A stretch of DNA of 57,610 nucleotides, taken from the NCBI GenBank assembly GCA_018969905.1, contig JAGWXK010000003.1, forward strand, positions 1 to 57,610, written 5' to 3'. The translations under genes and the position numbers were made by a program. This DNA is from Bdellovibrionales bacterium. GTDB taxonomy: Bacteria; Bdellovibrionota; UBA1018; CAIMNF01. The notes under the pieces were generated by a model. The model was not told where the DNA came from and ran no database searches. It saw nothing but the letters and a program-made list of their open reading frames with translations. This document shows, piece after piece, positions 1-57,610 of this stretch (position 1 is its first letter; every line of letters starts with the position of its first letter).

Positions 1-8
1 TGGCGTCC

Positions 9-3000
9 ATGATCAAGCTCTCGAAGGTTCGTTGGAAGACTCTTTTTTCTGTTCTTTTCATTTCGGGGCTTGCTTGGTTCGCATATGCATCCCAAAAGGC
101 GGATCCTCTGGCCTCGAGATTGGAGGAAGTTTCAGTGGAGCTCTTCGGAGCCTCAGACGCGTTCTCCGCCTCGGGACTTGGCAAGGGAAAACAGAACGGC
201 CTTTTCTCGCCTCGGGGAAAGAGTCAGGAGATGCCGACCGTTTCCATCTTGAACAATGCCGCCTACACTGCAGCCATGGTCAAGATCAAGGACCTGAAAA
301 AGATGATTGAGGAAGAATCCAAAAAGCGTGCGAATCTTCCCTATGAAAGTGACCAGTACCAAACCCTGGTTGAAGTGGCGGCGAAATATGTTGAAATCCA
401 GCGCGCGATCTACCTGAACTTCCTTTTCAATGTCCACGAACTCGGGATCGCTCCCCGGACCTTCAATGTTGACGAGTTGAATCTGAGGGTTGATGTGGGA
501 GTCGGGAACCAGCTTCTGCAAATGACCGAGCTTCAGAAAAAATTCAACATTCGACACTCCGCCGATGATCCGGATTTGAACCACGTGGATCTTTTCATAC
601 CTTACTACGATCGCATGCAGGTGGAGATTGCGGCCCTCTCCAAGCTAAAAAACAAGGTTCAGTATCAAAAGCTCATTCATCTCATGCACCTTCGAGACAG
701 CCTTGTGAACCGATGGTCGATCAAGCGAATCAGTTCGGGTTACAGTCAGGAGGGATATGTCACACCACCGGGAATCTACGCCACATTTTCGGACGACATG
801 TTGTCCAAGCCGTCTGAATACAGGTTTTCGAAAGACCTTGGAGTGGAGGACCGGTATCAGGTAAGGGTTGTCGACTCCGTTGATCGTCTTCTGAAGGTGC
901 TTGAGGACAAGCCGATTGGATCGCCTGCGGAGTACTTGAAGCTGGTACGCCGTTTTTATGATTCATTCGAAGATTTCAAGGGATTGACCATTGATGCTGA
1001 AGCCGTGGTCGCCAACCTTTACTATGCCGAGGAGACGGCCCTCCAGCATTCCGCGAAAAGGATCATTCTTGACTCGAGCTTTCCCCAGGACGATTTGTCG
1101 TCCGAGAAGATTGGGTCGAGAATTGCGATCAATGCATTTAAAATTCGTAAGGCTGCGATTCTCACCACGTTGATCAAAAGGATCAAGATCGATCTGGCGA
1201 CCGTGCAAGGCTATCTGGAGCCGGATGAGAACGGCATGATTGCGGAGAGCGCCATCGACAACGCGGTGGAGTTCATGAAACTTCCAAGTTCAAGCCTTGC
1301 ACTCGTCGAGAGGGAGATCGCTCCGTTTTTCGAAGCGAGGGGCCAGATCTGGAGGAAGAACCTTGCCAATGTGGTGTCGGCAGATTACGCGATGGCACTT
1401 CCTGGTGGTGAAAACCGAGCCGCGACGAACCGCTTTGGTGAGTTTTTCGGGCGAGTTTTGGAAGGATCCGGCAACGGAATTTTCGCGGTAAAGCAAATCA
1501 ATTCCTATGAGTCGGTCAAGCGGAAGCTTGAGTCTGTTTCCAGCACGACTGCCAAAACCCTTGATCAAAAGAAAGTTCCATTGACAACGCAGTGCTATTC
1601 TTTGGGAGTTGCCGGAGCTGGAGTTGCCTCCTGTCATAGTTGGGTGAATTCGAATCGTTATCTTTCCAGGCTGGACGCCAGGTCGGATGCGGGTATGGCT
1701 TGGGTGACTCCTTGGACACCCGGACAGATTTCCTCACTTCTTTCAAAAAAGCTTGAGGTCATAGAAAAATACGATGCGGACACTTGGAAAAAGATCAAGG
1801 TGCTTGTGGAAGATGCGGAACTCATGCAAATCATCGGGGATTTCTTCGAGAACCTGAACAAGCGCCACAATGAGGCGGTCAAGCAAAAACAGAATGCTTA
1901 CTTGAAGGACATCGAGAAACTCTCGGAAAAGCTCGCAAAGGAGATCAGAAAGAATCCTGATCTGGATCAGAAAGAAAACGCGATTTATCCGAAGATTATT
2001 GCTGTCTACAATAAGATCGAGAAGGTCGGATTCCTCCCCGAGGAGTCCGTCCTTACCGAAGAAATGTATCAGGCTGCAGCCAAGGACGTTTTCGAGAGCT
2101 TCATCAAAAAAGTGAGCGTGGCTCCGAAGATCGATCCTCCTGCGCCCCCGAAGCCAAAGAAAGAGGATCTCCTTCTCTACAAGCCGTATGTGGCGGTGCG
2201 GGACGCAACCTATGTGGCTCCCGCCCATGTTCCCGATTTGGAGCAGGCCATGCTCAATCAGTACATGAAGAGGGCCGAAAGGGTGGCGAGCCTTGGAAAG
2301 CTTTTCAGCTTGCTGGGCTTCGGAGAGGAACTCTTTTCAGTTTATCGCTTTGATTCCCGCTTGAAGGGGGCAAAAGGTGAGGGGGTTCCTTTTGTTGTGA
2401 TCGAATCTCTTTATGCAAAACCGGATGCCGCAACGATCGGAAAGCTCAACGGCGCGATCAAGGCGGATGCCCGCCTTGGAAAAGCGCAGGCGATTTCAGA
2501 GATCGCCCGCACCGCACTTTCGCAAAAGCTTCTTTCGGAACTCATCATTGCGGATGTGTACTCGAGAACCCCGTTTTTGAGAATCCAGCAAGGGGAAGAG
2601 GATAAAGCCCCTACCGGTCTTGAACGACTTGAAAAGGCCTACTCGCAAAAGAACGGTTGGAACCGGGAACTTGCAAAAGGGATTTTCATTTCCCTACTCA
2701 AGACCGCGGCTGAAAACGATATCGGGAAGGTCGAGGAAGGCGTTCTCGCAAACCCTGCAAACCCCGTTCAGGACGAGAGCTTCCGAAAAATCTTCCGATC
2801 CCAGGCTTACAATCGGAATGTCCTGATCTCCGCACTTTCCGAGTCTAAGGCGAGCTGGGTACAAGGCTGGGATGATGAACTGAAAAAAGAAACCCGTACC
2901 ACCTCCGAAAAGTGGAGTGACGGGTTGAACCGGGTCGCGGGAGTTTTGTTTGTTTGCACGATGGTTTTCTTGCTTTGGGAATTCCTGCCCGTGATCATTC

Positions 3001-4364
3001 CCGCTCTGGGTGCGGCTATGCCGACAGCGAGTGCGTTTTTCTCGGGGTTCTCGATTCTTGGAATGTCGGGATCCGTGATCGCCGGATTTCTGAGTGGAAG
3101 CAATCTGTTTGTGCAGATGTTCTTCATTGCCACCATTGCAGCCCAAGGACAGGTGGCATTCTTCACCCTTCCTGCGCAACTTCGCTATCAGAAGGAGATT
3201 GCAAATTCCACAGTCGGGTTAACCGCAAAGACAAGTCGGATCGTGGCCCCGGCGGAACGGGCAAATCGTGAAAACATTCGCCTTTTCCAGGAGGAAATCC
3301 GTTCAGCGAAAATCGTCACTGGCGTATTTGCCGCCATTCAGGTTGCTTTTATTCCGTTACAGGTGAAACAGATCGCCCGCGGATTTGGGCAGTCGGGCAA
3401 GGTGGCACTCACCCGCTTCGGAACTTCAAGTCCGAATCTTGCCGCATCGATGAGGCAGTATTCGCTTTCCGAGCTCGTCCAGAAGTTCGGATATGCCAAA
3501 GGAAGCAAGATGTATTTTGAGCGCTACACCACTGCATTGATGACCAACAAACCCATCCGTTCGGTGAATGGGGGGGCAACCATCGCCCAGGCCAATGAGC
3601 TATTGGCGAACTCGCTCAGCACCCATCTTTCGAATTCAAGTGAAGTGGCAGTCCTTCTTGAGCGGAGAATTGAATTTCTAAAGGAGAAAATCCTCCTTCT
3701 CTCCGATCAGGCCAAGAAGCAATTCGCGATCACCCAGGGAAAGAAAGTCAAGGAGATCGATGAGGCGGTGAGGATCTTTTTCGGGAGGGAGCTTGCGGCA
3801 ATCGGATTCCGGCTGCAGCACCCCCACGTGCGGATTGCGGTCCGTGAAAAAGTGGCAAAGGCGATCGAACAGGGGGTTTTTGAAACCATTGAGTTTGGCA
3901 CCGATAAGAATCTTTTGAAGGCTTTTCTTTTACGGATGAAAGCCGAGAGACACATGTATGAGGCGGTGTTTTTGAAGCGGCAGCTTGAGATGTTGAGGAA
4001 TTCGGAACTTGCGGCCGGAGGACTGACCGGAACCCGGGAGTTGTTCCTTGATTTTACGCGTCTTGAGCAGGTCCAGGTGCTTGATGATTTACTGAAGTGG
4101 GGAGCGAACCATCCGGAATTCCAGGGATCCGGATTTGCGGATCTTCTGGCTCAAGCCCGACGTGCATCCAAGGATTACAAGATCATTGTCAATGACATCA
4201 AAAACCTCACCCCGAAAGAACGGGCGATTTATCAGGCCATGAACGGTGAGTCTGATGTCATCGTGAACGACGATCTTACCCTGCAGCTTGGGTCGGGCTC
4301 GGATGGTCTTGATGGAGTCGAGAACTTTGTTGTACCCGGGTTGCCCTTGGGGCTGAGGCCGTAA
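9..4364 (+). CDS. Large exported/membrane hypothetical protein (1451 aa)
   Basis: Long ORF with an N-terminal signal-like segment (LFSVLFISGLAWFAYA), a Pro-rich linker (PPAPPKPKK) and a cluster of Gly/Ala-rich hydrophobic segments around aa 975-1115. No family recognised. Confidence 0.8.
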   Translation: MIKLSKVRWKTLFSVLFISGLAWFAYASQKADPLASRLEEVSVELFGASDAFSASGLGKGKQNGLFSPRGKSQEMPTVSILNNAAYTAAMVKIKDLKKMIEEESKKRANLPYESDQYQTLVEVAAKYVEIQRAIYLNFLFNVHELGIAPRTFNVDELNLRVDVGVGNQLLQMTELQKKFNIRHSADDPDLNHVDLFIPYYDRMQVEIAALSKLKNKVQYQKLIHLMHLRDSLVNRWSIKRISSGYSQEGYVTPPGIYATFSDDMLSKPSEYRFSKDLGVEDRYQVRVVDSVDRLLKVLEDKPIGSPAEYLKLVRRFYDSFEDFKGLTIDAEAVVANLYYAEETALQHSAKRIILDSSFPQDDLSSEKIGSRIAINAFKIRKAAILTTLIKRIKIDLATVQGYLEPDENGMIAESAIDNAVEFMKLPSSSLALVEREIAPFFEARGQIWRKNLANVVSADYAMALPGGENRAATNRFGEFFGRVLEGSGNGIFAVKQINSYESVKRKLESVSSTTAKTLDQKKVPLTTQCYSLGVAGAGVASCHSWVNSNRYLSRLDARSDAGMAWVTPWTPGQISSLLSKKLEVIEKYDADTWKKIKVLVEDAELMQIIGDFFENLNKRHNEAVKQKQNAYLKDIEKLSEKLAKEIRKNPDLDQKENAIYPKIIAVYNKIEKVGFLPEESVLTEEMYQAAAKDVFESFIKKVSVAPKIDPPAPPKPKKEDLLLYKPYVAVRDATYVAPAHVPDLEQAMLNQYMKRAERVASLGKLFSLLGFGEELFSVYRFDSRLKGAKGEGVPFVVIESLYAKPDAATIGKLNGAIKADARLGKAQAISEIARTALSQKLLSELIIADVYSRTPFLRIQQGEEDKAPTGLERLEKAYSQKNGWNRELAKGIFISLLKTAAENDIGKVEEGVLANPANPVQDESFRKIFRSQAYNRNVLISALSESKASWVQGWDDELKKETRTTSEKWSDGLNRVAGVLFVCTMVFLLWEFLPVIIPALGAAMPTASAFFSGFSILGMSGSVIAGFLSGSNLFVQMFFIATIAAQGQVAFFTLPAQLRYQKEIANSTVGLTAKTSRIVAPAERANRENIRLFQEEIRSAKIVTGVFAAIQVAFIPLQVKQIARGFGQSGKVALTRFGTSSPNLAASMRQYSLSELVQKFGYAKGSKMYFERYTTALMTNKPIRSVNGGATIAQANELLANSLSTHLSNSSEVAVLLERRIEFLKEKILLLSDQAKKQFAITQGKKVKEIDEAVRIFFGRELAAIGFRLQHPHVRIAVREKVAKAIEQGVFETIEFGTDKNLLKAFLLRMKAERHMYEAVFLKRQLEMLRNSELAAGGLTGTRELFLDFTRLEQVQVLDDLLKWGANHPEFQGSGFADLLAQARRASKDYKIIVNDIKNLTPKERAIYQAMNGESDVIVNDDLTLQLGSGSDGLDGVENFVVPGLPLGLRP

Positions 4365-4430
4365 TCTGGCGTATTTTCCTGTTGCCTTACACAGGTGTTC
4401 CTAGTGAAATGAGAGGGATTCCGGATTTCA

Positions 4431-5375
4431 ATGGAACCATTTGGGGGGCAAGTGAATATCTTTTTTCGTTTTTTGGTTTTGAGTGTTGTATTTCACGGGG
4501 CTACGGTCACGAGGGCGGCAGTCTCCCTGGAGCTTGATCATTCCCGCGCGGCAGTTCGGCAGTATGACGAAGTGAGGAGTTTTCTCGGTGAGCTTGCGAA
4601 GGCCCATCCCGGAAATGCCAGAATCATCACACTCGGCGAGAGTGATTCGGGTGAACCGATTGTGGGGCTTGAAGTGGGTTCCGGCCGGATCAACCAGGTT
4701 GTAGTGGCAACCCACCACGGAAATGAATACGGGTCGACCGAGGTGGGATTGGCGTTTGCCCGCGACATCGCCGCACGGCCCATTCCGGGGTATAAGGTTC
4801 ATGTGATCCCGGTTCTGAATGTGTCCGGGTACAACAGAAAAATGCGCAGGGAGGCCGCCCAGGGAAGGTCATATGATCCAAACCGGAACTATCCCGGTCC
4901 CTGCGGGACGGAGGGGCCGTTTACCCTGAAATCCACCCGCGCTCTTGCACGATTCATTTCGGAGAAGAACATCGTAACCTCTGCAACCCTTCATACGTTT
5001 TCGCCTGCGGTGGTCTATCCTTGGGGGCTTTCCAGTCATGACCTCAAGACCGGGTATGAAGGCATTTTCAAGGGTCTGGTTGAAGAGGCCACTCGCGAGA
5101 GCAATTATCCCACTGGCAATTCGACAGAGCTCATTTACCCTGCGGATGGTACCTATGAGGATTACGCATTCCACACCCACGGAATCTGGTCTGTTTTGTT
5201 TGAATTGGGACAATCCCACAATCCCTCTACCCAGAATATCGAAACGATGGTGAGGGTGAATGTGCCTGGAATCCGAAGGATGCTTGAGTCAGCCCCTATC
5301 GAAAGGGCCTCGAAACATGCGTTCTCGGGGAAGTGTGACCGAAGCCTCGTCAGTCTTGACCGTCACGACGAGTGA
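4431..5375 (+). CDS. Secreted M14-family zinc carboxypeptidase
   Basis: HGNE zinc motif, DPNRNY, TLHTFS and LFELG catalytic Glu region; N-terminal signal peptide. Confidence 0.88.
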   Translation: MEPFGGQVNIFFRFLVLSVVFHGATVTRAAVSLELDHSRAAVRQYDEVRSFLGELAKAHPGNARIITLGESDSGEPIVGLEVGSGRINQVVVATHHGNEYGSTEVGLAFARDIAARPIPGYKVHVIPVLNVSGYNRKMRREAAQGRSYDPNRNYPGPCGTEGPFTLKSTRALARFISEKNIVTSATLHTFSPAVVYPWGLSSHDLKTGYEGIFKGLVEEATRESNYPTGNSTELIYPADGTYEDYAFHTHGIWSVLFELGQSHNPSTQNIETMVRVNVPGIRRMLESAPIERASKHAFSGKCDRSLVSLDRHDE

Positions 5376-5446
5376 GGAACACCCAAAGCAAAAGAACACT
5401 CCGGACGTTCTTGTTCCTGATTACAAAAGAGGCAAGCCGACAGGCT

Positions 5447-5986
5447 CTAGAATTTCGGACCCCAGTAAGGGCGATCGCTCTGCTCGATCAATCCACGCCG
5501 TTCTGAAGCTCTTTCAGCGGCTTCTTGATCCTTGATTGATTCCTGGGCCCGCTCTGCCACCTCCAGGGCGATTCTCAAACGATTCGACTCGCATGCGCTG
5601 ACAGAGTGGTAGATTCCGTTTTGGTCCCGATTGTAGTTGGTTGTCGCGAACTGGGCAATCCAGGAGGGCAGAGCTCCAATGGTCAATTCGGCTCGATCCC
5701 TGCCCATATTCACATTGAATCCTTTCGGGTCTCCGGCCTGGTGCTGCCACTCATCTTTTTCCAGAGTATATCCGCGGCAATGAGTTGCCGCATGGACCTC
5801 ATTGCAGATCTGCAGAAGTACGCTCAAATGATCCTGTTTCCGTTTCACTTCGATCTCAAGGGACCGGCCGTTTCCGGCATACAAAAACAGGTCTCCGTTC
5901 TTCTCGATCAGCAGAGAGCATTGTCCTGCTTGGGAGGAAAGGGGGGCAAGGGTCAAAAGAGTGAGGGCCAAGGTCAAAGTCTTCAT
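5447..5986 (-). CDS. Secreted hypothetical protein
   Basis: Signal peptide MKTLTLALTLLTLAPLSSQA; AAGGA SD upstream. Confidence 0.7.
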   Translation of the reverse strand: MKTLTLALTLLTLAPLSSQAGQCSLLIEKNGDLFLYAGNGRSLEIEVKRKQDHLSVLLQICNEVHAATHCRGYTLEKDEWQHQAGDPKGFNVNMGRDRAELTIGALPSWIAQFATTNYNRDQNGIYHSVSACESNRLRIALEVAERAQESIKDQEAAERASERRGLIEQSDRPYWGPKF

Positions 5987-6076
5987 GGGGATTTCCTTTG
6001 TTCGGGCCGAAGTCTAAGCCGGACCGACAAGCTCTGTCAATTATTTTTATATTCGATAAGTATAAAAATTACTAAC

Positions 6077-6997
6077 TCAGTTTGAAAATCGCACGATCAA
6101 TCGTTCGATACGGGCTCCGGTTTCCACCATTGATCCGCCAGGATGTGCCGCAACATCCGATTTTAACAGCTCGATCCTGCGAACCATCGCTGACAGCGCC
6201 TCGTCTTCCAGAAGGTTCTTCTCCTTGAGTCGTGCAGCAATCGATTTTGGGTCAAGTGCAAGAATCCGGGTACGGGTGTCTTTTTCCATGGGTTTCGCGA
6301 GGTCCTCGCTCCAATAGAGCCAGAACCATTGGTTTCCCGGGCTTTTTTCCACCAAAGGGAAAGAGTCGGCATGATCAATCGCCCAAATGCGGTTGGTTTC
6401 AGGATCATGCAAGAAGTTTGTGATGTTCCGGTCGGTGTTACCGCTTACGATGTCAAGGACCGCCATTCTTTCAAGCTCCGTTTTGTGACGGAGAATTGCA
6501 TCGGGACTTTTCCTCAGGTGTTCATCAACATATTTTTGATAGGTTGTGGAGCTTGTGAAATCCCTCCCCTTGGCAAAGGCCTGTATGGAGGCGTCGCCCC
6601 CCTCGATGCGGGTCAGGCGTGTTTCTGGGACAAGGTTGAATCCGAGGATGCGATCCAATGCACAGGTCGCAACGTCGCGTTTCATCCGGGTACGAATGTC
6701 AAAGCCGTGATTTCGAATCCCGAAATCGGGATCAAAATGGGTGAATGTTTCCTTCCTGACGTAGTATCCCCGATTGCGGGGCAGGCCGATGACCTTGAAA
6801 ACACCCTGGTTTTTCACCCGATGGAGTGTGAGAAGCTTCATCTCAATTTTTTTTGCAAGGGAATCTGCATCAAATCCTGCAAGTTCCTGGAGTCCCGGCT
6901 TTAGCTCATCCCGACAAAAGGGATCTGCCGCGAAAACGGAGAAAAAGGGAAAACAAAAGAGGTTGAGTTGAAAAAATGCGTAAAGACACCTTCTCAT
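6077..6997 (-). CDS. Secreted PI3/PI4-kinase-like (HipA/PI4K type II-like) atypical kinase
   Basis: Motifs RDVATCALDRILGFNLVPET, LDIVSGNTDRNITNFL and WAIDHADSF. Probable start at ATG 6997 gives a signal-peptide-like N-terminus; the ORF track starts at 7054. Confidence 0.75.
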   Translation of the reverse strand: MRRCLYAFFQLNLFCFPFFSVFAADPFCRDELKPGLQELAGFDADSLAKKIEMKLLTLHRVKNQGVFKVIGLPRNRGYYVRKETFTHFDPDFGIRNHGFDIRTRMKRDVATCALDRILGFNLVPETRLTRIEGGDASIQAFAKGRDFTSSTTYQKYVDEHLRKSPDAILRHKTELERMAVLDIVSGNTDRNITNFLHDPETNRIWAIDHADSFPLVEKSPGNQWFWLYWSEDLAKPMEKDTRTRILALDPKSIAARLKEKNLLEDEALSAMVRRIELLKSDVAAHPGGSMVETGARIERLIVRFSN

Positions 6998-7104
6998 GAC
7001 CGACTCATCGGCTGCCGGGCCGGAATAAATTACGGTTGTGTAAAATAACGACATCTCCGCAATCCTGCGCGTGCCTCAAATCGAGAATACGGGCCTTTGG
7101 GTGA

Positions 7105-7120
7105 TGGCACTCCCTTTGCT
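7105..7120 (+). promoter_or_regulatory. Putative sigma-54 (-24/-12) promoter
   Basis: TGGCACTCCCTTTGCT matches GG-N10-GC, just upstream of the lipoprotein ATG at 7143. Confidence 0.6.
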
Positions 7121-7142
7121 TTTATGGGTTCCGACTACACAT

Positions 7143-7535
7143 ATGAAACACACTAAGGCAATTCCATTGATTTTGATCGCTCTGACTCTTTCGGCTTGTG
7201 GAAGGGGACTTGATACCTATCATTCCGCTGGACTGCAGCAAGCAGGGCTTTTGGACGGAGTTCTTACGATTCCGAATTCCGGTGTTTCGAGTGGAAGAAG
7301 CTTTATCAATACCGAACTTTCAGGCTTTTACATTGACCTTGAAGAGTCTGATCCAGAGGCGATCTCTTATTTGAATCGACTGGAATCCCGCGAAATTTCG
7401 GTCGCCAGAACGCCACTCTCCAACTCCACATTGTATTCAGTGAGGTTTTCAGGAGTCTGGGGCGACGGGCCATGCCCTTTTGATGGGGCACTTACCTGCA
7501 GCAAAATCAAGCTCAGGGAGCTCGTTGCCTACTGA
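7143..7535 (+). CDS. Lipoprotein, unknown function
   Basis: MKHTKAIPLILIALTLSAC lipobox; start moved from 7071 to ATG 7143. Confidence 0.75.
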   Translation: MKHTKAIPLILIALTLSACGRGLDTYHSAGLQQAGLLDGVLTIPNSGVSSGRSFINTELSGFYIDLEESDPEAISYLNRLESREISVARTPLSNSTLYSVRFSGVWGDGPCPFDGALTCSKIKLRELVAY

Positions 7536-7684
7536 ATGGTGTGTATTTTAATCGGAAAGTGCTGGCCTTCCTTACAGCCGAGTGATAGAGTCGGATAGTT
7601 GATGTTAACTTGCTCTTTTAGATGTCTGCTAGGTAATAAGGCCTGTAAATCTCTTAAAGTGGCGCCCAGCCTTAAGGAGGTTTT

Positions 7685-7966
7685 ATGGGAAATAAACTAT
7701 TCGTAGGTAACCTTTCGTTTTCAGTGTCCGATCAATCTCTTGCAGATACTTTCGCTCAAGTAGGAACAGTACAGTCTGCAAAGGTGATCACCGATCGCGA
7801 AACTGGCCGTAGCAAAGGCTTCGGATTCGTAGAAATGGCTTCTGATGCAGAAGCTCAAGCTGCAATTCAGCGTTTCAACGGCGCTGAAGAAAACGGACGT
7901 GCAATGACTGTGAATATCGCCAAGCCAATGGCTCCTCGCGACAACCGCGGTCCTCGCCGTTACTAA
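7685..7966 (+). CDS. RRM-domain RNA-binding protein (Rbp family)
   Basis: RNP2 LFVGNL and RNP1 KGFGFVEM; strong AAGGAGG SD. Confidence 0.95.
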   Translation: MGNKLFVGNLSFSVSDQSLADTFAQVGTVQSAKVITDRETGRSKGFGFVEMASDAEAQAAIQRFNGAEENGRAMTVNIAKPMAPRDNRGPRRY

Positions 7967-7992
7967 GATTGATCCATTCATTTCATTGAATC

Positions 7993-8028
7993 AAAAGGCC
8001 TTGGAGAACTTCTCCGAGGCCTTTTTTT
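7993..8028 (+). terminator. Rho-independent terminator
   Basis: AAAAGGCCTTGGAGA-ACT-TCTCCGAGGCCTTTTTTT hairpin with T-run after the RRM gene. Confidence 0.85.
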
Positions 8029-8125
8029 GTTCCCGCATCCGCGCCCGGTCTCAACAAGTGTACAAAGTCTCGACATTTTTCGGATCTTGAACCCAGTAAA
8101 TTCAGGTGCTTGCGGGAGTTCGATC

Positions 8126-8141
8126 TGGCCCGATGCTTGCT
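8126..8141 (+). promoter_or_regulatory. Putative sigma-54 promoter
   Basis: TGGCCCGATGCTTGCT (GG-N10-GC) upstream of ATG 8165. Confidence 0.5.
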
Positions 8142-8164
8142 TTGTTCATGGTACGGAGCAATTT

Positions 8165-8857
8165 ATGAAGTCGATGAAAATGGTAGGAGTCCTGGTGATC
8201 GGTGGTTTCATTACCCTAAATGCCTTTGCAGATTCTTCCTGTGAAAAGAGCATCAGTCCCGGTGTCATTCAGGAAGTGGTCGACTCAATGAACTCGGATC
8301 CGATCCCCTGCCTTGATCTCGAGGAAACTCCCGAAGCTGGTACAATCTGTAAAACAGAAGCCGGATACACTTTTGTGAGATTTCACGACGGGTGGAAGGA
8401 CGTGGAATCCGGTGATCGTTGGTTCGATGAAGTGGGCTACGGAAATCATTCGGCGGCGCAAAAACATTGCAATAAAAAGGCGGCATCTCTCCCTTCCGCT
8501 CGTCAATTGGATATTGCCTACAAGCATGGGTTAGGTGAAGTTCTGGATTTGAGCATCGTTTATCCGGATGGTTCCTTCCCAACCAACCCGACCTTTTGGA
8601 CCAATGATGAGCACAAAGAAGGGAAGTGCCTGCGATCCATTCTGGGGCTTCTGAAGGATGGTGAAGCCTGTCCACAAGTCAAAGAAAAGAAGTCGAAGTC
8701 ACAAGACAAAGAAAAGAAGTCGAAGTCACAAGACAAAGAAAAGAACTCAAAGCCACAAGACAAAGAGTATTGGGTTTTTGGTCCTGACAATCATCAATTC
8801 GCCTACGGGTCCGAAAAGTATGTGACTATTGCCGAAACTGCGATTTGTGTAAAATAG
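8165..8857 (+). CDS. Secreted Cys-containing hypothetical protein with a Lys-rich tandem repeat
   Basis: Signal peptide ending in NAFA, several Cys, (KEKKSKSQD)x3; GGAG SD before ATG 8165. Confidence 0.7.
   Translation: MKSMKMVGVLVIGGFITLNAFADSSCEKSISPGVIQEVVDSMNSDPIPCLDLEETPEAGTICKTEAGYTFVRFHDGWKDVESGDRWFDEVGYGNHSAAQKHCNKKAASLPSARQLDIAYKHGLGEVLDLSIVYPDGSFPTNPTFWTNDEHKEGKCLRSILGLLKDGEACPQVKEKKSKSQDKEKKSKSQDKEKNSKPQDKEYWVFGPDNHQFAYGSEKYVTIAETAICVK
8681..8761 (+). repeat. 27-bp tandem repeat x3, in frame
   Basis: AAAGAAAAGAAGTCGAAGTCACAAGAC twice exactly, plus one degenerate copy. Confidence 0.9.
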
Positions 8858-10139
8858 CAGTGATGAGCCAATCACCTGACTCCATCAAAAGGAGCACCCC
8901 CGAAAGGCACCCGATTCCGATCAGCATGGGACTCAGAGAACTTCTCTTTCCTGCAAGCAGATGAAGGGTTACATACGAAAAAATGCCCCAAAGAATCCCT
9001 TGAGTGATTGAAAAGGTGAATGGAATCAGAATGAGGGTCAGAAAGGCCGGGATCAATTCCTCAGGACCCGAAAGCGTTAGGCCAAGCACTGAGCGAAACA
9101 TCATCGCGCCGACCATGACAAGTACCGGTGCAGTGGCGTAGGACGGAATCAGACCCAAAATCGGCGCAAGAAAAAAGCAGGGAAGAAAACAAAGAGCAGT
9201 CACCACGGATGCCATACCGGACCTTCCCCCTGCCTCGATTCCAGCCGAACTTTCGATGTAGGCGGTACCGGCGGAGGTTCCGAAGGGTCCCGCAAGCATG
9301 GTAGCGAGTGAATCCACCAAAAGGCCCTGTCTGAGATTTTTTGGTTCTCCCTTTTCATCGACCAATCCAGTGGCATGGGAAACTCCGATCAGGGTCGAGA
9401 GCGAATCAAAAAGATCGGTAAACAGGATTGAGACGATGGCAGGGATCAGCGCGGGCTTCAGTGATCCAACAAGGTCAAGCTTGAGAAACACCGATTCAAA
9501 GTCGGGTAGGGACAGGAACTCCTTCGGGGCCTCGATCTTGCCCATGAATGCCGCCCCGAGGGTCACGGTCAGGATTCCCGCGATGAATGCGAGGGGATTT
9601 TTTTTCCGTGAAAGAATCACAATCACGGCAAGACCGAGAATTCCAAGACCTGCACGATGATCGAGTTTTGCAAGATGGACAAGGGTCACGGGGTCGGACT
9701 CAAGAAAGTGCGCGTTTTGCAGCCCGATGAAACTCAAGAATATCCCGATCCCGCCGGCAGAGGCGATCCGGATGGACGCCGGAATCGACTGGGCGATTTT
9801 CTCCCGAAGAGGTGTGATGGAGATGAGTAAAAAAAGAAACCCCGACCAGAACACCATTCCAAGTGCCGTGGGCCAGGCAATCCCGCGACCAAGGATGATC
9901 GAATACGTGAAAAAAGCGTTGATCCCCATCCCCGGTGCCACGGCAAAGGGGAGTTTTGCATAAAGGCCCATGAGCGCGGTCATCAAAAAACAAAGCAGAA
10001 CCGTTGCGGTCATCACGCCCGAAAAGCTGAGCCCAGTGCCATGGGTCGAGAGAATCGCAGGGTTCACCACCACGATGTAGGACATGGTGAAGAAAGTGGT
10101 GAGCCCACCGATCCAGTCGGATTTATCGATTGCCTTCAT
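8826..10139 (-). CDS. NCS2/AzgA-family purine (guanine/hypoxanthine/xanthine) permease
   Basis: GLTTFFTMSYIVVVNP, APGMGINAFF and YIESSAGIEAGGRSG motifs; purine-catabolism context. Confidence 0.92.
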   Translation of the reverse strand: MKAIDKSDWIGGLTTFFTMSYIVVVNPAILSTHGTGLSFSGVMTATVLLCFLMTALMGLYAKLPFAVAPGMGINAFFTYSIILGRGIAWPTALGMVFWSGFLFLLISITPLREKIAQSIPASIRIASAGGIGIFLSFIGLQNAHFLESDPVTLVHLAKLDHRAGLGILGLAVIVILSRKKNPLAFIAGILTVTLGAAFMGKIEAPKEFLSLPDFESVFLKLDLVGSLKPALIPAIVSILFTDLFDSLSTLIGVSHATGLVDEKGEPKNLRQGLLVDSLATMLAGPFGTSAGTAYIESSAGIEAGGRSGMASVVTALCFLPCFFLAPILGLIPSYATAPVLVMVGAMMFRSVLGLTLSGPEELIPAFLTLILIPFTFSITQGILWGIFSYVTLHLLAGKRSSLSPMLIGIGCLSGVLLLMESGDWLITAILHKSQFRQ

Positions 10140-11191
10140 AAGCGTCTCCGGATGTCGTCAAGGGAGTCGCCAAGGAAACAAACCTCTGAGTTTCCATTTT
10201 TTCTGATCAGGGATACCGCCTGTCTTGCGCGGGTGCCGCTTCGACAGAAAAAAACTGCAGTTTTGCCGGCAGCATCGGGAGGCAGTGTGAATTGTCCGCG
10301 CGCATCAGAGATCACGGAGAGCGGAAGCGAACGGGTGCCTGAAACCGGAGATTCAAGTGTCTCGGATTCCTCGCGAACATCAAAGATCACGTATCGACTT
10401 CGCGAGGCAAGGATTTCACTAAGGGAAATCTCAGGATCCTCCCGCAAAAGCCACTCGGGATCCGCCTGTCCGCAGGCAAGGCATTCAGGATTCCTTCTGA
10501 CCCTGCGACTAAAAAAGCCGAGATTCCGGCCATCGATGCAGAGGAGACGGTTCCCGGGTTCCAGGCTTCCGCACAGCAACTTGATTGCCTGAAGCGCCTG
10601 GATCGAGCCTGCGATTCCAACCATGGGGCCAAGCACTCCGGCCTCTTCGCAGTTCTTGACCAGTGGGGAGGGCGCAACAGGATAAATGCACTGGTAGCAT
10701 GGAGATTCCGATTTCTGATCGCAGACCAGGACCTGGGCATCGAATGCTGTGACCCCGGCGAAGATCACGGGTTTTTGAAGATGAATTCCAAGCCGGTTCA
10801 AACGCGCCTTTGTCTCGTAACGATCCGTTCCATCGATCAGGAGATCATGATCCTTTGCCAAGCCTTGGGCATTTCCGGAATCCAGGAAAACAGCATGCGT
10901 CTCGATCTTGATGTCAGAATTGAGTTGGGTGAGATTCCTCTTTGCGGCATCAACCTTCAGAGAGCCCTCTTGATCTTCCCGAAACAAGACCTGACGGTGG
11001 AGATTCGTCTTTTCGACCCTGTCCCCATCGACAATGCCGATCCGACCAACTCCTGCTCCCGCAAGGTACTGGAGCACCGGGGAGGCCAGTCCTCCGCAGC
11101 CCACCATGAGGACCGAGGAGCGGGCAAGAACCTCCTGGCCCGGGGCTCCGATTTCGGGGAGTGTTCTTTGGCGCAGGTAACGATCAGGCAC
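10136..11191 (-). CDS. moeB: Molybdopterin synthase adenylyltransferase MoeB with C-terminal rhodanese domain
   Basis: RYLRQ, GCGGL, NLHRQ, CYQC, NCEEAGVLG and CLAC; rhodanese CRSGTR. Confidence 0.92.
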   Translation of the reverse strand: MPDRYLRQRTLPEIGAPGQEVLARSSVLMVGCGGLASPVLQYLAGAGVGRIGIVDGDRVEKTNLHRQVLFREDQEGSLKVDAAKRNLTQLNSDIKIETHAVFLDSGNAQGLAKDHDLLIDGTDRYETKARLNRLGIHLQKPVIFAGVTAFDAQVLVCDQKSESPCYQCIYPVAPSPLVKNCEEAGVLGPMVGIAGSIQALQAIKLLCGSLEPGNRLLCIDGRNLGFFSRRVRRNPECLACGQADPEWLLREDPEISLSEILASRSRYVIFDVREESETLESPVSGTRSLPLSVISDARGQFTLPPDAAGKTAVFFCRSGTRARQAVSLIRKNGNSEVCFLGDSLDDIRRRL

Positions 11192-12308
11192 TGGCTTCCC
11201 CTTTTTTTCGGATTTTAAAGAGCCCGTAAATCAAAAACGCGGCACCGAGGACCCAGAGCAGATCGGATGTGAGAAAAATGATCAACACCGACAAACAAAG
11301 AAGGATGCGTCCCCTAAGGTCCCTGAGCAGGGGACCGGCAAGCTCCAGATGAAAAAAACCCACACATGCGATGATCGAGGAAAGCGCGAAGTTGTCCGTG
11401 CGGATCGCAAGACCCCGGGTGTGGATGAGCAACGAAAGCAAGAGAAGGCCTGCTCCGATGATCCAGTTCATTCGCTCCGTCGTAGCTCCACCCTTTGCAT
11501 GTGCGGTCGTGCCCCCCGAGCCATGACAGAAGGGAAGGCCCGGAACCAGCGCAGCAATGAGGTTTCCAGTTCCCACAAAGCACATGAGCCTTGGAATGGT
11601 GACACGCTCGCAGCTTTCTTTGAAGTAATGCTCGCTTGCCAGGCGGGCACCCGTGATCGAGTTGGCCGAGGTCAGAGCAAGCTGGGGGAGGAGAAGAGAT
11701 GCGACCATCCAGAAACTTTGTTTCAGCTCTCCGGAATGAGAGGGAGCAAAGTCAGTCACCAGGGTACCTGGTGGAAGGTGTTCGGAAGTGAGGGAGTTCA
11801 AAAAGAAGGCGAGTGCGAAAAAACCAAGGCTTGGGATCCGAAAACTGTAGTGAAGAAGCAGAATCATGAGCAAAAGCAAGCCCGATGAAATCGCTTGGAT
11901 GGGATCGACGGGGAGGGCCCGTTTTGCCTGAATCAACAGAAGAATCCCAAGCCCCGCCTGAACCGATCGAACCACGGGCTCCGGAATGGGGAGACTCCTG
12001 ACCTTGAGAAAAAAAAGAACAAGAAAAAAAACACCCAATAAGAATCCCGCAGCCCGGATCTCAAGCGCGCCCGCCCCTAGGGTGACCGAGGCGATGGCGA
12101 TGGATTTGAGCGGCTGCACGGGCATCGGGACCCGGAAGAAGCGTCCTGCAAGAATGTAGGTGAGACCCGCGCTTCCAATCAAAAGCGAAAGGGAAAAGCC
12201 AGGAATCCTGGCAAGAAACATCACAATCGGAAGCAAGATGGCACTGTCCGAAAAGGCTCCGAAAAAATCACCGGCCAGCGCGCGCATGGAGAAAGCAGAC
12301 TTCGTCAC
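11184..12308 (-). CDS. MOT1-family molybdate transporter
   Basis: PMPVQPLKSIA and PFCHGSGG signature motifs; polytopic membrane protein within the Moco operon. Confidence 0.85.
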   Translation of the reverse strand: MTKSAFSMRALAGDFFGAFSDSAILLPIVMFLARIPGFSLSLLIGSAGLTYILAGRFFRVPMPVQPLKSIAIASVTLGAGALEIRAAGFLLGVFFLVLFFLKVRSLPIPEPVVRSVQAGLGILLLIQAKRALPVDPIQAISSGLLLLMILLLHYSFRIPSLGFFALAFFLNSLTSEHLPPGTLVTDFAPSHSGELKQSFWMVASLLLPQLALTSANSITGARLASEHYFKESCERVTIPRLMCFVGTGNLIAALVPGLPFCHGSGGTTAHAKGGATTERMNWIIGAGLLLLSLLIHTRGLAIRTDNFALSSIIACVGFFHLELAGPLLRDLRGRILLCLSVLIIFLTSDLLWVLGAAFLIYGLFKIRKKGEASA

Positions 12309-13279
12309 GGGTGGGAGGCTCCCTTTTGGATTTTGAGTGCATGGGGGATCAAGGAAGCCACAGCTTCGAGACTTTCAACGGCACCTTTCGGACTTCCGGG
12401 AAGGGAGATCACAAGACTTCCCCGGATCAGGTAGGCCCCGGAACGCGAGAGCGGCGAGAGGTGGGTTTTTTTCAAGCCCTCGGAGCGCATCCGTTCTCCA
12501 AAGCCCGGAATGTGCTTTTTTGCCATGGTTTGGAGCGTTTCAGGGGTAATGTCCCGGGGACCGACTCCAGTGCCACCGGTGGTGAGAACCAGCTCGGCAC
12601 CCGAGGTGATCAACCCCTCAACCGCAGTCCGCAGTTCCTCCGCATCATCCGGAATCAGTCGGCTTCCGACCACTCTTGCTCCGAGAGCGGTCAGAAATCC
12701 CGCAAGTGCGGGTCCTGATTGATCCTCGGTCTCACCCCGCGCGCAGCGATCGCTCAAGGTGATGATGGCCGCCCGGACTTCCTTCCACGGGGCATTGCGT
12801 GTCGTTTGATTCGGTTCATCCGGGGTTTTTCTCCAGGTTCCGGACTTTCCGCCACTCTTCTCCAGGAGTTGAATGGAACCAAGCTCAAGCTCGGAATCAA
12901 TCCCCTTGGCAAGATCGTAAATGCAAAGAAGTGAGGCAGAGACGCCGCTTAAGGCCTCCATCTCGACACCCGTTTTTGCATGGGCGGTGACCCTGCAGTG
13001 AACGGTGACGCAGGCATCATCGAATGAAAAAGTCACACTGGCCGCATCCACGGGCAGCGGGTGACAGAGGGGGAGGATTTCGCTCGTTTTTTTCACGGCA
13101 AGAATGCCCGCCGCCTCGGCCAGGGGAAGAGCATTCCCCTTTGGAAGAAGACCCTCCCGGATCGCATGGATGGTGGATGGTTTTGCGAAAAATTTCCCCG
13201 TCGCGAGGCACTCCCGGCGGGTTACGGGCTTCTCGCCCACATTGACCATCGTAAACTCGGAAATTCCCTGATTTTTCAC
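12305..13279 (-). CDS. moaCB: MoaC fused to MoaB/MogA
   Basis: MVNVGEK, ILPLCHP and TGVEMEAL (MoaC); TTGGTGVGPRDITPE and LPGSPKG (MogA/MoaB). Confidence 0.93.
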   Translation of the reverse strand: MKNQGISEFTMVNVGEKPVTRRECLATGKFFAKPSTIHAIREGLLPKGNALPLAEAAGILAVKKTSEILPLCHPLPVDAASVTFSFDDACVTVHCRVTAHAKTGVEMEALSGVSASLLCIYDLAKGIDSELELGSIQLLEKSGGKSGTWRKTPDEPNQTTRNAPWKEVRAAIITLSDRCARGETEDQSGPALAGFLTALGARVVGSRLIPDDAEELRTAVEGLITSGAELVLTTGGTGVGPRDITPETLQTMAKKHIPGFGERMRSEGLKKTHLSPLSRSGAYLIRGSLVISLPGSPKGAVESLEAVASLIPHALKIQKGASHP

Positions 13280-13338
13280 GTCCCTACCTTCGCAAACCCT
13301 ACCGACGAAATCAATTCAAACTGTGCGGGGATTGTGGC

Positions 13339-14331
13339 ATGCTCGGGGCGATGCTCACGGACGCATATGCTCGGAAATTCAGCTACTTGAGGTTGTCGAT
13401 CACCGAGAAGTGCAACTTCAGCTGCAAGTATTGTCTGCCCGAGGGGTACAAACCGTCGGCCCATGCCCCCGAACCGGAATTGAGTCTTTCCGAGATCCGA
13501 AATCTCCTGGCGGGCATTTCCCATGCCGGTTTTCGAAAAATCCGCATCACAGGCGGAGAGCCGACCTTGCGTCCGGACCTCCTGCAAATCATCGAGGCGG
13601 CTTCCGAAACCCCCGGGATTGAGATTCGCGCCCTCTCCACCAATGGCTGGAATCTCAGGTCGATTTCGAAAAAATTGAAACTCGCAGGTCTCACGCACTT
13701 GAACGTGAGTGTGGACAGCCTTGACCGGCAGCGGTTCTTGAAGCTCTGCGGACGCGATTCCCTTCACCTGGTTCTTGCGGGCATTGAGGAGGCTCTGGCC
13801 CTGCAGTTTGCGGGAGTGAAAATCAATGCGGTATTGCATCGTGATTCCGCCCAATCGGAGCTCGAACACTTCCTCGAGTATGTGAAATCAAGACCCCTCA
13901 CCGTGCGTTTCATTGAACTCATGCGAACCGGGGAGCGTGGCGAATATCGCGATCGGCATTTTTTGTCGGCAGGAGGGCTGAAACTTCACCTTCTTGCCCG
14001 CGGGTGGAAGCCACTCGAACGGGAACTCTCCTCGGGGCCTGCGCATGAGTTCTACCATCCGGACTTTTCCGGCCGAATCGGCCTGATTGCACCGCATTCG
14101 GATGGGTTTTGTGAATCCTGCAATCGTTTGCGGGTCACATCGCAAGGGAAGTTGAAGCTTTGCCTCTTTGGTGAGAAGGACGAATCCATCCGCCCCTTCC
14201 TGCAATCAAAGGAAGTTGCGCTCGGGTTGGACTTAAGGATTCAGCAGTTGCTCGTTCAAAAGCCCGGAGCCCATTTTCTCTCCGAGGGGCGAACCGGAGG
14301 AGCACGGAACTTTTCCGTGATGGGGGGCTGA
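13339..14331 (+). CDS. moaA: GTP 3',8-cyclase MoaA
   Basis: CNFSCKYC radical-SAM motif, FCESCNRLR...CLFG, C-terminal GG. Alternative start at 13351. Confidence 0.96.
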   Translation: MLGAMLTDAYARKFSYLRLSITEKCNFSCKYCLPEGYKPSAHAPEPELSLSEIRNLLAGISHAGFRKIRITGGEPTLRPDLLQIIEAASETPGIEIRALSTNGWNLRSISKKLKLAGLTHLNVSVDSLDRQRFLKLCGRDSLHLVLAGIEEALALQFAGVKINAVLHRDSAQSELEHFLEYVKSRPLTVRFIELMRTGERGEYRDRHFLSAGGLKLHLLARGWKPLERELSSGPAHEFYHPDFSGRIGLIAPHSDGFCESCNRLRVTSQGKLKLCLFGEKDESIRPFLQSKEVALGLDLRIQQLLVQKPGAHFLSEGRTGGARNFSVMGG

Positions 14332-14338
14332 TTCAAAC

Positions 14339-15607
14339 ATGAATTCACTCATCAAATATGAAGATGCGATCCGGATTCTTAGGGAGTCTGCAAGGACCCG
14401 GACCCTCAGAACAGAAAAAGTACCGCTTCTTGAATCTCAAAACCGGGTGGTTGCCTGCGACCTGAACGCTGAGGAGTGCATTCCCGTTTACGACAACTCC
14501 GCGATGGATGGCTTTGCGCTTCGTTCGGGCGAGGTGGTTTCGGGACAGAATCTTCTCAAGGTTTCGGAGCAAAGAATTGCAGGAGATCTGCCGGGAGCAC
14601 CTCCGGTGAACAGTGTCGCGGTCCAGGTCATGACCGGTGCCCCGATGCCAAACGGCGGGTTTGACCTTGTGATCAAGATCGAGGACGTTCTGAAAATCGC
14701 GGATCCTGCCGGCGGATATTCCATTCAATTTGACTCTCTCCGTGCCAGTGGGGGGTTCGTCCGGAAAAAGGGATCGGACTACAAGCCGGGCGATCTTCTG
14801 GTTGCGCGGGGCACGCGGATTGATCCGAAAATGATTCTGGCGCTTGCCGCCCTTGGAGTCTCACGGGTTCCTGTATGCAAAAAACCAAAAGTTGCATTGA
14901 TCTCGACGGGCAACGAGCTTGTTGCTTTTGATGAACCCAGGGTTCCGGAAGGAGCGATCCGAAACTCGACTGGTCCTTTTTTGCTCGAGACCCTTAAGGC
15001 CTATGGCTGCGAGGTCCGGAATTTTGGAATCATCGGGGATGAGACTTCGGATCATCCTGTTGAGTTTGATCTTGCGCTTCGCTCCGCACTTTCCGAGGAG
15101 TTTGACCTGATTCTCACCACAGGTGCGGTATCCATGGGCGTTCATGACTTTCTGAGGACCTCGGTGGAGAAGGGCGGGGGAAGAATCCTGTTTCACGGCG
15201 TTGCGATACGGCCTGGAAAACCGGTGCTTTTTGCCGATTTTCCCGATCATCCCCGCACAAGCCTGCTTGGTCTTCCGGGAAATCCCGTATCGAGTGTCGT
15301 GGGTGCGGATTTTTTTGTGGCCCCGTTTCTGCGTACGCTCTTCGGAATGAAGGAAGGAGTGCTCTTTCAAGGCACGCTCACGGGACCTGTGCCCGAAACT
15401 CCAAAGGGACTGAGGGCCTTTCTTCGGGCACGTGTCTTTGCCTTGCCGGATGGGGCTCGTGGAGTCGAGATTCTTCCGGGGCAGGGGTCCTTCATGATTC
15501 ACTCCCTGTCCCAGGCGAATGCATGGGCCGTGGTCCCCGAGGAAGGCGGAATCGGGGAGGGAGACAGGATCCGATTTCAAATGTTTTCAGAAAGGATTGA
15601 TCCATGA
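14339..15607 (+). CDS. moeA: Molybdopterin molybdotransferase MoeA
   Basis: SAMDGFA, STGNEL, TTGAVSMG, RPGKP and LPGNPVS motifs. Confidence 0.95.
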   Translation: MNSLIKYEDAIRILRESARTRTLRTEKVPLLESQNRVVACDLNAEECIPVYDNSAMDGFALRSGEVVSGQNLLKVSEQRIAGDLPGAPPVNSVAVQVMTGAPMPNGGFDLVIKIEDVLKIADPAGGYSIQFDSLRASGGFVRKKGSDYKPGDLLVARGTRIDPKMILALAALGVSRVPVCKKPKVALISTGNELVAFDEPRVPEGAIRNSTGPFLLETLKAYGCEVRNFGIIGDETSDHPVEFDLALRSALSEEFDLILTTGAVSMGVHDFLRTSVEKGGGRILFHGVAIRPGKPVLFADFPDHPRTSLLGLPGNPVSSVVGADFFVAPFLRTLFGMKEGVLFQGTLTGPVPETPKGLRAFLRARVFALPDGARGVEILPGQGSFMIHSLSQANAWAVVPEEGGIGEGDRIRFQMFSERIDP

Positions 15608-15885
15608 AGGTGGAAAGGCTCAGGCTCAGGGTTTTCGGAGTTCTCCGCAATTTTTCGGATGAGGATGGATTTTGGAATCTTGAACTGGAACACCCTGTGG
15701 AGATTGAAACCGGGGATGACTTAAAGGCGCTCATTGGCTCCTGCTATTCCTCCCGGAACCCCTCGTTTGATCCCGCGATTCTTGAGGAGTGCGCGCTTGC
15801 CGATGGTGAGTCCATTCTGGATCCCTCCGAAAAACTCGGCTCCTGCGACGGTCTTGCACTACTTCCCCCGGTGTGTGGAGGGTAA
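15604..15885 (+). CDS. moaD: Molybdopterin synthase sulfur carrier MoaD
   Basis: C-terminal LLPPVCGG; lies between moeA and moaE. Confidence 0.85.
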   Translation: MKVERLRLRVFGVLRNFSDEDGFWNLELEHPVEIETGDDLKALIGSCYSSRNPSFDPAILEECALADGESILDPSEKLGSCDGLALLPPVCGG

Positions 15886-15887
15886 AA

Positions 15888-16346
15888 ATGAATGCTTCGT
15901 TGAATCGGATCGAAATCGAAGTGAGTGATTCTCCCATCGGAGCGGATTCCATTTGCCTTCAGGAGTTCATCCGTCCCGACTGCGGAGCCTGTGATTTGTT
16001 TTTCGGGACAGTGCGGGGCCGGAATCACGGAAAAGACGTGGTAGCGGTGTCCTATGATGCGTTTGTTCCCCTGGCCCGCGCGGAGCTTCGGAGGATCGGC
16101 GAGGAGGCACTTGGGGCTGCAAACACGCAAGGAACAGTGGTGATCCGGCATCGGACCGGAAAACTCGCGGTGGGTGAACTCAGTGTCTTGATTGCAGTGT
16201 TCACTCCGCACCGGGCTCAGGCCTTTGAGGCCTGCCGGTTTGTGATTGAAGAGTTGAAAAAAAGGGCTCCGATCTGGAAAAAAGAGTTTTATCGGGATGG
16301 CGAGACAGAGTGGCTGAAGGGCCATTCCTTGTGTGGAGGCTTATGA
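15888..16346 (+). CDS. moaE: Molybdopterin synthase catalytic subunit MoaE
   Basis: FFGTVR, HRTGKL, PHRAQAF and PIWKKE motifs. Confidence 0.94.
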   Translation: MNASLNRIEIEVSDSPIGADSICLQEFIRPDCGACDLFFGTVRGRNHGKDVVAVSYDAFVPLARAELRRIGEEALGAANTQGTVVIRHRTGKLAVGELSVLIAVFTPHRAQAFEACRFVIEELKKRAPIWKKEFYRDGETEWLKGHSLCGGL

Positions 16347-17803
16347 GAACAACGGTTGTTTTTTTTCTGAACGGAAAACGTCATGAAGTGGGATCGGACC
16401 AGGCCTTTCAAACTGTTTCGGATTTTCTTCGCTACGAGCGGGGACTTACGGGCACAAAAGTTGTGTGCGCTGAGGGTGACTGTGGCGCCTGCACCGTGCT
16501 GGTGTCGCGTTTTCGAGCAGGGAAGCTTCAGCCCTATCAATCCATCAACTCCTGCATCGCATATGTGTATTCCTTGCATCGAACCCATCTGATCACGGTG
16601 GAAGGATTGAAGAGGGGGCAGGAACTGCATCCAGTACAGGCGGCAATGGTCGAGAGGCAGGGCTCGCAGTGTGGCTATTGCACTCCGGGATTTGTTTGTT
16701 CCATGGCGCTCCTTGCCGAGGATGCGAAACGGGAGGGATTTCGCCCTGATGAAAAGAAGGTTCGGAATTACACAACCGGGAATCTTTGCAGATGCACCGG
16801 CTACGCCCCGATTCTTGAGGCCGGAGTGGCGATGGATCTTGACCGTGTTCAGGCGCTATCGTCTTTTTACGGCGATGACCGCATCGAAGCCGAATTTTCT
16901 GCGATTCGCGTCGAGGGAATCCGGATTCGGGGCGAGGGAAAGGAGGTTTTCCTCCCGATTGACCTCACTGAGGCTGTCCAAGAACGCGCAAGTGATCCTA
17001 CCGTTCGTTTGTCTGCCGGAACCACGGATCTTGGCGTGGTGTCCAATAAGGGAAAATTGAAACTGACCCGCTTGCTTTCACTGCAGGAGGTGGAGAGCTT
17101 GCATCTCATCAAGAAAACCGGAAACCGCATCCGGGTCGGAGCAAGGGCAAGTCTGCATCAGCTGGAGCGGAGTCTTGCGGACGAGTTCCCGGAATTTTCA
17201 AGGATGCTCAGGATCTTCGCGTCACCCCAAATCAAGAACTCGGCGACCCTCGTGGGAAATCTGATGAATGCATCCCCGATCGCCGACACCATTCCGTTCT
17301 TACGGGTGGCGGAAGTCCTGGTCTTGATCGCCTCGCCTCAGGGAGAAAGAAGGGTGGGGATCAATGACTTTATTCTTCCGGGTTACAAGAAACTTGATCT
17401 TAGGTCCGATGAACTGGTGGTTGGCATTGAGATCCCGCTTTCGGATCATCGCTACAAGCTCTACAAGGTTTCCAACCGCAAGGACCTCGATATTTCCGCC
17501 GTGACTTTTGCCGCCCGATACCGATTGAAAGACGGAGCATTCGAGAGTTTCTCCCTGGCTCTCGGAGGTGTCGGGGCGAGCGTGCTTCGGATGGGCGGGA
17601 TCGAAGCACAGGTGCTCGGAAAGCCGCTTTCGCTCAATCTCTTCCGGGCCCTTGCCAATACGCTCCCCGGGGAAATCACCCCGATCACCGATGTGCGCGG
17701 ATCGGCCGGATACCGTCTGAGGGTGGCGCAAAATCTCCTACTGAAATTTCATGATGACCTTGCAGTGGAAGAGGGACTTGGCATCAACGAGGCCTCCCTA
17801 TGA
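16343..17803 (+). CDS. xdhA: Xanthine dehydrogenase small subunit (2Fe-2S/FAD)
   Basis: GTKVVCAEGDCGAC, QCGYCTPGF, NLCRCTGY and FASPQIKN; start overlaps the moaE stop. Confidence 0.95.
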   Translation: MRTTVVFFLNGKRHEVGSDQAFQTVSDFLRYERGLTGTKVVCAEGDCGACTVLVSRFRAGKLQPYQSINSCIAYVYSLHRTHLITVEGLKRGQELHPVQAAMVERQGSQCGYCTPGFVCSMALLAEDAKREGFRPDEKKVRNYTTGNLCRCTGYAPILEAGVAMDLDRVQALSSFYGDDRIEAEFSAIRVEGIRIRGEGKEVFLPIDLTEAVQERASDPTVRLSAGTTDLGVVSNKGKLKLTRLLSLQEVESLHLIKKTGNRIRVGARASLHQLERSLADEFPEFSRMLRIFASPQIKNSATLVGNLMNASPIADTIPFLRVAEVLVLIASPQGERRVGINDFILPGYKKLDLRSDELVVGIEIPLSDHRYKLYKVSNRKDLDISAVTFAARYRLKDGAFESFSLALGGVGASVLRMGGIEAQVLGKPLSLNLFRALANTLPGEITPITDVRGSAGYRLRVAQNLLLKFHDDLAVEEGLGINEASL

Positions 17804-20136
17804 GCATCGGCACAAACATACGGCATGATTCCTCGGTGACCCATGTGGCTGGCGAAAGCGTGTTCATTGATGATCGTCCCGAGGTTCGGGGTGAAGTCCA
17901 TGTGGGAGTGGTGGGGAGTCCCATTGCACGGGGAATCCTGAAATCGATCGATGCGCGTGAGGCACTCGCCCATCCGGATTGTCTTGGGGTGTTTACGGCC
18001 GCGGATTTTCATGCAAAGCATTGGGGCACGATCACCCACGATCAGCCCTTTCTGGTGGTGGACGCGATTTCCTACATGCAGGAGGCCGTGTGCATTGTGG
18101 CAAGTTCCAAACGGGGATCCGTTGAGGCGATCAAGAAACTGGTCAAAATCGAAGCTACCCCGTCCGAGGGTGTGTTCAGCATCGATGAGGCGAAAGCCAA
18201 GGGAGAGATCCTCTATCGGGCCGCAAGTCCATTCATCCAGGGGGATGTGGATGCGGCGCTGAAGTCCTCTCCTCATCGACTAAAGGGGATATTTCGTTGC
18301 GGAGGGCAGGAGCATTTTTATCTTGAGTCGCAGGCCGCGATCGCCTATCCGCTTGAGAACGGACAAATCGAGGTACACTCCTCATCCCAGCATCCAAGCG
18401 AAACGCAGCGTGTGGTCGCGGAAGCCCTTGGACTTTCCTTCCACCAGGTCGTGTGTGTGGTCAAACGCATGGGGGGAGGATTTGGCGGAAAGGAATCCCA
18501 GGGTGCTCCGATTGCAGCCTACGCGGCCCTTGTTGCCGATCGCCTGAGGCGTCCCGCACGAATCGTGCTGACCAAGGATCAGGACATGATGATCACCGGG
18601 AAGCGTCATCCATTTCAGAACGAGTATGAGGTGGGCTTTGACAATCAGGGGAGGCTGCTTGCCGTGAATGCGCTTCTGCAATCGGATGGTGGGGCGTATC
18701 TTGATCTTTCCTCATCGATTCTTGAGCGGGCGATGTTTCACCTGGATGGTGCGTACCACCTTCCGAACGTCAGGGTCGAGGGGATTTGCTATCGAACCCA
18801 TCACCATCCCCATACTGCCTTCCGTGGATTCGGCGGGCCGCAGGGAAACATGACCATCGAAAGCATTCTTGAGGATGTGGCACATTACTTAAAGAAAGAC
18901 GCAAGCGAGGTCCGACGAATCAATTTATACTCGGGAGCAAATCTCAAGACTCCCTACGGCCAGGTTCTGGAGAACAACCTTTTGCCACGGATTCATGAAC
19001 GACTGCTCCTGAGTTCCGGATACGAGAAAAGACTCGGGGAAATCAGGGAATTCAATTCACGCCGGTGCGGCAAGGTTCGAGGAATATCACTTACCGCCAC
19101 GAAGTTCGGGATCTCCTTTACCGCCCGGTTTTTGAATCAGGCAAATGCTTTGGTGAATCTTCAGCTTGATGGAACGCTTCAGGTAAGCACTGGGGCCACT
19201 GAGATGGGGCAGGGAGTGAACACGAAAATCCAGCAGATCGTGGCCCATGCCTTCGGCGTATGTCCGGATGCGGTCCGGGTAATGCCGACGTCAACCGAAA
19301 AAAATCACAATACCTCGCCCACTGCGGCCTCCAGTGGATCTGACTTGAATGGTGCAGCAGCTCTTCTTGCATGCGATCGGATCAAGGCGCGACTCATTCC
19401 TCTTGCTCGGGCCAGATTTCAGGGACAGGAGTTTGATCCGACCCGCGAGTTCGAGAGCCCGGAAAGCCTGACTCCGAGTCCGGATCCTGACATGGTTTTT
19501 TCAGAAGGAGTTGTGCGCGATCAGCGAAGCGGGAAGTCGGTTCCTTTGCGGGAGTTGATCCATTTGGCCTATCAGAATCGGATTTCCCTTGGTTCGTATG
19601 CGCACTACAAAACGCCGGATCTTGGTTTCGACAAAACTCGGGTCGTGGGGCGTGCATTCAATTATTTCACCCAAGGAATGGCCGTCTCGGAGGTCGAAGT
19701 GGACGAATATACGGGTGAAATGAAGGTGCGGCGTGCAGACATCCTCATGGATCTTGGTCGCTCACTGAATCCCGGGATTGACCGCGGCCAGACGACCGGA
19801 GCGTTCATTCAAGGAATGGGATGGGTGACCTCGGAACACCTGGTCTATGACCGCGACCGGAATCTCCTCACCCATTCTCCGACCACGTATAAGATTCCAA
19901 ATGTCCAGGACACCCCACGGGAATTCAATGTGGAGTTCATCGAAAATCCGGACAATGATCGGAACGTGCACGGGTCAAAAGCTGTGGGTGAGCCCCCGTT
20001 CTTGCTTGGCACGAGTGTATGGACCGCAATCAAGCATGCCTTGTCGTTCCGTGCAAATGGACAGGAGATCCGTCTTGTTTCGCCTGCGACGTCAGAGGTG
20101 ATCCTGATGGAGTTGACTCGCTTAAAGGGAGAGTGA
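17800..20136 (+). CDS. xdhB: Xanthine dehydrogenase molybdopterin subunit
   Basis: GGQEHFYLE, RMGGGFGGKE, AFRGFGGPQG, SPTAAS and KAVGEPP motifs. Confidence 0.97.
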   Translation: MSIGTNIRHDSSVTHVAGESVFIDDRPEVRGEVHVGVVGSPIARGILKSIDAREALAHPDCLGVFTAADFHAKHWGTITHDQPFLVVDAISYMQEAVCIVASSKRGSVEAIKKLVKIEATPSEGVFSIDEAKAKGEILYRAASPFIQGDVDAALKSSPHRLKGIFRCGGQEHFYLESQAAIAYPLENGQIEVHSSSQHPSETQRVVAEALGLSFHQVVCVVKRMGGGFGGKESQGAPIAAYAALVADRLRRPARIVLTKDQDMMITGKRHPFQNEYEVGFDNQGRLLAVNALLQSDGGAYLDLSSSILERAMFHLDGAYHLPNVRVEGICYRTHHHPHTAFRGFGGPQGNMTIESILEDVAHYLKKDASEVRRINLYSGANLKTPYGQVLENNLLPRIHERLLLSSGYEKRLGEIREFNSRRCGKVRGISLTATKFGISFTARFLNQANALVNLQLDGTLQVSTGATEMGQGVNTKIQQIVAHAFGVCPDAVRVMPTSTEKNHNTSPTAASSGSDLNGAAALLACDRIKARLIPLARARFQGQEFDPTREFESPESLTPSPDPDMVFSEGVVRDQRSGKSVPLRELIHLAYQNRISLGSYAHYKTPDLGFDKTRVVGRAFNYFTQGMAVSEVEVDEYTGEMKVRRADILMDLGRSLNPGIDRGQTTGAFIQGMGWVTSEHLVYDRDRNLLTHSPTTYKIPNVQDTPREFNVEFIENPDNDRNVHGSKAVGEPPFLLGTSVWTAIKHALSFRANGQEIRLVSPATSEVILMELTRLKGE

Positions 20137-20138
20137 CC

Positions 20139-20981
20139 ATGCCAAGTTTTGAGACTTTCTGTGAGAGGTTTCTTGAGCTGAAAAGAGCCGGGACACCGAT
20201 GGTGGTGGTGACGCTTACGGGAGAGAGGGGACACGTTCCGCAGGATCTTGGAGCCCGCATGGTGGTGGGTGATGATGGCATCCTGTTTGGAACCATTGGC
20301 GGAGGAAAGATCGAAAAACGATGCATTGAGCAGGCGCAGGAGTATCTTTCCGCAAAAGACGGTCCCACGAAATACAGCTTTACCTGGAACCTTCAGCGTG
20401 ACATCGGAATGAGCTGTGGAGGGGAGCTCAGTGTGCTTTTTGAGGTGTTCTCTGGAAATCGTGAGTGGCGGATCGCACTCTTTGGTGCAGGCCACATTGT
20501 GCAGGAACTTGCGCCCTTGCTCTTGAAGCTGGAGTGTCGTCTCCAGGTCTTTGATCCGAGGATCGAGTGGTTGTCCAGGATTTCCGATCACCCACGTCTT
20601 GAAAAACGATTGACTCCGGACATGGTACCGATGATCGATGAACTCTCGCCCGATTGTTTTGTCGGGATCATCACCATGGGGCATGCGACCGACTATCCAC
20701 TCGTGAAGCGCGCCCTTGAGACAAGGACCTTTCCCTATCTGGGTGTCATCGGCAGCAAGGTGAAACGGATCAAAATCAACTCCGATCTCCTTGCTGCCGG
20801 AATCCCGGGTGCCAGGGTCGATAGTTTTCACTGTCCGATGGGAGAGGATTACGGAAAGAACGATCCGGCTGAAATCGCAATCTCGATTGCATCTCAAATG
20901 CTTTCCATCAGGCGTGATCTTGGTCTTCAGGAATCCCGTACAGGTGGAGGCGGTTCATCCCTCCGTCAGGATGAACGGTGA
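20139..20981 (+). CDS. xdhC: Xanthine dehydrogenase accessory protein XdhC
   Basis: GTIGGG, IGMSCGG, LFGAGH, YLGVIGS and PAEIAISI; overlaps the 3' end of the convergent fusion gene. Confidence 0.93.
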   Translation: MPSFETFCERFLELKRAGTPMVVVTLTGERGHVPQDLGARMVVGDDGILFGTIGGGKIEKRCIEQAQEYLSAKDGPTKYSFTWNLQRDIGMSCGGELSVLFEVFSGNREWRIALFGAGHIVQELAPLLLKLECRLQVFDPRIEWLSRISDHPRLEKRLTPDMVPMIDELSPDCFVGIITMGHATDYPLVKRALETRTFPYLGVIGSKVKRIKINSDLLAAGIPGARVDSFHCPMGEDYGKNDPAEIAISIASQMLSIRRDLGLQESRTGGGGSSLRQDER

Positions 20982-23900
20982 GTTTGACTTCGGTGAGGAC
21001 GTCCTTGAGGTCCATCTCCCGAACAAACCGGTTTCCCGCATAAGGCTTTACGAGTGTTTTTGGCATGATTTGCTTCCAAACCCCTTGCGAGAGCCCATGC
21101 AATTCCACTTCGCGCGGGTTGTTGTTACGGAAAAAAGTGAAGTCCATTTCAACGCGGGTGATTCTTCCGGGTTTGGCCAGACGCAGGTGAACCGATTCAG
21201 TGTGCCCCGGAGTCCTGCTTCTGGCCGACTCAAGCCCGTCAAACATGTGGATGGGAGCAAAAGGTGAAATCATGCGCGCGGCCGGCCCATAGTGCTCGTT
21301 TGATGCAGAAATGATTTTTGCGCCGAAGGCCTCGCAAGCAAGGTCGATCGGCAGACATTCGGATATCCGACCCCAGTTGCGGGCGAGTTTTGCCTGGTCC
21401 AGATGGTAGTCCGGAGCAAGGGGTTTTTGAGGTTGCGGAATCGGCATCGGATCGCGCACACACTCGGCAGTGTTGACCTCGCGATAGAACCTTTTTTCTT
21501 CGGCCGGGAGAAGATCATCAAACAGGGCAAGGCGGGTCAAGCCCCCGTCAGGCGACATCTTGACCTTGATGGCCGAAATCAGCAGCGACGAGTTTGCGGA
21601 GATGATTCGTTTTTCAGAGTGCCCTTCCATCGAGGTTTTCGGAAGAAGCGTGATCCATGCGTCTCCACCTGCTTTTTTCCCTAGAATTTCAACAAGTGGC
21701 GCCTGGTTGCCAAGATGGTATCGGGTGGAGATCCGAAGATAGTGAACATAAGAGGGTTTTTTCAACTCAAGGATCAGTCGGTCCGAGTCTTTCGGGTTGT
21801 GACGGGCGCTCTCCCAACTGTCCATCACCTTTCCCTGCCTTCCATAGAGACCGGGATCAAACACCGGCTCATGCAGGGAGATCAGGTTTTCAGCGCGCGC
21901 AAATCGCTGGTTTGAAACGCTGATGATTCTCGCGTCGGCCAGAAGATTGTATTTTGAAAGCGGATCGAGCGGTCCTTTGGGATGGATTTCCTCGGGGAGG
22001 TCCGGAAGAAAAGCCTTGAAGACAAGGTTTTTATAGCCAAGATTGACGATCTCCTCGATGGGCATTCCGGCGGAATCGAGGTTTGCCTGGAATTCGCTTT
22101 CATCAACACCCTTGATTTTCAGTTCCTTGAGAATCTCTTGTGCGGCTTCCGCGCAAAACAAAACGCCATTGTCATCCGCGTTGCAAAGGATCACCATCCC
22201 CTTGCCCCGGTCCGGCCCACGAAAACAATGAAGCGAAAGGCACCGAAAACCGTCATTTGCGCCCTGGTGAATCGCAAACCGGTTTTCAAGAGCTTCACCG
22301 ATGAACACTCCGATTCCGGCATTCACTCCCATGAATTCCTGGCTCGAACTGTCGGTATCCTCGAGCATTCGGACAGCTGTTTCATGGGAAACCGCCACAT
22401 CTCCTTGATACCGATGAAATCCTGATTCCAAAATATCCAAAAACCGGTGATAGCTTCGCGCGGTGCCCAGGCCCCCGGCTGCGCAGGCAGGGAAGTTCAG
22501 CCGCCCTCCCGGGATCTCATCCCCGTTTTTCCGGTACCCCTTTGCATACACGAAACCTTCCTGATCGAGGGATTGAAAGCTCAGTTCCGGAAGTCCGAGG
22601 CTTTGGAAAAAAGGGGCTGCGATCGCCGCGATCGGCTTTCCTTCGAGGGATTCAAGAAGGTGTTCAAGGACAAGAAAACCGCCTCCGGAATACTTGAAGC
22701 CTGATCCTGGTTGAAAGAGAGCCCCGGTTTCCTCGTACCCGTACCTTGAGGGATCCCGTAAGATGGAAAGCACACCCGGCATGGGTTTTTCTGCAGGAAA
22801 TCCCCTCACATAGTGCTGGTTTAAGGCATTGTGTTTCATCAGGTTCAGAATTCTGACCTGATCGCCCCAGGCAGGATGCGAGATGTCCAATGATCTGATC
22901 TGATAGGGGGAGCGAAATTTTTTCAAAAGTGGATTCACAGGGGTTTCGAGAGAAATCGCCTTTGAACGGAAGATTTCGAGCGATAGGGCGGAGGCAAGGG
23001 TTTTGCTGAGTGATGCAAGCTCAAAGCGGGTTTCGGGCTCCACACGCGGGCCTCCCTTGAACGCGTGACCAAGGCAAATATCCTGAAAAACCCGTTCACC
23101 CGCACTGATCGAGATCTGGACTCCGGTGACTTCATGCTTGATCCGGAGGGCCTCGATCCGTTCAAGCAGGCTTGCCGAACCAAGAGGCACAAGGCGTTTG
23201 GCACTGATCCGCCATAGTTCAAGCCGCGCATTCTGGAGCTCTACCTCTTCTGTGTTGTGCAGGCGTTCATTTAGTTTGGTGAGAATCTCTGATCCCGACT
23301 TTCCCTGGGCTGATACAAGAAACTTCATTCCAAAACGCTTGAGATACTCTTGTCCCCCTGCAAGGAGCTCTCGCCTAAGCTCTTCCTGCCCCAGAAGCAC
23401 CCCTGCTTGCTCGGATGCAGCAAGTTCATCAAGGGTCCTCTTGTTTTCTCCGATGTCACCGTGAAACGACGCCGCATCCAGAATGTCATTCTTGGTGAAT
23501 TCCATGACAATCCTCTCGGCTAGCTCCAGGTCAGGTGAGAGGAGATTTGAGAGAGGGAGTGCGAACTTCATGCTGCCACAGACCGAAAAGTAATGGTTCA
23601 GTCGCTCGATCCTCGGGGAGAGATTGTATTTTCCGGGTTCAAGACCCATTAGTGTTTCAAGGGGTTCGGGCGAGTTTCGAACAGATTCAATCGTGAAAGG
23701 AAGAAGCAGCTCTGATGCGAACTCTACCGGTTCAGGATCGGTCATCAACTTCAGCATCAATTTGAGTGCGATCGGATACCACTTTGCTGTTCTTTCATCC
23801 CATTTCACCTGGACGATCTTTTTTCCGTCGGACAGATCCTTCCTGATGAAACGCATCTCTTCGTGTGCAATTCGTACAAAGTCTTCGATCTTGACGCGCC

Positions 23901-25650
23901 CATGGTGGATTTCATGCCACACCTCCCATCGGGAACGCTCTGCAGTGGCAAGATCATCCATTACGCGGACAGGAACCCCTTTGAGCTGTGCGGGCAATGC
24001 CACACACCCATTTCCCGAAAGCCAGTCGGTAAGGTACTGAAGCGACTGGAACACGTTGTAGCGGACTTCCTCTTGGTCGTGGTTTGCGATGAAGGTCGAT
24101 TCCTTGAGATCAGCCACAATCAGGGAGCGGGGGTAAAGAGGGTCATCGATCCTGAGTCCCTCGATGTCAGACCCCTGGATGAATGAAAGAATTTCCTCGT
24201 GATGTTCCGGAAGCAATAGCGAGCACACAAGTTCGTCCAACAACTGGGGCGAGGAATCTCTCAGTTTCCATGCCTGAACGAGCGCCATTCCCAGCCGCAC
24301 AAAGTCCGGATGCGCCACCCAGAAGCCGCTCAAGTTGCGCTTGAGCTGGGTCACCACATCCTTGATGTAGCCCTTGATGGTGAGTTGAAAGGAGGGACTT
24401 GTGAGTTCGTTTTCGATTGGCAAAACCCCGTACATTCCGCCGATCTTGATTCCACCCCGTGATCCGACCACCTCGGAGAGCAGATCATGGGATGCTTTGA
24501 TGTATTTGATGACAATGTCCGGATCGGCTTTTACCGGAATCCTGTAATTCGCGTCATTCTTGAATAAACGGGCAGTGGATGCCAGGTAGTCGTGCCAGCC
24601 GAGCGAGGCCCCTGCAAAATACGGGTGGAGGGCATCCATGATCTCATTGACCCTGAAAATGGCTCGTGGGTTTTCAAGAACGACAAACAATCGAATCGAA
24701 CCCGGTTCATAGGTGGGGTGTTCTTTTCGGAGAAGATCCTCCGCGGTTTCGATCATCAGTCTGATGTACGCCGCCTCTTCCTCGTTTTCGAGTTTCGGCA
24801 CGTAGTAGCAGAGTGCAGGTTCACGGTTCCAATGCGTGTAGAGGTGCAAAGCGAAGTCGTACAGGTGCAGAGGAAGGGGATTTCCCTCAAACAAAAGGAA
24901 GGGAGCGGGAAGGGCAAGGCCTGGAAACCGTTTGATCGGAAGCGAGAGACGGGTGGATTCAAGTTGGTATGATTTTCCTGTTTTCTCGTCCTGAAAACGG
25001 AGGGTCCCCTCAAAGCAGCCTTTCAGGTTTTGTCCGGCAGAAATCAGATCCTGTCTGAGCGGGGTTTTCGAGTCCTCATCATCCGCGCCCCAGAAAGGGG
25101 CATCCTCGCAGGTTTCAAGGATGCCAGAAACAATTGTAGGCTCGTCCCTGATCCTTCGGTGAAATGCGTTCATTGCATTAATAGAGAGTTTCGGATCATC
25201 AGGTGGTCCGAAGAGAGTGACATGAGTGCCCTTTAGGAAGGTGGGGAGATTGGCAATCGGATCACCGTAGCCCTTTTTGCAGTAGAAAGGATTTTTCGGT
25301 CCGATGACGATTCGACCCTCGCCGTCCTCATGGCCGAGTACACTTTCATAGTCTTGATCCCGAAGATCGATCTTCAAGGATTGATTGAGTTCGTAACAGG
25401 ATTTCGTGCGCTCATCCAGGAACTTGCGGTCGATTTTCCTTTGCTCCAGCACCCGGTTCAGGGGCTCTTTTAGGATCTGATAGAGTTCACACAGAAAACG
25501 GAACGACTCTCTGTTTTCGAGGCCACCCGAGGGACCCAATTGTCTGAGCCCGGGAACGCCCTCAACCGGTAGACTTTCCTTTTTTAGGTGCTCAAGGAGG
25601 GCCGGTGAGAGGTAGTCGTGGTAGTAAGGAATGTCCGTTTTTTCCATCAT
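20908..25650 (-). CDS. Multidomain fusion: malate synthase + OHCU decarboxylase + beta-lactamase-like serine hydrolase + allantoicase
   Basis: Malate synthase motifs (ADDEDS, YYVPKLE, GFWVAHPDFV, WLSGNGCV, MDDLATAERSR) at ~23620-25650. OHCU decarboxylase (FHGDIG, SEQAG, YLKRFGMKFLV) at ~23190-23600. SxxK/YSG/HQG serine hydrolase at ~22100-23170. Two allantoicase repeats (DSWESAR, DGLESAR, PDGG) at ~20930-21950. Start probably ATG 25650, right after the uraH stop. Confidence 0.88.
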   Translation of the reverse strand: MMEKTDIPYYHDYLSPALLEHLKKESLPVEGVPGLRQLGPSGGLENRESFRFLCELYQILKEPLNRVLEQRKIDRKFLDERTKSCYELNQSLKIDLRDQDYESVLGHEDGEGRIVIGPKNPFYCKKGYGDPIANLPTFLKGTHVTLFGPPDDPKLSINAMNAFHRRIRDEPTIVSGILETCEDAPFWGADDEDSKTPLRQDLISAGQNLKGCFEGTLRFQDEKTGKSYQLESTRLSLPIKRFPGLALPAPFLLFEGNPLPLHLYDFALHLYTHWNREPALCYYVPKLENEEEAAYIRLMIETAEDLLRKEHPTYEPGSIRLFVVLENPRAIFRVNEIMDALHPYFAGASLGWHDYLASTARLFKNDANYRIPVKADPDIVIKYIKASHDLLSEVVGSRGGIKIGGMYGVLPIENELTSPSFQLTIKGYIKDVVTQLKRNLSGFWVAHPDFVRLGMALVQAWKLRDSSPQLLDELVCSLLLPEHHEEILSFIQGSDIEGLRIDDPLYPRSLIVADLKESTFIANHDQEEVRYNVFQSLQYLTDWLSGNGCVALPAQLKGVPVRVMDDLATAERSRWEVWHEIHHGRVKIEDFVRIAHEEMRFIRKDLSDGKKIVQVKWDERTAKWYPIALKLMLKLMTDPEPVEFASELLLPFTIESVRNSPEPLETLMGLEPGKYNLSPRIERLNHYFSVCGSMKFALPLSNLLSPDLELAERIVMEFTKNDILDAASFHGDIGENKRTLDELAASEQAGVLLGQEELRRELLAGGQEYLKRFGMKFLVSAQGKSGSEILTKLNERLHNTEEVELQNARLELWRISAKRLVPLGSASLLERIEALRIKHEVTGVQISISAGERVFQDICLGHAFKGGPRVEPETRFELASLSKTLASALSLEIFRSKAISLETPVNPLLKKFRSPYQIRSLDISHPAWGDQVRILNLMKHNALNQHYVRGFPAEKPMPGVLSILRDPSRYGYEETGALFQPGSGFKYSGGGFLVLEHLLESLEGKPIAAIAAPFFQSLGLPELSFQSLDQEGFVYAKGYRKNGDEIPGGRLNFPACAAGGLGTARSYHRFLDILESGFHRYQGDVAVSHETAVRMLEDTDSSSQEFMGVNAGIGVFIGEALENRFAIHQGANDGFRCLSLHCFRGPDRGKGMVILCNADDNGVLFCAEAAQEILKELKIKGVDESEFQANLDSAGMPIEEIVNLGYKNLVFKAFLPDLPEEIHPKGPLDPLSKYNLLADARIISVSNQRFARAENLISLHEPVFDPGLYGRQGKVMDSWESARHNPKDSDRLILELKKPSYVHYLRISTRYHLGNQAPLVEILGKKAGGDAWITLLPKTSMEGHSEKRIISANSSLLISAIKVKMSPDGGLTRLALFDDLLPAEEKRFYREVNTAECVRDPMPIPQPQKPLAPDYHLDQAKLARNWGRISECLPIDLACEAFGAKIISASNEHYGPAARMISPFAPIHMFDGLESARSRTPGHTESVHLRLAKPGRITRVEMDFTFFRNNNPREVELHGLSQGVWKQIMPKTLVKPYAGNRFVREMDLKDVLTEVKLTVHPDGGMNRLHLYGIPEDQDHA

Positions 25651-25651
25651 T

Positions 25652-25984
25652 TCATGATCCGCGATAGGTGGAATACCCAAATGGGTTTAAGAGGAGGGGA
25701 ACGTGGTACTTTCGGCCCGTGTTTGAAATTTTGAAGATCACGGGCGCAGTGAGAAAGAAGAAATCGCTTTGAGTCTCTTCAAGATACTCCGAAATTTGAA
25801 AGGTCAATCGATAGGTACCCGCAAGCTTTTCGCAATCAAAGGAGTGTCGTCCATCCGCGTTGGTGCGGCCGCGCGCGATTTCGGAAAATTCCGACGATGA
25901 TCCATTCTTTGCGATCTCGAGCACAACCTCGATGCCCTCTGCGGGCATTCCTTTGCTGGTGTCCAGTACGTGCGTGCTGATCAT
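25652..25984 (-). CDS. uraH: 5-hydroxyisourate hydrolase (transthyretin-like)
   Basis: ISTHVLD, TNADGR, YHVPLLL and C-terminal YRGS. Confidence 0.96.
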   Translation of the reverse strand: MISTHVLDTSKGMPAEGIEVVLEIAKNGSSSEFSEIARGRTNADGRHSFDCEKLAGTYRLTFQISEYLEETQSDFFFLTAPVIFKISNTGRKYHVPLLLNPFGYSTYRGS

Positions 25985-25990
25985 GCGTTC

Positions 25991-27607
25991 CTACTTTCCA
26001 TAACTGAAATCGAGTTCAAGGGTTTGATCTGCTTTTACTGTCACTTCCTGTTTCAGGGATCCGAAAACCTCATGCCAGGCCTCCAGTGTGTAAGTCCCGA
26101 CCGGCACGTTCGAAATGGTGAACTCACCTGAGGTTCCGGTTACCTGAAAATACGGATGATCGAGGACCGCAATCGAGGCACTCATCCACGGGTGGACGCT
26201 GCACTTGGATTCGATGAAAATCTCAGGTTTTTGAAACACCTTCGTCATCTTGTCGTTTTTCAAAGGCATCGCCACGTTGAAGTTTTCGTTTTCCTTACTC
26301 AGTGATTTCACGTTGTGGAAGATCGGATCGCTGTTTAGAAAATCCACAGGCTGCCCGACGCGAACGGCAAGAAGTCTTGGCTCGTACTGACATTCCTTTT
26401 GATCGAGCACCGCGTGCGTTTTCGGGGGAGCGCCGAAGTCCCTTGGTTTAAGGCCACGAGTGATGGACACAAGCACGTTCGCGACCTTGCCTTCGGATAC
26501 CAGGATGTCGTTTGACAAAACTTCGGGCTTTCCGCTCGGATTGCAGCCTCCGGGCACCGACAGGGTCTCACGAGCGGGAGGGGTGCCGCGGTAAAGCGCT
26601 CGCCCGCGAAGGGTGCCATGAGGACCCACATCCACTGGCGCGGATTCTTCCGCCTTCGAATTCACTGCGGGTTCTGGAGTCGCGGGGATTTCCTGGGAAA
26701 GGTTCTCGCGGGTAAGGATCATCACGGCAAGAATGATCGTCGCACCCAAGACTCCGAACCGACGCGAGCGCATGGGGTTCGAGAGCCGGACCACGAAGAA
26801 TTCTCGGATCGCCGCTCCCGCTGCGCTGATCGCAATTAGGATCTGCCAGTTGTAGGCATTGCCATAGGTGTTCGGGAAGTGGTTGGAGAGCATGATGAAA
26901 ATGACCGGAAGAGTAAAGTAGGTGTTGTGGGTGGAGCGATTCTTTGCGTTCTTTGCCCATTCCTGATTCACAGGTTCGCCGCGTTTTGAGGCTTCCACCA
27001 TTTTCACCTGGCGGGGGATGATCCGAAGGAAGACGTTTGCGGTCATCCATGTGCCGAGCATTCCTCCGATGTGGATATAGGCCGCCCGCCCGCTCAGGGT
27101 GTGACACAAAAGATAAACCATTCCTCCAAACCAAAGAAGAGTGATCGTGTGTCCGGCAAGCGGGTTCTTTTTTGTAAAATTTGATTCCCAAAGAGTGTCA
27201 TAAAAAACCCAGGATCCGATCAGGGAGCCTAGGCTCAGCAGGATCGCCTCTACAAAGCTGATCTTCGATACGCTTGAATCCAAAAGGAAGGTACCGGAGC
27301 CCGAGTAGAAAATGAGTGCGAGCAAAAAGATTCCGCTCATCCAAGTCCAATAGGATTCCCATTTGAACCAATGAAGTTCCTTTGGGACGGGAGTCGGACC
27401 CATGAGAAGTTTCTCGACATGATAAAATCCGCCTCCGTGGACCATCCAGAGGTCCCCGATGTGGCCCGGGTTTTTGGATTCCGGGTTTTTGACAAAACTC
27501 CGGTCAAGCCACATGAAAAAAATGGAGGTCCCAATCCAGGTGATTCCCACCATGATGTGCAGCCAGCGTCCTAGGAGTTGCAGCCATTCGAAGATTTCTT
27601 GATTCAC
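25991..27607 (-). CDS. puuD: PuuD-type membrane urate oxidase/hydroxylase with a C-terminal cupredoxin-like domain
   Basis: RWLHIMVGITWIGTS, WMVHGGGFY, LHWFKWESY, RSTHNTYFTLPV and MLSNH. The C-terminus has HNV...CSVHPWM and no CxxCH. Start probably GTG 27607, after an AAGGGG SD. Confidence 0.88.
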   Translation of the reverse strand: MNQEIFEWLQLLGRWLHIMVGITWIGTSIFFMWLDRSFVKNPESKNPGHIGDLWMVHGGGFYHVEKLLMGPTPVPKELHWFKWESYWTWMSGIFLLALIFYSGSGTFLLDSSVSKISFVEAILLSLGSLIGSWVFYDTLWESNFTKKNPLAGHTITLLWFGGMVYLLCHTLSGRAAYIHIGGMLGTWMTANVFLRIIPRQVKMVEASKRGEPVNQEWAKNAKNRSTHNTYFTLPVIFIMLSNHFPNTYGNAYNWQILIAISAAGAAIREFFVVRLSNPMRSRRFGVLGATIILAVMILTRENLSQEIPATPEPAVNSKAEESAPVDVGPHGTLRGRALYRGTPPARETLSVPGGCNPSGKPEVLSNDILVSEGKVANVLVSITRGLKPRDFGAPPKTHAVLDQKECQYEPRLLAVRVGQPVDFLNSDPIFHNVKSLSKENENFNVAMPLKNDKMTKVFQKPEIFIESKCSVHPWMSASIAVLDHPYFQVTGTSGEFTISNVPVGTYTLEAWHEVFGSLKQEVTVKADQTLELDFSYGK

Positions 27608-27742
27608 CGGTTTCGGACCCCTTTTTCCGAGGTCCGAGCTTAACGCATTTTCTGGGTAAATCGATCTTTTTTGTGGAGCCTTTCCTCTTCTGAAATGATT
27701 TTCATTCACCGGTCGGAAAAGATCCCTCCGTAAAGGCACCGG

Positions 27743-28768
27743 TTAGCGTTTTGTTGGCCGGTTTCTCGAGGCTCCAATGTGTTTACGGGACTCCTCTTTT
27801 GCATATCGTTTTGAGACGATCTTAAAAATGGAGTCCTTTTTGTGGATTCGCTTCAAATAATCGGCCGCGTCCTTGGGTGATCCCTCTCCCTCTTGATCCG
27901 CAAGGGATTCTGCTTCGCCCTCCGACTCATCAGAGGCAGGATTCTGTTCCGCGCCATTTAGAGAACCTGATCTTGAGTCAGAATCGGCAGAGTTCGAAGA
28001 CAAATTCCCTCCCGAACCAGAGGCGCCCTCGCTTCTGCCGCTGCCATATTCAATGACCTCCACATTTTGTCCTGAAACAACCTCAGACGGACCCACTGAG
28101 GTGGGAGCCTCGGTCCTGCCAGAGCCAAGCGAGGCATACTTCCCAGTGGAAAACGCAAAATCCTCTGTGGACGAGCCAGTTCCTCTTTTCTTGATTTTTT
28201 TTCCAGATGATCCTCCATCGAGGCCACCGATTCCCATCCCACTTGGGCCGGAGGAAGAAAATAAACCTCCCAATCCCGTCGAGGACTGCCCCGATGAAAG
28301 ATTTTGGGTGGGCGAAGCTCCGGTGAGTGCGTTTCTACCACCCGGGATCGGAATCTGGCCTCCCGATAGGAGGGCAGAGCTTTCAGCGCTGATCGTGCCG
28401 CTTGATGAGGATGGTGATTCTCCTGGATCTGGTGAGCCCTCGGGTGCGGCGTTGAGGTCGCTTGTGGCGCCTGTCAGAGTGATCGCATCATCAATGAGTT
28501 GATACGCGCCATCCAGCACATTTTCGGTCTCCACGAGGGTATCTGGAAGAATCGAGAAAAATCCCGAGTTGCAGACGGGCTCATTTGCGCCGTTTCCGTA
28601 ACAACACTTGGTTGCAAGAACCGAGTGTCTCGGAATGGGAATTCCATCTCCAACGATGCAAGCGTAATCCATGTGGACTTTGAAATCTCCGGCACGTGCA
28701 GGTTCTATCGAGAATCCAAATACGAAAAGAAAGATCATGATAAATGAATCGGCATTTCGTTTTACCAT
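27743..28768 (-). CDS. Secreted Gly/Ser-rich hypothetical protein
   Basis: Signal peptide, small Cys-containing N-domain, long low-complexity G/S region, C-terminal SIFKIVSKRY. Confidence 0.7.
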   Translation of the reverse strand: MVKRNADSFIMIFLFVFGFSIEPARAGDFKVHMDYACIVGDGIPIPRHSVLATKCCYGNGANEPVCNSGFFSILPDTLVETENVLDGAYQLIDDAITLTGATSDLNAAPEGSPDPGESPSSSSGTISAESSALLSGGQIPIPGGRNALTGASPTQNLSSGQSSTGLGGLFSSSGPSGMGIGGLDGGSSGKKIKKRGTGSSTEDFAFSTGKYASLGSGRTEAPTSVGPSEVVSGQNVEVIEYGSGRSEGASGSGGNLSSNSADSDSRSGSLNGAEQNPASDESEGEAESLADQEGEGSPKDAADYLKRIHKKDSIFKIVSKRYAKEESRKHIGASRNRPTKR

Positions 28769-30159
28769 GTATAGTTCACCCCATTGTTTGGTATGTTTGG
28801 AATGAGTGTTTCATCACATCGTGGACTTGGATCTCCCGGGCGAGTTTGTTTGCAGATATCATAGCGAATCACCTTTTCAATGATTGCCGGAATTCCACTG
28901 GAGAGGGTAAGGATTTGGGGTTGCCCGCCGATAAAGGGGGGAGAAATTCGTGAGTAAGAGGGGTAATTGAATGGAAGTCGAGCGCTCACGGGGTTCACCG
29001 AAGGATTCAGCCTGAATCCAAAAAATTGTCGTCCTACTCGAGGCTTAGATGGTGATTGATTCGTTGGCTCCCCCCACCACGAGCCTTTTGGGACTTTCCA
29101 GGAGCCATCGCCCATTACAGCCGAGATTACTTCCGCTGCGCATTTTCGACGACCTTTCAGATCTAGAATGCAATCCCAAAACGAAGTGTCATCGGTGGCT
29201 TGTTTGACTAAGGCGGACCATAAAACACTTCTGTCTGATAAAAGAAAAGTATCCCCAAAGTGTTGTTGAAATGAAGCCTTTGCTTTACTCATAATCTGAA
29301 ACTCAATCATCCCAGAGATAGAAGCTTCGTTCAAAAGCATGGATGCTTTTGCAAGGGTGCATAGACGGAGCGCCGGATCCGTAAGAGCAAATGGAGAAAA
29401 CCCGGGTCTTTCCAGACAGCGATCTACAAGATTGGAGTAGGTATTATCACTGCAAATTGCCTTTGATTCAGGAGGAAGTGAGTTTAAGAATTGTTCAGAC
29501 TTCAGTTGGATTTCCGAAAATCGAGCTTTTGAATCCTGCAGATTTGAGTCCGTGATCGCAGCATCGAGGTCTGCGGGTTTCGAAACCGTTTGAAAAAAAT
29601 CATAAGCCTGTGAGCGGATCTCGTAGGGCATCGCACCCAGCATCCATGAGGCGATCGAGCTCCCACTGTTGCCTTCGAGCTTTAGATAGATTTCTCGACT
29701 GCCAATGTTGATTTCTACCTTAGGAAGGCTTCCACAGACCTGTGCGTTCGTGTAATTCGTTTTTCCATCATTGGCTACGGTTGTGCCCATGTCCCGATAC
29801 CGAAAAGCGAGATCACGGGTACCCTGGTATCGAATGGTTCTCCCCACTACGCTGCAAACCGGATAGGGCATGGGACTCCCCACAGGAGAGGATGCTGTGG
29901 TTTTATTTAAATCCAGATCCCAGCCTTTGTGATAGCCGTAAATCTTTAGGCTCAAGGATTCCAGTGCTTTTGATTTGTATTTTTCATGAACTTCCGAACA
30001 TTTTGGCAGAAGGTTCCTGCACGAGTTTTCAAGTGTGCCACCAGAAATCGATCCGTCATCATTGACACACTTTATGGTAAGTGAAGCGCTTAGGCAGGGT
30101 GTTGTGGAAAAGAGGAGCAGAGCCCATGTGAAAAAGATTTTTTTTCCTTCTTGAATCAA
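28762..30159 (-). CDS. Secreted Cys-rich hypothetical protein
   Basis: 465-aa ORF with signal peptide and many Cys; GAAGG SD; overlaps the next gene, suggesting an operon. Confidence 0.72.
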   Translation of the reverse strand: MIQEGKKIFFTWALLLFSTTPCLSASLTIKCVNDDGSISGGTLENSCRNLLPKCSEVHEKYKSKALESLSLKIYGYHKGWDLDLNKTTASSPVGSPMPYPVCSVVGRTIRYQGTRDLAFRYRDMGTTVANDGKTNYTNAQVCGSLPKVEINIGSREIYLKLEGNSGSSIASWMLGAMPYEIRSQAYDFFQTVSKPADLDAAITDSNLQDSKARFSEIQLKSEQFLNSLPPESKAICSDNTYSNLVDRCLERPGFSPFALTDPALRLCTLAKASMLLNEASISGMIEFQIMSKAKASFQQHFGDTFLLSDRSVLWSALVKQATDDTSFWDCILDLKGRRKCAAEVISAVMGDGSWKVPKGSWWGEPTNQSPSKPRVGRQFFGFRLNPSVNPVSARLPFNYPSYSRISPPFIGGQPQILTLSSGIPAIIEKVIRYDICKQTRPGDPSPRCDETLIPNIPNNGVNYTW

Positions 30160-30209
30160 GTGCGTATCCCCCTTCCTTCATTTTAGTGGAACGTGGTAAG
30201 ATCTACAAT

Positions 30210-30716
30210 ATGAATCAGGTATTCATTGGTTTTCGTTTTTTATTAAACCTATTATGTTTAATTTTGCCGCTCGTTTCGTGGGCCGAGCCCGCTCGGGGGA
30301 AGCAGGCTCGAAAACGCCTTACGGTGCAAGAACGGGCCCAGAAAATGAGGACGGAACAGTTTGAACAAATGAGGGCAAAATCAAAGGAACTTCTGGATGC
30401 CCGGGGACTGAGCGAAGAGAAGCGAAAAGAGTTAGAGCGTCCCGCCCCGCCCCCCCCGACACCTGAGGAAGAAGCGATCAGTGATGCTGAGGATGAAAAG
30501 GAGCAGCTAGAGGCGAAAAAAAAGGCTTCTAGTTTTCCTGTTCAGAGAAAAAACACCAAAGAATCTTATTTCGATTCCAAGAAAGGCTCTGCGGGACGAA
30601 CCTTCAGAAAAGATGTAGGCAAGTCGCCAACCGAATACGGAGATAGCACTGCAACTCCGGGCGAGGCCGAAAAGGATACGATTGAATACCCTCCGGGAGA
30701 AAAACCGAAACAATGA
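30210..30716 (+). CDS. Secreted/anchored, highly charged hypothetical protein
   Basis: Signal-like N-terminus ending in VSWA, poly-Pro stretch, charged tail. Confidence 0.6.
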   Translation: MNQVFIGFRFLLNLLCLILPLVSWAEPARGKQARKRLTVQERAQKMRTEQFEQMRAKSKELLDARGLSEEKRKELERPAPPPPTPEEEAISDAEDEKEQLEAKKKASSFPVQRKNTKESYFDSKKGSAGRTFRKDVGKSPTEYGDSTATPGEAEKDTIEYPPGEKPKQ

Positions 30717-30731
30717 TCTGAATTCTGTTAC

Positions 30732-32234
30732 CTACGGATGAATGAGGGTGCGGAACAAAAGATAAAATCCTGCGGAGAGGCCAAGAGTCACTGGTAGCGT
30801 TAGGACCCAGGCCATGAGAATGGTTTTGATCGTGGATCCTCGAACGCTCGATCCTGCACCAATCATCGTTCCTGCAACGCCCGAGGAGAGACAATGGGTA
30901 GTGCTTACTGGGACCCCTACCAATGCAGACACTCCAATCATGCTCATCGCTACGCTTTGTGCCACCGCTCCTTGAGCGTAGGTGAGTTCTGATGTTCCGA
31001 TTTTTTCGCCAATCGTTTCTACCACTCGTCTCCACCCAATCATGGTTCCAAGTCCTAGAGAAATAGCAATAAGAACGATCACCCAGAACGGTGCATATTC
31101 GATGATCGAAAAAAGTGCTTTTCGTGCCTTCTTAGTATCGGGTAAGGCATAACCTGCGCGTTCGAGGGTACTGAGCCCCGATTCAAGTTGTACGATGTTG
31201 GAATGAAGCCGAAGTCGTTTTTCTTCGGTCACATCCGCAGTGGACGAGGCTCCCTTTAGGTCGTCTTGGATTTGGGCAGATAATACGAGAGACTTCTCCA
31301 TTGCCTTTTGTGTCTTCTCGGATAGGGGTTTTTCTGGATTTGCATGTGCATTTCGAATCAGAATTCCCTTTTCGTTTCTGGAGGACTCCGAAAGAGAGGC
31401 TACCGTAATCTCAATCTGGCGGGCAGACAAAATGGCCTGCGCGATTTTTTCGCTGGATACCGAAGGATTCAGCGAAAACTGCGCTGGAAGTAGAGCGATC
31501 AGGATCATCATCATGAGCCCCACGCCTTTTTGGCCGTCATTGGATCCATGGGCAAGGCTCACTCCGGTGCTTGTGCCAATCAGCGCGATTCGGATCGGGA
31601 TGGGAGGGGTTTTCCCAGGGATCTGGGGCGAGTGCAGTCGGTTCGAATTCCTGGTCATCGCCTTAAGGAGAACCAATCCAAGGGCTGCCAACAAAAATCC
31701 CAGAAGAGGTGAAATCAGAAGCGAGAGACCCACCTCGCTGGTTTTCGTCCAATTCACTCCGGACGAAATGGTGTTCCCGTTTGAGATCGCATGCCCCACG
31801 CCGACGCCAAGGATCCCTCCGATCAGGGCATGAGAACTTGAGGCGGGAATTCCAAAGTACCAGGTTCCAAGGTTCCAAATGCAAGAGGACAAAAGCATCG
31901 AGAAAACGGCAATGAGGCTAAGTGAGGTGTTGTTTGAGGCCAGCACATCGGCAGGCAGGAGCTTCACGATTCCCATCGCAACCGAAATGCCGCCGATGAA
32001 TACTCCGATGAAGTTGCAGATCCCGGACCAAAGAACGGCGGTCCATGGTTTCAGCGAGCGGGTATAGATGACGGTCGCAACGGCATTGGCGGTGTCGTGA
32101 AATCCATTGATGAACTCAAAAGCACACGCAATCAAAAGCGCGAGAAGAAGCAGGGCAAGAGTTCCGTTTCCACTGGCCAATGCGAATCCCGAATAGAGCA
32201 AATCAAATTCGGTTTGTAGGGATGATAGATTCAC
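30732..32234 (-). CDS. pitA: Inorganic phosphate transporter (PiT family)
   Basis: NGFHDTANAVAT, HGSNDGQK and PVSTTH motifs. Confidence 0.93.
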   Translation of the reverse strand: MNLSSLQTEFDLLYSGFALASGNGTLALLLLALLIACAFEFINGFHDTANAVATVIYTRSLKPWTAVLWSGICNFIGVFIGGISVAMGIVKLLPADVLASNNTSLSLIAVFSMLLSSCIWNLGTWYFGIPASSSHALIGGILGVGVGHAISNGNTISSGVNWTKTSEVGLSLLISPLLGFLLAALGLVLLKAMTRNSNRLHSPQIPGKTPPIPIRIALIGTSTGVSLAHGSNDGQKGVGLMMMILIALLPAQFSLNPSVSSEKIAQAILSARQIEITVASLSESSRNEKGILIRNAHANPEKPLSEKTQKAMEKSLVLSAQIQDDLKGASSTADVTEEKRLRLHSNIVQLESGLSTLERAGYALPDTKKARKALFSIIEYAPFWVIVLIAISLGLGTMIGWRRVVETIGEKIGTSELTYAQGAVAQSVAMSMIGVSALVGVPVSTTHCLSSGVAGTMIGAGSSVRGSTIKTILMAWVLTLPVTLGLSAGFYLLFRTLIHP

Positions 32235-32326
32235 TGAACATCTCCGGACCCATTGTTTTTGAATTCTAGAGGTTTAATTAAGTCAGAAGGGGCTAAAAAT
32301 CAAATCAGAATATGGTGAGGAGGATT

Positions 32327-32776
32327 GGATGACCCAGGACAGGAGTGTTTTCGTGAAGTCCCCGGCAGAGTCTTTCCCCTTTTTGAACCAATGGTTTCCT
32401 CCACGAACCTCCTGTTCTTTTCGCTTTCGCCATCCTGGCTCGCTCAGAAAGTCGGAAACCAGTGGTTCAAAAGGGGGGAAGGACTCCGGCATGAAACTGC
32501 ACGAAAACACTTCGGTCATGGCTCACCCGAAGCCCTGACTCGGAAGAGTCGGCCAAAACCCCAAGATGACCGCGGGATGAGTCTAAAAGCTGAGGAAGCC
32601 ATGTCCGGTCACCGGGTAAAGTCGGAAACCCTTGGTTCAAAAGGGGGGAAGGACTCCGGCATGAAACTGCACGAAAACACTCCGGTCATGGCTCACCCGA
32701 AGCCCTGACTCGCAAGAGTCGGCCAAAACCCCAAGATGCCCACGGGGTGAGTCCACAAGCTGAGGAAACCAGGTCC
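32327..32776. repeat. Intergenic repeat cluster: two ~159-bp direct copies (170-bp period) plus a partial inverted copy
   Basis: 32448-32606 and 32618-32776 are nearly identical; 32327-32399 is a diverged reverse complement of the first ~75 nt of the unit. Confidence 0.9.
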
Positions 32777-32798
32777 ATACGAGCGCGTTCGGCGCAAT

Positions 32799-33143
32799 TT
32801 AGGGAATGTTCGTCCAAGGGCCGGCATTCAGCACTTCAAAGCCTTTGGCTCGAAGAACGCCCGCTGCGATTCCGCTTCGGGCGCCGCTTGCGCAGCAAAG
32901 GATCACGGGTACATCCTTCTTTAGCTCCGCACATCGGGAATCAAATTGATTCAGTGGAATGTTGATGCTCCCCGGTCGATGAGCCCCGTTGTATTCGGCC
33001 TCGGTTCGGACATCGACAATTACAGCTCCTCGGTGAAGGAGCCCTGGGATTGCGGACCGGGCCCGCCGAAATCCAAAATAACGGTACAGAATGAATCCCG
33101 TGATTAGAACGAGGGGGAGGGCTTGGGTTGGCTCGAAGGTCAT
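32799..33143 (-). CDS. Membrane-anchored rhodanese-like sulfurtransferase
   Basis: IVDVRT...EY...H..GSINIP and active loop CASGAR; N-terminal TM helix. Confidence 0.9.
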   Translation of the reverse strand: MTFEPTQALPLVLITGFILYRYFGFRRARSAIPGLLHRGAVIVDVRTEAEYNGAHRPGSINIPLNQFDSRCAELKKDVPVILCCASGARSGIAAGVLRAKGFEVLNAGPWTNIP

Positions 33144-33547
33144 TTCGCACCACCGGTAGTGATTGCTTTTGAGACTCGTTCCAAAACGGCATCAATCTGC
33201 TCGGCCATCTTGACGAGATCAGGCGAGTTCAGGGTTTTCACCATGCTTGAGGGCTTGATCAGGCGGATCTTGGAGCGGCTCGAGCCCGCGTCTTCCACCA
33301 CGACATTGCAAGGAACGAGCAGTAGCATGTCAGGAGTTTTGGAATACGCCTCATAGGCAAACCCCGGATTGCAGGCTCCTAAGATCGCGGTTTTCGGAAG
33401 CGTGTGACCAAGCTTTTCCTTGATCTTCTGATCAAAGTCGATTCGGGTAAGAACTCCAAATCCCTCTGCCTTTAAGCATTCGGTGGTTTTTTCGATTGCA
33501 GAATCAAAGGGCAGGTTCAGGGTGGCTTCGAAACTCAGGGTGGACAT
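33140..33547 (-). CDS. DUF302 protein
   Basis: GFGVLTRID, ILGACNP and LLVPCNVVV; start ATG 33547 after a GGAG SD. Confidence 0.9.
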   Translation of the reverse strand: MSTLSFEATLNLPFDSAIEKTTECLKAEGFGVLTRIDFDQKIKEKLGHTLPKTAILGACNPGFAYEAYSKTPDMLLLVPCNVVVEDAGSSRSKIRLIKPSSMVKTLNSPDLVKMAEQIDAVLERVSKAITTGGAK

Positions 33548-33601
33548 AAATGAGGACTCCTTTTGCTGGATGCTTTTTAGCATGCAATTCTTTGCTTGCA
33601 T

Positions 33602-33621
33602 ATATTATAAAATTATAATAT
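33602..33621. promoter_or_regulatory. Palindromic operator, probable ArsR/SqrR site
   Basis: ATATTATAA-AA-TTATAATAT perfect inverted repeat between the divergent DUF302 and ArsR genes. Confidence 0.65.
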
Positions 33622-33640
33622 TTTAATAAAAGAGGCAAGC

Positions 33641-33943
33641 ATGAAAGAATCTGAAATCAAAATGATGGCAAGCAGGTGTGATGAAGTGAGTCAGGTGTTG
33701 AAATCCCTCTCGCACCCCATTCGGCTAAAGGTGCTCTGCTCCTTGATTGACCGCGAAAAAACGGTAGGAGAACTCGTGGACTTCGGAGGCATCTCGCAAT
33801 CCGCCATGTCCCAGTTTTTGATCCGGCTCAAGAACGAAGGCGTGCTGAGCTCCAGAAAAGAGGGGACTTCCGTCTACTACACGCTCGCTGATGAGCGCCT
33901 AAAAAAGCTGATCCATTCAATCAAGGAGATTTTTTGTCCATGA
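33641..33943 (+). CDS. ArsR/SmtB repressor, SqrR/BigR-like (persulfide-sensing)
   Basis: LKSLSHPIRLKVLC and ISQSAMSQ HTH; C-terminal FC Cys positioned as in the SqrR/BigR Cys pair. Confidence 0.85.
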   Translation: MKESEIKMMASRCDEVSQVLKSLSHPIRLKVLCSLIDREKTVGELVDFGGISQSAMSQFLIRLKNEGVLSSRKEGTSVYYTLADERLKKLIHSIKEIFCP

Positions 33944-35256
33944 ACCCGAAATTTGCAGTTTTCCTGATGTCAGTATGGGTTGCCATTTCAGGCGCGAATC
34001 AGGCTTGGGCCGAACCGCTCGCGTTCTCCGAGCTTTGGAGCAAGATTCGCTCGAACTCGAGTGGCTTGCGGGGGGAGGAGCTCGAGGCTGGCATGGCACG
34101 CGAGGCCCGCGAGAGGGCGGCACTTCACTGGCTTCCAAACGTTAGTCTTGGGGGTCGATACTTCACCACGAATGATCCGGGGCTTTCCCTTTTCTCAAAG
34201 CTAGGACAGCGCCAGGTACTTTCGCAGGATTTTGCGGCTGCGGCTCTCAATGAACCCGGATTTCAGAAATATGGACAGCTCTCCTTGCAGGCGGAGCTTC
34301 CCTTGTATGAGGGAGGCATGAAGGAGGCCGCGCGCAGGGCTGCTCAATTTTGGCAGGAATCCCGCGAAAAGTTCCGGGATGCAAAGGAGCTTGAGTTGCA
34401 CTCAAAGGCGGCTCACGATTTTGGAAGGATTTTGTCGCTCCATCATGCGAAGGCTCGGGCAATCGAGATGCGGGATGCTCTGTCAGGCATTCTGAAACGA
34501 TATGCACTTGGAAGTCGCGCAAATCCTGTCGGCTACTCCGGGATGTTGGGCCTCCGTGCGCTTCAAAACCGCATTTTGTCCGTGATCAATTCCATCATGG
34601 CGGAAGAGCAGGGGCTTAAGTCGGGGATTTCGGTGCTTGCCGGATTGAATCAGGAACCCTGGGAGCCAAAGTCCGCGAATGTTGCGGAGTTTGTCGAAGC
34701 AACGCTTCCAATGCCCGGAGCTCCGGAAACCACACTGCTCGAGGAGGCTCAGAATCTCTCGGCTCATGCAAGCGATGAACAATCTTTCATGGAACGTTCA
34801 CGATACCTTCCTGGAGTAGGGTTGTTTGGATCGGAGAATTGGAATGCAGGCGACCGTGGGAACGCATTCACCACGACTGCTGGAATTTATCTCAAATGGT
34901 CTTTATTCAGTCCGGACTCGTGGAATCGCCTGAGTGAATCAAGCTTGAGATCAAAGCGGGAATCGATGCGTTCGAAAGAGGCCTCCGAGCGGGCAAAGAC
35001 TGCATTTTACGAATTGGAATCCCGCGCGCAGGCACTGGATTCAAATCTCAAAATCATCCGCGAGTCCGAGGAGCTGCTCGGCGAACAAACCCGAATTGCG
35101 CTTCGCTTGTTTCAAGACGGTGCAATCGGTGCCCTTGCCCTGGCCGAGGCCTTGAATCGAAGGGTGGATCTGCTGCTCGACCGGGTACGCCTTGAGTCCG
35201 AGTGGATTGGCGGCAGGAGTTCTTTGCAAAGCTACATCAGGAAAGAAGGAATCTGA
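33940..35256 (+). CDS. TolC-family outer-membrane efflux protein
   Basis: Signal peptide, WLPNVSL, LPLYEGG and RYLP repeats; directly upstream of the RND gene. Confidence 0.8.
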   Translation: MNPKFAVFLMSVWVAISGANQAWAEPLAFSELWSKIRSNSSGLRGEELEAGMAREARERAALHWLPNVSLGGRYFTTNDPGLSLFSKLGQRQVLSQDFAAAALNEPGFQKYGQLSLQAELPLYEGGMKEAARRAAQFWQESREKFRDAKELELHSKAAHDFGRILSLHHAKARAIEMRDALSGILKRYALGSRANPVGYSGMLGLRALQNRILSVINSIMAEEQGLKSGISVLAGLNQEPWEPKSANVAEFVEATLPMPGAPETTLLEEAQNLSAHASDEQSFMERSRYLPGVGLFGSENWNAGDRGNAFTTTAGIYLKWSLFSPDSWNRLSESSLRSKRESMRSKEASERAKTAFYELESRAQALDSNLKIIRESEELLGEQTRIALRLFQDGAIGALALAEALNRRVDLLLDRVRLESEWIGGRSSLQSYIRKEGI

Positions 35257-35258
35257 TC

Positions 35259-38200
35259 ATGAACACGAATCCTGAAAAGGTCGGTCTGGCAGGTAAGATT
35301 GCGCTTGGATTCATTCACTCAAAGCTCACTCCCGTTCTTGCAATTTTTTCGATTCTGTTCGGACTTGCGGCGGTGGTCCTTACCCCGAAGGAAGAGGAAC
35401 CCCAGATCTCGGTACCGATGATTGACATTTCAATCGGCGCGCCCGGGCTTGAAGCCCAGGAAGTCGAACGAAAGGTAACCGAGCCCATCGAGCGCGCAGT
35501 CTGGGGACTGGAGGGGGTTGAATATGTTTATTCCTCCTCCAGAGCAAATGGAGCTTTGATTACAGTTCGCTTCAAGGTGGGTGAGCCCATGGAGCCAAGT
35601 CTGGTCAAGGTTCACCATCAATTGCTGGTTTCCAAGCAGGAATTGCCCCATGGAGTCACTGATCCGGTGGTTCGGTCTTTTTCTGTCGATGATGTTCCTT
35701 TTTTGAATCTCGCCTTCAGCTCAAGCACCCTTGATCCTGCAGCTCTTCGATCCTTGGTCGCACCTCTTGCCCGCGAGTTTTCCAGCACTCCGGATCTTTC
35801 CCTGGTGGAACTGCGTGGTGGCCTGAGACGTACTCTTCGGGTGATTGCCGATCCGAAGCGCTTGAGTGGAAGCGGAGTAAGTCTTCTTGCGCTTTATGAT
35901 GCTCTTCAAAAGAACCATGTACTCACACCGTCTGGAAAAAATTGGAGTGAGGAGCGGGTGTATGACGTGGAAGCGGGTGGAAGGCTTTCTTCAAAAGCCG
36001 ACATCGAAAATCTGCCGGTGGGCCAAAGAGCGGGTCGGGTGATTCGCGTCCGGGATGTGGCCGAAGTGATCGATGGTCCGGAGGCAAGGACTCGCGCATC
36101 TGTGCTGCTGGATCGCGAAAAGGCGGGTTCAGTCGAGAATACGGTCTCGATCGTATTTTCAAAGAGAAAAGGAACCAATGTGGTCGAGCTCTCGAAGGCC
36201 TTGCTCACGCGCGCAGAAATTTTTGCCAAGGGCCTGCCAAAAGATGTGCGAATGACGGAGCTTCGGAATTATGGAAAAACGGCCAATCAGAAGTCGCTTG
36301 AGTTGATTGAGCACCTCCTGATCGCCACCCTCTCGGTTGCAGCCCTCATTGCGCTTGCGATGGGATTCAGGGCATCACTTGTCGTTGCGATCGCGATTCC
36401 CGTGACCCTTGCTCTTACTCTCGGAATTTATTACTTCCTGGGCTACACGCTGAACCGGATTACCCTGTTCGCCTTGATCTTTTCGATCGGGATTTTGGTC
36501 GATGATGCGATCGTCGTGGTCGAAAATATTGAGCGCCATCTGAAGCTTGACCCGAGACAAGGCATCGCAAAAGCGGCAATCCGAGCGGTGAGCGAAGTCG
36601 GAAACCCGACCATTCTTGCGACCTTCACCGTGATCGCGGCAATTCTCCCCATGGCCTTTGTGCGGGGAATGATGGGCCCCTATATGAAACCGATTCCGGT
36701 GGGGGCAAGCCTTGCGATGATCCTGTCGCTGATCGTCGCATTCGTTGTCACTCCTTGGGCATCGGTGAAGCTCTTGAAGGCGCACGAGCCTGTTCATGAT
36801 TCCCCGGAAAAAGAGGGGAGGCTTGATCGGGTTTACCGTGGAATCATGGAGAGTCTGCTCGGAAAAAAACGATCCGTTTTGCTTTTTGCGGGTCTCGTCG
36901 GTGTTTTGTTTCTGATTGCATTCTCGCTCCTTTACTTCAAGGCGGCGAAAGTGAAGATGCTTCCGTTTGACAATAAAAACGAGTTCCAAGTTCTTCTTGA
37001 CTATGAAGACGGGACTCCGCTCGCAAAGAGCCTTCAACTGTCAACGGAACTCTCGCGCGAGCTTCTCACTCATCCGGAAGTGAAGCGGGTGCAGGTGTTC
37101 GTGGGCGAGGCTGCTCCGTTTTCATTCTCCGGAATGGTGAAGCATGCGTTTCTTCGGGGGCAGGACGATCAAGCGGATTTGCAGGTAGTCTTGAGTGAAA
37201 AAGACGACCGCAAAGAATCAAGTCACGCGATCATCGAAGGACTGCGCCCGATCATATCAAGATTCGGACAGAAACACCATGCAGTGACGAAGGTACTGGA
37301 GGTACCGCCCGGGCCCCCGGTTTTATCCACCATGGTGGCTGAAATTTACGGACCCGAGCCTGCGGTCCGTGAATCCACCGCGCGCGAGATCGAGGCGATA
37401 TTCAAGAATGAACCCAGTGTTGTGGATCTTGATACCACGCTCAGGAATCAGAGGAGCCGACTTCGATTCGGGTTCAATTTTGACCGGGGAGGACTTCTTG
37501 GGTCCAATAGCCGCGATTTTTCATCCTTAAGTGGATTGATGTTTTCTGAAAGCCGGGTCGGGATTCTGGATGAGAACCTCGCTCCCGAAGAAGTGGGAAT
37601 CGATCTTTCTTTGAATTCCGGGAGTCGCGCAGGTTCGGCGCCCTTTCAGGGACAAAGGCTCTCGTCTTTTGAGTCGGGAAGTGTGGACGCTTCCGGATTG
37701 ATGAAAAAGCCCGAGGTGCTGACCACCCCGGTATTGTATCGGAAGAATCTGAAGCCCGTGGTGATGGTGATGAGCGAACTCTCGGGCGCCGAGGAGGCTC
37801 CGGTGTATGGAATCCTGAAGCTTGATCCCAAGATCAAGGTTCGCACCCAGACTTCCGATGTGCCCTGGGATACGCGCGAGCCGGTCTTGAAGTGGGACGG
37901 AGAGTGGTTCATCACCTACGAAGTGTTCCGCGATCTTGGTGGAGCCTTTGCGGTCGTGATCATCCTGATCTACGTGCTCGTGCTGGGATGGTTCAGAAGC
38001 TATGCGGTACCGCTCGTCATCATGGCGCCGATTCCGATCAGCCTGATTGGAATTCTTCCCGGGCATGCGATGCTTGGCGCTTATTTTACGGCGACCTCGA
38101 TGATTGGCTTCATTGCCGGGGCCGGAATCATTGTCAGGAACTCGATCATCCTCGTGGATTTCATCGAGCAGCAGATTTCCGAGGGTGCGGCGTTGAAAGA

Positions 38201-38429
38201 TGCGGTCATCAATGCCGGGGTTCTCAGGTTCAGACCCATGCTGCTGACTGCTGCAGCGGTGGTAGTTGGGGGAGCTGTGATGCTTGCGGATCCGATCTTC
38301 CAGGGGCTTGCGGTCAGTCTCATTTTCGGTGAGATCGCAGCCACGGTACTCAGTCGGTTTGCTGTGCCTGCGATGTATTACTGGTTGGTAGGTAAATCCC
38401 GGCTTCGGGAATTAAGGAGTGAAAGATGA
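35259..38429 (+). CDS. RND transporter (AcrB/CusA family)
   Basis: EEEPQISVP, GILVDDAIVVVENI, GIIVRNSIILVDF and RFRPMLLT motifs. Confidence 0.95.
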   Translation: MNTNPEKVGLAGKIALGFIHSKLTPVLAIFSILFGLAAVVLTPKEEEPQISVPMIDISIGAPGLEAQEVERKVTEPIERAVWGLEGVEYVYSSSRANGALITVRFKVGEPMEPSLVKVHHQLLVSKQELPHGVTDPVVRSFSVDDVPFLNLAFSSSTLDPAALRSLVAPLAREFSSTPDLSLVELRGGLRRTLRVIADPKRLSGSGVSLLALYDALQKNHVLTPSGKNWSEERVYDVEAGGRLSSKADIENLPVGQRAGRVIRVRDVAEVIDGPEARTRASVLLDREKAGSVENTVSIVFSKRKGTNVVELSKALLTRAEIFAKGLPKDVRMTELRNYGKTANQKSLELIEHLLIATLSVAALIALAMGFRASLVVAIAIPVTLALTLGIYYFLGYTLNRITLFALIFSIGILVDDAIVVVENIERHLKLDPRQGIAKAAIRAVSEVGNPTILATFTVIAAILPMAFVRGMMGPYMKPIPVGASLAMILSLIVAFVVTPWASVKLLKAHEPVHDSPEKEGRLDRVYRGIMESLLGKKRSVLLFAGLVGVLFLIAFSLLYFKAAKVKMLPFDNKNEFQVLLDYEDGTPLAKSLQLSTELSRELLTHPEVKRVQVFVGEAAPFSFSGMVKHAFLRGQDDQADLQVVLSEKDDRKESSHAIIEGLRPIISRFGQKHHAVTKVLEVPPGPPVLSTMVAEIYGPEPAVRESTAREIEAIFKNEPSVVDLDTTLRNQRSRLRFGFNFDRGGLLGSNSRDFSSLSGLMFSESRVGILDENLAPEEVGIDLSLNSGSRAGSAPFQGQRLSSFESGSVDASGLMKKPEVLTTPVLYRKNLKPVVMVMSELSGAEEAPVYGILKLDPKIKVRTQTSDVPWDTREPVLKWDGEWFITYEVFRDLGGAFAVVIILIYVLVLGWFRSYAVPLVIMAPIPISLIGILPGHAMLGAYFTATSMIGFIAGAGIIVRNSIILVDFIEQQISEGAALKDAVINAGVLRFRPMLLTAAAVVVGGAVMLADPIFQGLAVSLIFGEIAATVLSRFAVPAMYYWLVGKSRLRELRSER

Positions 38430-38638
38430 AAGTGGAAAATTGGATCCGTCGGTTTGCAGGTAGCTTTGTTTTGGTGAGTCTTGTGTTGTCGAGAGTACAT
38501 TCCGAGAATTGGTTGTACTTCACGGCGTTTGTGGGTTTGAACCTGATTCAGTCCAGCTTCACGGGCTTCTGTCCGCTTGAAATGGTGTTGAAGCGAGTGA
38601 TTCGGGAACAACCCGGTGAGAGCGGTGTCAAACCATGA
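38426..38638 (+). CDS. DUF2892/YgaP-like membrane protein
   Basis: IRRFAG...FVGLNLIQSSFTGFCPL signature. Confidence 0.9.
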   Translation: MKVENWIRRFAGSFVLVSLVLSRVHSENWLYFTAFVGLNLIQSSFTGFCPLEMVLKRVIREQPGESGVKP

Positions 38639-39267
38639 GTGATGCCAAAAAACTTCAGACCCCGGGCGCTCTTGCCTGGGATGAACGGTATGACAAAGAG
38701 GCCTTTCATTACGGAAAAGAGCCAAATGATTTTCTTCGCGATAACCTCACGCTCATTCCAAAAGGGGGCCGGGTTCTGTGTCTTGCCGAGGGCGAGGGCA
38801 GGAATGCGATCTTTCTTGCACGCTCAGGATTCAAGGTCACAGCGGTCGATCAATCCGCGGTGGGATTGAAAAAGCTCGAGGCTTGGGCCACAAGAGAAAA
38901 TCTCTCGATTGAAACCTGTCTTTCGGATCTTAAAGACTATGACCCCGGGGTGAATCTGTGGGATGCGGTGATATCAATCTGGTGTCATCTTCCACCGGAA
39001 TTGCGGTCGCTCGTTCATGGTAGGGTTTGCGCGGCGCTCAAATCCGGTGGCGGGATGATCTTGGAGGCCTATCATCCGCGTCAGCTTGAGTACAAAACCG
39101 GAGGCCCGCCCGTGCCTGAACTGATGATGACGGCCGAAATTCTAAAGAAGGATTTCGCAGCTCTTCAGATCAAGACACTTCAGGAACTCGATCGCGAGAT
39201 TCAAGAGGGAGAGGGGCATTCCGGAAAAAGCGCCGTGGTTCAGTTGATCGCGGTTCGAAATTCATAG
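38635..39267 (+). CDS. Class I SAM-dependent methyltransferase (TehB-like)
   Basis: WDERY, YGKEPNDFL, VLCLAEGEGRNA and TGGP motifs. Confidence 0.9.
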   Translation: MSDAKKLQTPGALAWDERYDKEAFHYGKEPNDFLRDNLTLIPKGGRVLCLAEGEGRNAIFLARSGFKVTAVDQSAVGLKKLEAWATRENLSIETCLSDLKDYDPGVNLWDAVISIWCHLPPELRSLVHGRVCAALKSGGGMILEAYHPRQLEYKTGGPPVPELMMTAEILKKDFAALQIKTLQELDREIQEGEGHSGKSAVVQLIAVRNS

Positions 39268-39284
39268 GCTAGCTTTCCAAGCGT

Positions 39285-40382
39285 TCAAAGGAATTCAGGC
39301 AACTCAAGCCAAAGCTGCTCAGGTCCCGCGCGTCCGACCAAGTGGGATGCGGAAATTCCGGCAAGCCGTACCGGCCGGATTCCGGCTTCGGTCTTTTCAT
39401 GAAGAAGTTTGATGGCCTCCTGAAAGATCCTCTCTGCTGAATCGAGAGGCCTCTGAAGAGTGATGCTTCGAGTGATGGTTTCAAAGTTTCCATACCGGAT
39501 TTTCAGTGTGATGGTACGAGCCCGAAGATTTTCTTCCAACAGCGCATCCGATATCTCGACACAAAGTTCCCGGATCTCAGATTCGAGAGTGGTGATCGAT
39601 GTCATGTCTTTTTCAAAGGTTCGCTCGGCACCATAACTTTTTCGCTCCCAAATCGGGTCAACCCTGCGCATGTCAATTCCGTGGGCAAGTTCGTAGAGAA
39701 ACATTCCGTTGCTTCCGAGTGCGGCCTGAACCGAAGCGGGGGAGAGCTCGCGCAGTTCTCCTGCGGTTCTCACTCCGATCCGAAGGAGTGCGGCCTCGGT
39801 CGCAGGTCCGACTCCCCAGATCTTTGAAACCGGGAGGGGCGCGATGAAATCAAGCGCCTCCTCCGGCGGAATGATCGTAAGTCCATCCGGCTTTCGGTAA
39901 TCACTTGCAATTTTTGCAAGGAACAGGGTGGAAGCAACACCTGCCGATGCAGTTAGTTCAAGACGGTGTTTGATCTCTCGCTTGATCCGGATTGCGATTT
40001 TTCCGGCTAAAGGCTCATTCCACTTGTTCTCGGTCACATCGAGGTAAGCTTCATCGAGCGAGAGCGGTTCCACGAGGTCTGTCACCTCATGAAAAATCTC
40101 CCTGATTTTTTGGCTCGCCTCTTCATAGGCAGAAAACCTCGGGTGCACGAAGACACCGTTCGGACAGAGTCGCTTGGCCTTTGCGGTGCTCATGGCGGAC
40201 CTTACCCCGAAGGCGCGGGCCTCATAAGAGCAGGCCGCAACCACCCCCCGACTGTCAGGATCCCCCCCGACAATGACCGGACGACCTCGTAACGCGGGAT
40301 GATCCCTTTGTTCTACCGAAGCATAAAAGGCATCCATGTCGACGTGGATGATTTTTCTTGGATCTGTGTTCAATTCCGGCAT
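39285..40382 (-). CDS. dinB: DNA polymerase IV
   Basis: HVDMDAFYASVE, SYEARAFG, SLDEAYLD and AKIASD motifs. Confidence 0.97.
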   Translation of the reverse strand: MPELNTDPRKIIHVDMDAFYASVEQRDHPALRGRPVIVGGDPDSRGVVAACSYEARAFGVRSAMSTAKAKRLCPNGVFVHPRFSAYEEASQKIREIFHEVTDLVEPLSLDEAYLDVTENKWNEPLAGKIAIRIKREIKHRLELTASAGVASTLFLAKIASDYRKPDGLTIIPPEEALDFIAPLPVSKIWGVGPATEAALLRIGVRTAGELRELSPASVQAALGSNGMFLYELAHGIDMRRVDPIWERKSYGAERTFEKDMTSITTLESEIRELCVEISDALLEENLRARTITLKIRYGNFETITRSITLQRPLDSAERIFQEAIKLLHEKTEAGIRPVRLAGISASHLVGRAGPEQLWLELPEFL

Positions 40383-40456
40383 TTCAATGGTACTTTACCA
40401 CAAGGGGGAATCTCTAAACCCTTTTCGATTTCAAAAGATCCCCGTATCATGAAGAA

Positions 40457-41539
40457 ATGAGTTCCGTTCAAATCAAATGGATGTTTTTTCTGCTACTGCT
40501 CCTTGGGCTTGGACAGGGAGGACGCATTTGGTGGCATGAGCGTCATTCACTCATTCATGGAGTATTTGCAGAGGAAACCTATGAGCCTTCCATTCCCGAG
40601 AATCTTGACCGGGAAGAGGGAGCCTTCATGACTGTGAGTTTTGGCTATCATCTGGTGCCTTGGCCAAAGTTTTTCGAGGGGGACCCGGTGGTTTCAACCA
40701 TGGATTACCAAAAGGGGCCGCCTTCCAAATTCATTACCCGCATGACCCAGATCTGGAGTCCGGGCAACGCCGAGGTGATCATCGAAGGGCCACGCACTCC
40801 TGAGACGGGAGTTACTGTGGATCAATGGAAGTCATGTTTACAGAGTGTTTTTTGTGTGGCGAGGAAAAACCGTTTCATCGAGATTGCGCTGAAGGACCTG
40901 ATCAAACAGCGCTCCAGGCTAAAAAAGGTGGTTTGGTTCGAATCACCTGCAGTCGATGCCGGACGGGGATTGCGACTTGAGTTTGATCTTGATGAGCAGA
41001 TGCTTGAGCGTTTTGTCATCATCACGGATTCTGGAAACACACAGAATTTTTCACTTCGTTACGCAAAAAATGAAATCGGAAAAGCTGCGCACGAGCAGTT
41101 CCGGAAACTCATGACCGGGTTTACACTACGGGATGATCTGAAAACACCAAGGGAGTGGATTTCGACGCGATTGAAGGGGGTTGCGCTTGCCAGGATCGCA
41201 TCGATTCCGGATCCAAAAATCCGCTATCAAAAGTGGATAGAAACCCAGAACCTGTTGTTTTCCCAGATCGCAATTGACCCTCGGAATGTTGCTCCTTTTT
41301 TTCATTTAGCCGGGGTCACGCATCTGCTCGGCATGAGTCTTTTGAAGGAAAAGAAGTCCTATTTCAAGAATCAGGAATCATGGATTCTGCTGGTCCAGCC
41401 CCTGCTGTCCACCTTGATCCAGTATGTTGGGGATTTTCCGGAAGCAGGAAAAGAAAAAGGCGAGCGCAGTGCTGCGCTCGCCAATATGGACTCATTGCTT
41501 CAGGATTTTTTGCTCCTGAAGAAAAAGCTCTCAAAATAG
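40457..41539 (+). CDS. Membrane-anchored hypothetical protein
   Basis: 360-aa ORF with an N-terminal hydrophobic anchor; no family recognised. Confidence 0.7.
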   Translation: MSSVQIKWMFFLLLLLGLGQGGRIWWHERHSLIHGVFAEETYEPSIPENLDREEGAFMTVSFGYHLVPWPKFFEGDPVVSTMDYQKGPPSKFITRMTQIWSPGNAEVIIEGPRTPETGVTVDQWKSCLQSVFCVARKNRFIEIALKDLIKQRSRLKKVVWFESPAVDAGRGLRLEFDLDEQMLERFVIITDSGNTQNFSLRYAKNEIGKAAHEQFRKLMTGFTLRDDLKTPREWISTRLKGVALARIASIPDPKIRYQKWIETQNLLFSQIAIDPRNVAPFFHLAGVTHLLGMSLLKEKKSYFKNQESWILLVQPLLSTLIQYVGDFPEAGKEKGERSAALANMDSLLQDFLLLKKKLSK

Positions 41540-41540
41540 T

Positions 41541-41855
41541 TCAGTTTCCAGTGACGATCGTGCACATTTTTCCATACACGAACGCGTAATTGGTGAACTG
41601 CTTGTCGATCGAAGTGATGTTGGTGATTCCACCCGCCTTGGCCGCAGCATGAACGGATGCATCGCCAGAAGCGTAGATGCCTAGAATGTTCGAAGAACAA
41701 GCGGTTCCGGTTTTTGTTCCCAGTTTGTGCGCGGTGGCCGTTACGGCTTCAGTGGTTTCCATATTGATGAATGCCGTACCTGTTCCCGAGTTCATTCCGG
41801 TAGTGGCGCAAGCGGTAAGAAACAAAAATGCTGTGAGCGATAACATAGTCTTCAT
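41541..41855 (-). CDS. TRL-like lipoprotein
   Basis: Lipobox LTAC; GTACSSNILG...GDASVHAAAKAGGIT...C pattern; AAGGAG SD. Confidence 0.82.
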   Translation of the reverse strand: MKTMLSLTAFLFLTACATTGMNSGTGTAFINMETTEAVTATAHKLGTKTGTACSSNILGIYASGDASVHAAAKAGGITNITSIDKQFTNYAFVYGKMCTIVTGN

Positions 41856-42095
41856 GGTGGCTCCTTTGGGGTCCGATTGTGTTGATTTGTGTCATGCTCA
41901 CCGGTTTTCTTCCGGAAAACAAGGCCTAAACTTGTATGGATTTTGATTTTTTGGATCAGAAACAACCCCGATAAAACAATGTAATTATCCGAATTCATTT
42001 GGTTTTTTTAAATGCATCCCCAATGGTTACGGAGGGGGGCGTTTTTTTCGCTCAAGTTTTTTTGACGCTTTCCGATACGTCCATTGGTGAATCGT

Positions 42096-43094
42096 ATGAA
42101 AAGAAAAATTTCGAATGGTTTTGGCACTTCGGTCTTAATTCTCGCTCTGATGATTCTGAGCGCTTGTACCTCATCCATGGAACTCGAGGACGGGGATTAC
42201 TCCGGAGATGAAACAGTAGCGACTACCGAGGGTGAAGAAGCTGCTCCTGCGGATGCAGTACCCGGAGAGGAACTGGCCGCCGGTGACGCCAAATCCTCCG
42301 AACCGCTTTCACCGGATTCGAACATCGGATCTGATGGAAATCCCGAACTGGAACTTGCGGCCGGTGCGGCCGCCAAGAATGACGCAAAATCCGATGCTGT
42401 TGCCAGTACGGATTCACCGATAGGGGCCTCCGAGGAGACGGCCGTAAAGGATGCGGCTCCGGTGGAGGAGCTTCCACCTCTTGATTTGGCTACGGATTCC
42501 GCTTTGCCGCCTCCCTCTGATGTGGATGTGACTCCCAAAGTGGTAACTCCGGGGACGAAGACAGAAGTTGCCTCGGCATCTCCAGAAGTTCCTGTTGAAA
42601 CTCCATTGGCGCAGACCCCCGATTCTTCAAGCACTGCACCGAAACAAACGGTTGCCTCCACCGATACTCCGGGTGGAGATGGGGTTTCCTATACGGTTCA
42701 GAAGGGTGATACCCTCATGAAGATTTCCTGGGAGCAATACGGCGATCTTTTTCGATGGCGCGAGATCTATGCTCTGAATAAGTCAAAAATCGCAGATCCG
42801 AACAATGTGCCACCGGGTACAGTGATCCAAATTGCGGGTCAGGGCCGGAGTCCGGCATCAGCAATGGAGCGCAATGGTGAGCAATATCTCATTGTGTTCG
42901 GTGACACCCTTGGGAAAATTTCCGGGAAGGTGTACGGCAGCATGGGTAAGTGGAAGAAGATCTGGGAAAACAACAAGCGTCTGATTCGCGATCCGAACAA
43001 GATCTATGCTGGATTCTACCTGTACTACGTTCCAGAGGCGAAAATGACTTCGCGCGAGGAGGATGCCGACTCCTCTGAGCCCTTGGATTCCTAA
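42096..43094 (+). CDS. Lipoprotein with acidic linker and two LysM domains
   Basis: Lipobox LSAC; YTVQKGDTLMKIS and YLIVFGDTLGKIS LysM repeats. Confidence 0.9.
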   Translation: MKRKISNGFGTSVLILALMILSACTSSMELEDGDYSGDETVATTEGEEAAPADAVPGEELAAGDAKSSEPLSPDSNIGSDGNPELELAAGAAAKNDAKSDAVASTDSPIGASEETAVKDAAPVEELPPLDLATDSALPPPSDVDVTPKVVTPGTKTEVASASPEVPVETPLAQTPDSSSTAPKQTVASTDTPGGDGVSYTVQKGDTLMKISWEQYGDLFRWREIYALNKSKIADPNNVPPGTVIQIAGQGRSPASAMERNGEQYLIVFGDTLGKISGKVYGSMGKWKKIWENNKRLIRDPNKIYAGFYLYYVPEAKMTSREEDADSSEPLDS

Positions 43095-43185
43095 GGATAG
43101 GGCTCATTTGTCTCTTTGAGGAGCATTGTTGACTTCTTGATCTTTTCGTTCGTTCTGTTTTACGCAATTTAACCGATTCACAGAC

Positions 43186-43201
43186 TGGCATGACTCCTGC
43201 T
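43186..43201 (+). promoter_or_regulatory. Putative sigma-54 promoter for the downstream RNA
   Basis: TGGCATGACTCCTGCT (GG-N10-GC); predicted +1 near 43212, at the start of a hairpin. Confidence 0.55.
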
Positions 43202-43244
43202 TTATAGGAATCCGTCACCGACGAAAGAAGGTGATGGAGAAACA

Positions 43245-44020
43245 GCAGCGATGCTCGTTCTTTTTCTTGTGGGTTGAAGTCCCATCGATGGAGTCCTTCG
43301 GTTGCCATCGTAGTGCCTGTTCTTTTCGAGGTCCGGCAACGGAATTCGGAAATGCAGAACAGGAAACGCTTGATGAATCGTTTCATCAGGCAACGAAGGG
43401 CCCGGTTGTAGCGAAAGCGAAACTCGTGGAATGTACATTTCCGCTCTCTGAAGCGATGAGAACGGAAGCAAAGGGCCGAGCCAGGATGAACCTTGGTGAA
43501 CGCCAGTGTCAGGAGTCAAGAACCGAATGAGCCGGACTCCAGGACTTTGCGTACAAGAGAGGACAACAGGGTCTGGAAGAAAGAGAATCAAGGCACGGAA
43601 GCACTCTGGTCATCCTAGGTGAGCCTAGTTAATCAGCCTAGGAAACACGGTGATCGTGGTGATCGAGTGTGGCGGATGAGGTCGAGAAGCGGTAAAGCGC
43701 GAGGACCTCTGCGGTAAGATGTCGTGGACGTGGCTGGAGGAGTCGTTTTTTGTGGTAAACGAAAGGATTCTTCCTACCATGCCCGCAGCACCTTCAGTTG
43801 CGGCACCGGATGGATATCGACCGGTGTGAAGAAGGAAGGCAAACCCGCTCTGAGCGGATGAACCATCAAGGCTGGATAAGCCGGTTCAGGACGAGGGAAG
43901 GCCTCCTTTGAAAGCAAGCCGTTCAGCCGTATCGGGGAAAGCCCGACGTACGGAATGGGAAAAAAAGAGGATGGAAACGTCGGGTTGAGAGGCCCGGTCC
44001 GCGCCATCCTCTTTCTCCAT
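43245..44020 (+). ncRNA. ORF-less group II intron-like ribozyme RNA (domains I-VI)
   Basis: Domain V AGCCGTATCGGGGAAAGCCCGACGTACGGAAT (43925-43956) with AGC triad and AC bulge. DVI hairpin 43957-44020. DIII GAGGTC/GACCTC (43678-43709), J2/3 GGCGGA, DII GCACTC/GAGTGT, DI hairpins with a GCAA tetraloop. The 5' boundary is approximate. Confidence 0.82.
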
Positions 44021-44024
44021 TTTT

Positions 44025-44148
44025 AAGACTGCTGAAAAAATCCAATCTGCTGCGTCCAATGACCTGAATCTCATTCCGACGTACCGCGTGTACGTCTCAT
44101 TCGCTTCAGGTCATTGGCCTTCGCATCTTGGACTTTTTGAGCAGTCTT
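44025..44148. repeat. 124-bp imperfect palindromic element (REP/MITE-like)
   Basis: AAGACTGCT...AGCAGTCTT ends, inner CCAATGACCTGAA/TTCAGGTCATTGG arms, apical GACGTAC/GTACGTC; partial second copy at ~44158-44188. Confidence 0.8.
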
Positions 44149-44229
44149 TAGATTGGATGAAAAAATCCAATTTGCTGCGTCCAATGACGAACACCCGCGT
44201 CCGGGACTTCCATTATTTCGGGAGCGCAT

Positions 44230-44454
44230 TTACTCCTTCTGCTTTTTTGGGTGGTGCGCGCATTTTCCGTGTTTGCAGTGGCCCTTTGCGCAATCGCACT
44301 CCTGGCAGGTACAGGAATCACCCTTTCCATCTGCGCACTTTTGCTGACAGGCCTCATCGCAGGTGCATTCCGAGGCGTAAGCGCCACCGGGTTGAAATGC
44401 GAGTAAATTCGCGAACATCAGCCCATAAAACCAGTTTCGATTGAATTTCTTCAT
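44230..44454 (-). CDS. Secreted Cys/His-rich small protein (metallothionein-like)
   Basis: Signal peptide ending in AYA; 47-aa mature part with 10 Cys (CxC motifs) and 4 His; GAGGAG SD. Confidence 0.78.
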   Translation of the reverse strand: MKKFNRNWFYGLMFANLLAFQPGGAYASECTCDEACQQKCADGKGDSCTCQECDCAKGHCKHGKCAHHPKKQKE

Positions 44455-44478
44455 GATGAAATTCTCCTCTCGAGGTCA

Positions 44479-44537
44479 TTTACGGGGCTCATATCTTCTT
44501 TGTGACAGAGTCACAAAATTTTGCTTCCATCCGTAAA
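44479..44537. promoter_or_regulatory. Back-to-back ECF-type promoters GTCACA-N15-CCGTAAA
   Basis: The same bipartite motif occurs on the + strand (44510-44537) and the - strand (44506-44479). Confidence 0.75.
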
Positions 44538-44556
44538 ACAAGTAGAAAGGATCGGG

Positions 44557-45105
44557 ATGAAATCGAAACTCAGTGAACTCGATGAAAAAGCGCTTCTCTT
44601 GCGGTATGCAAAGGGCGATGAGGCTGCGTTTCGGGTGTTCTATGAGCGGGTTTCCCCGAAAATCTGGTCTTTCGTGAAAAAGCGTATTTCAAGCCTGCCT
44701 GAGGCAGAAGAAATTTATCAGGAAGCCTGGACCAAGATCCACCGTTTTCGGGATCGCTACGATCCCAATCTTGAGCCTCTCCCTTGGATCTACACCATTA
44801 CCCGATCCGTTTTGACGGATCGGATGCGAGCGGTAAGTGCGGTGCTTGAAACGGCATTTGATCCAAGCGCCTTGGAACAGAGAAGCAACTCGTTGGTGGT
44901 GGTTGAACCGAGCAACGATGGGGCTCGGACCGGGGAACTGGAGCAAGTCCTCTCGGCTCTTCCAGAAGATCAACGCGAGCTTCTTCAAAAGAGGTACGAT
45001 CAGGATTTGAGTTTTGAGCAAATTGCAACGAGCTTCGGAGTACGCCAGGAAACCATTCGAAAACGAATCAGCCGAATTTTACAAAAAATGAGGAGGTCAG
45101 TATGA
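44557..45105 (+). CDS. ECF RNA polymerase sigma factor
   Basis: GDEAAFRVFY, AEEIYQEAW, WIYTITR and region-4 HTH (SFEQIA...TIRKRISR). Confidence 0.92.
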   Translation: MKSKLSELDEKALLLRYAKGDEAAFRVFYERVSPKIWSFVKKRISSLPEAEEIYQEAWTKIHRFRDRYDPNLEPLPWIYTITRSVLTDRMRAVSAVLETAFDPSALEQRSNSLVVVEPSNDGARTGELEQVLSALPEDQRELLQKRYDQDLSFEQIATSFGVRQETIRKRISRILQKMRRSV

Positions 45106-45650
45106 CAAGGCGGAAGCTAAATCGTGAGGGCTCTGGATACTCTGAGTTTCTCTCCGGATCCGAGGTCGTGCCCGAAGGTCTCCATGAGCGAGTGCGGGCG
45201 GAGCTAGAAGCCAGGATGAAACCTTCATTTTTTCGAATCCTTTTTTCCATTCTGAAAGCACAAATCATCTTGGGTGCATTGACTCTTCTTGTGTGTCCCC
45301 AGTTTGGAATCGGACCCTTGGGGGGAGGAGATGGTCTCATGGGATGGGTAGAGTCCTATGGGCATCTGATCTGTGGTACCTACTGCGGGTCGATTTTTGT
45401 TGGCCTCAATGTTCTGTATGCAAGGTTCTTTTTGCCTCTTGATGATCGGAATGCGATTCGCTCAGAGCCCATGCTCCCGTTTGGAGTCCTCGGAGTGATT
45501 TCATTTTCTCTCATCGTGATGGTCTCTTTGATGTGGAATGGAATTGTGCCGCATCTACATGCTGAATTTGTGGGCGGGTGGCTTTTCGCATTTCTCTGGA
45601 TTCCGCTAGTTGGGCTGCGCCTTGGGTTCCGCGGGAGAGTCTCGGAATAA
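45102..45650 (+). CDS. Membrane anti-sigma factor candidate
   Basis: Overlaps the sigma stop codon; about 4 TM segments; CPQFG and HLICGTYC motifs. Confidence 0.7.
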   Translation: MTRRKLNREGSGYSEFLSGSEVVPEGLHERVRAELEARMKPSFFRILFSILKAQIILGALTLLVCPQFGIGPLGGGDGLMGWVESYGHLICGTYCGSIFVGLNVLYARFFLPLDDRNAIRSEPMLPFGVLGVISFSLIVMVSLMWNGIVPHLHAEFVGGWLFAFLWIPLVGLRLGFRGRVSE

Positions 45651-46817
45651 AAATGCAAGGAGCATCGATCCTCCTGCGAAAATTGCCCAGACCCCTAGCG
45701 GAAGGTGCCCGATCATAAGTCCAGCTAAAAAGGGCGCAATGATGGAGGCAATCGATGCAAGACTTTGGCTTACGCCAAACACGATGCCCTGTTCTTTTGG
45801 TTCAGCGACATGAGACATCAGTGCAGCAAGAGAGGGGCGAATCAATCCTGATCCGATGCTTGAAATGGTAGAGGCCATCAGTGCTCCGGGTATTGTATCT
45901 ACAAAGAAGTACCCGCCAAACCCGATCGCTTGCGCAAAAAAACCAATTCTTGATGTGCCGCGCTCTCCAAATTTCTTGATGAGTGCAGAGATCATCCAGC
46001 TTCTTACTGCAATTCCGATGAAGCCAAGGTATGCGTACAAATAGCCAACCTCTTTTGCCCCAAAAGGCTCGCCGTTCCAAAAAAGACGTCTCTCAGCAAA
46101 GAGTGCAAAGCAGGAAATGTGTGCCGAAAAGGAAAGATTAAAACAGAAAAATTGGGCTAAGAGCGGGCGGAGCTTTGGGTGGGCAAGATAATGGCCTATG
46201 GGCTTAAAATTGAACGCAAGTGCAAGATCGCTTTTTTTGATTCGGAAAGGTTCTTTCGAATCATGGAGATGGGGCGAATCATTGAATAGGAATGTAGTTG
46301 ATAGAATGCTGCAAAATGAGAGAAACGCAGCTCCCCATGCAGGCGCTTGAGGCCCAAAATGGGAAAGAAACGCGGAGATCGCAGGGCCCACGAAAAATCC
46401 GAGTCCGAAAGAGACGCCAATCAAAGAAAATGCCTTCGCACGCTCGGATGGCTTCGTAATATCTGAGATTGCAGCTTGTGCGACTGTGATATTACCTGCA
46501 GTGATTCCATCCAAAACCCGAGCAAGGTAGACCATCCACAAATTCTGAGCGAGGCCAAGGATCACAAAGCCAAGACAGGTTCCTACCTGGCTGAGAATCA
46601 ATACGGGTTTGCGTCCCATGGTATCAGACATCCGGCCCAGCACAGGACCTGCGAGAAATTGGCATAAGGAAAAACTGGTCAGAATCAATCCTACTTGAGT
46701 GGGGGAAGCTCCAAAGTGCTCGGCAAAAAAGGGCAGGTAGGGGAGTACAAGTGTGAAAGCGAGAATGTCGACAAAGACAATGAAGAAAATCGCAATGAGA
46801 GCTTTAGACTTTGCCAT
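45606..46817 (-). CDS. MFS transporter, TetA/DHA1-like
   Basis: GRMSDTMGRKP motif A, ARVLDGITAGN and GFFVGP. Confidence 0.92.
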   Translation of the reverse strand: MAKSKALIAIFFIVFVDILAFTLVLPYLPFFAEHFGASPTQVGLILTSFSLCQFLAGPVLGRMSDTMGRKPVLILSQVGTCLGFVILGLAQNLWMVYLARVLDGITAGNITVAQAAISDITKPSERAKAFSLIGVSFGLGFFVGPAISAFLSHFGPQAPAWGAAFLSFCSILSTTFLFNDSPHLHDSKEPFRIKKSDLALAFNFKPIGHYLAHPKLRPLLAQFFCFNLSFSAHISCFALFAERRLFWNGEPFGAKEVGYLYAYLGFIGIAVRSWMISALIKKFGERGTSRIGFFAQAIGFGGYFFVDTIPGALMASTISSIGSGLIRPSLAALMSHVAEPKEQGIVFGVSQSLASIASIIAPFLAGLMIGHLPLGVWAIFAGGSMLLAFLFRDSPAEPKAQPN

Positions 46818-46891
46818 TCAAATTCAGAATTGAATCCTTATGCCTCGCAGTATGCTGGGGATGGGGTCAAATGTCGACCCCGAAAAGCCAA

Positions 46892-47599
46892 CTAGGAGCC
46901 AGAATAATTCCGAACGAGGCCCACCAAAACCCCTTGAATCTCAAAGCGATCTCCTTCTTGAACTGGAATGATAGGGTACTTGGGATTTGCGGGAAGGAGT
47001 GCATACCCCGTTTTGGTTTTTTGAAGACGCTTTAAGGTAGCCTCTCCGTTCAAAAGCGCGGCTACGGTTTCTCCTGGCCTTGCCTGATTCGTTTTTCGAA
47101 GGATGACCCAGTCTTCCGGCAAAATTCCATCTTCAATCATGGAATCCCCCCGAACCGTAAGCATGTAGAGCTCGCCTGGTCGCGCGCGTTTTGAACCAGA
47201 GAAAAGCGAATGAGGAATGCGCATGGGTTTGGGATCGGCAAATACCTCAATTGGATACCCTGCGGCGATGGTCCCGATAAGCGGAATGATTTCACTCTCG
47301 ATTGAATGAGATTCCCGCTCAAAGGGGGAGGAATCGCGCGCAGGGCTGGCATCGGTTTTGGCTAAAAAATGTTTTTTCGAACGCGCAGTCCATTGAAGCG
47401 CCCGACTTTCGCGGGTTTCGCCGCGCCTTAGATATCCTTTTTTTTCGAGCGCCTCAATGTGCTGTTGTATGGTTGCAGGCGAGGAGAGGCCAACCCCGGT
47501 TGCGATTTCCCTGCGAGATGGCATGGTTTGGTGGGTTTTGAGGTAAGCCTCAATCCACTCGAGAATCTGCTTTTGTTTTGGGGTAAGTGAACTTTCCAT
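46892..47599 (-). CDS. lexA: SOS repressor LexA
   Basis: LTPKQ...PSRREIA HTH, IAAG cleavage site, GDSM and ATLKR catalytic dyad. Confidence 0.96.
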   Translation of the reverse strand: MESSLTPKQKQILEWIEAYLKTHQTMPSRREIATGVGLSSPATIQQHIEALEKKGYLRRGETRESRALQWTARSKKHFLAKTDASPARDSSPFERESHSIESEIIPLIGTIAAGYPIEVFADPKPMRIPHSLFSGSKRARPGELYMLTVRGDSMIEDGILPEDWVILRKTNQARPGETVAALLNGEATLKRLQKTKTGYALLPANPKYPIIPVQEGDRFEIQGVLVGLVRNYSGS

Positions 47600-47619
47600 G
47601 TCCTGAAAAAGAAGATACC

Positions 47620-47634
47620 GAACAAAATACGAAC
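47620..47634. promoter_or_regulatory. Candidate LexA box GAAC-N7-GAAC
   Basis: GAACAAAATACGAAC about 20 bp upstream of the lexA start. Confidence 0.45.
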
Positions 47635-47711
47635 TGGCAAGGGCTTTTTCCCAAAACGATTTTCAGTTCTAGGCCATTGCCCGAATGAGGGATTCGTTTT
47701 ACCGTTTTAGT

Positions 47712-48227
47712 ATGAAAAAAAATAAACTTGTTTTGGGACTTTTCTCTATTCTTTGTTTTTTCACCTCATTGAACGCACAGGCCAGTTCCCGCTCGGTTGA
47801 CAAGATCGGGTTGAGTCTTGGCCTGATCTCCGAGCCAGCGGTATCTTTGCTGGGCTACAACCTCTCTTACAATCTGAATAACCGGCTTAGGGTAACCGCC
47901 GGGTACGGAAGCGTGAGTTCTTCTGGAAGCGGGTTTAACATTGATGTAAAGACGATTGGCTTAAATGCAAAGTACTTCCTCTTGGATTGGAATTTTGCAC
48001 CGTTCGTTGGTGCAGGTGCTTCTTCCATTAGTGGTACGGTCACCGGAACTGGTGATGTGGGTGGGATCAATGTGTCCGGAACCGGAGTTCTGTTTTCGGG
48101 TCTGATCGGAGTCGATTGGCAAACCAGCATCGGGTTCCTTTTGGGAGTGGAGTATGCCCTGCTTTTTGGAAAGGGCATCTCAAGTGGAACGGGAGTTCCC
48201 GGGTTTTATTTCGGGTGGGTGTTTTAG
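47712..48227 (+). CDS. Outer-membrane beta-barrel protein
   Basis: Signal peptide ending in AQA, alternating beta-strand pattern, C-terminal FGWVF. Confidence 0.8.
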   Translation: MKKNKLVLGLFSILCFFTSLNAQASSRSVDKIGLSLGLISEPAVSLLGYNLSYNLNNRLRVTAGYGSVSSSGSGFNIDVKTIGLNAKYFLLDWNFAPFVGAGASSISGTVTGTGDVGGINVSGTGVLFSGLIGVDWQTSIGFLLGVEYALLFGKGISSGTGVPGFYFGWVF

Positions 48228-48253
48228 TCTCCTGAATAGTTTTCAATAAAATC

Positions 48254-48298
48254 AAGAGCCCCGGGTTGAGCAGAGTTCGCTGGACCCGGGGCTTTTTT
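48254..48298 (+). terminator. Rho-independent terminator, possibly bidirectional
   Basis: AAGAGCCCCGGGT...ACCCGGGGCTTTTTT between convergent genes. Confidence 0.8.
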
Positions 48299-48342
48299 GC
48301 GAACTTGATCTTCTTTGACCAAAGCCCATGGCCGGGTTGAGC

Positions 48343-48873
48343 CTAAGGTTGATAATGATATAACTGAAACCCTAAGCGAATCACCGCATAGAGTTCGCGG
48401 TTTGTAAACATTCCCATGTCGAGTTGTTTTGTACAGAAGCTAAAGAATCCCCACGAATCAGGATCCTTTGGGATCATTCTGAAAGAAAGAGCCATAAATG
48501 CAACAGGCCCATCCTCCACGAGCATGGAGGCTCCCACTTTGCCACCAAAATAGACCGTAGGTTTTACCTCGGCCATCAAATTCAAGGATCCGTTCCAATC
48601 CGGAGGACTTGAAAAAAGCGAGTTTTTCCCAAGTCGCTTTTGCATGAATGGAAACGAGAGATCTCCCTGGATTGCGGTGATCGTCCCTGCCTCAAGGTTA
48701 ATTTTCTCAAGTGATAACCCGAAGCCAGCTCCCCGGATGTGGGTGGCACTTGCCACTACCGGCAATAGATCTAGATTTAGTCGGTCAGGAACCCTCGAGT
48801 CGAGAGCATGTGCATGGAGCGGATTTAGAAATTGAAAAATCAGAGCGATGAGCATGAGTGAATCATAATTCAA
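48343..48873 (-). CDS. Secreted hypothetical protein (beta-rich, OMP-like)
   Basis: Signal-like N-terminus ending in AHA; beta-strand-like pattern. Confidence 0.55.
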   Translation of the reverse strand: MNYDSLMLIALIFQFLNPLHAHALDSRVPDRLNLDLLPVVASATHIRGAGFGLSLEKINLEAGTITAIQGDLSFPFMQKRLGKNSLFSSPPDWNGSLNLMAEVKPTVYFGGKVGASMLVEDGPVAFMALSFRMIPKDPDSWGFFSFCTKQLDMGMFTNRELYAVIRLGFQLYHYQP

Positions 48874-48888
48874 GACGATGACTTCGGG

Positions 48889-49998
48889 CTACAGGAATGA
48901 GGGCCTGTCACGTAGAATTTCCCGACGTCTTACCCTTATTCCGATGATCCGAATTCGAAGTCGAATCAAAAAAATGAATCTGGAAAACCAGAAGTGATCC
49001 AGGTCTTTGGCAAAATAAAGCATTTCATAATCACTCCTGATCCGCTCGAGATCCGGGAAGTCCGTCTGGAGCGATTCCGAGATCGGTCCACGGGTGTTTA
49101 AAGTTCTCGCCAGTTCAAGGCGGGGATCCCGGTAAAGAAAATAAAATGCCGCCAATGCCACAAGGAGCATCAGCAGAAGACTCCATTGAAAAATGATGGG
49201 AGGAGTGGCGGTCCCTACAGTTTCGGGGGTTACCCGGATTACCCATGATGTTGGGTCAATTCTACGGTGATTTTTGAATTCCTCATCCCAAACCTCAAGC
49301 CAAGAGTGTGCGTCGGAGTCGAGATAAGTGAGAGTGCGGAGCCATGGATTCCAGCTTCCTCCCGCGTATCCGTATACCATTTGGGATTTTTCTCCGGCCC
49401 AACTGAGCAGCTCATGAGTTGAATAGGCAAAATGCTGGCAGTATCCCTGTTTGGTTTCAAACAGAAATGAATCAAGAGTGCTCCAAGTAGAATCAAGCGA
49501 ATACGAAAAGGATCCAGAAAACCACTCTTCCAGCTTTCGGAGTTTGATCTTCAGTGGTAACCCTTGAAGATGTACGCGAGTCCATTCGGATGCGTGTTGG
49601 GCTTCTGTCTCTAATGAAATAGGGCGCTGGATCCCAAGCTTTAGATATCTTTCTTCTTCGGTGGGGGTATGGTCTAGGGTCAGGCGCAAGGCTACTCGGT
49701 TTGATTTCTTGAGGCTTCGAATTTTTTGCGGATCAAACTCATAGTCCGAAGGTTGATTGTCATATCCGGTTATTCCCGTAAACCCAATGTTGCCCCCTAG
49801 GGACCAAAAAAGCGCCACGAAAGAAATGAGCATTCCAAGAAGCCTAAGGTTTGACCCTCCAAATTTAAACCCATGGGCCCACCAAAAGTAGAGAACAGCA
49901 AGAATGCTCATTGCGATTCGAAGCAGAATCGGCAGTGCTGTGTTTCCAACTGCGACCATGAGAGCAAGAAGAAAAATCGATGCAGATTTATGAAACAT
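48889..49998 (-). CDS. Transglutaminase-like membrane protein (TgpA-like)
   Basis: GYCQHFA, DAHSWLEV and IDPT Cys-His-Asp triad; TM segments. Confidence 0.88.
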   Translation of the reverse strand: MFHKSASIFLLALMVAVGNTALPILLRIAMSILAVLYFWWAHGFKFGGSNLRLLGMLISFVALFWSLGGNIGFTGITGYDNQPSDYEFDPQKIRSLKKSNRVALRLTLDHTPTEEERYLKLGIQRPISLETEAQHASEWTRVHLQGLPLKIKLRKLEEWFSGSFSYSLDSTWSTLDSFLFETKQGYCQHFAYSTHELLSWAGEKSQMVYGYAGGSWNPWLRTLTYLDSDAHSWLEVWDEEFKNHRRIDPTSWVIRVTPETVGTATPPIIFQWSLLLMLLVALAAFYFLYRDPRLELARTLNTRGPISESLQTDFPDLERIRSDYEMLYFAKDLDHFWFSRFIFLIRLRIRIIGIRVRRREILRDRPSFL

Positions 49999-50818
49999 GA
50001 TGATCTCCGGCAAACTTTGCAAGACAGGTCTTAAACTGTCTGAGTTCCTGGAGCGAACGGATTTCGGTTCCCATAAAAAATGGAACCTCAACAAAAGCAA
50101 GAAAGGTCGCTTTGGTTGGGGATCGCTCTATTTCTCGGATCCAAAAGGAAATCTGCTCGCAGGCCTCTTTCTCTGAAAGATGACGAAGGGCGTCCCAATC
50201 TAGTTTCCAGAGAGGCCGTTCATCAGACTGGCTTCTTGCGCGGAGTAAAGATTTCCCCGTTTTTTGAAAGATCTTCTCATCCCGAAGTGCGATCAGGCGG
50301 GGATCGCGGATTGGATGAAGCTCATCGGGATCCCCGGTGCTGCCCGAGAGGTCGAATCCGGGAGCCACTCCGTGATCACGTGGATTCGGAAGCACGACCG
50401 CTTGTTCATTGAATTCAAAATAGCGCCAGTATCGAAATAGCCCAGATGGAGCGAATAAATCTACTCGTTTTGCTGGATAGGAAAAAATCCCAGGGCGGGA
50501 AAATTCGGCATCCACAGTGAGCGGAGAAATAGAGTTTTGAGGGGTTGCGATGAGCTTCACTTTGGAGGGCACACCCGCAAAAATTGTGGCATCAGGATCC
50601 GGGGAGATCCTGAGCGAACGCATGGTTTTGCTTGACTCGAGCAAGTGAATTACTGTGAAAAACGACATCGTGATTACAAGCCACTGGTGGGGCCCGGATC
50701 CGCGAAAAAAGGAAAAATATCCGGCCGCCATGGTGATGAAAAGCGGGAAAAGTCCGCGAAGAGTGGGGACTGAGTAAATTCGCTCAGGCCAAAAACGAAA
50801 AGGATTCGAGAATTTCAT
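49988..50818 (-). CDS. DUF58-like protein
   Basis: Two N-terminal TM helices, PSGLFRYW, and typical position between MoxR and transglutaminase genes. Confidence 0.65.
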   Translation of the reverse strand: MKFSNPFRFWPERIYSVPTLRGLFPLFITMAAGYFSFFRGSGPHQWLVITMSFFTVIHLLESSKTMRSLRISPDPDATIFAGVPSKVKLIATPQNSISPLTVDAEFSRPGIFSYPAKRVDLFAPSGLFRYWRYFEFNEQAVVLPNPRDHGVAPGFDLSGSTGDPDELHPIRDPRLIALRDEKIFQKTGKSLLRARSQSDERPLWKLDWDALRHLSEKEACEQISFWIREIERSPTKATFLAFVEVPFFMGTEIRSLQELRQFKTCLAKFAGDHHVS

Positions 50819-51650
50819 GAGAATTTGGAACCCTGTGGGAAATCACAGGAATGAGGGCATCTTTAAAATCGGTGGGGAGGGCGTGATCCCGTCCACGAAG
50901 AAGTGCAAGCGCCCGTGAAAGCCGGAGCAGATCCTTTCCTGCACGCGGGGATAGCATCGCGCCCGTTTTTCTTGCATGATTGAGAAACCTCACGACAAGA
51001 TCGAGAAAAGTTTCAGAGACATGAATTTGATCGGCTTTCGCTTGAAGTTCCACACAACGTTCAGATCCAAGAGTCGCAGCAGGTGTGGCGGCCGGGATTG
51101 ACTCCTGCCTGAGAATTCTCTTTTCGATCTCGGGCTCGGGCACTCCGATCGAAAGACTCGCGGTAAAGCGATCAAGCTCTGACTCGGGCAGAAGGGTGGT
51201 TCCGATGTGGTCCGAAGGATTCTGGGTTGCGATGAACATTCCGGGCGAGGGGAGGGCGGTCGTGATTCCATCGACGGTGATTTCTCCTTCTTCCATGGCT
51301 TGAAGAAATGCGCTCTGGGTTCTTGCGGGCGCTCGGTTCAGTTCATCCAGCAGCACGACCTCGGCAAAAATCGGACCCCTAAAAAACTGCAAATTTCCAT
51401 CCCGGTCCGGCGCCGTTCTTCCCAGGATATCCATGGGCAGAAGATCATTCGTGCATTGGATCCGACTAAAATTGAGCGCAAGAACCGAAGCCAAGCCTTT
51501 TGCAAGGGTGGTCTTTCCAAAGCCCGGTCGGTCTTCGATGAGAAGAGAGCCGCGGGCAATGAATGTCGCAAGCGCGAGCTCCACCTCACGGGGTTTGCCA
51601 AGCAGGATCGAATTCAGAGTTTCGAGGGCAGTGATTTCAGGACGAGTCAT
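50784..51650 (-). CDS. MoxR-family AAA+ ATPase
   Basis: EDRPGFGKT, RIQCTNDLLP, LLDELNR, ATQNP and ELDRF; start ATG 51650. Confidence 0.93.
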   Translation of the reverse strand: MTRPEITALETLNSILLGKPREVELALATFIARGSLLIEDRPGFGKTTLAKGLASVLALNFSRIQCTNDLLPMDILGRTAPDRDGNLQFFRGPIFAEVVLLDELNRAPARTQSAFLQAMEEGEITVDGITTALPSPGMFIATQNPSDHIGTTLLPESELDRFTASLSIGVPEPEIEKRILRQESIPAATPAATLGSERCVELQAKADQIHVSETFLDLVVRFLNHARKTGAMLSPRAGKDLLRLSRALALLRGRDHALPTDFKDALIPVISHRVPNSHEILESFSFLA

Positions 51651-51700
51651 TCCCACCTCATTTGAATCGAAACCCGTCCTCCTCGCAAGAAAAACCTTTT

Positions 51701-52042
51701 CTAACTTCCGTGTAAGTGAAGCACTGCAATCCATCCATTGATCAAGCAGAAAAACGCGGCCGAAAGGCACTGAATGGGGCTGTCCTTGATTTTGATTCGG
51801 GTCACAACGCCCAGAAACATCAAGATGCAAAGTCCAAGGGACGCAAGCATTCCGATCCAAGGGAAGATCAATCCCAAAAGCACACCAAGGCCGCCCAGGA
51901 TTTCGAGAACCCCGGTGAGTGTCCGGTAGTGGGGCACCTGAAAGCGTTCAAATTCGGCATACATAAAGGGAGAGCGGAGACACTGGTAGCCGTAGACCAG
52001 AAACCCAAGGCCTGAGATCCAGGATGCAATCTGAAGAACCAC
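51701..52042 (-). CDS. DoxX-family membrane protein
   Basis: AEFERF...TGVLEILGGLG...RIKIKD pattern. Confidence 0.8.
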   Translation of the reverse strand: MVLQIASWISGLGFLVYGYQCLRSPFMYAEFERFQVPHYRTLTGVLEILGGLGVLLGLIFPWIGMLASLGLCILMFLGVVTRIKIKDSPIQCLSAAFFCLINGWIAVLHLHGS

Positions 52043-52386
52043 TACATGTGGTCCATGTGAGAATAAGCTACAAACACGCTAAGGATCAGGAGAAGAAGCG
52101 AGGGCACGAACTTGATGAGGGGATTCTTCACCCGAATGTGAGTCACCTGAGCACCCATCATGAGCATGGCCATGCTAGTCGCAGAGTAAAACACGAGATT
52201 TGGGTACCAAATGCCCGCTACAAGGAGGGCGGCAAGAGTGATTTTAGTGGCCCCAATCAGATTTCGAAACCAAGCCGGGTATCGATACTGCTCAAATTCA
52301 CGCACGATATTGTCAAAACGAAACACCCAGACAATCCAGATGGAAGCTGCAATTAGGATTTGAACAATTGAAATAGGATTTTCCAT
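52042..52386 (-). CDS. DoxX-family membrane protein
   Basis: EFEQYRYPAW...GATK...HIRVKNP pattern; tandem with the other DoxX gene. Confidence 0.78.
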   Translation of the reverse strand: MENPISIVQILIAASIWIVWVFRFDNIVREFEQYRYPAWFRNLIGATKITLAALLVAGIWYPNLVFYSATSMAMLMMGAQVTHIRVKNPLIKFVPSLLLLILSVFVAYSHMDHM

Positions 52387-52390
52387 AAGT

Positions 52391-53995
52391 TTAAACCCGA
52401 AGCGCCGGAGCATCTCCGCTTTTTGAGCTGTGATTTGAAGAAGTCATGCCAGAAACAGGGGCTTGCCTCAATTTCGAGTGCTTGATTCCGTAGACAAAAT
52501 AAATGACGAAACCGATCGCAAGCCACACGAACAGCCTGATCCAGGTGTCGGTGGGGAGACCATACATCACCCAAATACAAGAAATGGCACCGGCCGGACC
52601 CACAAACCAGAAAAGAGGCGCTCGGAAGGGGCGGGGAGTGTTGGGTGATTTCACCCGCAGGATCACGACTCCAAGGCACACCAATACAAACGCAAGCAGG
52701 GTTCCGATCGACACAAGCTCACCCACAAGACTCATTGGCATGCAGCCTGCGCAAATTGCAACAAATACAGCGGTGATGGAGGTTGCCTTGTGCGGAGTTT
52801 GGAATTTTTTGTGGAGCTGATCAAACCAAGGGAGCAACCCGTCTTTTGCCATGGAATAGAAAATCCGGGTTTGTCCCAGCATCAGCACCAGGATCACAGA
52901 GGTAAGTCCCATCAGTGCCCCGAACTTCACCGCAAACGAAAGCGTCTTCTGGGCGCCTTCGCTCCAGCCCCGAAGGCTTACGATGCGGTCGACTCCCACG
53001 GCCACAGGATCCGGCACACCGAGCTCCTGGTATGGAACCACTCCAGTCATCACAAGCGCCATCAAGATATAGATCGCGGTGCAGATGAAGAGCGAAGCCA
53101 GAATCCCGATCGGAAGATCGCGCTGCGGGTTTTTCGCTTCTTGTGCAGTGGTCGATACCGCATCAAAGCCGATGTATGCGAAAAACACCACGCCCGCACC
53201 AGTCAGAACGCCGGGCCATCCAAAGCTCATGATTTCCTCGCCGTTTCGCATGGACTTCGCAACAGCCGGAACAAATCCCGCAAGGCCATCGGCCGCAGGG
53301 TTTGCATGCCAGTTTACAGAATTGATCACGCCCCAGCCCACTGCAATGAAGGACAAAATGATGGCAAGTTTGATTGCAACGATCAGGTTGTTCAGGGTCG
53401 CGCTTTCCTTGATTCCCCGGTACAGCACGACACCCACAAACAGTGCGACCATGGAAGCGGGAAGATTCCAGATTCCATGAACCTGCGATCCATCCGCAAG
53501 GGTTACGAGTTCCCAAGGACCTTTGGTGAATTGCAAAAGCGAATCCGTGAACGGAATCCCGAGCGTTTTTTGGAAGAGCGAAACAAAATACCCGGACCAA
53601 GCCGCGGCCACGGTGACCGAACCAAAGGCGTATTCCAGGATCAAATCCCAACCAATGATCCAGGCAATGAATTCACCCAAAGTGGCATAAGAATAGGCAT
53701 AGGCCGAGCCCGAAACCGGAACCATGGCCGCCATTTCGGCATAACAAAGACCTGCAAACGCACAGAGGATTCCGCCGATGATGAAGCTGAATACAATTCC
53801 AGGCCCCGCATAGTTCGCGGCAGCCACTCCGGTGAGAGAGAAAATTCCGGCGCCGATGATCCCGCCGACACCAAGGAGAGTCAGGTTCATTGCATTCAGG
53901 TGGCGCTTCAGCCCGCCCGAGTGTTCACTCGCGTTCGGGTCGCCTGCGTCTGAAATGAGCTTGTTCAGATCCTTTTTCAGGAAAAGATTTGCCAT
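52391..53995 (-). CDS. APC-family amino acid permease
   Basis: GGIIGAGIF, CYAEMA, GSAYAY, FFAYIGFDAVST and AKDGLLP motifs. Confidence 0.95.
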   Translation of the reverse strand: MANLFLKKDLNKLISDAGDPNASEHSGGLKRHLNAMNLTLLGVGGIIGAGIFSLTGVAAANYAGPGIVFSFIIGGILCAFAGLCYAEMAAMVPVSGSAYAYSYATLGEFIAWIIGWDLILEYAFGSVTVAAAWSGYFVSLFQKTLGIPFTDSLLQFTKGPWELVTLADGSQVHGIWNLPASMVALFVGVVLYRGIKESATLNNLIVAIKLAIILSFIAVGWGVINSVNWHANPAADGLAGFVPAVAKSMRNGEEIMSFGWPGVLTGAGVVFFAYIGFDAVSTTAQEAKNPQRDLPIGILASLFICTAIYILMALVMTGVVPYQELGVPDPVAVGVDRIVSLRGWSEGAQKTLSFAVKFGALMGLTSVILVLMLGQTRIFYSMAKDGLLPWFDQLHKKFQTPHKATSITAVFVAICAGCMPMSLVGELVSIGTLLAFVLVCLGVVILRVKSPNTPRPFRAPLFWFVGPAGAISCIWVMYGLPTDTWIRLFVWLAIGFVIYFVYGIKHSKLRQAPVSGMTSSNHSSKSGDAPALRV

Positions 53996-54066
53996 TGTTT
54001 ATTTCTCCCAGTTGGTGTTTTATCCTCGGACGCGATCATACCCGTTTAGAGGAGTGCGTCAAGTAT

Positions 54067-55842
54067 ATGAATTGGAAATCTTTATTCCGCGTGAAGCCCA
54101 TGGAACAGATCCTTTTGGAGTCAGCAGGTGAGGGAGCCGTGCACGGAGTTCAGCTTACCTCAGGTCTTAAGCGGACTCTTTCAGTCTGGGACCTGACTTC
54201 GCTTGGAATCGCAGCCGTCATCGGTGCGGGGATCTTCTCGACTGTCGGAGCTGCGGCCTCAAACGGTGGTCCTGCGACGGTGTTTTTGTTCATCTTCACT
54301 GCAATCGCCTGTGCGTTCTCGGCGTTTTGCTATGCCGAATTCGCATCCGGTATTCCGGTGGCAGGATCGGCCTACACCTATGCCTATGCATCGCTTGGCG
54401 AACTTTTGGCCTGGATCATCGGATGGGATCTTTTGATGGAGTATGCGATCGGGAACATCGCGGTTGCGATTTCGTGGGGGGATTATTTGAATTCACTGCT
54501 TTCAGGCTATGGAATTCATCTTCCGACCTATCTTACGACAGATCTATTGAGTGCATCGCGCGGCTATGAAAAGGTAAAACTCTTGCTCGACCAGGGCATT
54601 CCGTTTTCAGAGCTTCTCACGAACGGCGCTACTCAAGGGATGCTGGATGCCTATACGGCTTGGACGACATCGCCACAGCTTTTTGGGCTTCATTTGATTT
54701 TTCACTTCCCAGCTGTGATTGCGACCATTTTGGTTACGGTCGTGGTGTACATCGGAATCCAGGAATCAAAGCGCGTGGCCAACGCCATGGTGGGGCTTAA
54801 GATCCTAGTGCTTTTGCTTGTGGTGGGGCTTGGCGCTTTTTATGTGAAGCCTGAGAACTGGTCGCCTTTTGCTCCGAACGGAATTTCAGGAGTGATGAAG
54901 GGCGTCTCTGCCATCTTTTTTGCCTACATTGGCTTTGATGCGATTTCGACGACGGCCGAGGAGTGCAAGAATCCGCAGCGGGATCTTCCGCGCGCGATGA
55001 TCTATTCGCTTGCGATTTGTACTGTGCTCTATGTGATGGTGGCCTTGGTGCTGACCGGTGTGGTGAAGTACGACAAACTTGCAGTCGGTGATCCTCTGGC
55101 CTACGTATTTGGTCCGGAAGGTGCGAATGTGAACTGGATTGCGGGGATCATTTCGATCAGTGCCGTAATCGCGCTCTTCACCGTGCTTTTGGTGTTTCAA
55201 CTGGGTCAACCCAGGATTTGGATGGCGATGAGCCGGGATGGCCTTTTGCCCGGAATTTTTTCGGCCATTCATCCGAAGTTCAAGACCCCGTGGTTTTCAA
55301 CCCTGGTGGCAGGATTCATCGTTGGAATTCCCTGCATGTTCATGAATCTGACCGAGGTGACGGATCTCACTTCGATTGGAACGCTGTTTGCGTTTGCGAT
55401 CGTGTGTGCCGGGGTGCTTGCGCAAGATCCGAAACGTCTCAAGGTTCCGGGGCGGTTTTATACACCCTACATTGACTCACGCTTCATCTATCCGGGCCTT
55501 GTGCTTTTGGGAGCCTTCCTTTGGTACCGCTACGGGAATGAGAGCCTCATCAATTATCTTGGCAACTTCGATCCTGCAAATCCCGGTGCCGTGGGATTTG
55601 AAGTATTCAAGCATCGTTTGCCGCTCACCGGATTCTTGATTCTGATCGTGTATCTCGCGGCGGCAGCGTGGTGGAAGCGTCTCTCCTTGATCCCGCTCTT
55701 GGGACTTACGAGCTGCGCCTACCTCATGACCGAGCTTGGAATCGTCAATTGGTACCGGTTTGGGATCTGGCTTGTGCTCGGGCTTACCATTTATTTTCTC
55801 TATAGCAGGCAGAATTCGAAACTTGGGAAGAGCCGAGGATGA
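54067..55842 (+). CDS. APC-family amino acid permease
   Basis: AVIGAGIF, CYAEFA, GSAYTY, FFAYIGFDAIST and SRDGLLP; start ATG 54067 after a GAGGAG SD. Confidence 0.95.
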   Translation: MNWKSLFRVKPMEQILLESAGEGAVHGVQLTSGLKRTLSVWDLTSLGIAAVIGAGIFSTVGAAASNGGPATVFLFIFTAIACAFSAFCYAEFASGIPVAGSAYTYAYASLGELLAWIIGWDLLMEYAIGNIAVAISWGDYLNSLLSGYGIHLPTYLTTDLLSASRGYEKVKLLLDQGIPFSELLTNGATQGMLDAYTAWTTSPQLFGLHLIFHFPAVIATILVTVVVYIGIQESKRVANAMVGLKILVLLLVVGLGAFYVKPENWSPFAPNGISGVMKGVSAIFFAYIGFDAISTTAEECKNPQRDLPRAMIYSLAICTVLYVMVALVLTGVVKYDKLAVGDPLAYVFGPEGANVNWIAGIISISAVIALFTVLLVFQLGQPRIWMAMSRDGLLPGIFSAIHPKFKTPWFSTLVAGFIVGIPCMFMNLTEVTDLTSIGTLFAFAIVCAGVLAQDPKRLKVPGRFYTPYIDSRFIYPGLVLLGAFLWYRYGNESLINYLGNFDPANPGAVGFEVFKHRLPLTGFLILIVYLAAAAWWKRLSLIPLLGLTSCAYLMTELGIVNWYRFGIWLVLGLTIYFLYSRQNSKLGKSRG

Positions 55843-56681
55843 AACTCGTCGGACGAAAATCCGAACAGGATCAAATCGAAAATATGCTGAAATCGGGCCG
55901 CCATGTCCTGCTCGAGGGTGCGGTCGGGGTGGGGAAGACCACTCTTGCGCTCGCTGTGGCAGAGAAGATGGGAAGGCCCGTGGTCCGTGTGGATGGTGAC
56001 GGCCGCTACACCGAGCAAAAGCTCGTCGGGTCCTTTGATCCGAAGCTGGTTTTGGAACGTGGATTTGTTCGCGAGAGTTTTATCCCAGGGCCGCTGTATC
56101 AGGCGATGGAAGAAGGCGAGATTCTTCTGATCAATGAGCTGAACCGGATGCCCGAGATGGTTCAAAACGTGCTTCTTCCTGCACTCGATGAAGGAAAGAT
56201 CCAGATTCCGGTGTTAGGAGAGCTTAAGGCCCAGCCTGGATTTTCGGTGATCGCAACCCAGAACCCCCGCGAGTTTGTGGCGACCTCGACGCTTTCGGAG
56301 GCGCTTCTCGATCGCCTCGAGTGGATCGGAATTGCTCCATTGACCGAAGGAGAAGAGGTGGAAGTGGTGAAGGCGCATCTTTCAGGGGGAGTGGGCACGG
56401 TGCCGGTTGAGGCTTGTGTTGAGCTGGTGCGACTTACCCGCACCCATCCCAAGGTAAAGCGTGGGGCTTCGGTCAGAGCCGCGATTGCGCTTGCGCAAAT
56501 TCTAAAGGCCGAAAAGCCCGGGATGCTTTCGGAAGAGCATTTCTTTGCAGTTGCACTTAGTGTGCTTGCAAATCGGATTGAGCTTCAAACCGGAAAATTT
56601 TCCAATCGCCCGTATGCGGAGCTTTTAAATGAGCTCATGCTGGAGCTTAAGGCCCTTTTAAAAAAAAAGCCCGTAGTCTGA
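55839..56681 (+). CDS. MoxR/CoxD-like AAA+ ATPase
   Basis: LLEGAVGVGKT, LLINELNR, ATQNP and ALLDR; ends just after an A9 run. Confidence 0.9.
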   Translation: MKLVGRKSEQDQIENMLKSGRHVLLEGAVGVGKTTLALAVAEKMGRPVVRVDGDGRYTEQKLVGSFDPKLVLERGFVRESFIPGPLYQAMEEGEILLINELNRMPEMVQNVLLPALDEGKIQIPVLGELKAQPGFSVIATQNPREFVATSTLSEALLDRLEWIGIAPLTEGEEVEVVKAHLSGGVGTVPVEACVELVRLTRTHPKVKRGASVRAAIALAQILKAEKPGMLSEEHFFAVALSVLANRIELQTGKFSNRPYAELLNELMLELKALLKKKPVV

Positions 56682-57610
56682 ATCTTTTGCTGAAGGGCGC
56701 CCTGCCGGAAGCGAGCGGGGCTCTTGTCTTTCATGCGGATTCGATTGCCGATGACGATGATGAGGAACAATCGGGCGAAAACTCAAGCGACAACTCGCGC
56801 GCAGGCGAGCAAACAGATCCCGTAGGGCACGACAAAAAAGATGACTGGGATCTTGCGGTCAGATTCCGCGACATCCAGCGCTACGGCTACCTTGAGCCAA
56901 AAAAGAAAAAAGAAATGAGCGAGCAGGCCATTCAGGCGATTCTTTTGCGAGCCCGTGAAAGTCTTGGCCCCATCCAAAAGCCATATCGGTATCAGACTCT
57001 GGATGCGCGATCCGCTGAAGAGTGGTCCGCTCGGGGTGCCGCCTCCGAGCTTGATGTCGAAGAGACGCTTTTACAAGCAGAACCCATGTTCCAGGTGAGG
57101 CTTGAGCGAGATCACGGGCTTGTCTTGATTCTTGATACCTCGCTTTCGATGAAGGGCGAAAAGCTTGCGCTTCTTGGGGTGACTGTGGCGGCGGTCTGCG
57201 AGAGCGTGCCGGCGGACGCACTTTGCATTTTGGGGTTTGACTCTGAAATTCATGCCATCAAGGAGTTTTCAGAAAAAATCGACACTGCGAGTGCGATCGA
57301 GCGCACCCTTTCGATTCCGGCCGGTGGATTCACGAACATTGAGAGGGGATTGCGTGCGGCACGCGAGCGGATCGAAGGATCAGGGAAGCATCAGGCCCGG
57401 GTGATTCTGGTGTCAGATGGACGGTACACAGAAGGGAAGAATCCGGTCTTGGAAGCGAGAAATTTCCGGATGATTTACCCCGTCAAAATCGGAAAAGACC
57501 CGGGCGGTCGGAGTGTCATGAGGGAAATCGCGGACACGGGGCAGGGCCGGTTCGCCGAGGTGCGTGAGATGCATGAGCTTCCACGCTTTTTGTTGCACGC
57601 GATTCGCTCG
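56660..57610 (+). CDS. VWA (MIDAS) domain reading frame in the -1 frame of the AAA gene, running off the window end
   Basis: Manual translation: acidic linker DDDDEEQSGENSSD, then LILDTSLSM (DxSxS), GGFTNI and ILVSDG. The frame is open from 56651 to 57610; the first ATG is at 56915. Confidence 0.85.

What the first reader, a model, noticed from the sequence alone, without database searches (positions are those of the whole stretch)
20908..25650. Four-enzyme purine-catabolism fusion with a beta-lactamase-fold domain in the place of the missing allantoinase
Seen: one ORF holds malate synthase (~aa 11-690 of the 1590-aa ORF), OHCU decarboxylase (~694-830, His740), an AmpC/PBP-like serine hydrolase with intact S-x-x-K (Ser890), Y-S-G (Tyr997) and H-Q-G (His1138) motifs, and a two-repeat allantoicase (~1244-1585). 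Known: the pathway runs xanthine, urate, HIU, OHCU, allantoin, allantoate, ureidoglycolate, glyoxylate, malate. The cluster supplies XdhABC, PuuD, UraH, OHCU decarboxylase, allantoicase and malate synthase, but has no allantoinase (AllB/PuuE) and no ureidoglycolate lyase (AllA). Inference: the serine hydrolase lies between the enzyme that makes allantoin and the one that consumes allantoate, so it is a candidate non-homologous, metal-independent allantoinase opening a cyclic amide much as a beta-lactamase does. Alternatively it acts on ureidoglycolate. The fusion could channel unstable or toxic intermediates (OHCU, ureidoglycolate, glyoxylate) into malate. I know of no characterised protein with this architecture.
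Basis: partly seen in the sequence, partly recalled or inferred. Interest (0 to 1): 0.92.

Follow-up and report, generated by a model that had tools for sequence, protein, structure and literature searches.

The report
Candidate serine allantoinase in purine-breakdown fusion
A predatory-type bacterium makes one giant protein that joins four steps of uric-acid breakdown, and the beta-lactamase-like piece in it most likely does the step (opening the allantoin ring) for which these bacteria, and apparently many protists, have no known enzyme.

Summary
Window 20908-25650 (-) is one 1580-aa gene with a malate-synthase-like (MSL) domain, OHCU decarboxylase, a PF00144 serine hydrolase and a two-repeat allantoicase. 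It is packed behind puuD and the HIU hydrolase gene and lies beside xdhABC. It is not a chimera: at least 120 full-length homologues and 80 of 80 genome loci keep the domain order.

The own genome (97% complete) has no AllB, PuuE or AllA. In 301 sampled genomes of the phylum, all 27 with a stand-alone allantoicase have AllB right beside it. Of the 34 with the serine-hydrolase domain, 33 have no AllB. Stand-alone relatives are eukaryotic, and 25 of 55 end in a peroxisomal signal. One protein is serine hydrolase + AllA-type ureidoglycolate lyase + allantoicase, ending -SKL. I read the domain as a third, non-homologous, serine-nucleophile allantoinase (about 0.75); this is untested biochemically.

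The "malate synthase" label is doubtful. The MS-invariant Arg276 is always Trp. MSL, DUF6986 and AllA exclude one another. A stand-alone MSL sits in the only empty (ureidoglycolate) slot of a PuuE/racemase/UGHY/AAH operon. It is probably a ureidoglycolate lyase (about 0.6), as shown for zebrafish MS-like protein.

I found no paper on any of this.

The parts
20908..25650 (-). Whole fusion gene (1580 aa from Met11; stop codon 20908-20910). The ATG lies 1 nt after the stop codon of the HIU hydrolase gene.
   Evidence: The database copy P0002 is 1580 aa and 100% identical.
23581..25650 (-). Malate-synthase-like (MSL) domain, aa 11-700. Predicted ureidoglycolate lyase; a malate synthase activity is not excluded.
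   Evidence: Pfam MS_TIM-barrel and MS_C. TIGR01344 scores 134 bits against a cut-off of 594.5. Alignment to 3cuz_A. The Arg276 equivalent is Trp in 225 of 225 family members. Operon context in L174.
23179..23580 (-). OHCU decarboxylase domain, aa 701-834 (His740 invariant).
   Evidence: PF09349 scores 72.6 bits. Invariant residues are listed.
21946..23178 (-). PF00144 (beta-lactamase/PBP fold) serine hydrolase domain, aa 835-1245. Predicted allantoinase.
23011..23013 (-). Codon of Ser890, the predicted nucleophile of the S-x-x-K motif.
   Evidence: Invariant in 119 of 119 sequences. Nearly invariant in alignment A1, which includes the eukaryotic stand-alone forms.
20911..21945 (-). Allantoicase domain with two repeats, aa 1246-1590.
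   Evidence: PF03561 scores 168.7 bits in two stretches. One search places the repeats at 20932-21324 and 21520-21933.
25652..25984 (-). HIU hydrolase (transthyretin family).
   Evidence: PF00576 scores 108.9 bits. It lies next to the fusion in 62 of 80 loci.
25991..27739 (-). PuuD-type membrane urate oxidase with a C-terminal CarboxypepD_reg-like domain.
   Evidence: PF06181 scores 353.5 bits. It lies next to the fusion in 54 of 80 loci and in 30 of 34 long loci.
16310..20981 (+). xdhA, xdhB and xdhC (xanthine dehydrogenase and its maturation factor). The 3' end of xdhC overlaps the 3' end of the fusion gene, convergently.
8826..15607 (.). Support genes: xanthine/uracil permease (8826-10139 -), ThiF/MoeB (10136-11191 -), MOT1-type molybdate transporter (11184-12308 -), MoaC-MogA fusion (12305-13279 -), MoaA (13339-14331 +), MoeA (14339-15607 +).

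Best explanation
The gene encodes a conserved four-domain enzyme of Bdellovibrionota, about 1570 aa, that carries out consecutive steps of urate breakdown downstream of PuuD and HIU hydrolase.

1. The decarboxylase domain turns OHCU into (S)-allantoin (family assignment).
2. The PF00144 serine hydrolase opens the hydantoin ring of allantoin to give allantoate. This is inferred. The proposed route is attack by Ser890 on the ring carbonyl, an acyl-enzyme ester with the ureido nitrogen as the tethered leaving group, then hydrolysis with Lys893 and Tyr997 assisting. That is the same two-step chemistry as a class C beta-lactamase on a lactam, and it needs no metal.
3. The allantoicase domain gives (S)-ureidoglycolate plus urea (family assignment).
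4. The malate-synthase-like domain splits ureidoglycolate into glyoxylate plus urea (inferred by analogy with the zebrafish MS-like lyase).

My estimates are about 0.75 that the serine hydrolase is the allantoinase and about 0.6 that MSL is the lyase. The confidence given below is for both together.
For: The fusion is real and conserved. There are 120 listed full-length homologues with the same five Pfam families. In 80 of 80 genome-contig loci the domain order is the same wherever the contig allows; this includes Peredibacter sp. HCB2-198 (complete genome) and Bdellovibrio sp. HCB2-146.

The own genome lacks a canonical enzyme. There is no PF04115, no TIGR03212, and the best TIGR03178 hit is PyrC.

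The phylum sample of 301 genomes shows displacement.
- The domain occurs in 34 genomes.
- AllB is over cut-off in 27.
- PuuE is over cut-off in 0.
- Allantoicase occurs in 61, that is 34 carriers plus 27 others.
- Of the 27 others, 26 have AllB over cut-off. The 27th (G163) has a truncated 312-bit AllB.
- In all 27 the AllB match lies within 300 bp of the allantoicase match.
- Only 1 of 34 carriers (G270) has AllB, and it also has a second, unfused allantoicase.

No other conserved neighbour could supply the step. In 34 loci of 17 kb or more, only the fusion (34), PuuD (30), XdhB (14), XdhC (14) and XdhA (12) recur, and the next family is in 7.

The catalytic motifs are invariant in 119 of 119 sequences. 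The AlphaFold model has pLDDT 93.2 and a PBP/beta-lactamase fold.

The family is small and tied to the pathway. Only 90 representatives reach E<=1e-30 in 1.84 billion proteins. Among 117 listed representatives with at least 110 bits, 51 are fused to allantoicase, OHCU decarboxylase, MSL or AllA. One of them is P0380: serine hydrolase + PF04115 lyase (114 bits) + allantoicase, ending -SKL.

Stand-alone relatives come from Prymnesium, Effrenium, Sphaeroforma and MMETSP/EukProt sets. Of 55, 25 end in a PTS1-like tripeptide, against 1 of 120 bacterial fusions.

Evidence that MSL is the lyase:
- Zebrafish MS-like protein is a proven ureidoglycolate lyase with Arg276 replaced (PMC10120013, sections 10-11 read).
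- Here the Arg276 equivalent is Trp in 120 of 120 fused and 105 of 105 stand-alone forms.
- Among allantoicase genomes, AllA (3), DUF6986 (24) and MSL (34) never coincide.
- A stand-alone MSL sits between allantoin racemase and UGHY in an operon with PuuE, UGHY and allantoate amidohydrolase. All three score over their cut-offs, and nothing else in the operon covers ureidoglycolate.
Against: No activity has been measured for any member of this family.

The comparative argument rests on related genomes. The 34 carriers fall in 20 genera and the 27 AllB genomes in few families, so independent events are far fewer than the counts suggest.

G270 has both AllB and the serine hydrolase.

No solved structure is close (best Foldseek TM about 0.7 at 15-20% identity). 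I could not inspect the active-site pocket, because no coordinates were available to scripts.

Against MSL as a lyase:
- Arg166, Glu250, Asp278, Trp365 and the catalytic base Asp447 of malate synthase A are all kept. The zebrafish lyase has Trp365Met; this family keeps Trp.
- The genome has no isocitrate lyase, no glyoxylate carboligase, no urease and no other malate synthase. A true malate synthase would therefore be the simplest way to make use of the glyoxylate.
- The AllA versus DUF6986 complementarity rests on only 3 AllA genomes from 2 genera.
- L174 and L128 are the same sequence, so the operon evidence is one case, plus the related fragment L198.
Confidence: 0.55

Rival explanations
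1. The serine hydrolase is the allantoinase, and the N-terminal domain is a genuine malate synthase that condenses glyoxylate with acetyl-CoA. Ureidoglycolate decays spontaneously or is split by the allantoicase domain.
For: The malate synthase A residues Arg166, Glu250, Asp278, Trp365 and Asp447 are invariant in 225 of 225 family members. The conserved G-N-G-C-V stretch aligns with 3cuz_A. The genome has no other malate synthase, no isocitrate lyase, no glyoxylate carboligase and no urease, so malate would be the only evident gain from the pathway. From recall, not from a call: older enzymology reports that some allantoicases also act on ureidoglycolate.
Against: TIGR01344 scores 134 bits against a cut-off of 594.5. 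PF01274 scores 71 bits, against 330-372 bits for true MSA in the same phylum. The MS-conserved Arg276 is always Trp. MSL excludes AllA and DUF6986. A stand-alone MSL fills the ureidoglycolate slot of an otherwise complete operon.
Confidence: 0.22
2. The serine hydrolase acts on ureidoglycolate, as an amidohydrolase or lyase, or on another ureide. Allantoin is opened by an enzyme not yet recognised elsewhere in the genome.
For: AllA is absent from the genome, so that step also lacks a canonical enzyme. The fold gives no substrate information.
Against: P0380 joins the same hydrolase family to a canonical AllA-type lyase and allantoicase, so a second ureidoglycolate enzyme would be redundant there. 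AllB, not AllA, is the gene that is present in all 27 genomes with unfused allantoicase and missing in 33 of 34 carriers. No other conserved gene accompanies the fusion. The own genome has no cyclic amidohydrolase besides PyrC.
Confidence: 0.08
3. The serine hydrolase domain has no role in ureide chemistry. It would be a peptidase or esterase, or a scaffold for assembly, carried along in the fusion.
For: The nearest structures are esterases, DD-peptidases, LACTB and D-amino-acid amidase. The domain has the lowest share of invariant residues of the four (9%).
Against: The catalytic motifs are invariant across 119 sequences and kept in eukaryotic relatives. The family is fused to ureide enzymes in several different arrangements. 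The pathway would be left without an allantoinase.
Confidence: 0.06
4. The long ORF is an assembly or frame artefact that joins separate genes.
For: None was found. The window comes from a draft genome of 180 contigs.
Against: The same single frame occurs in 32 of 34 carriers of the phylum sample. It also occurs in 80 of 80 loci from independent assemblies, including complete genomes. The two short cases are a frameshift (G107) and a true two-domain form (G270).
Confidence: 0.01

Closest known systems
AllB (metal-dependent cyclic amidohydrolase allantoinase) and PuuE (polysaccharide-deacetylase-fold, metal-independent allantoinase)
   Same: They have the same predicted reaction and the same place in the pathway. 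In this phylum AllB lies directly beside allantoicase, exactly where the serine hydrolase domain is fused.
   Different: There is no sequence or fold relation. The window's domain is PF00144 with a Ser-x-x-Lys nucleophile. TIGR03178 and TIGR03212 find nothing in it.
Class C beta-lactamases, R61 DD-peptidase, family VIII esterases (EstB, IS11), LACTB, D-amino-acid amidase
   Same: The fold and the S-x-x-K, Tyr and third-motif layout are shared. The proposed acyl-enzyme opening of a cyclic amide mirrors beta-lactam hydrolysis.
   Different: Identity is only 15-20%, and the best sequence hit is 25 bits to EstB. The motifs are Y-S-G and H-Q-G rather than Y-x-N and K-T-G. NF033085 scores 17 bits against a cut-off of 415. 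The family has its own invariant His950, His956, Asn1142 and Arg1146. Nothing suggests antibiotic resistance.
Zebrafish malate synthase-like ureidoglycolate lyase (DrMSL; Dembech et al. 2023, PMC10120013)
   Same: Both are malate-synthase-fold proteins tied to allantoicase, with the conserved Arg276 replaced while the rest of the glyoxylate site is kept.
   Different: Here the replacement is Trp, not Ile. Trp365 is kept, where the fish protein has Met. The domain is about 690 aa, against about 62 kDa for the fish protein. That paper states that its lyase group holds only eukaryotic sequences. Relatedness of the two groups was not tested, because I had no DrMSL sequence.
Urah-Urad 'allantoin synthase' fusions and PuuE-OHCU decarboxylase fusions
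   Same: They also fuse consecutive enzymes of urate breakdown (PMC13751858, passages only; the TIGR03212 model name).
   Different: Those join two known enzymes. This protein joins four domains, two of which have no established activity, and it spans the pathway from OHCU to glyoxylate.

Membership tests
PF00144 beta-lactamase/PBP-fold serine hydrolases | Pfam model score over the gathering cut-off | tested here: met
   82.3 bits against 27, residues 842-1177.
PF00144 beta-lactamase/PBP-fold serine hydrolases | S-x-x-K nucleophile motif, a Tyr motif and a third (K/H)-x-G motif | tested here: met
   S890-L-S-K893, Y997-S-G and H1138-Q-G are invariant in 119 of 119 sequences.
PF00144 beta-lactamase/PBP-fold serine hydrolases | The fold | tested here: met
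   The AlphaFold2 model has pLDDT 93.2. Foldseek gives probability 1.00 to IS11, SurE, LACTB, R61 and class C enzymes, with TM 0.6-0.7. This is a predicted structure only.
Class C beta-lactamase (AmpC) | NCBIfam equivalog score; Y-x-N and K-T-G motifs | tested here: not met
   NF033085 scores 17.1 bits against a cut-off of 415. The motifs are Y-S-G and H-Q-G.
AllB allantoinase (TIGR03178) | Amidohydrolase-fold equivalog score | tested here: not met
   No hit in the fusion. The best hit in the genome is PyrC at 234.8 bits against a cut-off of 357.85.
PuuE allantoinase (TIGR03212) | Equivalog score | tested here: not met
   No match in the genome. None of 301 genomes in the phylum sample is over the cut-off.
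Allantoinase as an activity (any fold) | Hydrolysis of (S)-allantoin to allantoate | not testable with these tools
   Only comparative evidence is available.
Malate synthase A (TIGR01344) | Equivalog score | tested here: not met
   134 bits against a cut-off of 594.5.
Malate synthase A (TIGR01344) | Catalytic and glyoxylate/Mg2+ residues Arg166, Glu250, Arg276, Asp278, Trp365, Asp447 (E. coli numbering; Arg276 and Trp365 as named in PMC10120013, the roles of the others from recall) | tested here: inconclusive
   Five of the six are kept. Arg276 is Trp in 225 of 225 family members.
Malate synthase A (TIGR01344) | Acetyl-CoA binding site | not tested
   The paper that lists these residues (PMC2578798) is not held.
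MS-like ureidoglycolate lyase group (PMC10120013) | Arg276 and Trp365 replaced, acetyl-CoA site not conserved, 2-aa insertion | tested here: inconclusive
   Arg276 is replaced but Trp365 is not. An 8-residue insertion precedes Asp447 in the alignment to 3cuz_A; its equivalence to the paper's insertion is unknown.
OHCU decarboxylase (PF09349) | Pfam score; conserved His | tested here: met
   72.6 bits against 24. His740 is invariant. The NCBIfam equivalog TIGR03180 is below its cut-off (73.1 against 139.4).
Allantoicase (PF03561, two repeats) | Two allantoicase repeats over the cut-off | tested here: met
   168.7 bits in two stretches. The equivalog TIGR02961 is below its cut-off (180.9 against 277.9).

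The most novel reading that the evidence does not exclude
The polypeptide would be a closed five-activity line from OHCU to malate.

- The serine hydrolase is a third, independently invented allantoinase. The same family is the peroxisomal allantoinase of many protists.
- The MS-like domain is bifunctional. It splits ureidoglycolate in its glyoxylate site and, having kept Asp447 and Arg166, condenses the nascent glyoxylate with acetyl-CoA, so that free glyoxylate is never released.
- DUF6986 would be a further bacterial ureidoglycolate lyase of the same superfold.

The core part alone, a serine allantoinase shared by Bdellovibrionota and eukaryotic peroxisomes, I put at about 0.7.
Probability: 0.12. 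Interest if true: 0.92.

Novelty: new variant of a known kind. Interest (0 to 1): 0.8.

Why it matters
Allantoin ring opening is known from two unrelated enzyme families, AllB and PuuE. A serine-nucleophile enzyme of the beta-lactamase fold would be a third invention of that reaction and a new chemistry for this fold: a hydantoin instead of a lactam, peptide or ester.

It would close a pathway hole in a whole bacterial phylum. The PTS1-bearing relatives suggest it would do the same in peroxisomes of haptophytes, dinoflagellates, ichthyosporeans and other protists. A 2023 phylogenetic-profile study of eukaryotes listed allantoinase as the one gene its first analysis failed to link to the pathway (PMC10120013, section 9).

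The same data point to two bacterial candidates for ureidoglycolate lyase: the about 690-aa MS-like family and DUF6986. This would extend a function so far shown only for a eukaryotic MS-like protein.

All of it can be tested directly with cultured strains (Bdellovibrio sp. HCB337 and HCB2-146, Peredibacter sp. HCB2-198) and with published assays. It would also improve annotation, because these proteins are currently named 'serine hydrolase', 'malate synthase' or 'aldolase/citrate lyase family protein'.

Tried and rejected
Chimera or artefact was rejected.

The two unassigned ORFs beside puuD (P0122, P0123) were considered as hidden allantoinases and rejected. They have no family and look low-complexity and secreted. 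Homologues appear in only 2 of 80 loci.

A hidden conserved neighbour was rejected by clustering the ORFs of 34 loci.

G107 as a 'split' form was rejected. It is the same fusion with a frame change inside the decarboxylase part.

About 1000-aa 'OHCUD-hydrolase-allantoicase' proteins were considered as a separate architecture. They are probably 5'-truncated copies of the four-domain form, since blastp finds MSL remnants in most of them and P0356 has an MS_C remnant. I do not count them as independent.

The TARA protein P0194 (OHCUD + hydrolase) is likewise not counted as independent.

Sequence search of PDB, the protein atlas and Foldseek gave only generic PF00144 relatives and no clue to the substrate.

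BLASTP of DUF6986 against MSL gave E 0.31 and DUF6986 has no PDB relative. Their kinship therefore rests on weak Pfam hits only.

P0213 was meant as an outgroup for the tree, but it nested inside. The tree is a quick, midpoint-rooted one, because the careful search did not finish in the time allowed. I draw no direction of transfer from it.

Rows dropped:
- In some searches, only stand-alone proteins of 380-475 aa were counted. P0129, P0194, P0205 and P0210 were left out as fragments or fusions.
- In one search, only homologues over 1500 aa were used (118 of 120).
- In one search, only stand-alone MSL of 640-740 aa were used (105 of 115).
- In one search, my frame test mis-called L171 and L200 as stand-alone; they are fused.

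Literature: five full-text searches found no paper that links this fold, DUF6986 or this fusion to ureide metabolism. Subscription journals are not covered, and supplements were closed. The SI figures S13-S17 of PMC10120013, which I could not see, may hold residue lists and bacterial MS-like sequences that bear on the MSL question.

- Testing whether the eukaryotic carriers lack canonical allantoinase, because no eukaryotic genomes are held.
- Naming the organisms behind P0380, P0410 and similar proteins.
- Reading the acetyl-CoA site residues (PMC2578798 is not held).

Full report
THE OBSERVATION

The window holds one open frame, 20908..25680 on the minus strand. The public copy of the protein starts at Met11 and has 1580 residues.

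- malate synthase TIM barrel, 251-467
- malate synthase C-terminal domain, 536-655
- OHCU decarboxylase, 720-830
- Beta-lactamase PF00144, 842-1177, at 82.3 bits
- two allantoicase repeats, ending at 1583

NCBIfam agrees on the kinds, but every equivalog model stays under its cut-off. Malate synthase A scores 134 bits against 594.5, and class C beta-lactamase scores 17 against 415.

The gene's ATG follows the stop codon of an HIU hydrolase gene by one base. That gene follows puuD by six bases. xdhABC, Moco-synthesis genes, a molybdate transporter and a xanthine/uracil permease lie on the other side.

IS IT REAL?

A search over the whole length returned 120 listed homologues of 1500-1705 residues with the same five Pfam families at 52-79% identity. 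The names attached are Bdellovibrio, Bacteriovorax, Oligoflexia and the like, and the annotations read 'serine hydrolase' or 'malate synthase'.

A scan of one genome per species found 157 relatives. All 80 kept loci show the order MSL-OHCUD-hydrolase-allantoicase wherever the contig allows. HIU hydrolase is adjacent in 62 and PuuD in 54. They include the complete genome of Peredibacter sp. HCB2-198. An assembly chimera is excluded.

Across the window protein plus 118 full-length homologues, these residues never vary: S890, K893, Y997-S-G, H1138-Q-G, His950, His956, Asn1142, Arg1146 and the decarboxylase His740.

IS THE ALLANTOINASE REALLY MISSING?

In the own genome (2.73 Mb, 97% complete) there is no AllA and no PuuE. 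The only AllB-like hit is a dihydroorotase between pyrB and carA.

I then put the same questions to an even sample of 301 genomes of the phylum.
- The hydrolase domain occurs in 34 genomes. In 32 of them it lies in open frames of 1413-1645 residues.
- AllB passes its cut-off in 27 genomes.
- PuuE passes its cut-off in none.
- Allantoicase occurs in 61: the 34 carriers and 27 others.
- Of those 27 others, 26 have AllB over cut-off. The last, G163 (83% complete), has a truncated AllB of 312 bits.
- In all 27 the AllB match lies within 300 bases of the allantoicase match. That is the position the hydrolase domain holds in the fusion.
- Only one carrier, G270, has AllB. It also has a second, unfused allantoicase, and its hydrolase-allantoicase gene is a two-domain form with MSL as a separate gene.

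No other gene is conserved around the fusion. In 34 loci of at least 17 kb only the fusion, PuuD and XdhABC recur.

This is the pattern of a non-orthologous displacement of AllB. The genomes are kin, so the number of independent events is much smaller than the counts.

THE HYDROLASE FAMILY OUTSIDE THESE BACTERIA

An exhaustive HMMER search of 1.84 billion representatives gave only 90 proteins at E<=1e-30, followed by a drop to ordinary PF00144 proteins. The family is therefore small and distinct.

Stand-alone members of about 400-450 residues (35-45% identical) carry eukaryotic labels: Prymnesium parvum, Effrenium voratum, Sphaeroforma arctica and MMETSP and EukProt transcriptomes. Of 55 such proteins, 25 end in a PTS1-like tripeptide, mostly -SKL. 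Only 1 of 120 bacterial fusions does. Urate oxidase, HIU hydrolase, OHCU decarboxylase and allantoicase are described as peroxisomal in fish (PMC8919083, passages).

Of 117 listed representatives scoring at least 110 bits, 51 are fused to ureide enzymes.

The most telling is P0380. It consists of the hydrolase, a canonical AllA-type ureidoglycolate lyase (PF04115, 114 bits) and allantoicase, and it ends in -SKL. With allantoicase and the lyase already present, the step left for the third domain is allantoin to allantoate.

A quick tree places the bacterial fused domains in one clade apart from the stand-alone forms. I infer no direction of transfer from it.

STRUCTURE AND MECHANISM

The domain folds with high confidence (pLDDT 93.2). 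It matches esterases, SurE, LACTB, R61 DD-peptidase, class C beta-lactamases, ClbP and D-amino-acid amidase at TM 0.6-0.7 and 15-20% identity. By sequence, the nearest solved protein is EstB at 25 bits. The fold is certain and the substrate is not.

The mechanism I propose is inferred from the chemistry of the fold. Ser890 acylates at the ring carbonyl of allantoin. The ring opens, with the ureido nitrogen remaining tethered. Water then releases allantoate.

THE 'MALATE SYNTHASE' DOMAIN

Dembech et al. (PMC10120013; sections 9-11 read, passages of the discussion) showed that the zebrafish malate-synthase-like protein is a ureidoglycolate lyase. It keeps the glyoxylate site except for Arg276Ile and Trp365Met. 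They state that their lyase group is purely eukaryotic.

Aligned to E. coli malate synthase A, the window's domain keeps Arg166, Glu250, Asp278, Trp365 and Asp447, but has Trp for Arg276. This holds in 120 of 120 fused and 105 of 105 stand-alone family members.

It is the only malate synthase relative in the genome and scores 71 bits on PF01274. True enzymes in the same phylum score 330-372 bits.

AllA occurs in 4 of 301 genomes and DUF6986 in 35. Among the 27 genomes with unfused allantoicase, 24 have DUF6986 and the other 3 are exactly the AllA holders. None of the 34 carriers has either. DUF6986 is a remote malate synthase/HpcH-type barrel.

Stand-alone MSL proteins of about 690 residues occur in Desulfobulbales, Bradymonadales, Myxococcota and others. 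On one metagenome contig, such a gene lies in this row:
- PuuE (525 bits, cut-off 424.6)
- an ABC transporter
- a hydantoin-type racemase
- MSL
- (S)-ureidoglycine aminohydrolase (328.6 bits, cut-off 200)
- allantoate amidohydrolase (469.5 bits, cut-off 452)
- a GntR regulator

The only step without a canonical enzyme in that row is ureidoglycolate to glyoxylate.

Against the lyase reading, the catalytic base of malate synthase is retained. The genome also has no isocitrate lyase, glyoxylate carboligase or urease, so a real malate synthase would give the pathway a clear pay-off. I put lyase at about 0.6, plain synthase at about 0.25 and both activities at about 0.12.

COMPARISON WITH WHAT IS KNOWN, AND NOVELTY

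The protein is in public databases under uninformative names. Five full-text searches found no paper on it, on DUF6986, or on a beta-lactamase-fold enzyme in ureide metabolism. A 2026 review of urate-pathway fusions, of which I saw passages only, discusses Urah-Urad fusions and does not contain the word lactamase.

The reaction and the pathway are known, and the fold is known. The assignment of this fold to this reaction, the four-domain architecture and the bacterial MS-like lyase candidates are new. I rate it a new variant of a known kind, with high interest, because the key claims can be tested at once with existing assays and cultured strains.

LIMITS

- Nothing here is biochemical evidence.
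- Supplements were closed.
- Eukaryotic genomes could not be searched.
- Model coordinates could not be inspected.

Noticed in passing
L039:12588-13937 (G004), and 35 of 301 genomes of the phylum: DUF6986 (PF22484, 589 bits) follows the AllB-allantoicase-OHCUD-HIUase row. It is present in 24 of the 27 genomes with unfused allantoicase, and the 3 without it are exactly the AllA holders. It gives weak hits to the malate synthase and HpcH barrels. It is a candidate ureidoglycolate lyase. No paper holds the name.
   Followed up: partly
L174:2843-14165 (identical to L128); also L198: A metagenome operon reads PuuE, ABC transporter, hydantoin-type racemase, stand-alone MS-like protein, (S)-ureidoglycine aminohydrolase, allantoate amidohydrolase, GntR regulator. 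The MS-like gene fills the only empty step.
   Followed up: partly
P0355 (1657 aa) and P0408 (1775 aa): These are divergent four-domain fusions (MSL-OHCUD-hydrolase-allantoicase) that end in -ARL and -SKL. The full fusion may therefore also exist as a peroxisomal protein in eukaryotes. Their source organisms could not be looked up.
   Followed up: partly
L042 (G270:C12:1-14000): A variant cluster reads puuD, a two-domain hydrolase-allantoicase gene (772 aa), a class V aminotransferase, a lone single allantoicase repeat (166 aa), MSL as a separate gene on the other strand, and a second class V aminotransferase. The same genome also has AllB with OHCUD and HIUase on another contig.
   Followed up: partly
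window 27743-30159 (-): Two ORFs with no family lie between puuD and a PHO4 phosphate transporter. One (341 aa) is Ser/Gly-rich with a hydrophobic N-terminus and the other (465 aa) is Cys-rich. Homologues were found in only 2 of 80 related loci.
   Followed up: partly
window 25991-27739 (-): This PuuD is 582 aa and carries a C-terminal CarboxypepD_reg-like domain (residues 521-578). The PuuD of G041 is 416 aa without it.
   Followed up: no
window 9-4364 (+): A 1451-aa ORF at the window's start has no Pfam family at E<=1e-4.
   Followed up: no
window 6077-7054 (-): A 325-aa ORF gives a weak PI3/PI4-kinase match (32.6 bits, cut-off 27.1), which is unusual for a bacterium.
   Followed up: no
G107:C32 (L043), G236:C3, G280:C46: Some copies of the fusion look damaged. 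G107 has a frame change inside the decarboxylase part. G236 has one in-frame stop (TAA) and G280 has one (TAG) in the second allantoicase repeat. These may be sequencing errors or decaying genes.
   Followed up: no
window 20908-20981: The 3' ends of xdhC (+) and the fusion gene (-) overlap convergently by about 74 bases.
   Followed up: no

Follow-up and report, generated by a model that had tools for sequence, protein, structure and literature searches.

A reverse-strand gene at positions 25991 to 27607 of a 57,610-nucleotide stretch of Bdellovibrionales DNA (the whole stretch analysed, here called the window) encodes a PuuD-type protein of 538 amino acids plus stop, beginning at a GTG at 27607, and is referred to here as the copper form of puuD. 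The frame stays open over 582 codons (25991 to 27739), and it is the 582-residue numbering that is used below unless the 538-aa protein is named; features are on the minus strand unless the plus strand is noted. The start at 27607 is shared by P0002 and 120 homologues among the matches listed, and by the gene callers of databases. Homologues among those listed cover 92% of the 582-aa frame, and the in-frame GTG upstream at 27739, which would give 582 amino acids, is probably not used. The search from which they come yielded 5372 proteins at E ≤ 1e-5 among 8000 candidates scored, 120 of which were listed. The architecture, fold, ligand conservation, gene context and distribution of the copper PuuD, and the gene links between its module and oxidases, are established in what follows.

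The product has three parts: the PuuD membrane domain, a Pro/Glu linker and a beta module. The earlier note had described it as a PuuD devoid of its cytochrome c, and this holds: a motif scan of the translated protein found no CxxCH anywhere in it, while the match to Urate_ox_N (PF06181, COG3748; DUF989) spans residues 49-342 and profile positions 3-293 of 295 at E 1.3e-105, with 353.5 bits against a cut-off of 26.9. The membrane domain (26714 to 27595, from Pfam and the AF2 model) has eight predicted transmembrane helices, at residues 3-36, 83-102, 118-141, 149-170, 173-208, 215-241, 253-273 and 278-298 of the 538-aa model. Lysines and arginines cluster on alternate loops of this domain, the linker is acidic (two K+R versus six D+E), and we infer a topology with both termini outside. 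Also as noted earlier, the flexible linker is rich in Pro and Glu, along with Ala (26621 to 26713), and it is disordered in the 538-aa AF2 model, with pLDDT below 50 at residues 302-323. Foldseek and VIA-align with that model matched the C-terminal module only, with nothing for the membrane-domain fold, and a profile search of PDB sequences gave no match for PuuD residues 1-300. The NCBIfam scan found no PuuD model matching the protein, only weak S-layer and amicyanin matches.

Six bases downstream of puuD lies the gene for the next pathway enzyme, 5-hydroxyisourate hydrolase (25652 to 25984; Pfam Transthyretin/HIUase, E 2.6e-31), and after it a gene for a 1590-aa fusion in which Pfam recognizes malate-synthase-like, OHCU decarboxylase, beta-lactamase-like and allantoicase parts (20908 to 25680). 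In L004, L005, L006 and L012 puuD and the HIUase gene have the same fusion behind them. Xanthine dehydrogenase-type genes for an Fe-S/FAD subunit and a molybdopterin subunit, assigned by Pfam and expected to supply urate, are at 16310 to 20136 on the plus strand. Genes for HIUase, OHCU decarboxylase and allantoicase flank copper puuD in the window and in all six other loci scanned. Because HIU hydrolase, OHCU decarboxylase, allantoicase and xanthine dehydrogenase genes adjoin it, the product is taken to be a urate oxidase.

Fold and predicted copper site of the C-terminal module

The module, of about 205-213 amino acids (25994 to 26620), is modelled by AF2 with a pLDDT of 96.2 and pTM of 0.92. 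Structure prediction with fold searches returned what the earlier note had read from the letters, a beta domain of some 210 residues embedded in a carboxypeptidase-regulatory-like sandwich, and identified it as a predicted periplasmic redox module in which a cupredoxin is inserted in a transthyretin-like (CarboxypepD_reg) sandwich. The cupredoxin core is placed by VIA-align and Foldseek at module residues 71-157 (26162 to 26422). It is preceded by the first sandwich strand at module residues 5-14 (26591 to 26620; an AF2 strand with transthyretin-like matches) and followed by the C-terminal strands of the sandwich (26006 to 26179, by Pfam and VIA-align), which include the W-H-E whose His556 is invariant in both the full-length and the module alignments.

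Foldseek with the module had 83 matches in the PDB at E ≤ 0.001; cupredoxins head the list, with amicyanin at about 1e-5. The top fold matches from Foldseek and VIA-align are amicyanin, plastocyanin and pseudoazurin (Z 11-12.6, rmsd 1.6-2.2); in VIA-align plastocyanin 1b3i has Z 12.0 with rmsd 1.6 over 85 residues, amicyanin 1aac Z 11.5 with rmsd 2.0 over 86 residues and the type-1 copper protein 5fc9 Z 11.9. Copper chaperones of cupredoxin fold, CupA among them, appear at a lower Z (9.5). Carboxypeptidase D domain II also matches (Z 10.9, rmsd 2.1), its 78 aligned residues being spread over module residues 7 to 213. Of the curated family models, CarboxypepD_reg (PF13620) is above its cut-off (39 bits versus 32.3, at residues 521-578), in agreement with the fold, while Copper-bind (PF00127; 13.7 versus 21.2) and the amicyanin model TIGR02657 (18.1 versus 110.2) are below theirs. 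Going by modelled fold and ligands, the module is a predicted cupredoxin outside the curated PF00127 and TIGR02657 families.

The predicted copper ligands lie exactly at the codons pointed out earlier. The first is His475 (His431 of the 538-aa protein; 26315 to 26317), with an invariant Asn next to it, and the others, Cys513, His516 and Met519, are within C-S-V-H-P-W-M (26183 to 26203). The amicyanin-like spacing of His...Cys-x2-His-x2-Met that had been proposed is borne out by alignment, as the ligands align with those of amicyanin: in a phmmer search of PDB sequences 'dpifHNv' pairs with amicyanin 'eampHNv', and 'kCsvHpwM' with 'hCtpHpfM'. This search ranks 5fc9 first (E 1.7e-4), and with the family profile 5fc9 reaches E 2.4e-7 and amicyanins 1.8e-6 and weaker. 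Each of the four ligands is unchanged in all 121 full-length homologues among the matches listed, none of which has CxxCH; the 100 module sequences, at 35-46% identity, likewise keep all four without exception, together with the Asn next to the first His. Copper binding by the module is thus a prediction from alignment and fold. Two further cysteines, Cys399 (26543 to 26545; invariant in 121 of 121 among the matches listed and at least 90% in the module alignment) and Cys450 (26390 to 26392; invariant in the same 121 and in 100 of 100 module sequences), may form a disulfide pair.

Carrier types among PuuDs and the module beyond PuuD

In the parts of the 2015 PuuD paper (Doniselli et al., PMC4562309) drawn on here, PuuD is defined by a C-terminal cytochrome c domain with CXXCH and a distal Met, the CXXCH is called strictly conserved, and the presence of haem c 'invariant'. 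The copper PuuD and many relatives are exceptions to the strict conservation described there. Among 61 PuuD-bearing genomes sampled from its own phylum, 38 carry the copper PuuD, 13 a PuuD with cytochrome c and seven one without a fused module, so that the copper PuuD is common and no peculiarity of the window's genome. Five of the seven encode the module separately, while in G066 and G133 there was no module match anywhere in the genome at E ≤ 1e-15; PuuDs can evidently do without a fused carrier. A survey of C-terminal domains at 80 PuuD loci found CxxCH at about residues 320-383 in 67 and CxxHxxM at about 456-486 in 11, and as judged from these motifs the predicted cupredoxin takes the place that cytochrome c has in other PuuDs.

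It is in this respect that the heme-to-copper swap of the earlier note stands, though it may have run in either direction and once or more than once. A quick tree of the membrane domain, from which L014 and L018 were excluded as their frames are broken or cut, needs four changes of carrier type, at least two of them forced by well-supported branches, but a single split of carrier types stays acceptable in the AU test (p 0.07), and repeated swaps are therefore not claimed. Loss of cytochrome c maturation as the cause of a swap is ruled out by the genome itself, which has a cytochrome c assembly gene (Cytochrom_C_asm) and a caa3-type COX2 (L084) with a C-terminally fused cytochrome c domain bearing CIACH. 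The gene beside this COX2 is presumably SCO1-like, from its Y-Y-E-C-P-M-L-C stretch. No further copy of the module was found in the genome.

The module family is very large, with 12,997 representatives at E ≤ 0.001. Where the module stands alone it adjoins genes for haem A synthesis, CtaB in seven of seven loci and CtaA in six of the seven, though these seven are not independent, as they stem from two families related to each other. Fusions of the module with COX2 occur too: 70 of the 120 proteins listed are fusions of at least 450 amino acids, and in 65 the motif comes before residue 300. In P0350, P0351 and P0359 the module follows the CuA site of COX2, and in P0360 it is at residue 458; a C-terminal module in some COX2 proteins thus has the site of the cytochrome c domain in the genome's own COX2. 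These oxidase links suggest that electrons are relayed singly from urate to an A-type oxidase, and the module family probably belongs to aerobic respiratory chains. The electron-relay suggestion of the earlier note gains strength from the COX2 fusions and from the haem A synthesis neighbours of the lone module.

Proposed electron path, its alternatives and known systems

The protein is likely to be a working PuuD-type urate oxidase in which a type-1 copper cupredoxin serves as periplasmic one-electron carrier and relays to an A-type oxidase. The xanthine dehydrogenase encoded next door would make urate in the cytoplasm, and the eight-helix membrane domain would convert it to 5-hydroxyisourate. 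The two electrons would pass singly from the membrane domain to the copper centre on its flexible linker, in what is the presumed direction, and from there to an A-type (aa3/caa3) haem-copper oxidase as the putative acceptor. With electrons handed to a haem-copper oxidase, it is proposed that no H2O2 would be formed. In the parts of PMC4562309 drawn on here, the wild-type PuuD strain was without catalase induction, read by its authors as H2O2-free oxidation, yet azide gave no specific inhibition of PuuD activity, so that even haem PuuD has only a putative link to a terminal oxidase; two roles are left there for the cytochrome c, electron relay or reactive-oxygen scavenging.

The second of these roles has its counterpart here: the copper module could be a protective accessory scavenging superoxide or other reactive species from urate oxidation, with no obligatory relay. 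Such a role was raised for the cytochrome c domain by Doniselli et al. in the text drawn on here, and both the azide result and the existence of module-less PuuDs in 7 of 61 genomes would suit it. On the other side are the separately encoded module in five of the seven genomes concerned and the respiratory context given by the COX2 fusions and the haem A gene linkage. Type-1 sites with the full His/Cys/His/Met set are coordinatively saturated electron-transfer centres, and possession of that set by the module also counts against scavenging, which is consequently considered improbable. Very improbable, too, is a reversed flow, in which the membrane domain would hydroxylate urate with O2 in the manner of a monooxygenase, supplied with electrons by the cupredoxin. 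The NCBI family name 'urate hydroxylase PuuD' would fit it, and a membrane domain that matched no solved structure leaves room for such chemistry, but the conversion of urate to 5-hydroxyisourate removes two electrons on balance, puuD has no linked reductase gene in the window or the other loci scanned, and the lack of catalase induction in the wild-type strain, as given in that part of PMC4562309, argues the same way.

Equally hard to credit is a redox-inactive module that only keeps the cupredoxin fold and serves in structure or docking, or as a chaperone or sensor for copper. Pfam and NCBIfam cupredoxin models do stay under their cut-offs, and chaperones such as CupA (Z 9.5) are among the fold matches, but the four ligands and the Asn are invariant in the 121 sequences among the matches listed and in the 100 module sequences, down to 35% identity, and in PuuD as in the COX2 fusions the module stands exactly where cytochrome c would be. 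That the DUF989 domain has some other role in this lineage and the protein is no urate oxidase is extremely unlikely, for while the copper form is known from sequence alone and the genome has a second, weak and partial PF06181 match (C149, E 5.4e-9), the full-length PF06181 match of E 1.3e-105, the HIUase gene directly downstream with the remaining purine pathway in the window and six of six other loci, and the absence of any uricase match in a genome estimated as 97% complete all speak against it.

With the relay from urate to an A-type oxidase as the preferred reading, a wider one can tentatively be entertained. The cupredoxin-in-transthyretin module may represent a widespread, undescribed class of tethered blue-copper carrier that replaces cytochrome c as dedicated donor to A-type haem-copper oxidases, whether alone near haem A genes, at either end of COX2 or on donor enzymes such as PuuD. 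On this view predatory Bdellovibrio-like bacteria, which live on the nucleic acids of their prey, would use the copper PuuD to couple urate oxidation directly to respiration, as an energy-conserving urate:O2 branch. Neither copper-type PuuD nor the module was the subject of any paper found in the literature searches; the one paper with both 'puuD' and 'cupredoxin' deals with the putrescine puuD gene instead. A very large module family without described function so comes to light, and annotation would gain from the finding because Pfam sees only a 'carboxypeptidase regulatory-like' domain. The large natural set of copper PuuDs also provides a better footing for the argument from invariant haem c, as that argument appears in the cited parts of PMC4562309. 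The copper form would be more tractable as well, with a blue chromophore that can be followed optically and expression without cytochrome c maturation.

Compared with haem PuuD, as far as described in those parts of PMC4562309, the copper form shares the eight-helix DUF989/Urate_ox_N domain, a predicted periplasmic one-electron carrier after the last helix, and gene clusters with HIU hydrolase and OHCU decarboxylase. It differs in having a module of 213 amino acids where haem PuuD has a haem c domain of about 75 with CXXCH. Predicted type-1 copper shares only one-electron transfer with the chemically unrelated haem c, and the conserved feature would therefore be a one-electron carrier, not haem chemistry. 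The module resembles amicyanin, plastocyanin, pseudoazurin and Nmar_1307 (5fc9) in its Greek-key fold (Z 11-12, rmsd 1.6-2.2 over 82-86 residues), and amicyanin also in the residue-by-residue alignment of His-Asn ... Cys-x2-His-x2-Met. In contrast to single-domain type-1 cupredoxins, to which it is 19-28% identical (VIA-align), it sits between transthyretin-like strands, is tethered to a membrane enzyme and has two extra conserved Cys. Like the genome's own caa3-type COX2 with its fused cytochrome c, the copper PuuD joins a one-electron carrier to a redox partner, but its carrier is predicted to be copper and is joined to the donor enzyme instead of the oxidase. Stand-alone 'plastocyanin' lipoproteins of about 230-290 amino acids share 35-46% identity with it along the full 205-aa module and keep its invariant residues; unlike the copper PuuD, they have a signal or lipoprotein anchor, and their neighbours are CtaA and CtaB rather than purine genes.

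The puuD gene and its cupredoxin module

The puuD frame is open on the reverse strand from 25991 to 27739 (582 codons, the frame in which residues are numbered here), and the GTG at 27607, taken as the start in the earlier note, is also that of the public gene call (P0002, 538 aa) and of every homologue. The membrane domain is conserved, as had been claimed (Urate_ox_N, PF06181, residues 49-342, E 1.3e-105), and Pfam also places a CarboxypepD_reg domain at residues 521-578. None of the four cysteines sits in a CxxCH, and the C-S-V-H-P-W-M at 26183-26203 and the His codon at 26315-26317 are where the earlier note had put them; what it observed is confirmed in every detail.

In phmmer comparisons with PDB sequences, the best match to residues 380-582 is the type-1 copper protein 5fc9 (E 1.7e-4), with amicyanins next, and the query His-Asn and Cys-x2-His-x2-Met fall on the matching amicyanin residues; a profile of 38 full-length relatives gives 2.4e-7 for 5fc9 and 1.8e-6 for amicyanin. 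Structure prediction, proposed as a check on the copper reading, yields a cupredoxin fold: the AlphaFold2 model of the module, built from 100 aligned module sequences, has a pLDDT of 96.2 and a pTM of 0.92, and with Foldseek has 83 PDB matches at E ≤ 0.001, headed by a NirK cupredoxin domain, 5fc9, amicyanins, plastocyanins and pseudoazurins. With VIA-align, against 48,161 representative chains, cupredoxins match module residues 71-157 (Z 11.5-12.6, rmsd 1.6-2.2 Å), and transthyretin-like domains match too, carboxypeptidase D domain II with Z 10.9 and 78 residues aligned across 7..213. By these two kinds of match the cupredoxin interrupts a transthyretin-like sandwich behind its first strand, which bears out its embedding in a carboxypeptidase-regulatory-like sandwich. 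Scores of 13.7 bits for PF00127 (cut-off 21.2) and 18.1 for the amicyanin model TIGR02657 (cut-off 110.2) put the module, a cupredoxin by its fold and ligands, outside both families.

Across the query and its 120 best full-length homologues (58-100% identity), His475, Asn476, Cys513, His516, Pro517, Trp518, Met519, Cys399, Cys450 and His556 are invariant in all 121, and CxxCH occurs in none. When the query is aligned to 99 proteins in which the module stands alone (35-46% identity), no sequence departs from it at the four ligands, at Cys450 or at His556, and conservation of Cys399 is 90% or higher; as these 99 were chosen from the 150 best representatives by a length of 170-300 aa and the presence of CxxHxxM, the Cys-His-Met invariance there is partly by construction, while the first His and the remaining conserved residues are independent of that selection.

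Distribution of the copper form and of its module

A word-indexed search finds 5372 proteins at E ≤ 1e-5 among 8000 candidates scored, and all of the 120 best that are listed share the copper-type architecture. About 30 of the 120 bear the JGI automatic name 'uncharacterized membrane protein/plastocyanin', and six, from Bdellovibrio, Bacteriovoracaceae and one Xanthomonadaceae MAG, are named 'urate hydroxylase PuuD' by NCBI. Among species-representative genomes, the best 80 PuuD loci comprise 11 of copper type (Bdellovibrionota, one Lysobacteraceae MAG and one Acidobacteria MAG), 67 with CxxCH and 2 broken or cut, a set that is not neutral because the copper motif was one of the two search patterns. 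More neutral is a sample of 301 genomes from the window's own phylum (to judge from the nearest relatives with names, probably Bdellovibrionota), 61 of which have PuuD at E ≤ 1e-30: 38 are copper-fused (one, G270, with an additional cytochrome c copy), 13 have the cytochrome c form only, in 7 PuuD is ~300 aa long and lacks a fused carrier, and in 3 the gene is cut by a contig end. Forms were assigned from open-frame lengths, a search with the module and direct reading of 22 fetched loci; most of the 38 copper calls rest on a module hit that shares contig and open frame with PuuD, rather than on reading of the sequence. In this phylum the copper form is therefore in the majority; the earlier note had proposed such a survey of PuuD C-terminal domains, and its reading, a cupredoxin-like domain in place of cytochrome c, is supported.

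A quick maximum likelihood tree, built on the membrane domains of 24 copper and 67 haem forms (91 in all), has the window PuuD in a clade of 13 copper forms with good support. On this tree the carrier type has to change four times, and two of these changes are forced by well-supported branches; one single copper/haem split is not rejected by the AU test (p 0.07).

The carrier-less genes (L091 in genome G066, L092 in G133, L094, L101, L102, L103 and L104) encode about 296-305 aa, the open frames of L094 and L102 being 353 and 417 aa, and in the last five a long open frame begins no more than a few bases from the PuuD stop codon. A stand-alone module is encoded elsewhere in five of these seven genomes; G066 and G133 have no stand-alone module match at E ≤ 1e-15. 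Where the 2015 paper treats short DUF989 forms, those described are 4-helix only, with no full-length carrier-less ones (PMC4562309). The second PF06181 match in the window's genome (L002, G000:C149:3552-3899) is weak and partial (E 5.4e-9, profile 168-276, in a 265-aa frame) and may belong with the short DUF989 proteins of 4 helices that Doniselli et al. mention.

Searched in full by HMMER with the 213-aa module as query, 1.84 billion representative proteins yield 12,997 matches at E ≤ 0.001, of which 768 reach E ≤ 1e-30. The best 150 include 109 proteins no longer than 340 aa, their N-terminus signal-like or lipoprotein-like (a lipobox in 53, by a crude pattern), 18 PuuD fusions or fragments by pattern and two more by Pfam (P0246, P0254), 6 without the motif, and a remainder of longer proteins. 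One of the latter, P0201, has the module fused to cytochrome oxidase subunit II, and a search with it lists among its matches at least 70 proteins of at least 450 aa; CxxHxxM precedes residue 300 in 65 of those 70, with the strict CuA pattern also matched in 52. The module follows the CuA site in P0350, P0351 and P0359, and P0360 has CxxHxxM at residue 458 and no match to the CuA pattern; at the C-terminus of such fusions the module stands where the window genome's own subunit II has its cytochrome c domain. Throughout the subunit II fusions (P0201, P0279-P0345, P0350, P0351, P0359, P0360) it is mostly N-terminal and in a few C-terminal; several are from Candidatus Omnitrophica MAGs, with 'cytochrome c oxidase subunit II' as sole annotation. 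In all seven fetched phylum-sample loci with a stand-alone module gene, which represent two related families and are not independent, a UbiA-family gene is directly beside it, read by context as haem O synthase CtaB, Pfam giving the UbiA family only; COX15/CtaA adjoins in six, and SCO1/SenC is further along in one. In P0123, P0224, P0248, P0231 and P0196 the module is behind an N-terminal region resembling anti-sigma factors (zf-HC2-like start), and P0123, P0127 and P0146 have two copies of sandwich or module.

Purine-pathway neighbours and the proposed electron route

An HIU hydrolase gene starts 6 bases downstream of puuD, followed on the same reverse strand (20908-25680) by a gene whose 1590-aa product joins a malate-synthase-like TIM barrel, OHCU decarboxylase, a beta-lactamase-like part and two allantoicase repeats. 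This fusion looks like a purine-catabolism mega-enzyme, and at a guess its beta-lactamase-like part may replace allantoinase. A fusion of this type is also found behind puuD and the HIUase gene in loci L004, L005, L006 and L012; L013 and L015 have separate genes in its place, including DUF6986 and an amidohydrolase. Upstream, on the opposite strand and facing the puuD operon, is a purine and molybdenum block (8826-20136) that runs from a xanthine/uracil-type permease through ThiF/MoeB-like, MOT1-type molybdate transporter, MoaC-MogA, MoaA and MoeA genes to xanthine dehydrogenase subunits, and that includes a cluster for molybdenum cofactor synthesis. HIUase, OHCU decarboxylase and allantoicase adjoin copper-form puuD in all six other loci scanned (L004, L005, L006, L012, L013, L015), and no uricase match was obtained in the window's genome, whose completeness is estimated at 97%; on these neighbours, here and in the six loci, and on the lack of a uricase match, a purine-pathway role is retained. 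Directly upstream of puuD, two reverse-strand genes for proteins of 341 and 465 aa (27743-30159) encode signal-peptide-like N-termini and Ser/Gly-rich low-complexity stretches, and have no Pfam match.

With eight helices in the window PuuD model, the two termini share one side of the membrane. The loops where Lys and Arg gather are the alternate ones (37-82, 142-148, about 195-225 and about 270-285), and the linker is acidic, a pattern that fits the Nout-Cout topology proposed for PuuD (PMC4562309). The two conserved extra cysteines, with a putative disulfide, also fit an extracytoplasmic module. That the copper carrier is a makeshift for lost haem c maturation is ruled out, since the window's genome is able to make c-type cytochromes. 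The most likely reading is a relay: the membrane domain would oxidize urate at its cytoplasmic face, electrons would pass one by one to the predicted type-1 copper centre in the periplasm, and from there to an A-type oxidase, with copper binding, direction of flow and acceptor all being what we infer. The genome has a gene for a caa3-type subunit II, beside which is what we take to be a gene for an SCO1-type copper chaperone.

Comparison with described PuuD

That haem and copper carriers can replace each other is well known, as with plastocyanin and cytochrome c6; in PuuD such an exchange has direct bearing on a question of mechanism that is still debated, and with it comes a large uncharacterised family of predicted respiratory copper modules. 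No description of copper-type PuuD or of the module was found in the literature searched, from which a widespread form, half-recognised by automatic annotation, is absent. As PuuD is presented by Doniselli et al. (2015, PMC4562309), it is defined as DUF989 plus cytochrome c, and CXXCH is said to be strictly conserved in all its sequences. The window's copper form contradicts that invariance and supports, in an improved version, the argument drawn from it: what is kept is a one-electron carrier.

What the first reader, a model, noticed from the sequence alone, without database searches (positions are those of the whole stretch)
43186..44024. ORF-less group II intron-like RNA apparently set up as its own sigma-54 transcription unit, with altered splice ends
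Seen: the ~1.1 kb gap after the LysM gene folds into the full group II domain order. DI is closed by 43251-43268 pairing with 43577-43596 and contains GTGGG/CCCAT, CGATGG/CCATCG (loop AGTCCT complementary to AGGACT at 43541, a candidate alpha-alpha' pair) and CCTGTTCT/AGAACAGG with a TCCG-GCAA-CGGA tetraloop. DII spans 43601-43670, J2/3 is GGCGGA, DIII spans 43678-43709, DIV is only ~200 nt with no RT ORF, DV spans 43925-43956 (AGC triad, AC bulge) and DVI spans 43957-44020. Oddities: no GUGYG at the expected 5' end (GCAGCG instead), no bulged A in DVI, a T-run after DVI like a terminator, no interrupted host ORF, and a GG-N10-GC sigma-54-like site whose predicted +1 (~43212) coincides with a 9-bp leader hairpin (43211-43238). 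Inference: a domesticated, developmentally regulated ribozyme or large ncRNA rather than a mobile intron. It could also be a decaying intron.
Basis: partly seen in the sequence, partly recalled or inferred. Interest (0 to 1): 0.85.

Follow-up and report, generated by a model that had tools for sequence, protein, structure and literature searches.

The report
Domesticated group II intron RNA gene
An about 810-base RNA descended from a self-splicing mobile intron has become an ordinary, separately switched-on gene in a group of Bdellovibrio-like bacteria, keeping the intron's catalytic core but not its splice sites, a step rarely seen in bacteria.

Summary
Window 43212-44024 (+) folds into the DI-DVI order of a group II intron. 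In the 12-genome clade alignment 96% of cells pair, and 109 of 166 pairs keep pairing through changes on both sides (0 of 500 shuffles reach this).

It is single copy and has no ORF. It is found in 13 of 17 genomes of the genus, and related forms occur in a second family of the phylum.

All 18 such copies sit behind a GG-N10-GC sigma-54 motif; 0 of 32 mobile relatives do. The genome encodes sigma-54. Contigs from RNA libraries of four studies cover the element.

Its relatives in other phyla are active ORF-less introns. Their EBS1 covaries with the 5' flank in 31 of 33 copies, and many are nested between DV and DVI of an RT-encoding intron.

The window's clade has lost intron position G1, the EBS1-IBS1 match, the branch-site A and the 3' terminal nucleotide. 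It keeps DV and J2/3 almost unchanged, and it has gained a leader hairpin and a leader-to-tail helix.

Verdict: a domesticated stand-alone RNA gene, not a remnant. Whether it still catalyses anything is inferred, not shown. I rate it a new variant of a known kind, interest 0.8.

The parts
43186..43201 (+). Sigma-54-type promoter motif TGGCATGACTCCTGCT (GG at 43187-88, GC at 43199-200)
   Evidence: GG-N10-GC is kept in 12 of 12 type-1 homologues: 10 of 12 fit the strict TGG[CT]AY-N5-NTGCW, and the other two differ only at the first T. 6 of 6 type-2 and g69 copies have it, against 0 of 32 mobile relatives. The genome holds only 41 such sites. rpoN is present.
43213..43236 (+). Leader hairpin immediately after the predicted start (+1 about 43212, inferred from the promoter spacing)
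   Evidence: 9 pairs, 6 of them with changes on both sides across 12 genomes (helix 1). It is specific to the type-1 lineage.
43234..43242 (+). Leader segment AUGGAGAAA, complementary to the 3' tail. It ends at the ancestral 5' splice junction (43242|43243).
   Evidence: GGAGA is invariant in 12 of 12. The three one-sided changes seen (A to G) keep pairing with U. No change on both sides was seen. The junction is placed by homology with mobile copies whose EBS1 matches the 6 nt before it.
43249..43597 (+). Domain I (closing helices 43249-55/43592-97 and 43257-67/43578-88, with internal helices)
   Evidence: Rfam group-II-D1D4-4 at 43267-43416, 46.6 bits, E 8.6e-9.
43480..43497 (+). Hairpin homologous to the EBS1 hairpin of the mobile relatives. 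Its loop AUGAAC (43486-91) no longer matches the 5' flank.
   Evidence: EBS1 is at this alignment column in 31 of 33 mobile copies and in 0 of 9 type-1 copies. One search shows the loops side by side.
43598..43673 (+). Domain II
   Evidence: Helices 19 and 20, 13 of 20 pairs with changes on both sides. About 15 nt shorter than in the mobile relatives.
43674..43709 (+). J2/3 (43674-77) and domain III (43678-83/43704-09). The block GGCGGAUGAGG is conserved.
   Evidence: DIII is about 27 nt shorter than in the mobile relatives.
43712..43921 (+). Domain IV, about 200 nt, no ORF
   Evidence: Closing helix 43712-15/43918-21 and inner helices covary family-wide. No frame is conserved. The G001 subclade lacks about 70 nt here.
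43923..43958 (+). Domain V: AGC at 43925-27, bulge A43946 C43947. The G of the triad faces A43954 A43955 instead of forming a wobble pair.
   Evidence: 9 of 13 pairs never vary in 12 genomes. The same sequence occurs in the mobile relatives. RF00029 does not detect it.
43965..44013 (+). Domain VI-like long hairpin (43965-74/44004-13 plus 43981-86/43991-96) without a bulged A
   Evidence: 8 of 10 and 4 of 6 pairs have changes on both sides. The branch A of the mobile relatives (CCU-A-CCCGAC) aligns with U44014.
44012..44024 (+). 3' tail UUUCUCCAU (44012-20), which can pair with the leader 43234-42, followed by a T-run (44020-24)
   Evidence: UCUCC is invariant in 12 of 12. The last intron nucleotide of the mobile relatives aligns with U44020. 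The simple scan calls no terminator here.

Best explanation
SHOWN. The stretch is a stand-alone gene for an about 810-nt non-coding RNA (about 43212-44024, + strand). [quoted passage not shown] In this Bdellovibrio-like genus it is single copy and sits behind a conserved sigma-54 motif. Its fold is kept by compensatory changes. It has lost what splicing needs: G1 of the intron, the EBS1-IBS1 match, the branch-site A, the 3' terminal nucleotide, and any exons worth joining.

INFERRED. (1) Sigma-54 RNA polymerase, helped by an unidentified enhancer-binding protein, starts transcription near 43212, so the RNA is made only on a signal.

(2) The leader hairpin and the 9-bp leader-to-tail helix (43234-42 with 44012-20) close and protect the ends.

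(3) The full-length, unspliced RNA is the working molecule. Three things point to it still being a Mg-dependent hydrolytic ribozyme:
- DV and J2/3 stay almost unchanged while the rest drifts.
- All three sigma-54-driven lineages keep the strand just 5' of the ancestral splice junction base-paired, by EBS1 in two lineages and by the 3' tail in the window's lineage.
- That pairing would hold the leader junction, or a substrate in trans, at the old active site, as in protein-free HYER-type ribozymes. Branching is excluded.

Odds: about 0.9 that it is a domesticated, non-splicing RNA gene; about 0.5 that it is still catalytic. The confidence given (0.5) is for the whole statement, catalysis included.
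For: Homology and fold:
- The six-domain fold has 109 of 166 pairs with changes on both sides (0 of 500 shuffles reach this; slid controls give 27-42).
- The family-wide fold has compensatory pairs in every helix listed.
- Rfam D1D4-4 hits the window at 46.6 bits, E 8.6e-9. The homologue in L040 hits D1D4-6 at 64.3 bits, above the gathering score of 49.

The relatives are real introns:
- In 31 of 33 copies the 6 nt before G|UGCAGCG pair with a hexamer at one alignment column, with at least 12 different covarying pairs.
- They have a bulged A and end in ...GAC.
- Many lie between a canonical DV and DVI of an RT-encoding intron: RVT_1 E 1e-32 to 1e-37; the unit is repeated at 99.9% identity over 2752 nt.

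Domestication:
- Single copy in G000.
- Present in 13 of 17 genomes of the genus.
- Synteny holds within subclades.
- No GIIM and no RF00029 hit in G000.
- G1, EBS1-IBS1 (0 of 9), the branch A and the 3' terminal C are lost.

Promoter:
- GG-N10-GC in 12 of 12 type-1 and 6 of 6 other sigma-54-lineage copies, 0 of 32 mobile copies.
- 41 such sites in 2.7 Mb.
- rpoN present, 219.7 bits.
- No sigma-70-type site in 43000-44300.

Expression:
- 12 runs on record as RNA hold the stretch.
- Contigs of 4 RNA libraries from 4 studies cover 43229-43946, the longest 712 nt.

Core retention:
- 9 of 13 DV pairs never vary.
- J2/3 is conserved in all lineages.
- Leader docking: type 2 has 8 bp and g69 7 bp with the EBS1 loop; type 1 has 9 bp with the tail.
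Against: - No activity was measured, so catalysis is an inference from conservation. DV also organises the fold, so its invariance does not prove chemistry.
- RF00029 finds no DV/DVI.
- The G of the AGC triad faces two A residues, not the usual wobble partner.
- The leader-to-tail helix has no change on both sides (both strands are invariant), so it is unproven.
- The EBS1-equivalent loop of type 1 varies between species (AUGAAC, UUAAAC, GUGAAA, AUGUAA, GUGAAG, GUAAAA), which does not look like a guide for a fixed target.
- Transcript ends, the start site and sigma-54 dependence are not mapped. All RNA data are contigs, which cannot show ends or strand, and RNA libraries can contain DNA.
- The RNA was not found in 4 of 17 genomes of the genus, so it is dispensable.
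- The split between mobile and sigma-54-driven copies has only 0.53 support, so a single origin is not shown.
Confidence: 0.5

Rival explanations
1. Domesticated but no longer catalytic. The group II fold is kept only as a rigid scaffold, for example to bind or sequester a protein or to act as a regulatory or storage RNA. DV is conserved because it holds the fold together.
For: All the evidence for domestication applies. Both splice sites and the branch point are gone. The EBS1-like loop of type 1 is not conserved in sequence. The G of the DV triad lacks its usual partner. Other large bacterial ncRNAs work as assemblies and not as enzymes (passages in PMC12990946).
Against: The same unusual DV is used by the mobile relatives, which clearly splice and retarget, so it is compatible with chemistry. 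Two different solutions keep the strand 5' of the old splice junction paired, which is easier to explain if that junction still matters. No partner protein gene is linked: neighbours differ between subclades.
Confidence: 0.33
2. It is still a self-splicing intron that uses the hydrolytic pathway, inside a tiny non-coding transcript. The product is the ligated leader and tail, or the freed linear intron.
For: EBS1-IBS1 pairing with the leader is kept in type 2 and g69. DV and J2/3 are intact. Hydrolytic first steps need no branch A (established knowledge of group II introns; also stated in the passages of PMC12990946).
Against: Type 2 ends in a terminator hairpin directly after DV, so it has no 3' exon at all. 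In type 1, G1, the 3' terminal nucleotide and EBS1-IBS1 are lost. The ligated product would be about 35 nt with no conserved content beyond the paired segments. No joint that removes the element appeared in the contigs of 4 RNA libraries. Contigs can miss rare forms.
Confidence: 0.07
3. It is a long structured 5' leader, or another cis-regulatory element, of a neighbouring gene.
For: In G014 and G015 a same-strand alpha/beta-hydrolase gene starts about 45 nt after the RNA. In the window an ECF sigma gene lies about 500 nt downstream on the same strand.
Against: Neighbours differ between subclades. In the G001 type the downstream gene is convergent. In the window a palindromic repeat and a minus-strand ORF lie in between. 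Type 2 ends in a GC hairpin plus a U-run.
Confidence: 0.04
4. It is a decaying remnant of a once-mobile ORF-less intron, evolving neutrally.
For: It has no ORF, altered ends, no IEP in the genome and is missing from 4 of 17 genomes of the genus.
Against: 96.1% of cells stay paired at 65% mean column identity, with 109 compensated pairs. The flanks cannot be aligned while the RNA is conserved. The promoter is conserved in 18 of 18 copies. Lineage-specific gains (leader hairpin, tail helix, terminator) are themselves conserved. RNA-library contigs cover it in four studies.
Confidence: 0.02

Closest known systems
HYERs (hydrolytic endonucleolytic ribozymes): ORF-less class IIC group II introns. 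Known to me from passages in 10.1101/2024.08.31.610620 and PMC12990946. The original paper, Liu et al. 2024 in Science, was not held and not read.
   Same: They are ORF-less, protein-free, group II-derived RNAs of 600-800 nt that are thought to act by hydrolysis and not by branching. No maturase gene is needed.
   Different: HYERs are described as class IIC and recognise targets through a 6-nt site (EBS1). The window's RNA best matches the Rfam D1D4-4 and D1D4-6 models, has an AGC triad with an unusual partner, and has lost a usable EBS1. It carries a conserved sigma-54 promoter, a leader hairpin and a leader-tail helix. Its activity is untested. Whether any HYER has its own promoter I could not check, because the supplements are closed.
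Mobile ORF-less group II introns and bacterial twintrons (review passages in PMC4424553). Here these are the window's own relatives in Alphaproteobacteria, Acidobacteriota and other phyla (L040, L052, L105 and others).
   Same: They are homologous over about 760 nt, with the same domain order, the same DV and J2/3, and no ORF.
   Different: The relatives are multi-copy. They begin GUGCA, have EBS1 matched to each insertion site, a bulged A and a ...GAC end. They often sit between DV and DVI of an RT-encoding intron, whose RT could mobilise them. The window's RNA has none of these features, and its genome has no such RT-maturase.
C.te.I1 of Clostridium tetani, named in the review as the only known independent ORF-less bacterial intron (PMC4424553 passages)
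   Same: It is an ORF-less group II RNA in a genome without any related IEP.
   Different: According to those passages, C.te.I1 still self-splices and joins coding exons. The window's RNA has no splice-site consensus and no exons to join.
Large stand-alone structured bacterial ncRNAs (OLE, ROOL, GOLLD, raiA and others). I recall them as a class; the table in PMC12990946 lists OLE, ROOL and ARRPOF.
   Same: They are long, highly structured, conserved RNAs transcribed on their own, of unknown or non-standard function.
   Different: None of those is derived from a group II intron, and none matched here: Rfam gave no hit at the gathering score in the whole window.
Spliceosomal U2/U6 snRNAs as descendants of group II domains (established hypothesis; mentioned in the abstract of PMC4424553, listing)
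   Same: Conceptually this is the same step: an intron's catalytic RNA becomes a host gene with its own promoter and no longer excises itself.
   Different: The likeness is only an analogy. There is no evidence that this RNA acts in trans or on other transcripts.

Membership tests
Group II intron (ribozyme fold) | Six domains DI-DVI in canonical order around a central wheel | tested here: met
   Consensus folds with covariation. All domains are mapped to window coordinates.
Group II intron (ribozyme fold) | Domain V hairpin of about 34 nt with an AGC triad, a 2-nt bulge and a GNRA-type loop | tested here: met
   43923-43958: AGC at 43925-27, bulge A43946 C43947, loop GAAAG. One departure: the triad G faces A43954 A43955. 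Active mobile relatives have the same DV.
Group II intron (ribozyme fold) | Match to the curated covariance models (Rfam RF00029 for DV/DVI; the D1-D4 models) | tested here: inconclusive
   RF00029 gives no hit at E<=10 and none in the genome. D1D4-4 gives 46.6 bits, below the gathering score of 49. The homologue in L040 reaches 64.3 bits on D1D4-6, above 49.
Group II intron (functional, self-splicing) | 5' end GUGYG | tested here: not met
   The window has CAGCAGCG at the homologous place. G1 is not conserved in type 1 and is A in type 2 and g69. The mobile relatives have GUGCAGCG.
Group II intron (functional, self-splicing) | Bulged branch-point A in DVI, 7-8 nt from the 3' end | tested here: not met
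   The mobile CCU-A-CCCGAC aligns with the window's CUUUCUCCAU, so the branch A aligns with U44014. It is absent in 12 of 12 type-1 copies.
Group II intron (functional, self-splicing) | EBS1-IBS1 pairing with the 5' exon | tested here: not met
   0 of 9 type-1 copies against 31 of 33 mobile copies at the same column. It is kept in type 2 (8 bp) and g69 (7 bp).
Group II intron (mobile retroelement) | Intron-encoded RT/maturase, or a related one in the same genome | tested here: not met
   DIV has no ORF. G000 has no GIIM. Its two RVT_1 genes lie on other contigs and are of generic or DRT-like type.
Group II intron (mobile retroelement) | Several copies, or insertion into a recognisable target or host gene | tested here: not met
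   Single copy in G000. Intergenic, between the LysM gene and a repeat element.
HYER | ORF-less group II RNA without a cognate protein | tested here: met
HYER | Class IIC ribozyme architecture | not testable with these tools
   No class-specific model or HYER sequence was available. The class is stated only in passages. The AGC triad, the length of about 780 nt and the D1D4-4/-6 matches do not suggest IIC, but the link between those models and intron classes is something I recall imperfectly, not a test.
HYER | Hydrolytic cleavage of RNA or DNA guided by a 6-nt recognition site | not testable with these tools
   This needs a bench assay. The homologous loop is not conserved in type 1.
Sigma-54-dependent transcription unit | GG at -24 and GC at -12, spaced by 10 nt, conserved in homologues | tested here: met
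   12 of 12 type-1 and 6 of 6 type-2/g69 copies, 0 of 32 mobile relatives. 41 sites in the genome against 21 expected from base composition.
Sigma-54-dependent transcription unit | rpoN in the genome | tested here: met
   Sigma54_DBD, 219.7 bits, in a 501-aa open frame on C86.
Sigma-54-dependent transcription unit | Enhancer-binding activator and upstream sites; mapped start site; dependence on rpoN | not tested
   There is no EBP gene among the window's neighbours. The start site cannot be read from contigs.

The most novel reading that the evidence does not exclude
A bacterial group II ribozyme has been taken over by its host as a regulated, protein-independent catalytic RNA gene, a prokaryotic parallel to the step from intron to snRNA. 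It is switched on by sigma-54. It cuts at the docked leader junction, or uses the docked leader as a substrate or guide, to cleave or tag other nucleic acids, for example during predation or defence. The family has diversified into at least three lineages in Bdellovibrionota, with different ways of holding the leader.
Probability: 0.25. Interest if true: 0.9.

Novelty: new variant of a known kind. Interest (0 to 1): 0.8.

Why it matters
The review passages I read (PMC4424553) describe bacterial group II introns as selfish retroelements whose non-mobile derivatives 'do not persist long'. They name one independent ORF-less intron.

Here an intron-derived RNA persists across a genus and recurs in a second family of the phylum. 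It has its own regulated promoter and lineage-specific additions, and selection acts on its fold, yet it has lost its splice sites. That is a clear case of a host taking over the ribozyme itself, not the reverse transcriptase.

It matters for three reasons:
- **A testable system.** It makes it possible to ask what a group II catalytic core can do for a cell once it is freed from splicing.
- **A blind spot.** The whole family, including hundreds of active ORF-less copies and DV/DVI twintrons in soil bacteria, escapes the DV model (RF00029) on which published surveys rely (PMC8919778 passages). ORF-less introns may therefore be under-counted.
- **Candidate ribozymes.** These are natural, compact, maturase-free ribozymes of the kind now being explored as programmable nucleases.

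Tried and rejected
- **Rfam at gathering scores over the whole window.** No hit. The MIR860 and sR14 matches at loose E-values are chance; MIR860 simply reflects the long palindrome at 44032-44140.

- **Coding potential.** The window's 99-aa frame (43231-43530) has 2-8 in-frame stops in the other 11 genomes, and the lengths of the aligned region differ by non-multiples of 3. The long stop-free runs on the minus strand fall in different frames. Rejected.

- **An RT acting in trans.** G000 has no GIIM and no RF00029 hit. Its two RVT_1 genes are generic or DRT-like and unlinked. I did not test whether they co-occur with the RNA across the genus.

- **Flank cover in RNA libraries.** The flanks 42700-43187 and 43981-44500 had no cover in the four RNA libraries.

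- **Contig ends.** Contigs of two studies begin at 43244 and 43245, 1-2 nt from the ancestral 5' junction, and contigs of three studies end at 43940-43946. I laid no DNA run, and these places coincide with blocks that are invariant across the family, where assembly graphs branch. They say nothing about RNA ends.

- **The one joint.** The joint 43425>43666 (side 22, one run) probably comes from a relative.

- **Conserved-position comparison.** Comparing positions conserved in the mobile copies with the sigma-54 lineages told little, because the sampled mobile copies are too closely related. Only G1 (43243), the second bulge base (43946) and the 3' terminal base (44020) are worth noting.

- **Tree.** It does not settle whether there was one origin or several (support 0.53).

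- **Alpha-alpha'.** Only partly supported.

- **Pattern hits with 2 mismatches.** The hits outside genus g1 and g69, and the one in G012, form no hairpin, and the reversed-pattern control hits about as often. Rejected as chance.

- **Circularity.** The invariance of DV among the loci is partly built in, because the pattern required it. The 12 BLAST-found homologues and the mismatch-tolerant search are the independent evidence.

- **Not in print.** My searches found no paper on a sigma-54-driven or Bdellovibrio group II-derived ncRNA. Subscription journals, the HYER paper itself, Simon et al. 2008 (not held) and all supplements were out of reach and could hold such elements.

- **Caps left unused.** Complex prediction, the structure tools and the protein-homology searches were not needed.
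Full report
**1.
The region after the LysM gene (42084-43094, Pfam LysM) has no Rfam hit at gathering scores. With looser filters, group-II-D1D4-4 matches 43267-43416 at 46.6 bits (gathering score 49, E 8.6e-9), and Intron_gpII (RF00029) gives nothing at E<=10. The + strand folds far better than shuffles do (z -5.9), although the minus strand does too (z -5.1). The full coordinate list is under the observation check and parts.

**2. It is a conserved, single-copy locus under selection for its fold.**
- G000 is a 2.73-Mb MAG. The element occurs once in it; only the palindrome just downstream is repeated.
- BLAST found it in 11 of 16 other genomes of the genus and in 0 of 24 genomes of other genera of the order. 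Identity falls to 66-83% in patches, while the flanks cannot be aligned.
- In the 12-genome alignment A1 (65% mean column identity), RNAalifold predicts 170 pairs.
- For the 166 pairs that I kept, 96.1% of cells pair (78.8% in shuffles). 109 pairs have a change on both sides (68.2 +/- 4.0 in shuffles, 0 of 500 reach this; 27-42 with slid partners).
- The structure was derived from this same alignment, which favours it over the slid versions on cells paired. The counts of pairs and types are the robust measures, and they stand out as well.
- No reading frame is conserved.

**3. The relatives elsewhere are active ORF-less introns.**
They come from Alphaproteobacteria, Acidobacteriota, Binatia, Myxococcota and others, and from MAGs whose titles name Bdellovibrio, Bdellovibrionales or Oligoflexia.
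- *Two kinds of match.* A profile of the 12 sequences matched eight loci over the full length including the promoter. By their flanks these are the same genomes as the G handles. It matched about 34 loci from other phyla over profile positions about 59-816 within about 810 nt, which is the same ORF-less architecture without the promoter and leader.
- *Splice features.* These copies start G|UGCAGCG. Their DVI has a bulged A, and they end ...CCCGAC.
- *Exon binding.* In 31 of 33 copies the 6 nt before the start are complementary to a hexamer at one and the same alignment column, in a hairpin loop. At least 12 different pairs covary (the misses are L097 and L115). That is EBS1-IBS1 retargeting, so these are working introns and the 5' junction is placed correctly.
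- *Twintrons.* Many copies are nested. The 5' flank is a standard-looking DV (for example L115) and the 3' flank is a DVI with a bulged A. The host intron begins GUGCG, hits D1D4-6 at 182 bits and encodes an RT (RVT_1 E 3e-37, weak GIIM).
- *Repeat unit.* The whole 2752-nt unit is repeated at 99.9% identity in one genome.
- *Other sites.* Further copies sit at UGAYC-type sites next to unrelated genes.

**4. What changed in the window's clade.**
- *5' end.* Intron position 1, an invariant G in the mobile copies, is variable in type 1. It is A in two further lineages.
- *Exon binding.* The EBS1-equivalent loop (43486-91) matches the 5' flank in 0 of 9 type-1 copies.
- *Branch site.* The branch A aligns with U44014, and no type-1 copy has a bulged A.
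- *3' end.* The 3' terminal C aligns with U44020.
- *Size.* DII and DIII are shortened.
- *Kept.* DV (9 of 13 pairs never vary) and the J2/3 block GGCGGAUGAGG.
- *Gained.* A leader hairpin with 6 of 9 compensated pairs, and invariant GGAGA in the leader with invariant UCUCC in the tail. These extend to a 9-bp AUGGAGAAA/UUUCUCCAU helix in the window. Only one-sided changes (A-U to G.U) were seen there, so that helix is plausible but unproven.

**5. Two more sigma-54-driven lineages.**
A mismatch-tolerant DV search of 401 genomes of the phylum found hairpin-forming hits only in genus g1 and in genus g69 of another family (G044, G052, G173). In g1 this now includes two copies in G005. The total for g1 is 13 of 17 genomes; none was found in G006, G008, G012 or G013.

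All six extra copies examined have TGGCAY-N5-NTGCW. These are three from g69, two from G005, and L082, which comes from the same MAG as L066 by its title. In type 2 and g69 the motif's GC lies 23 nt before the ancestral position 1 (counted from the sequences).
- *Type 2 (G005, L082).* DVI is replaced by a GC hairpin plus a U-run, so there is no 3' exon at all.
- *Leader pairing.* Type 2 and g69 keep the leader paired to the EBS1 loop, with 8 and 7 bp.

So all three lineages hold the strand just 5' of the old junction, but by two different partners. In a tree each lineage has support 1.0 on a long branch. The mobile copies form a shallow clade, and the split between mobile and sigma-54-driven copies has only 0.53 support.

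**6. Promoter.**
- GG-N10-GC is present in 12 of 12 type-1 copies. 10 of 12 fit the strict motif, and the other two differ only at the first T.
- The strict motif is upstream of 0 of 32 mobile copies.
- The genome has 41 such sites on both strands (21.2 expected from base composition), one of them at 43186.
- rpoN is present.
- No sigma-70-type promoter is predicted in 43000-44300.
- The start near 43212 is inferred from the usual spacing.

**7. Expression.**
Twenty runs hold the stretch or a part of it, and 12 of them are on record as RNA. Contigs from four RNA libraries of four studies lie on 43229-43946; the longest is 712 nt (43229-43940). No joint removes the element. Other contigs match only the DV or the J2/3-DIII blocks and run on with unlike sequence, so other family members are present in the same libraries. 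Contigs cannot show strand, ends or level, and RNA libraries can hold DNA.

**8. Context.**
- The window's neighbours, in order, are a DinB-type polymerase, an unknown gene, TRL-like, LysM, the RNA, a palindromic repeat, a 74-aa minus-strand ORF, an ECF sigma factor, MFS and LexA.
- Synteny holds within three subclades but differs between them. The type-2 copies share neighbours with the type-1 locus of G014/G015.
- No RT, maturase or enhancer-binding protein is linked.

**9. Mechanism.**
- *Shown:* descent from an active intron family, selection on the fold, a conserved sigma-54 motif, the loss of the splice determinants, and RNA-library contigs on the element.
- *Inferred:* sigma-54-dependent, signal-controlled transcription, ends closed by the hairpin and the helix, and the unspliced RNA as the working form.

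I commit to a hydrolytic ribozyme (about 0.5). My reasons are that DV and J2/3 are frozen while the rest drifts, and that leader docking is kept by two independent solutions. The main rival is a non-catalytic scaffold (0.33). Residual hydrolytic splicing (0.07), a cis-leader (0.04) and a neutral remnant (0.02) are unlikely, for the reasons given under rivals.

**10. Comparison with what is known, and novelty.**
- The closest published kind is the HYERs, ORF-less IIC introns with hydrolytic nuclease activity (passages). I could not read the original paper or any supplements.
- The review passages call ORF-less bacterial introns rare, short-lived and nearly always accompanied by a related IEP. 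They note that DV-motif surveys would miss unusual DVs.
- A recent pipeline finds DV/DVI with RF00029, which does not see this family.
- Five literature searches found nothing on a sigma-54-driven or Bdellovibrio group II-derived RNA.

I therefore file it as a new variant of a known kind: it works from a group II fold, but it fails the membership tests for a functional intron.

**11. Caveats.**
- All genomes are MAGs or single species representatives, and kin are not independent.
- The DV pattern biases what was sampled outside the genus.

Noticed in passing
window 44016-44188: A palindromic repeat element lies directly after the RNA. Its inverted arms are 44016-44068 and 44105-44157 (79% complementary), and there is a 31-nt direct repeat 44033-44063 = 44158-44188 (97%). 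Copies at 71-79% identity lie on four other contigs of G000 (C102, C174, C138, C147). It resembles a REP or MITE element and may serve as a terminator. It caused the spurious MIR860 match.
   Followed up: partly
L040:2156-4907 (also L046, L087/L090, L115, L096, L103): A twintron architecture in Alphaproteobacteria and Acidobacteriota: an ORF-less intron inserted exactly between DV and DVI of an RT-encoding intron (5' GUGCG, D1D4-6 at 182 bits, RVT_1). The whole unit is repeated at 99.9% identity in one genome. The inner intron's EBS1 (CAGAUC) matches the host's DV-DVI junction.
   Followed up: partly
RF00029 does not detect it, in the window at E<=10 or in L040 at E<=1. In one MAG, seven hits lie at contig ends, which suggests a high-copy element that breaks the assembly.
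   Followed up: partly
L086, L092, L098, L089 (5' flanks): Alphaproteobacterial copies inserted at ...UUGACC| share a similar hairpin-forming sequence about 35-45 nt upstream of the insertion site. This suggests a repeated or structured target context.
   Followed up: no
L045:6499-7987: A full ORF-less copy is followed directly by a second, partial copy (profile positions 306-511 and 632-822), a tandem or recombined arrangement.
   Followed up: no
window 43960-43966: A run of seven A residues in the 5' strand of DVI could explain why oligo-dT libraries of one study hold this bacterial RNA.
   Followed up: no
window 39285-40382 and 46892-47599; 44521-45650: A DinB-type translesion polymerase and LexA lie within 4 kb on either side of the RNA. 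An ECF sigma factor with an overlapping 182-aa ORF, possibly an anti-sigma factor, lies about 500 nt downstream.
   Followed up: no
RNA runs X4 and X10, loose ends at 43666-43709 and 43925-43956: Contigs of up to 746 nt in the same RNA libraries match only the invariant J2/3-DIII or DV blocks and run on with unlike sequence. Other members of this RNA family are therefore present in these soil and sediment libraries.
   Followed up: no
G000 C30:41772-42425 and C92:23781-24410: Two reverse-transcriptase genes without a maturase domain. Their best PADLOC matches are a generic RT and the DRT-type UG26 and UG4. They are unlinked to the RNA.
   Followed up: partly
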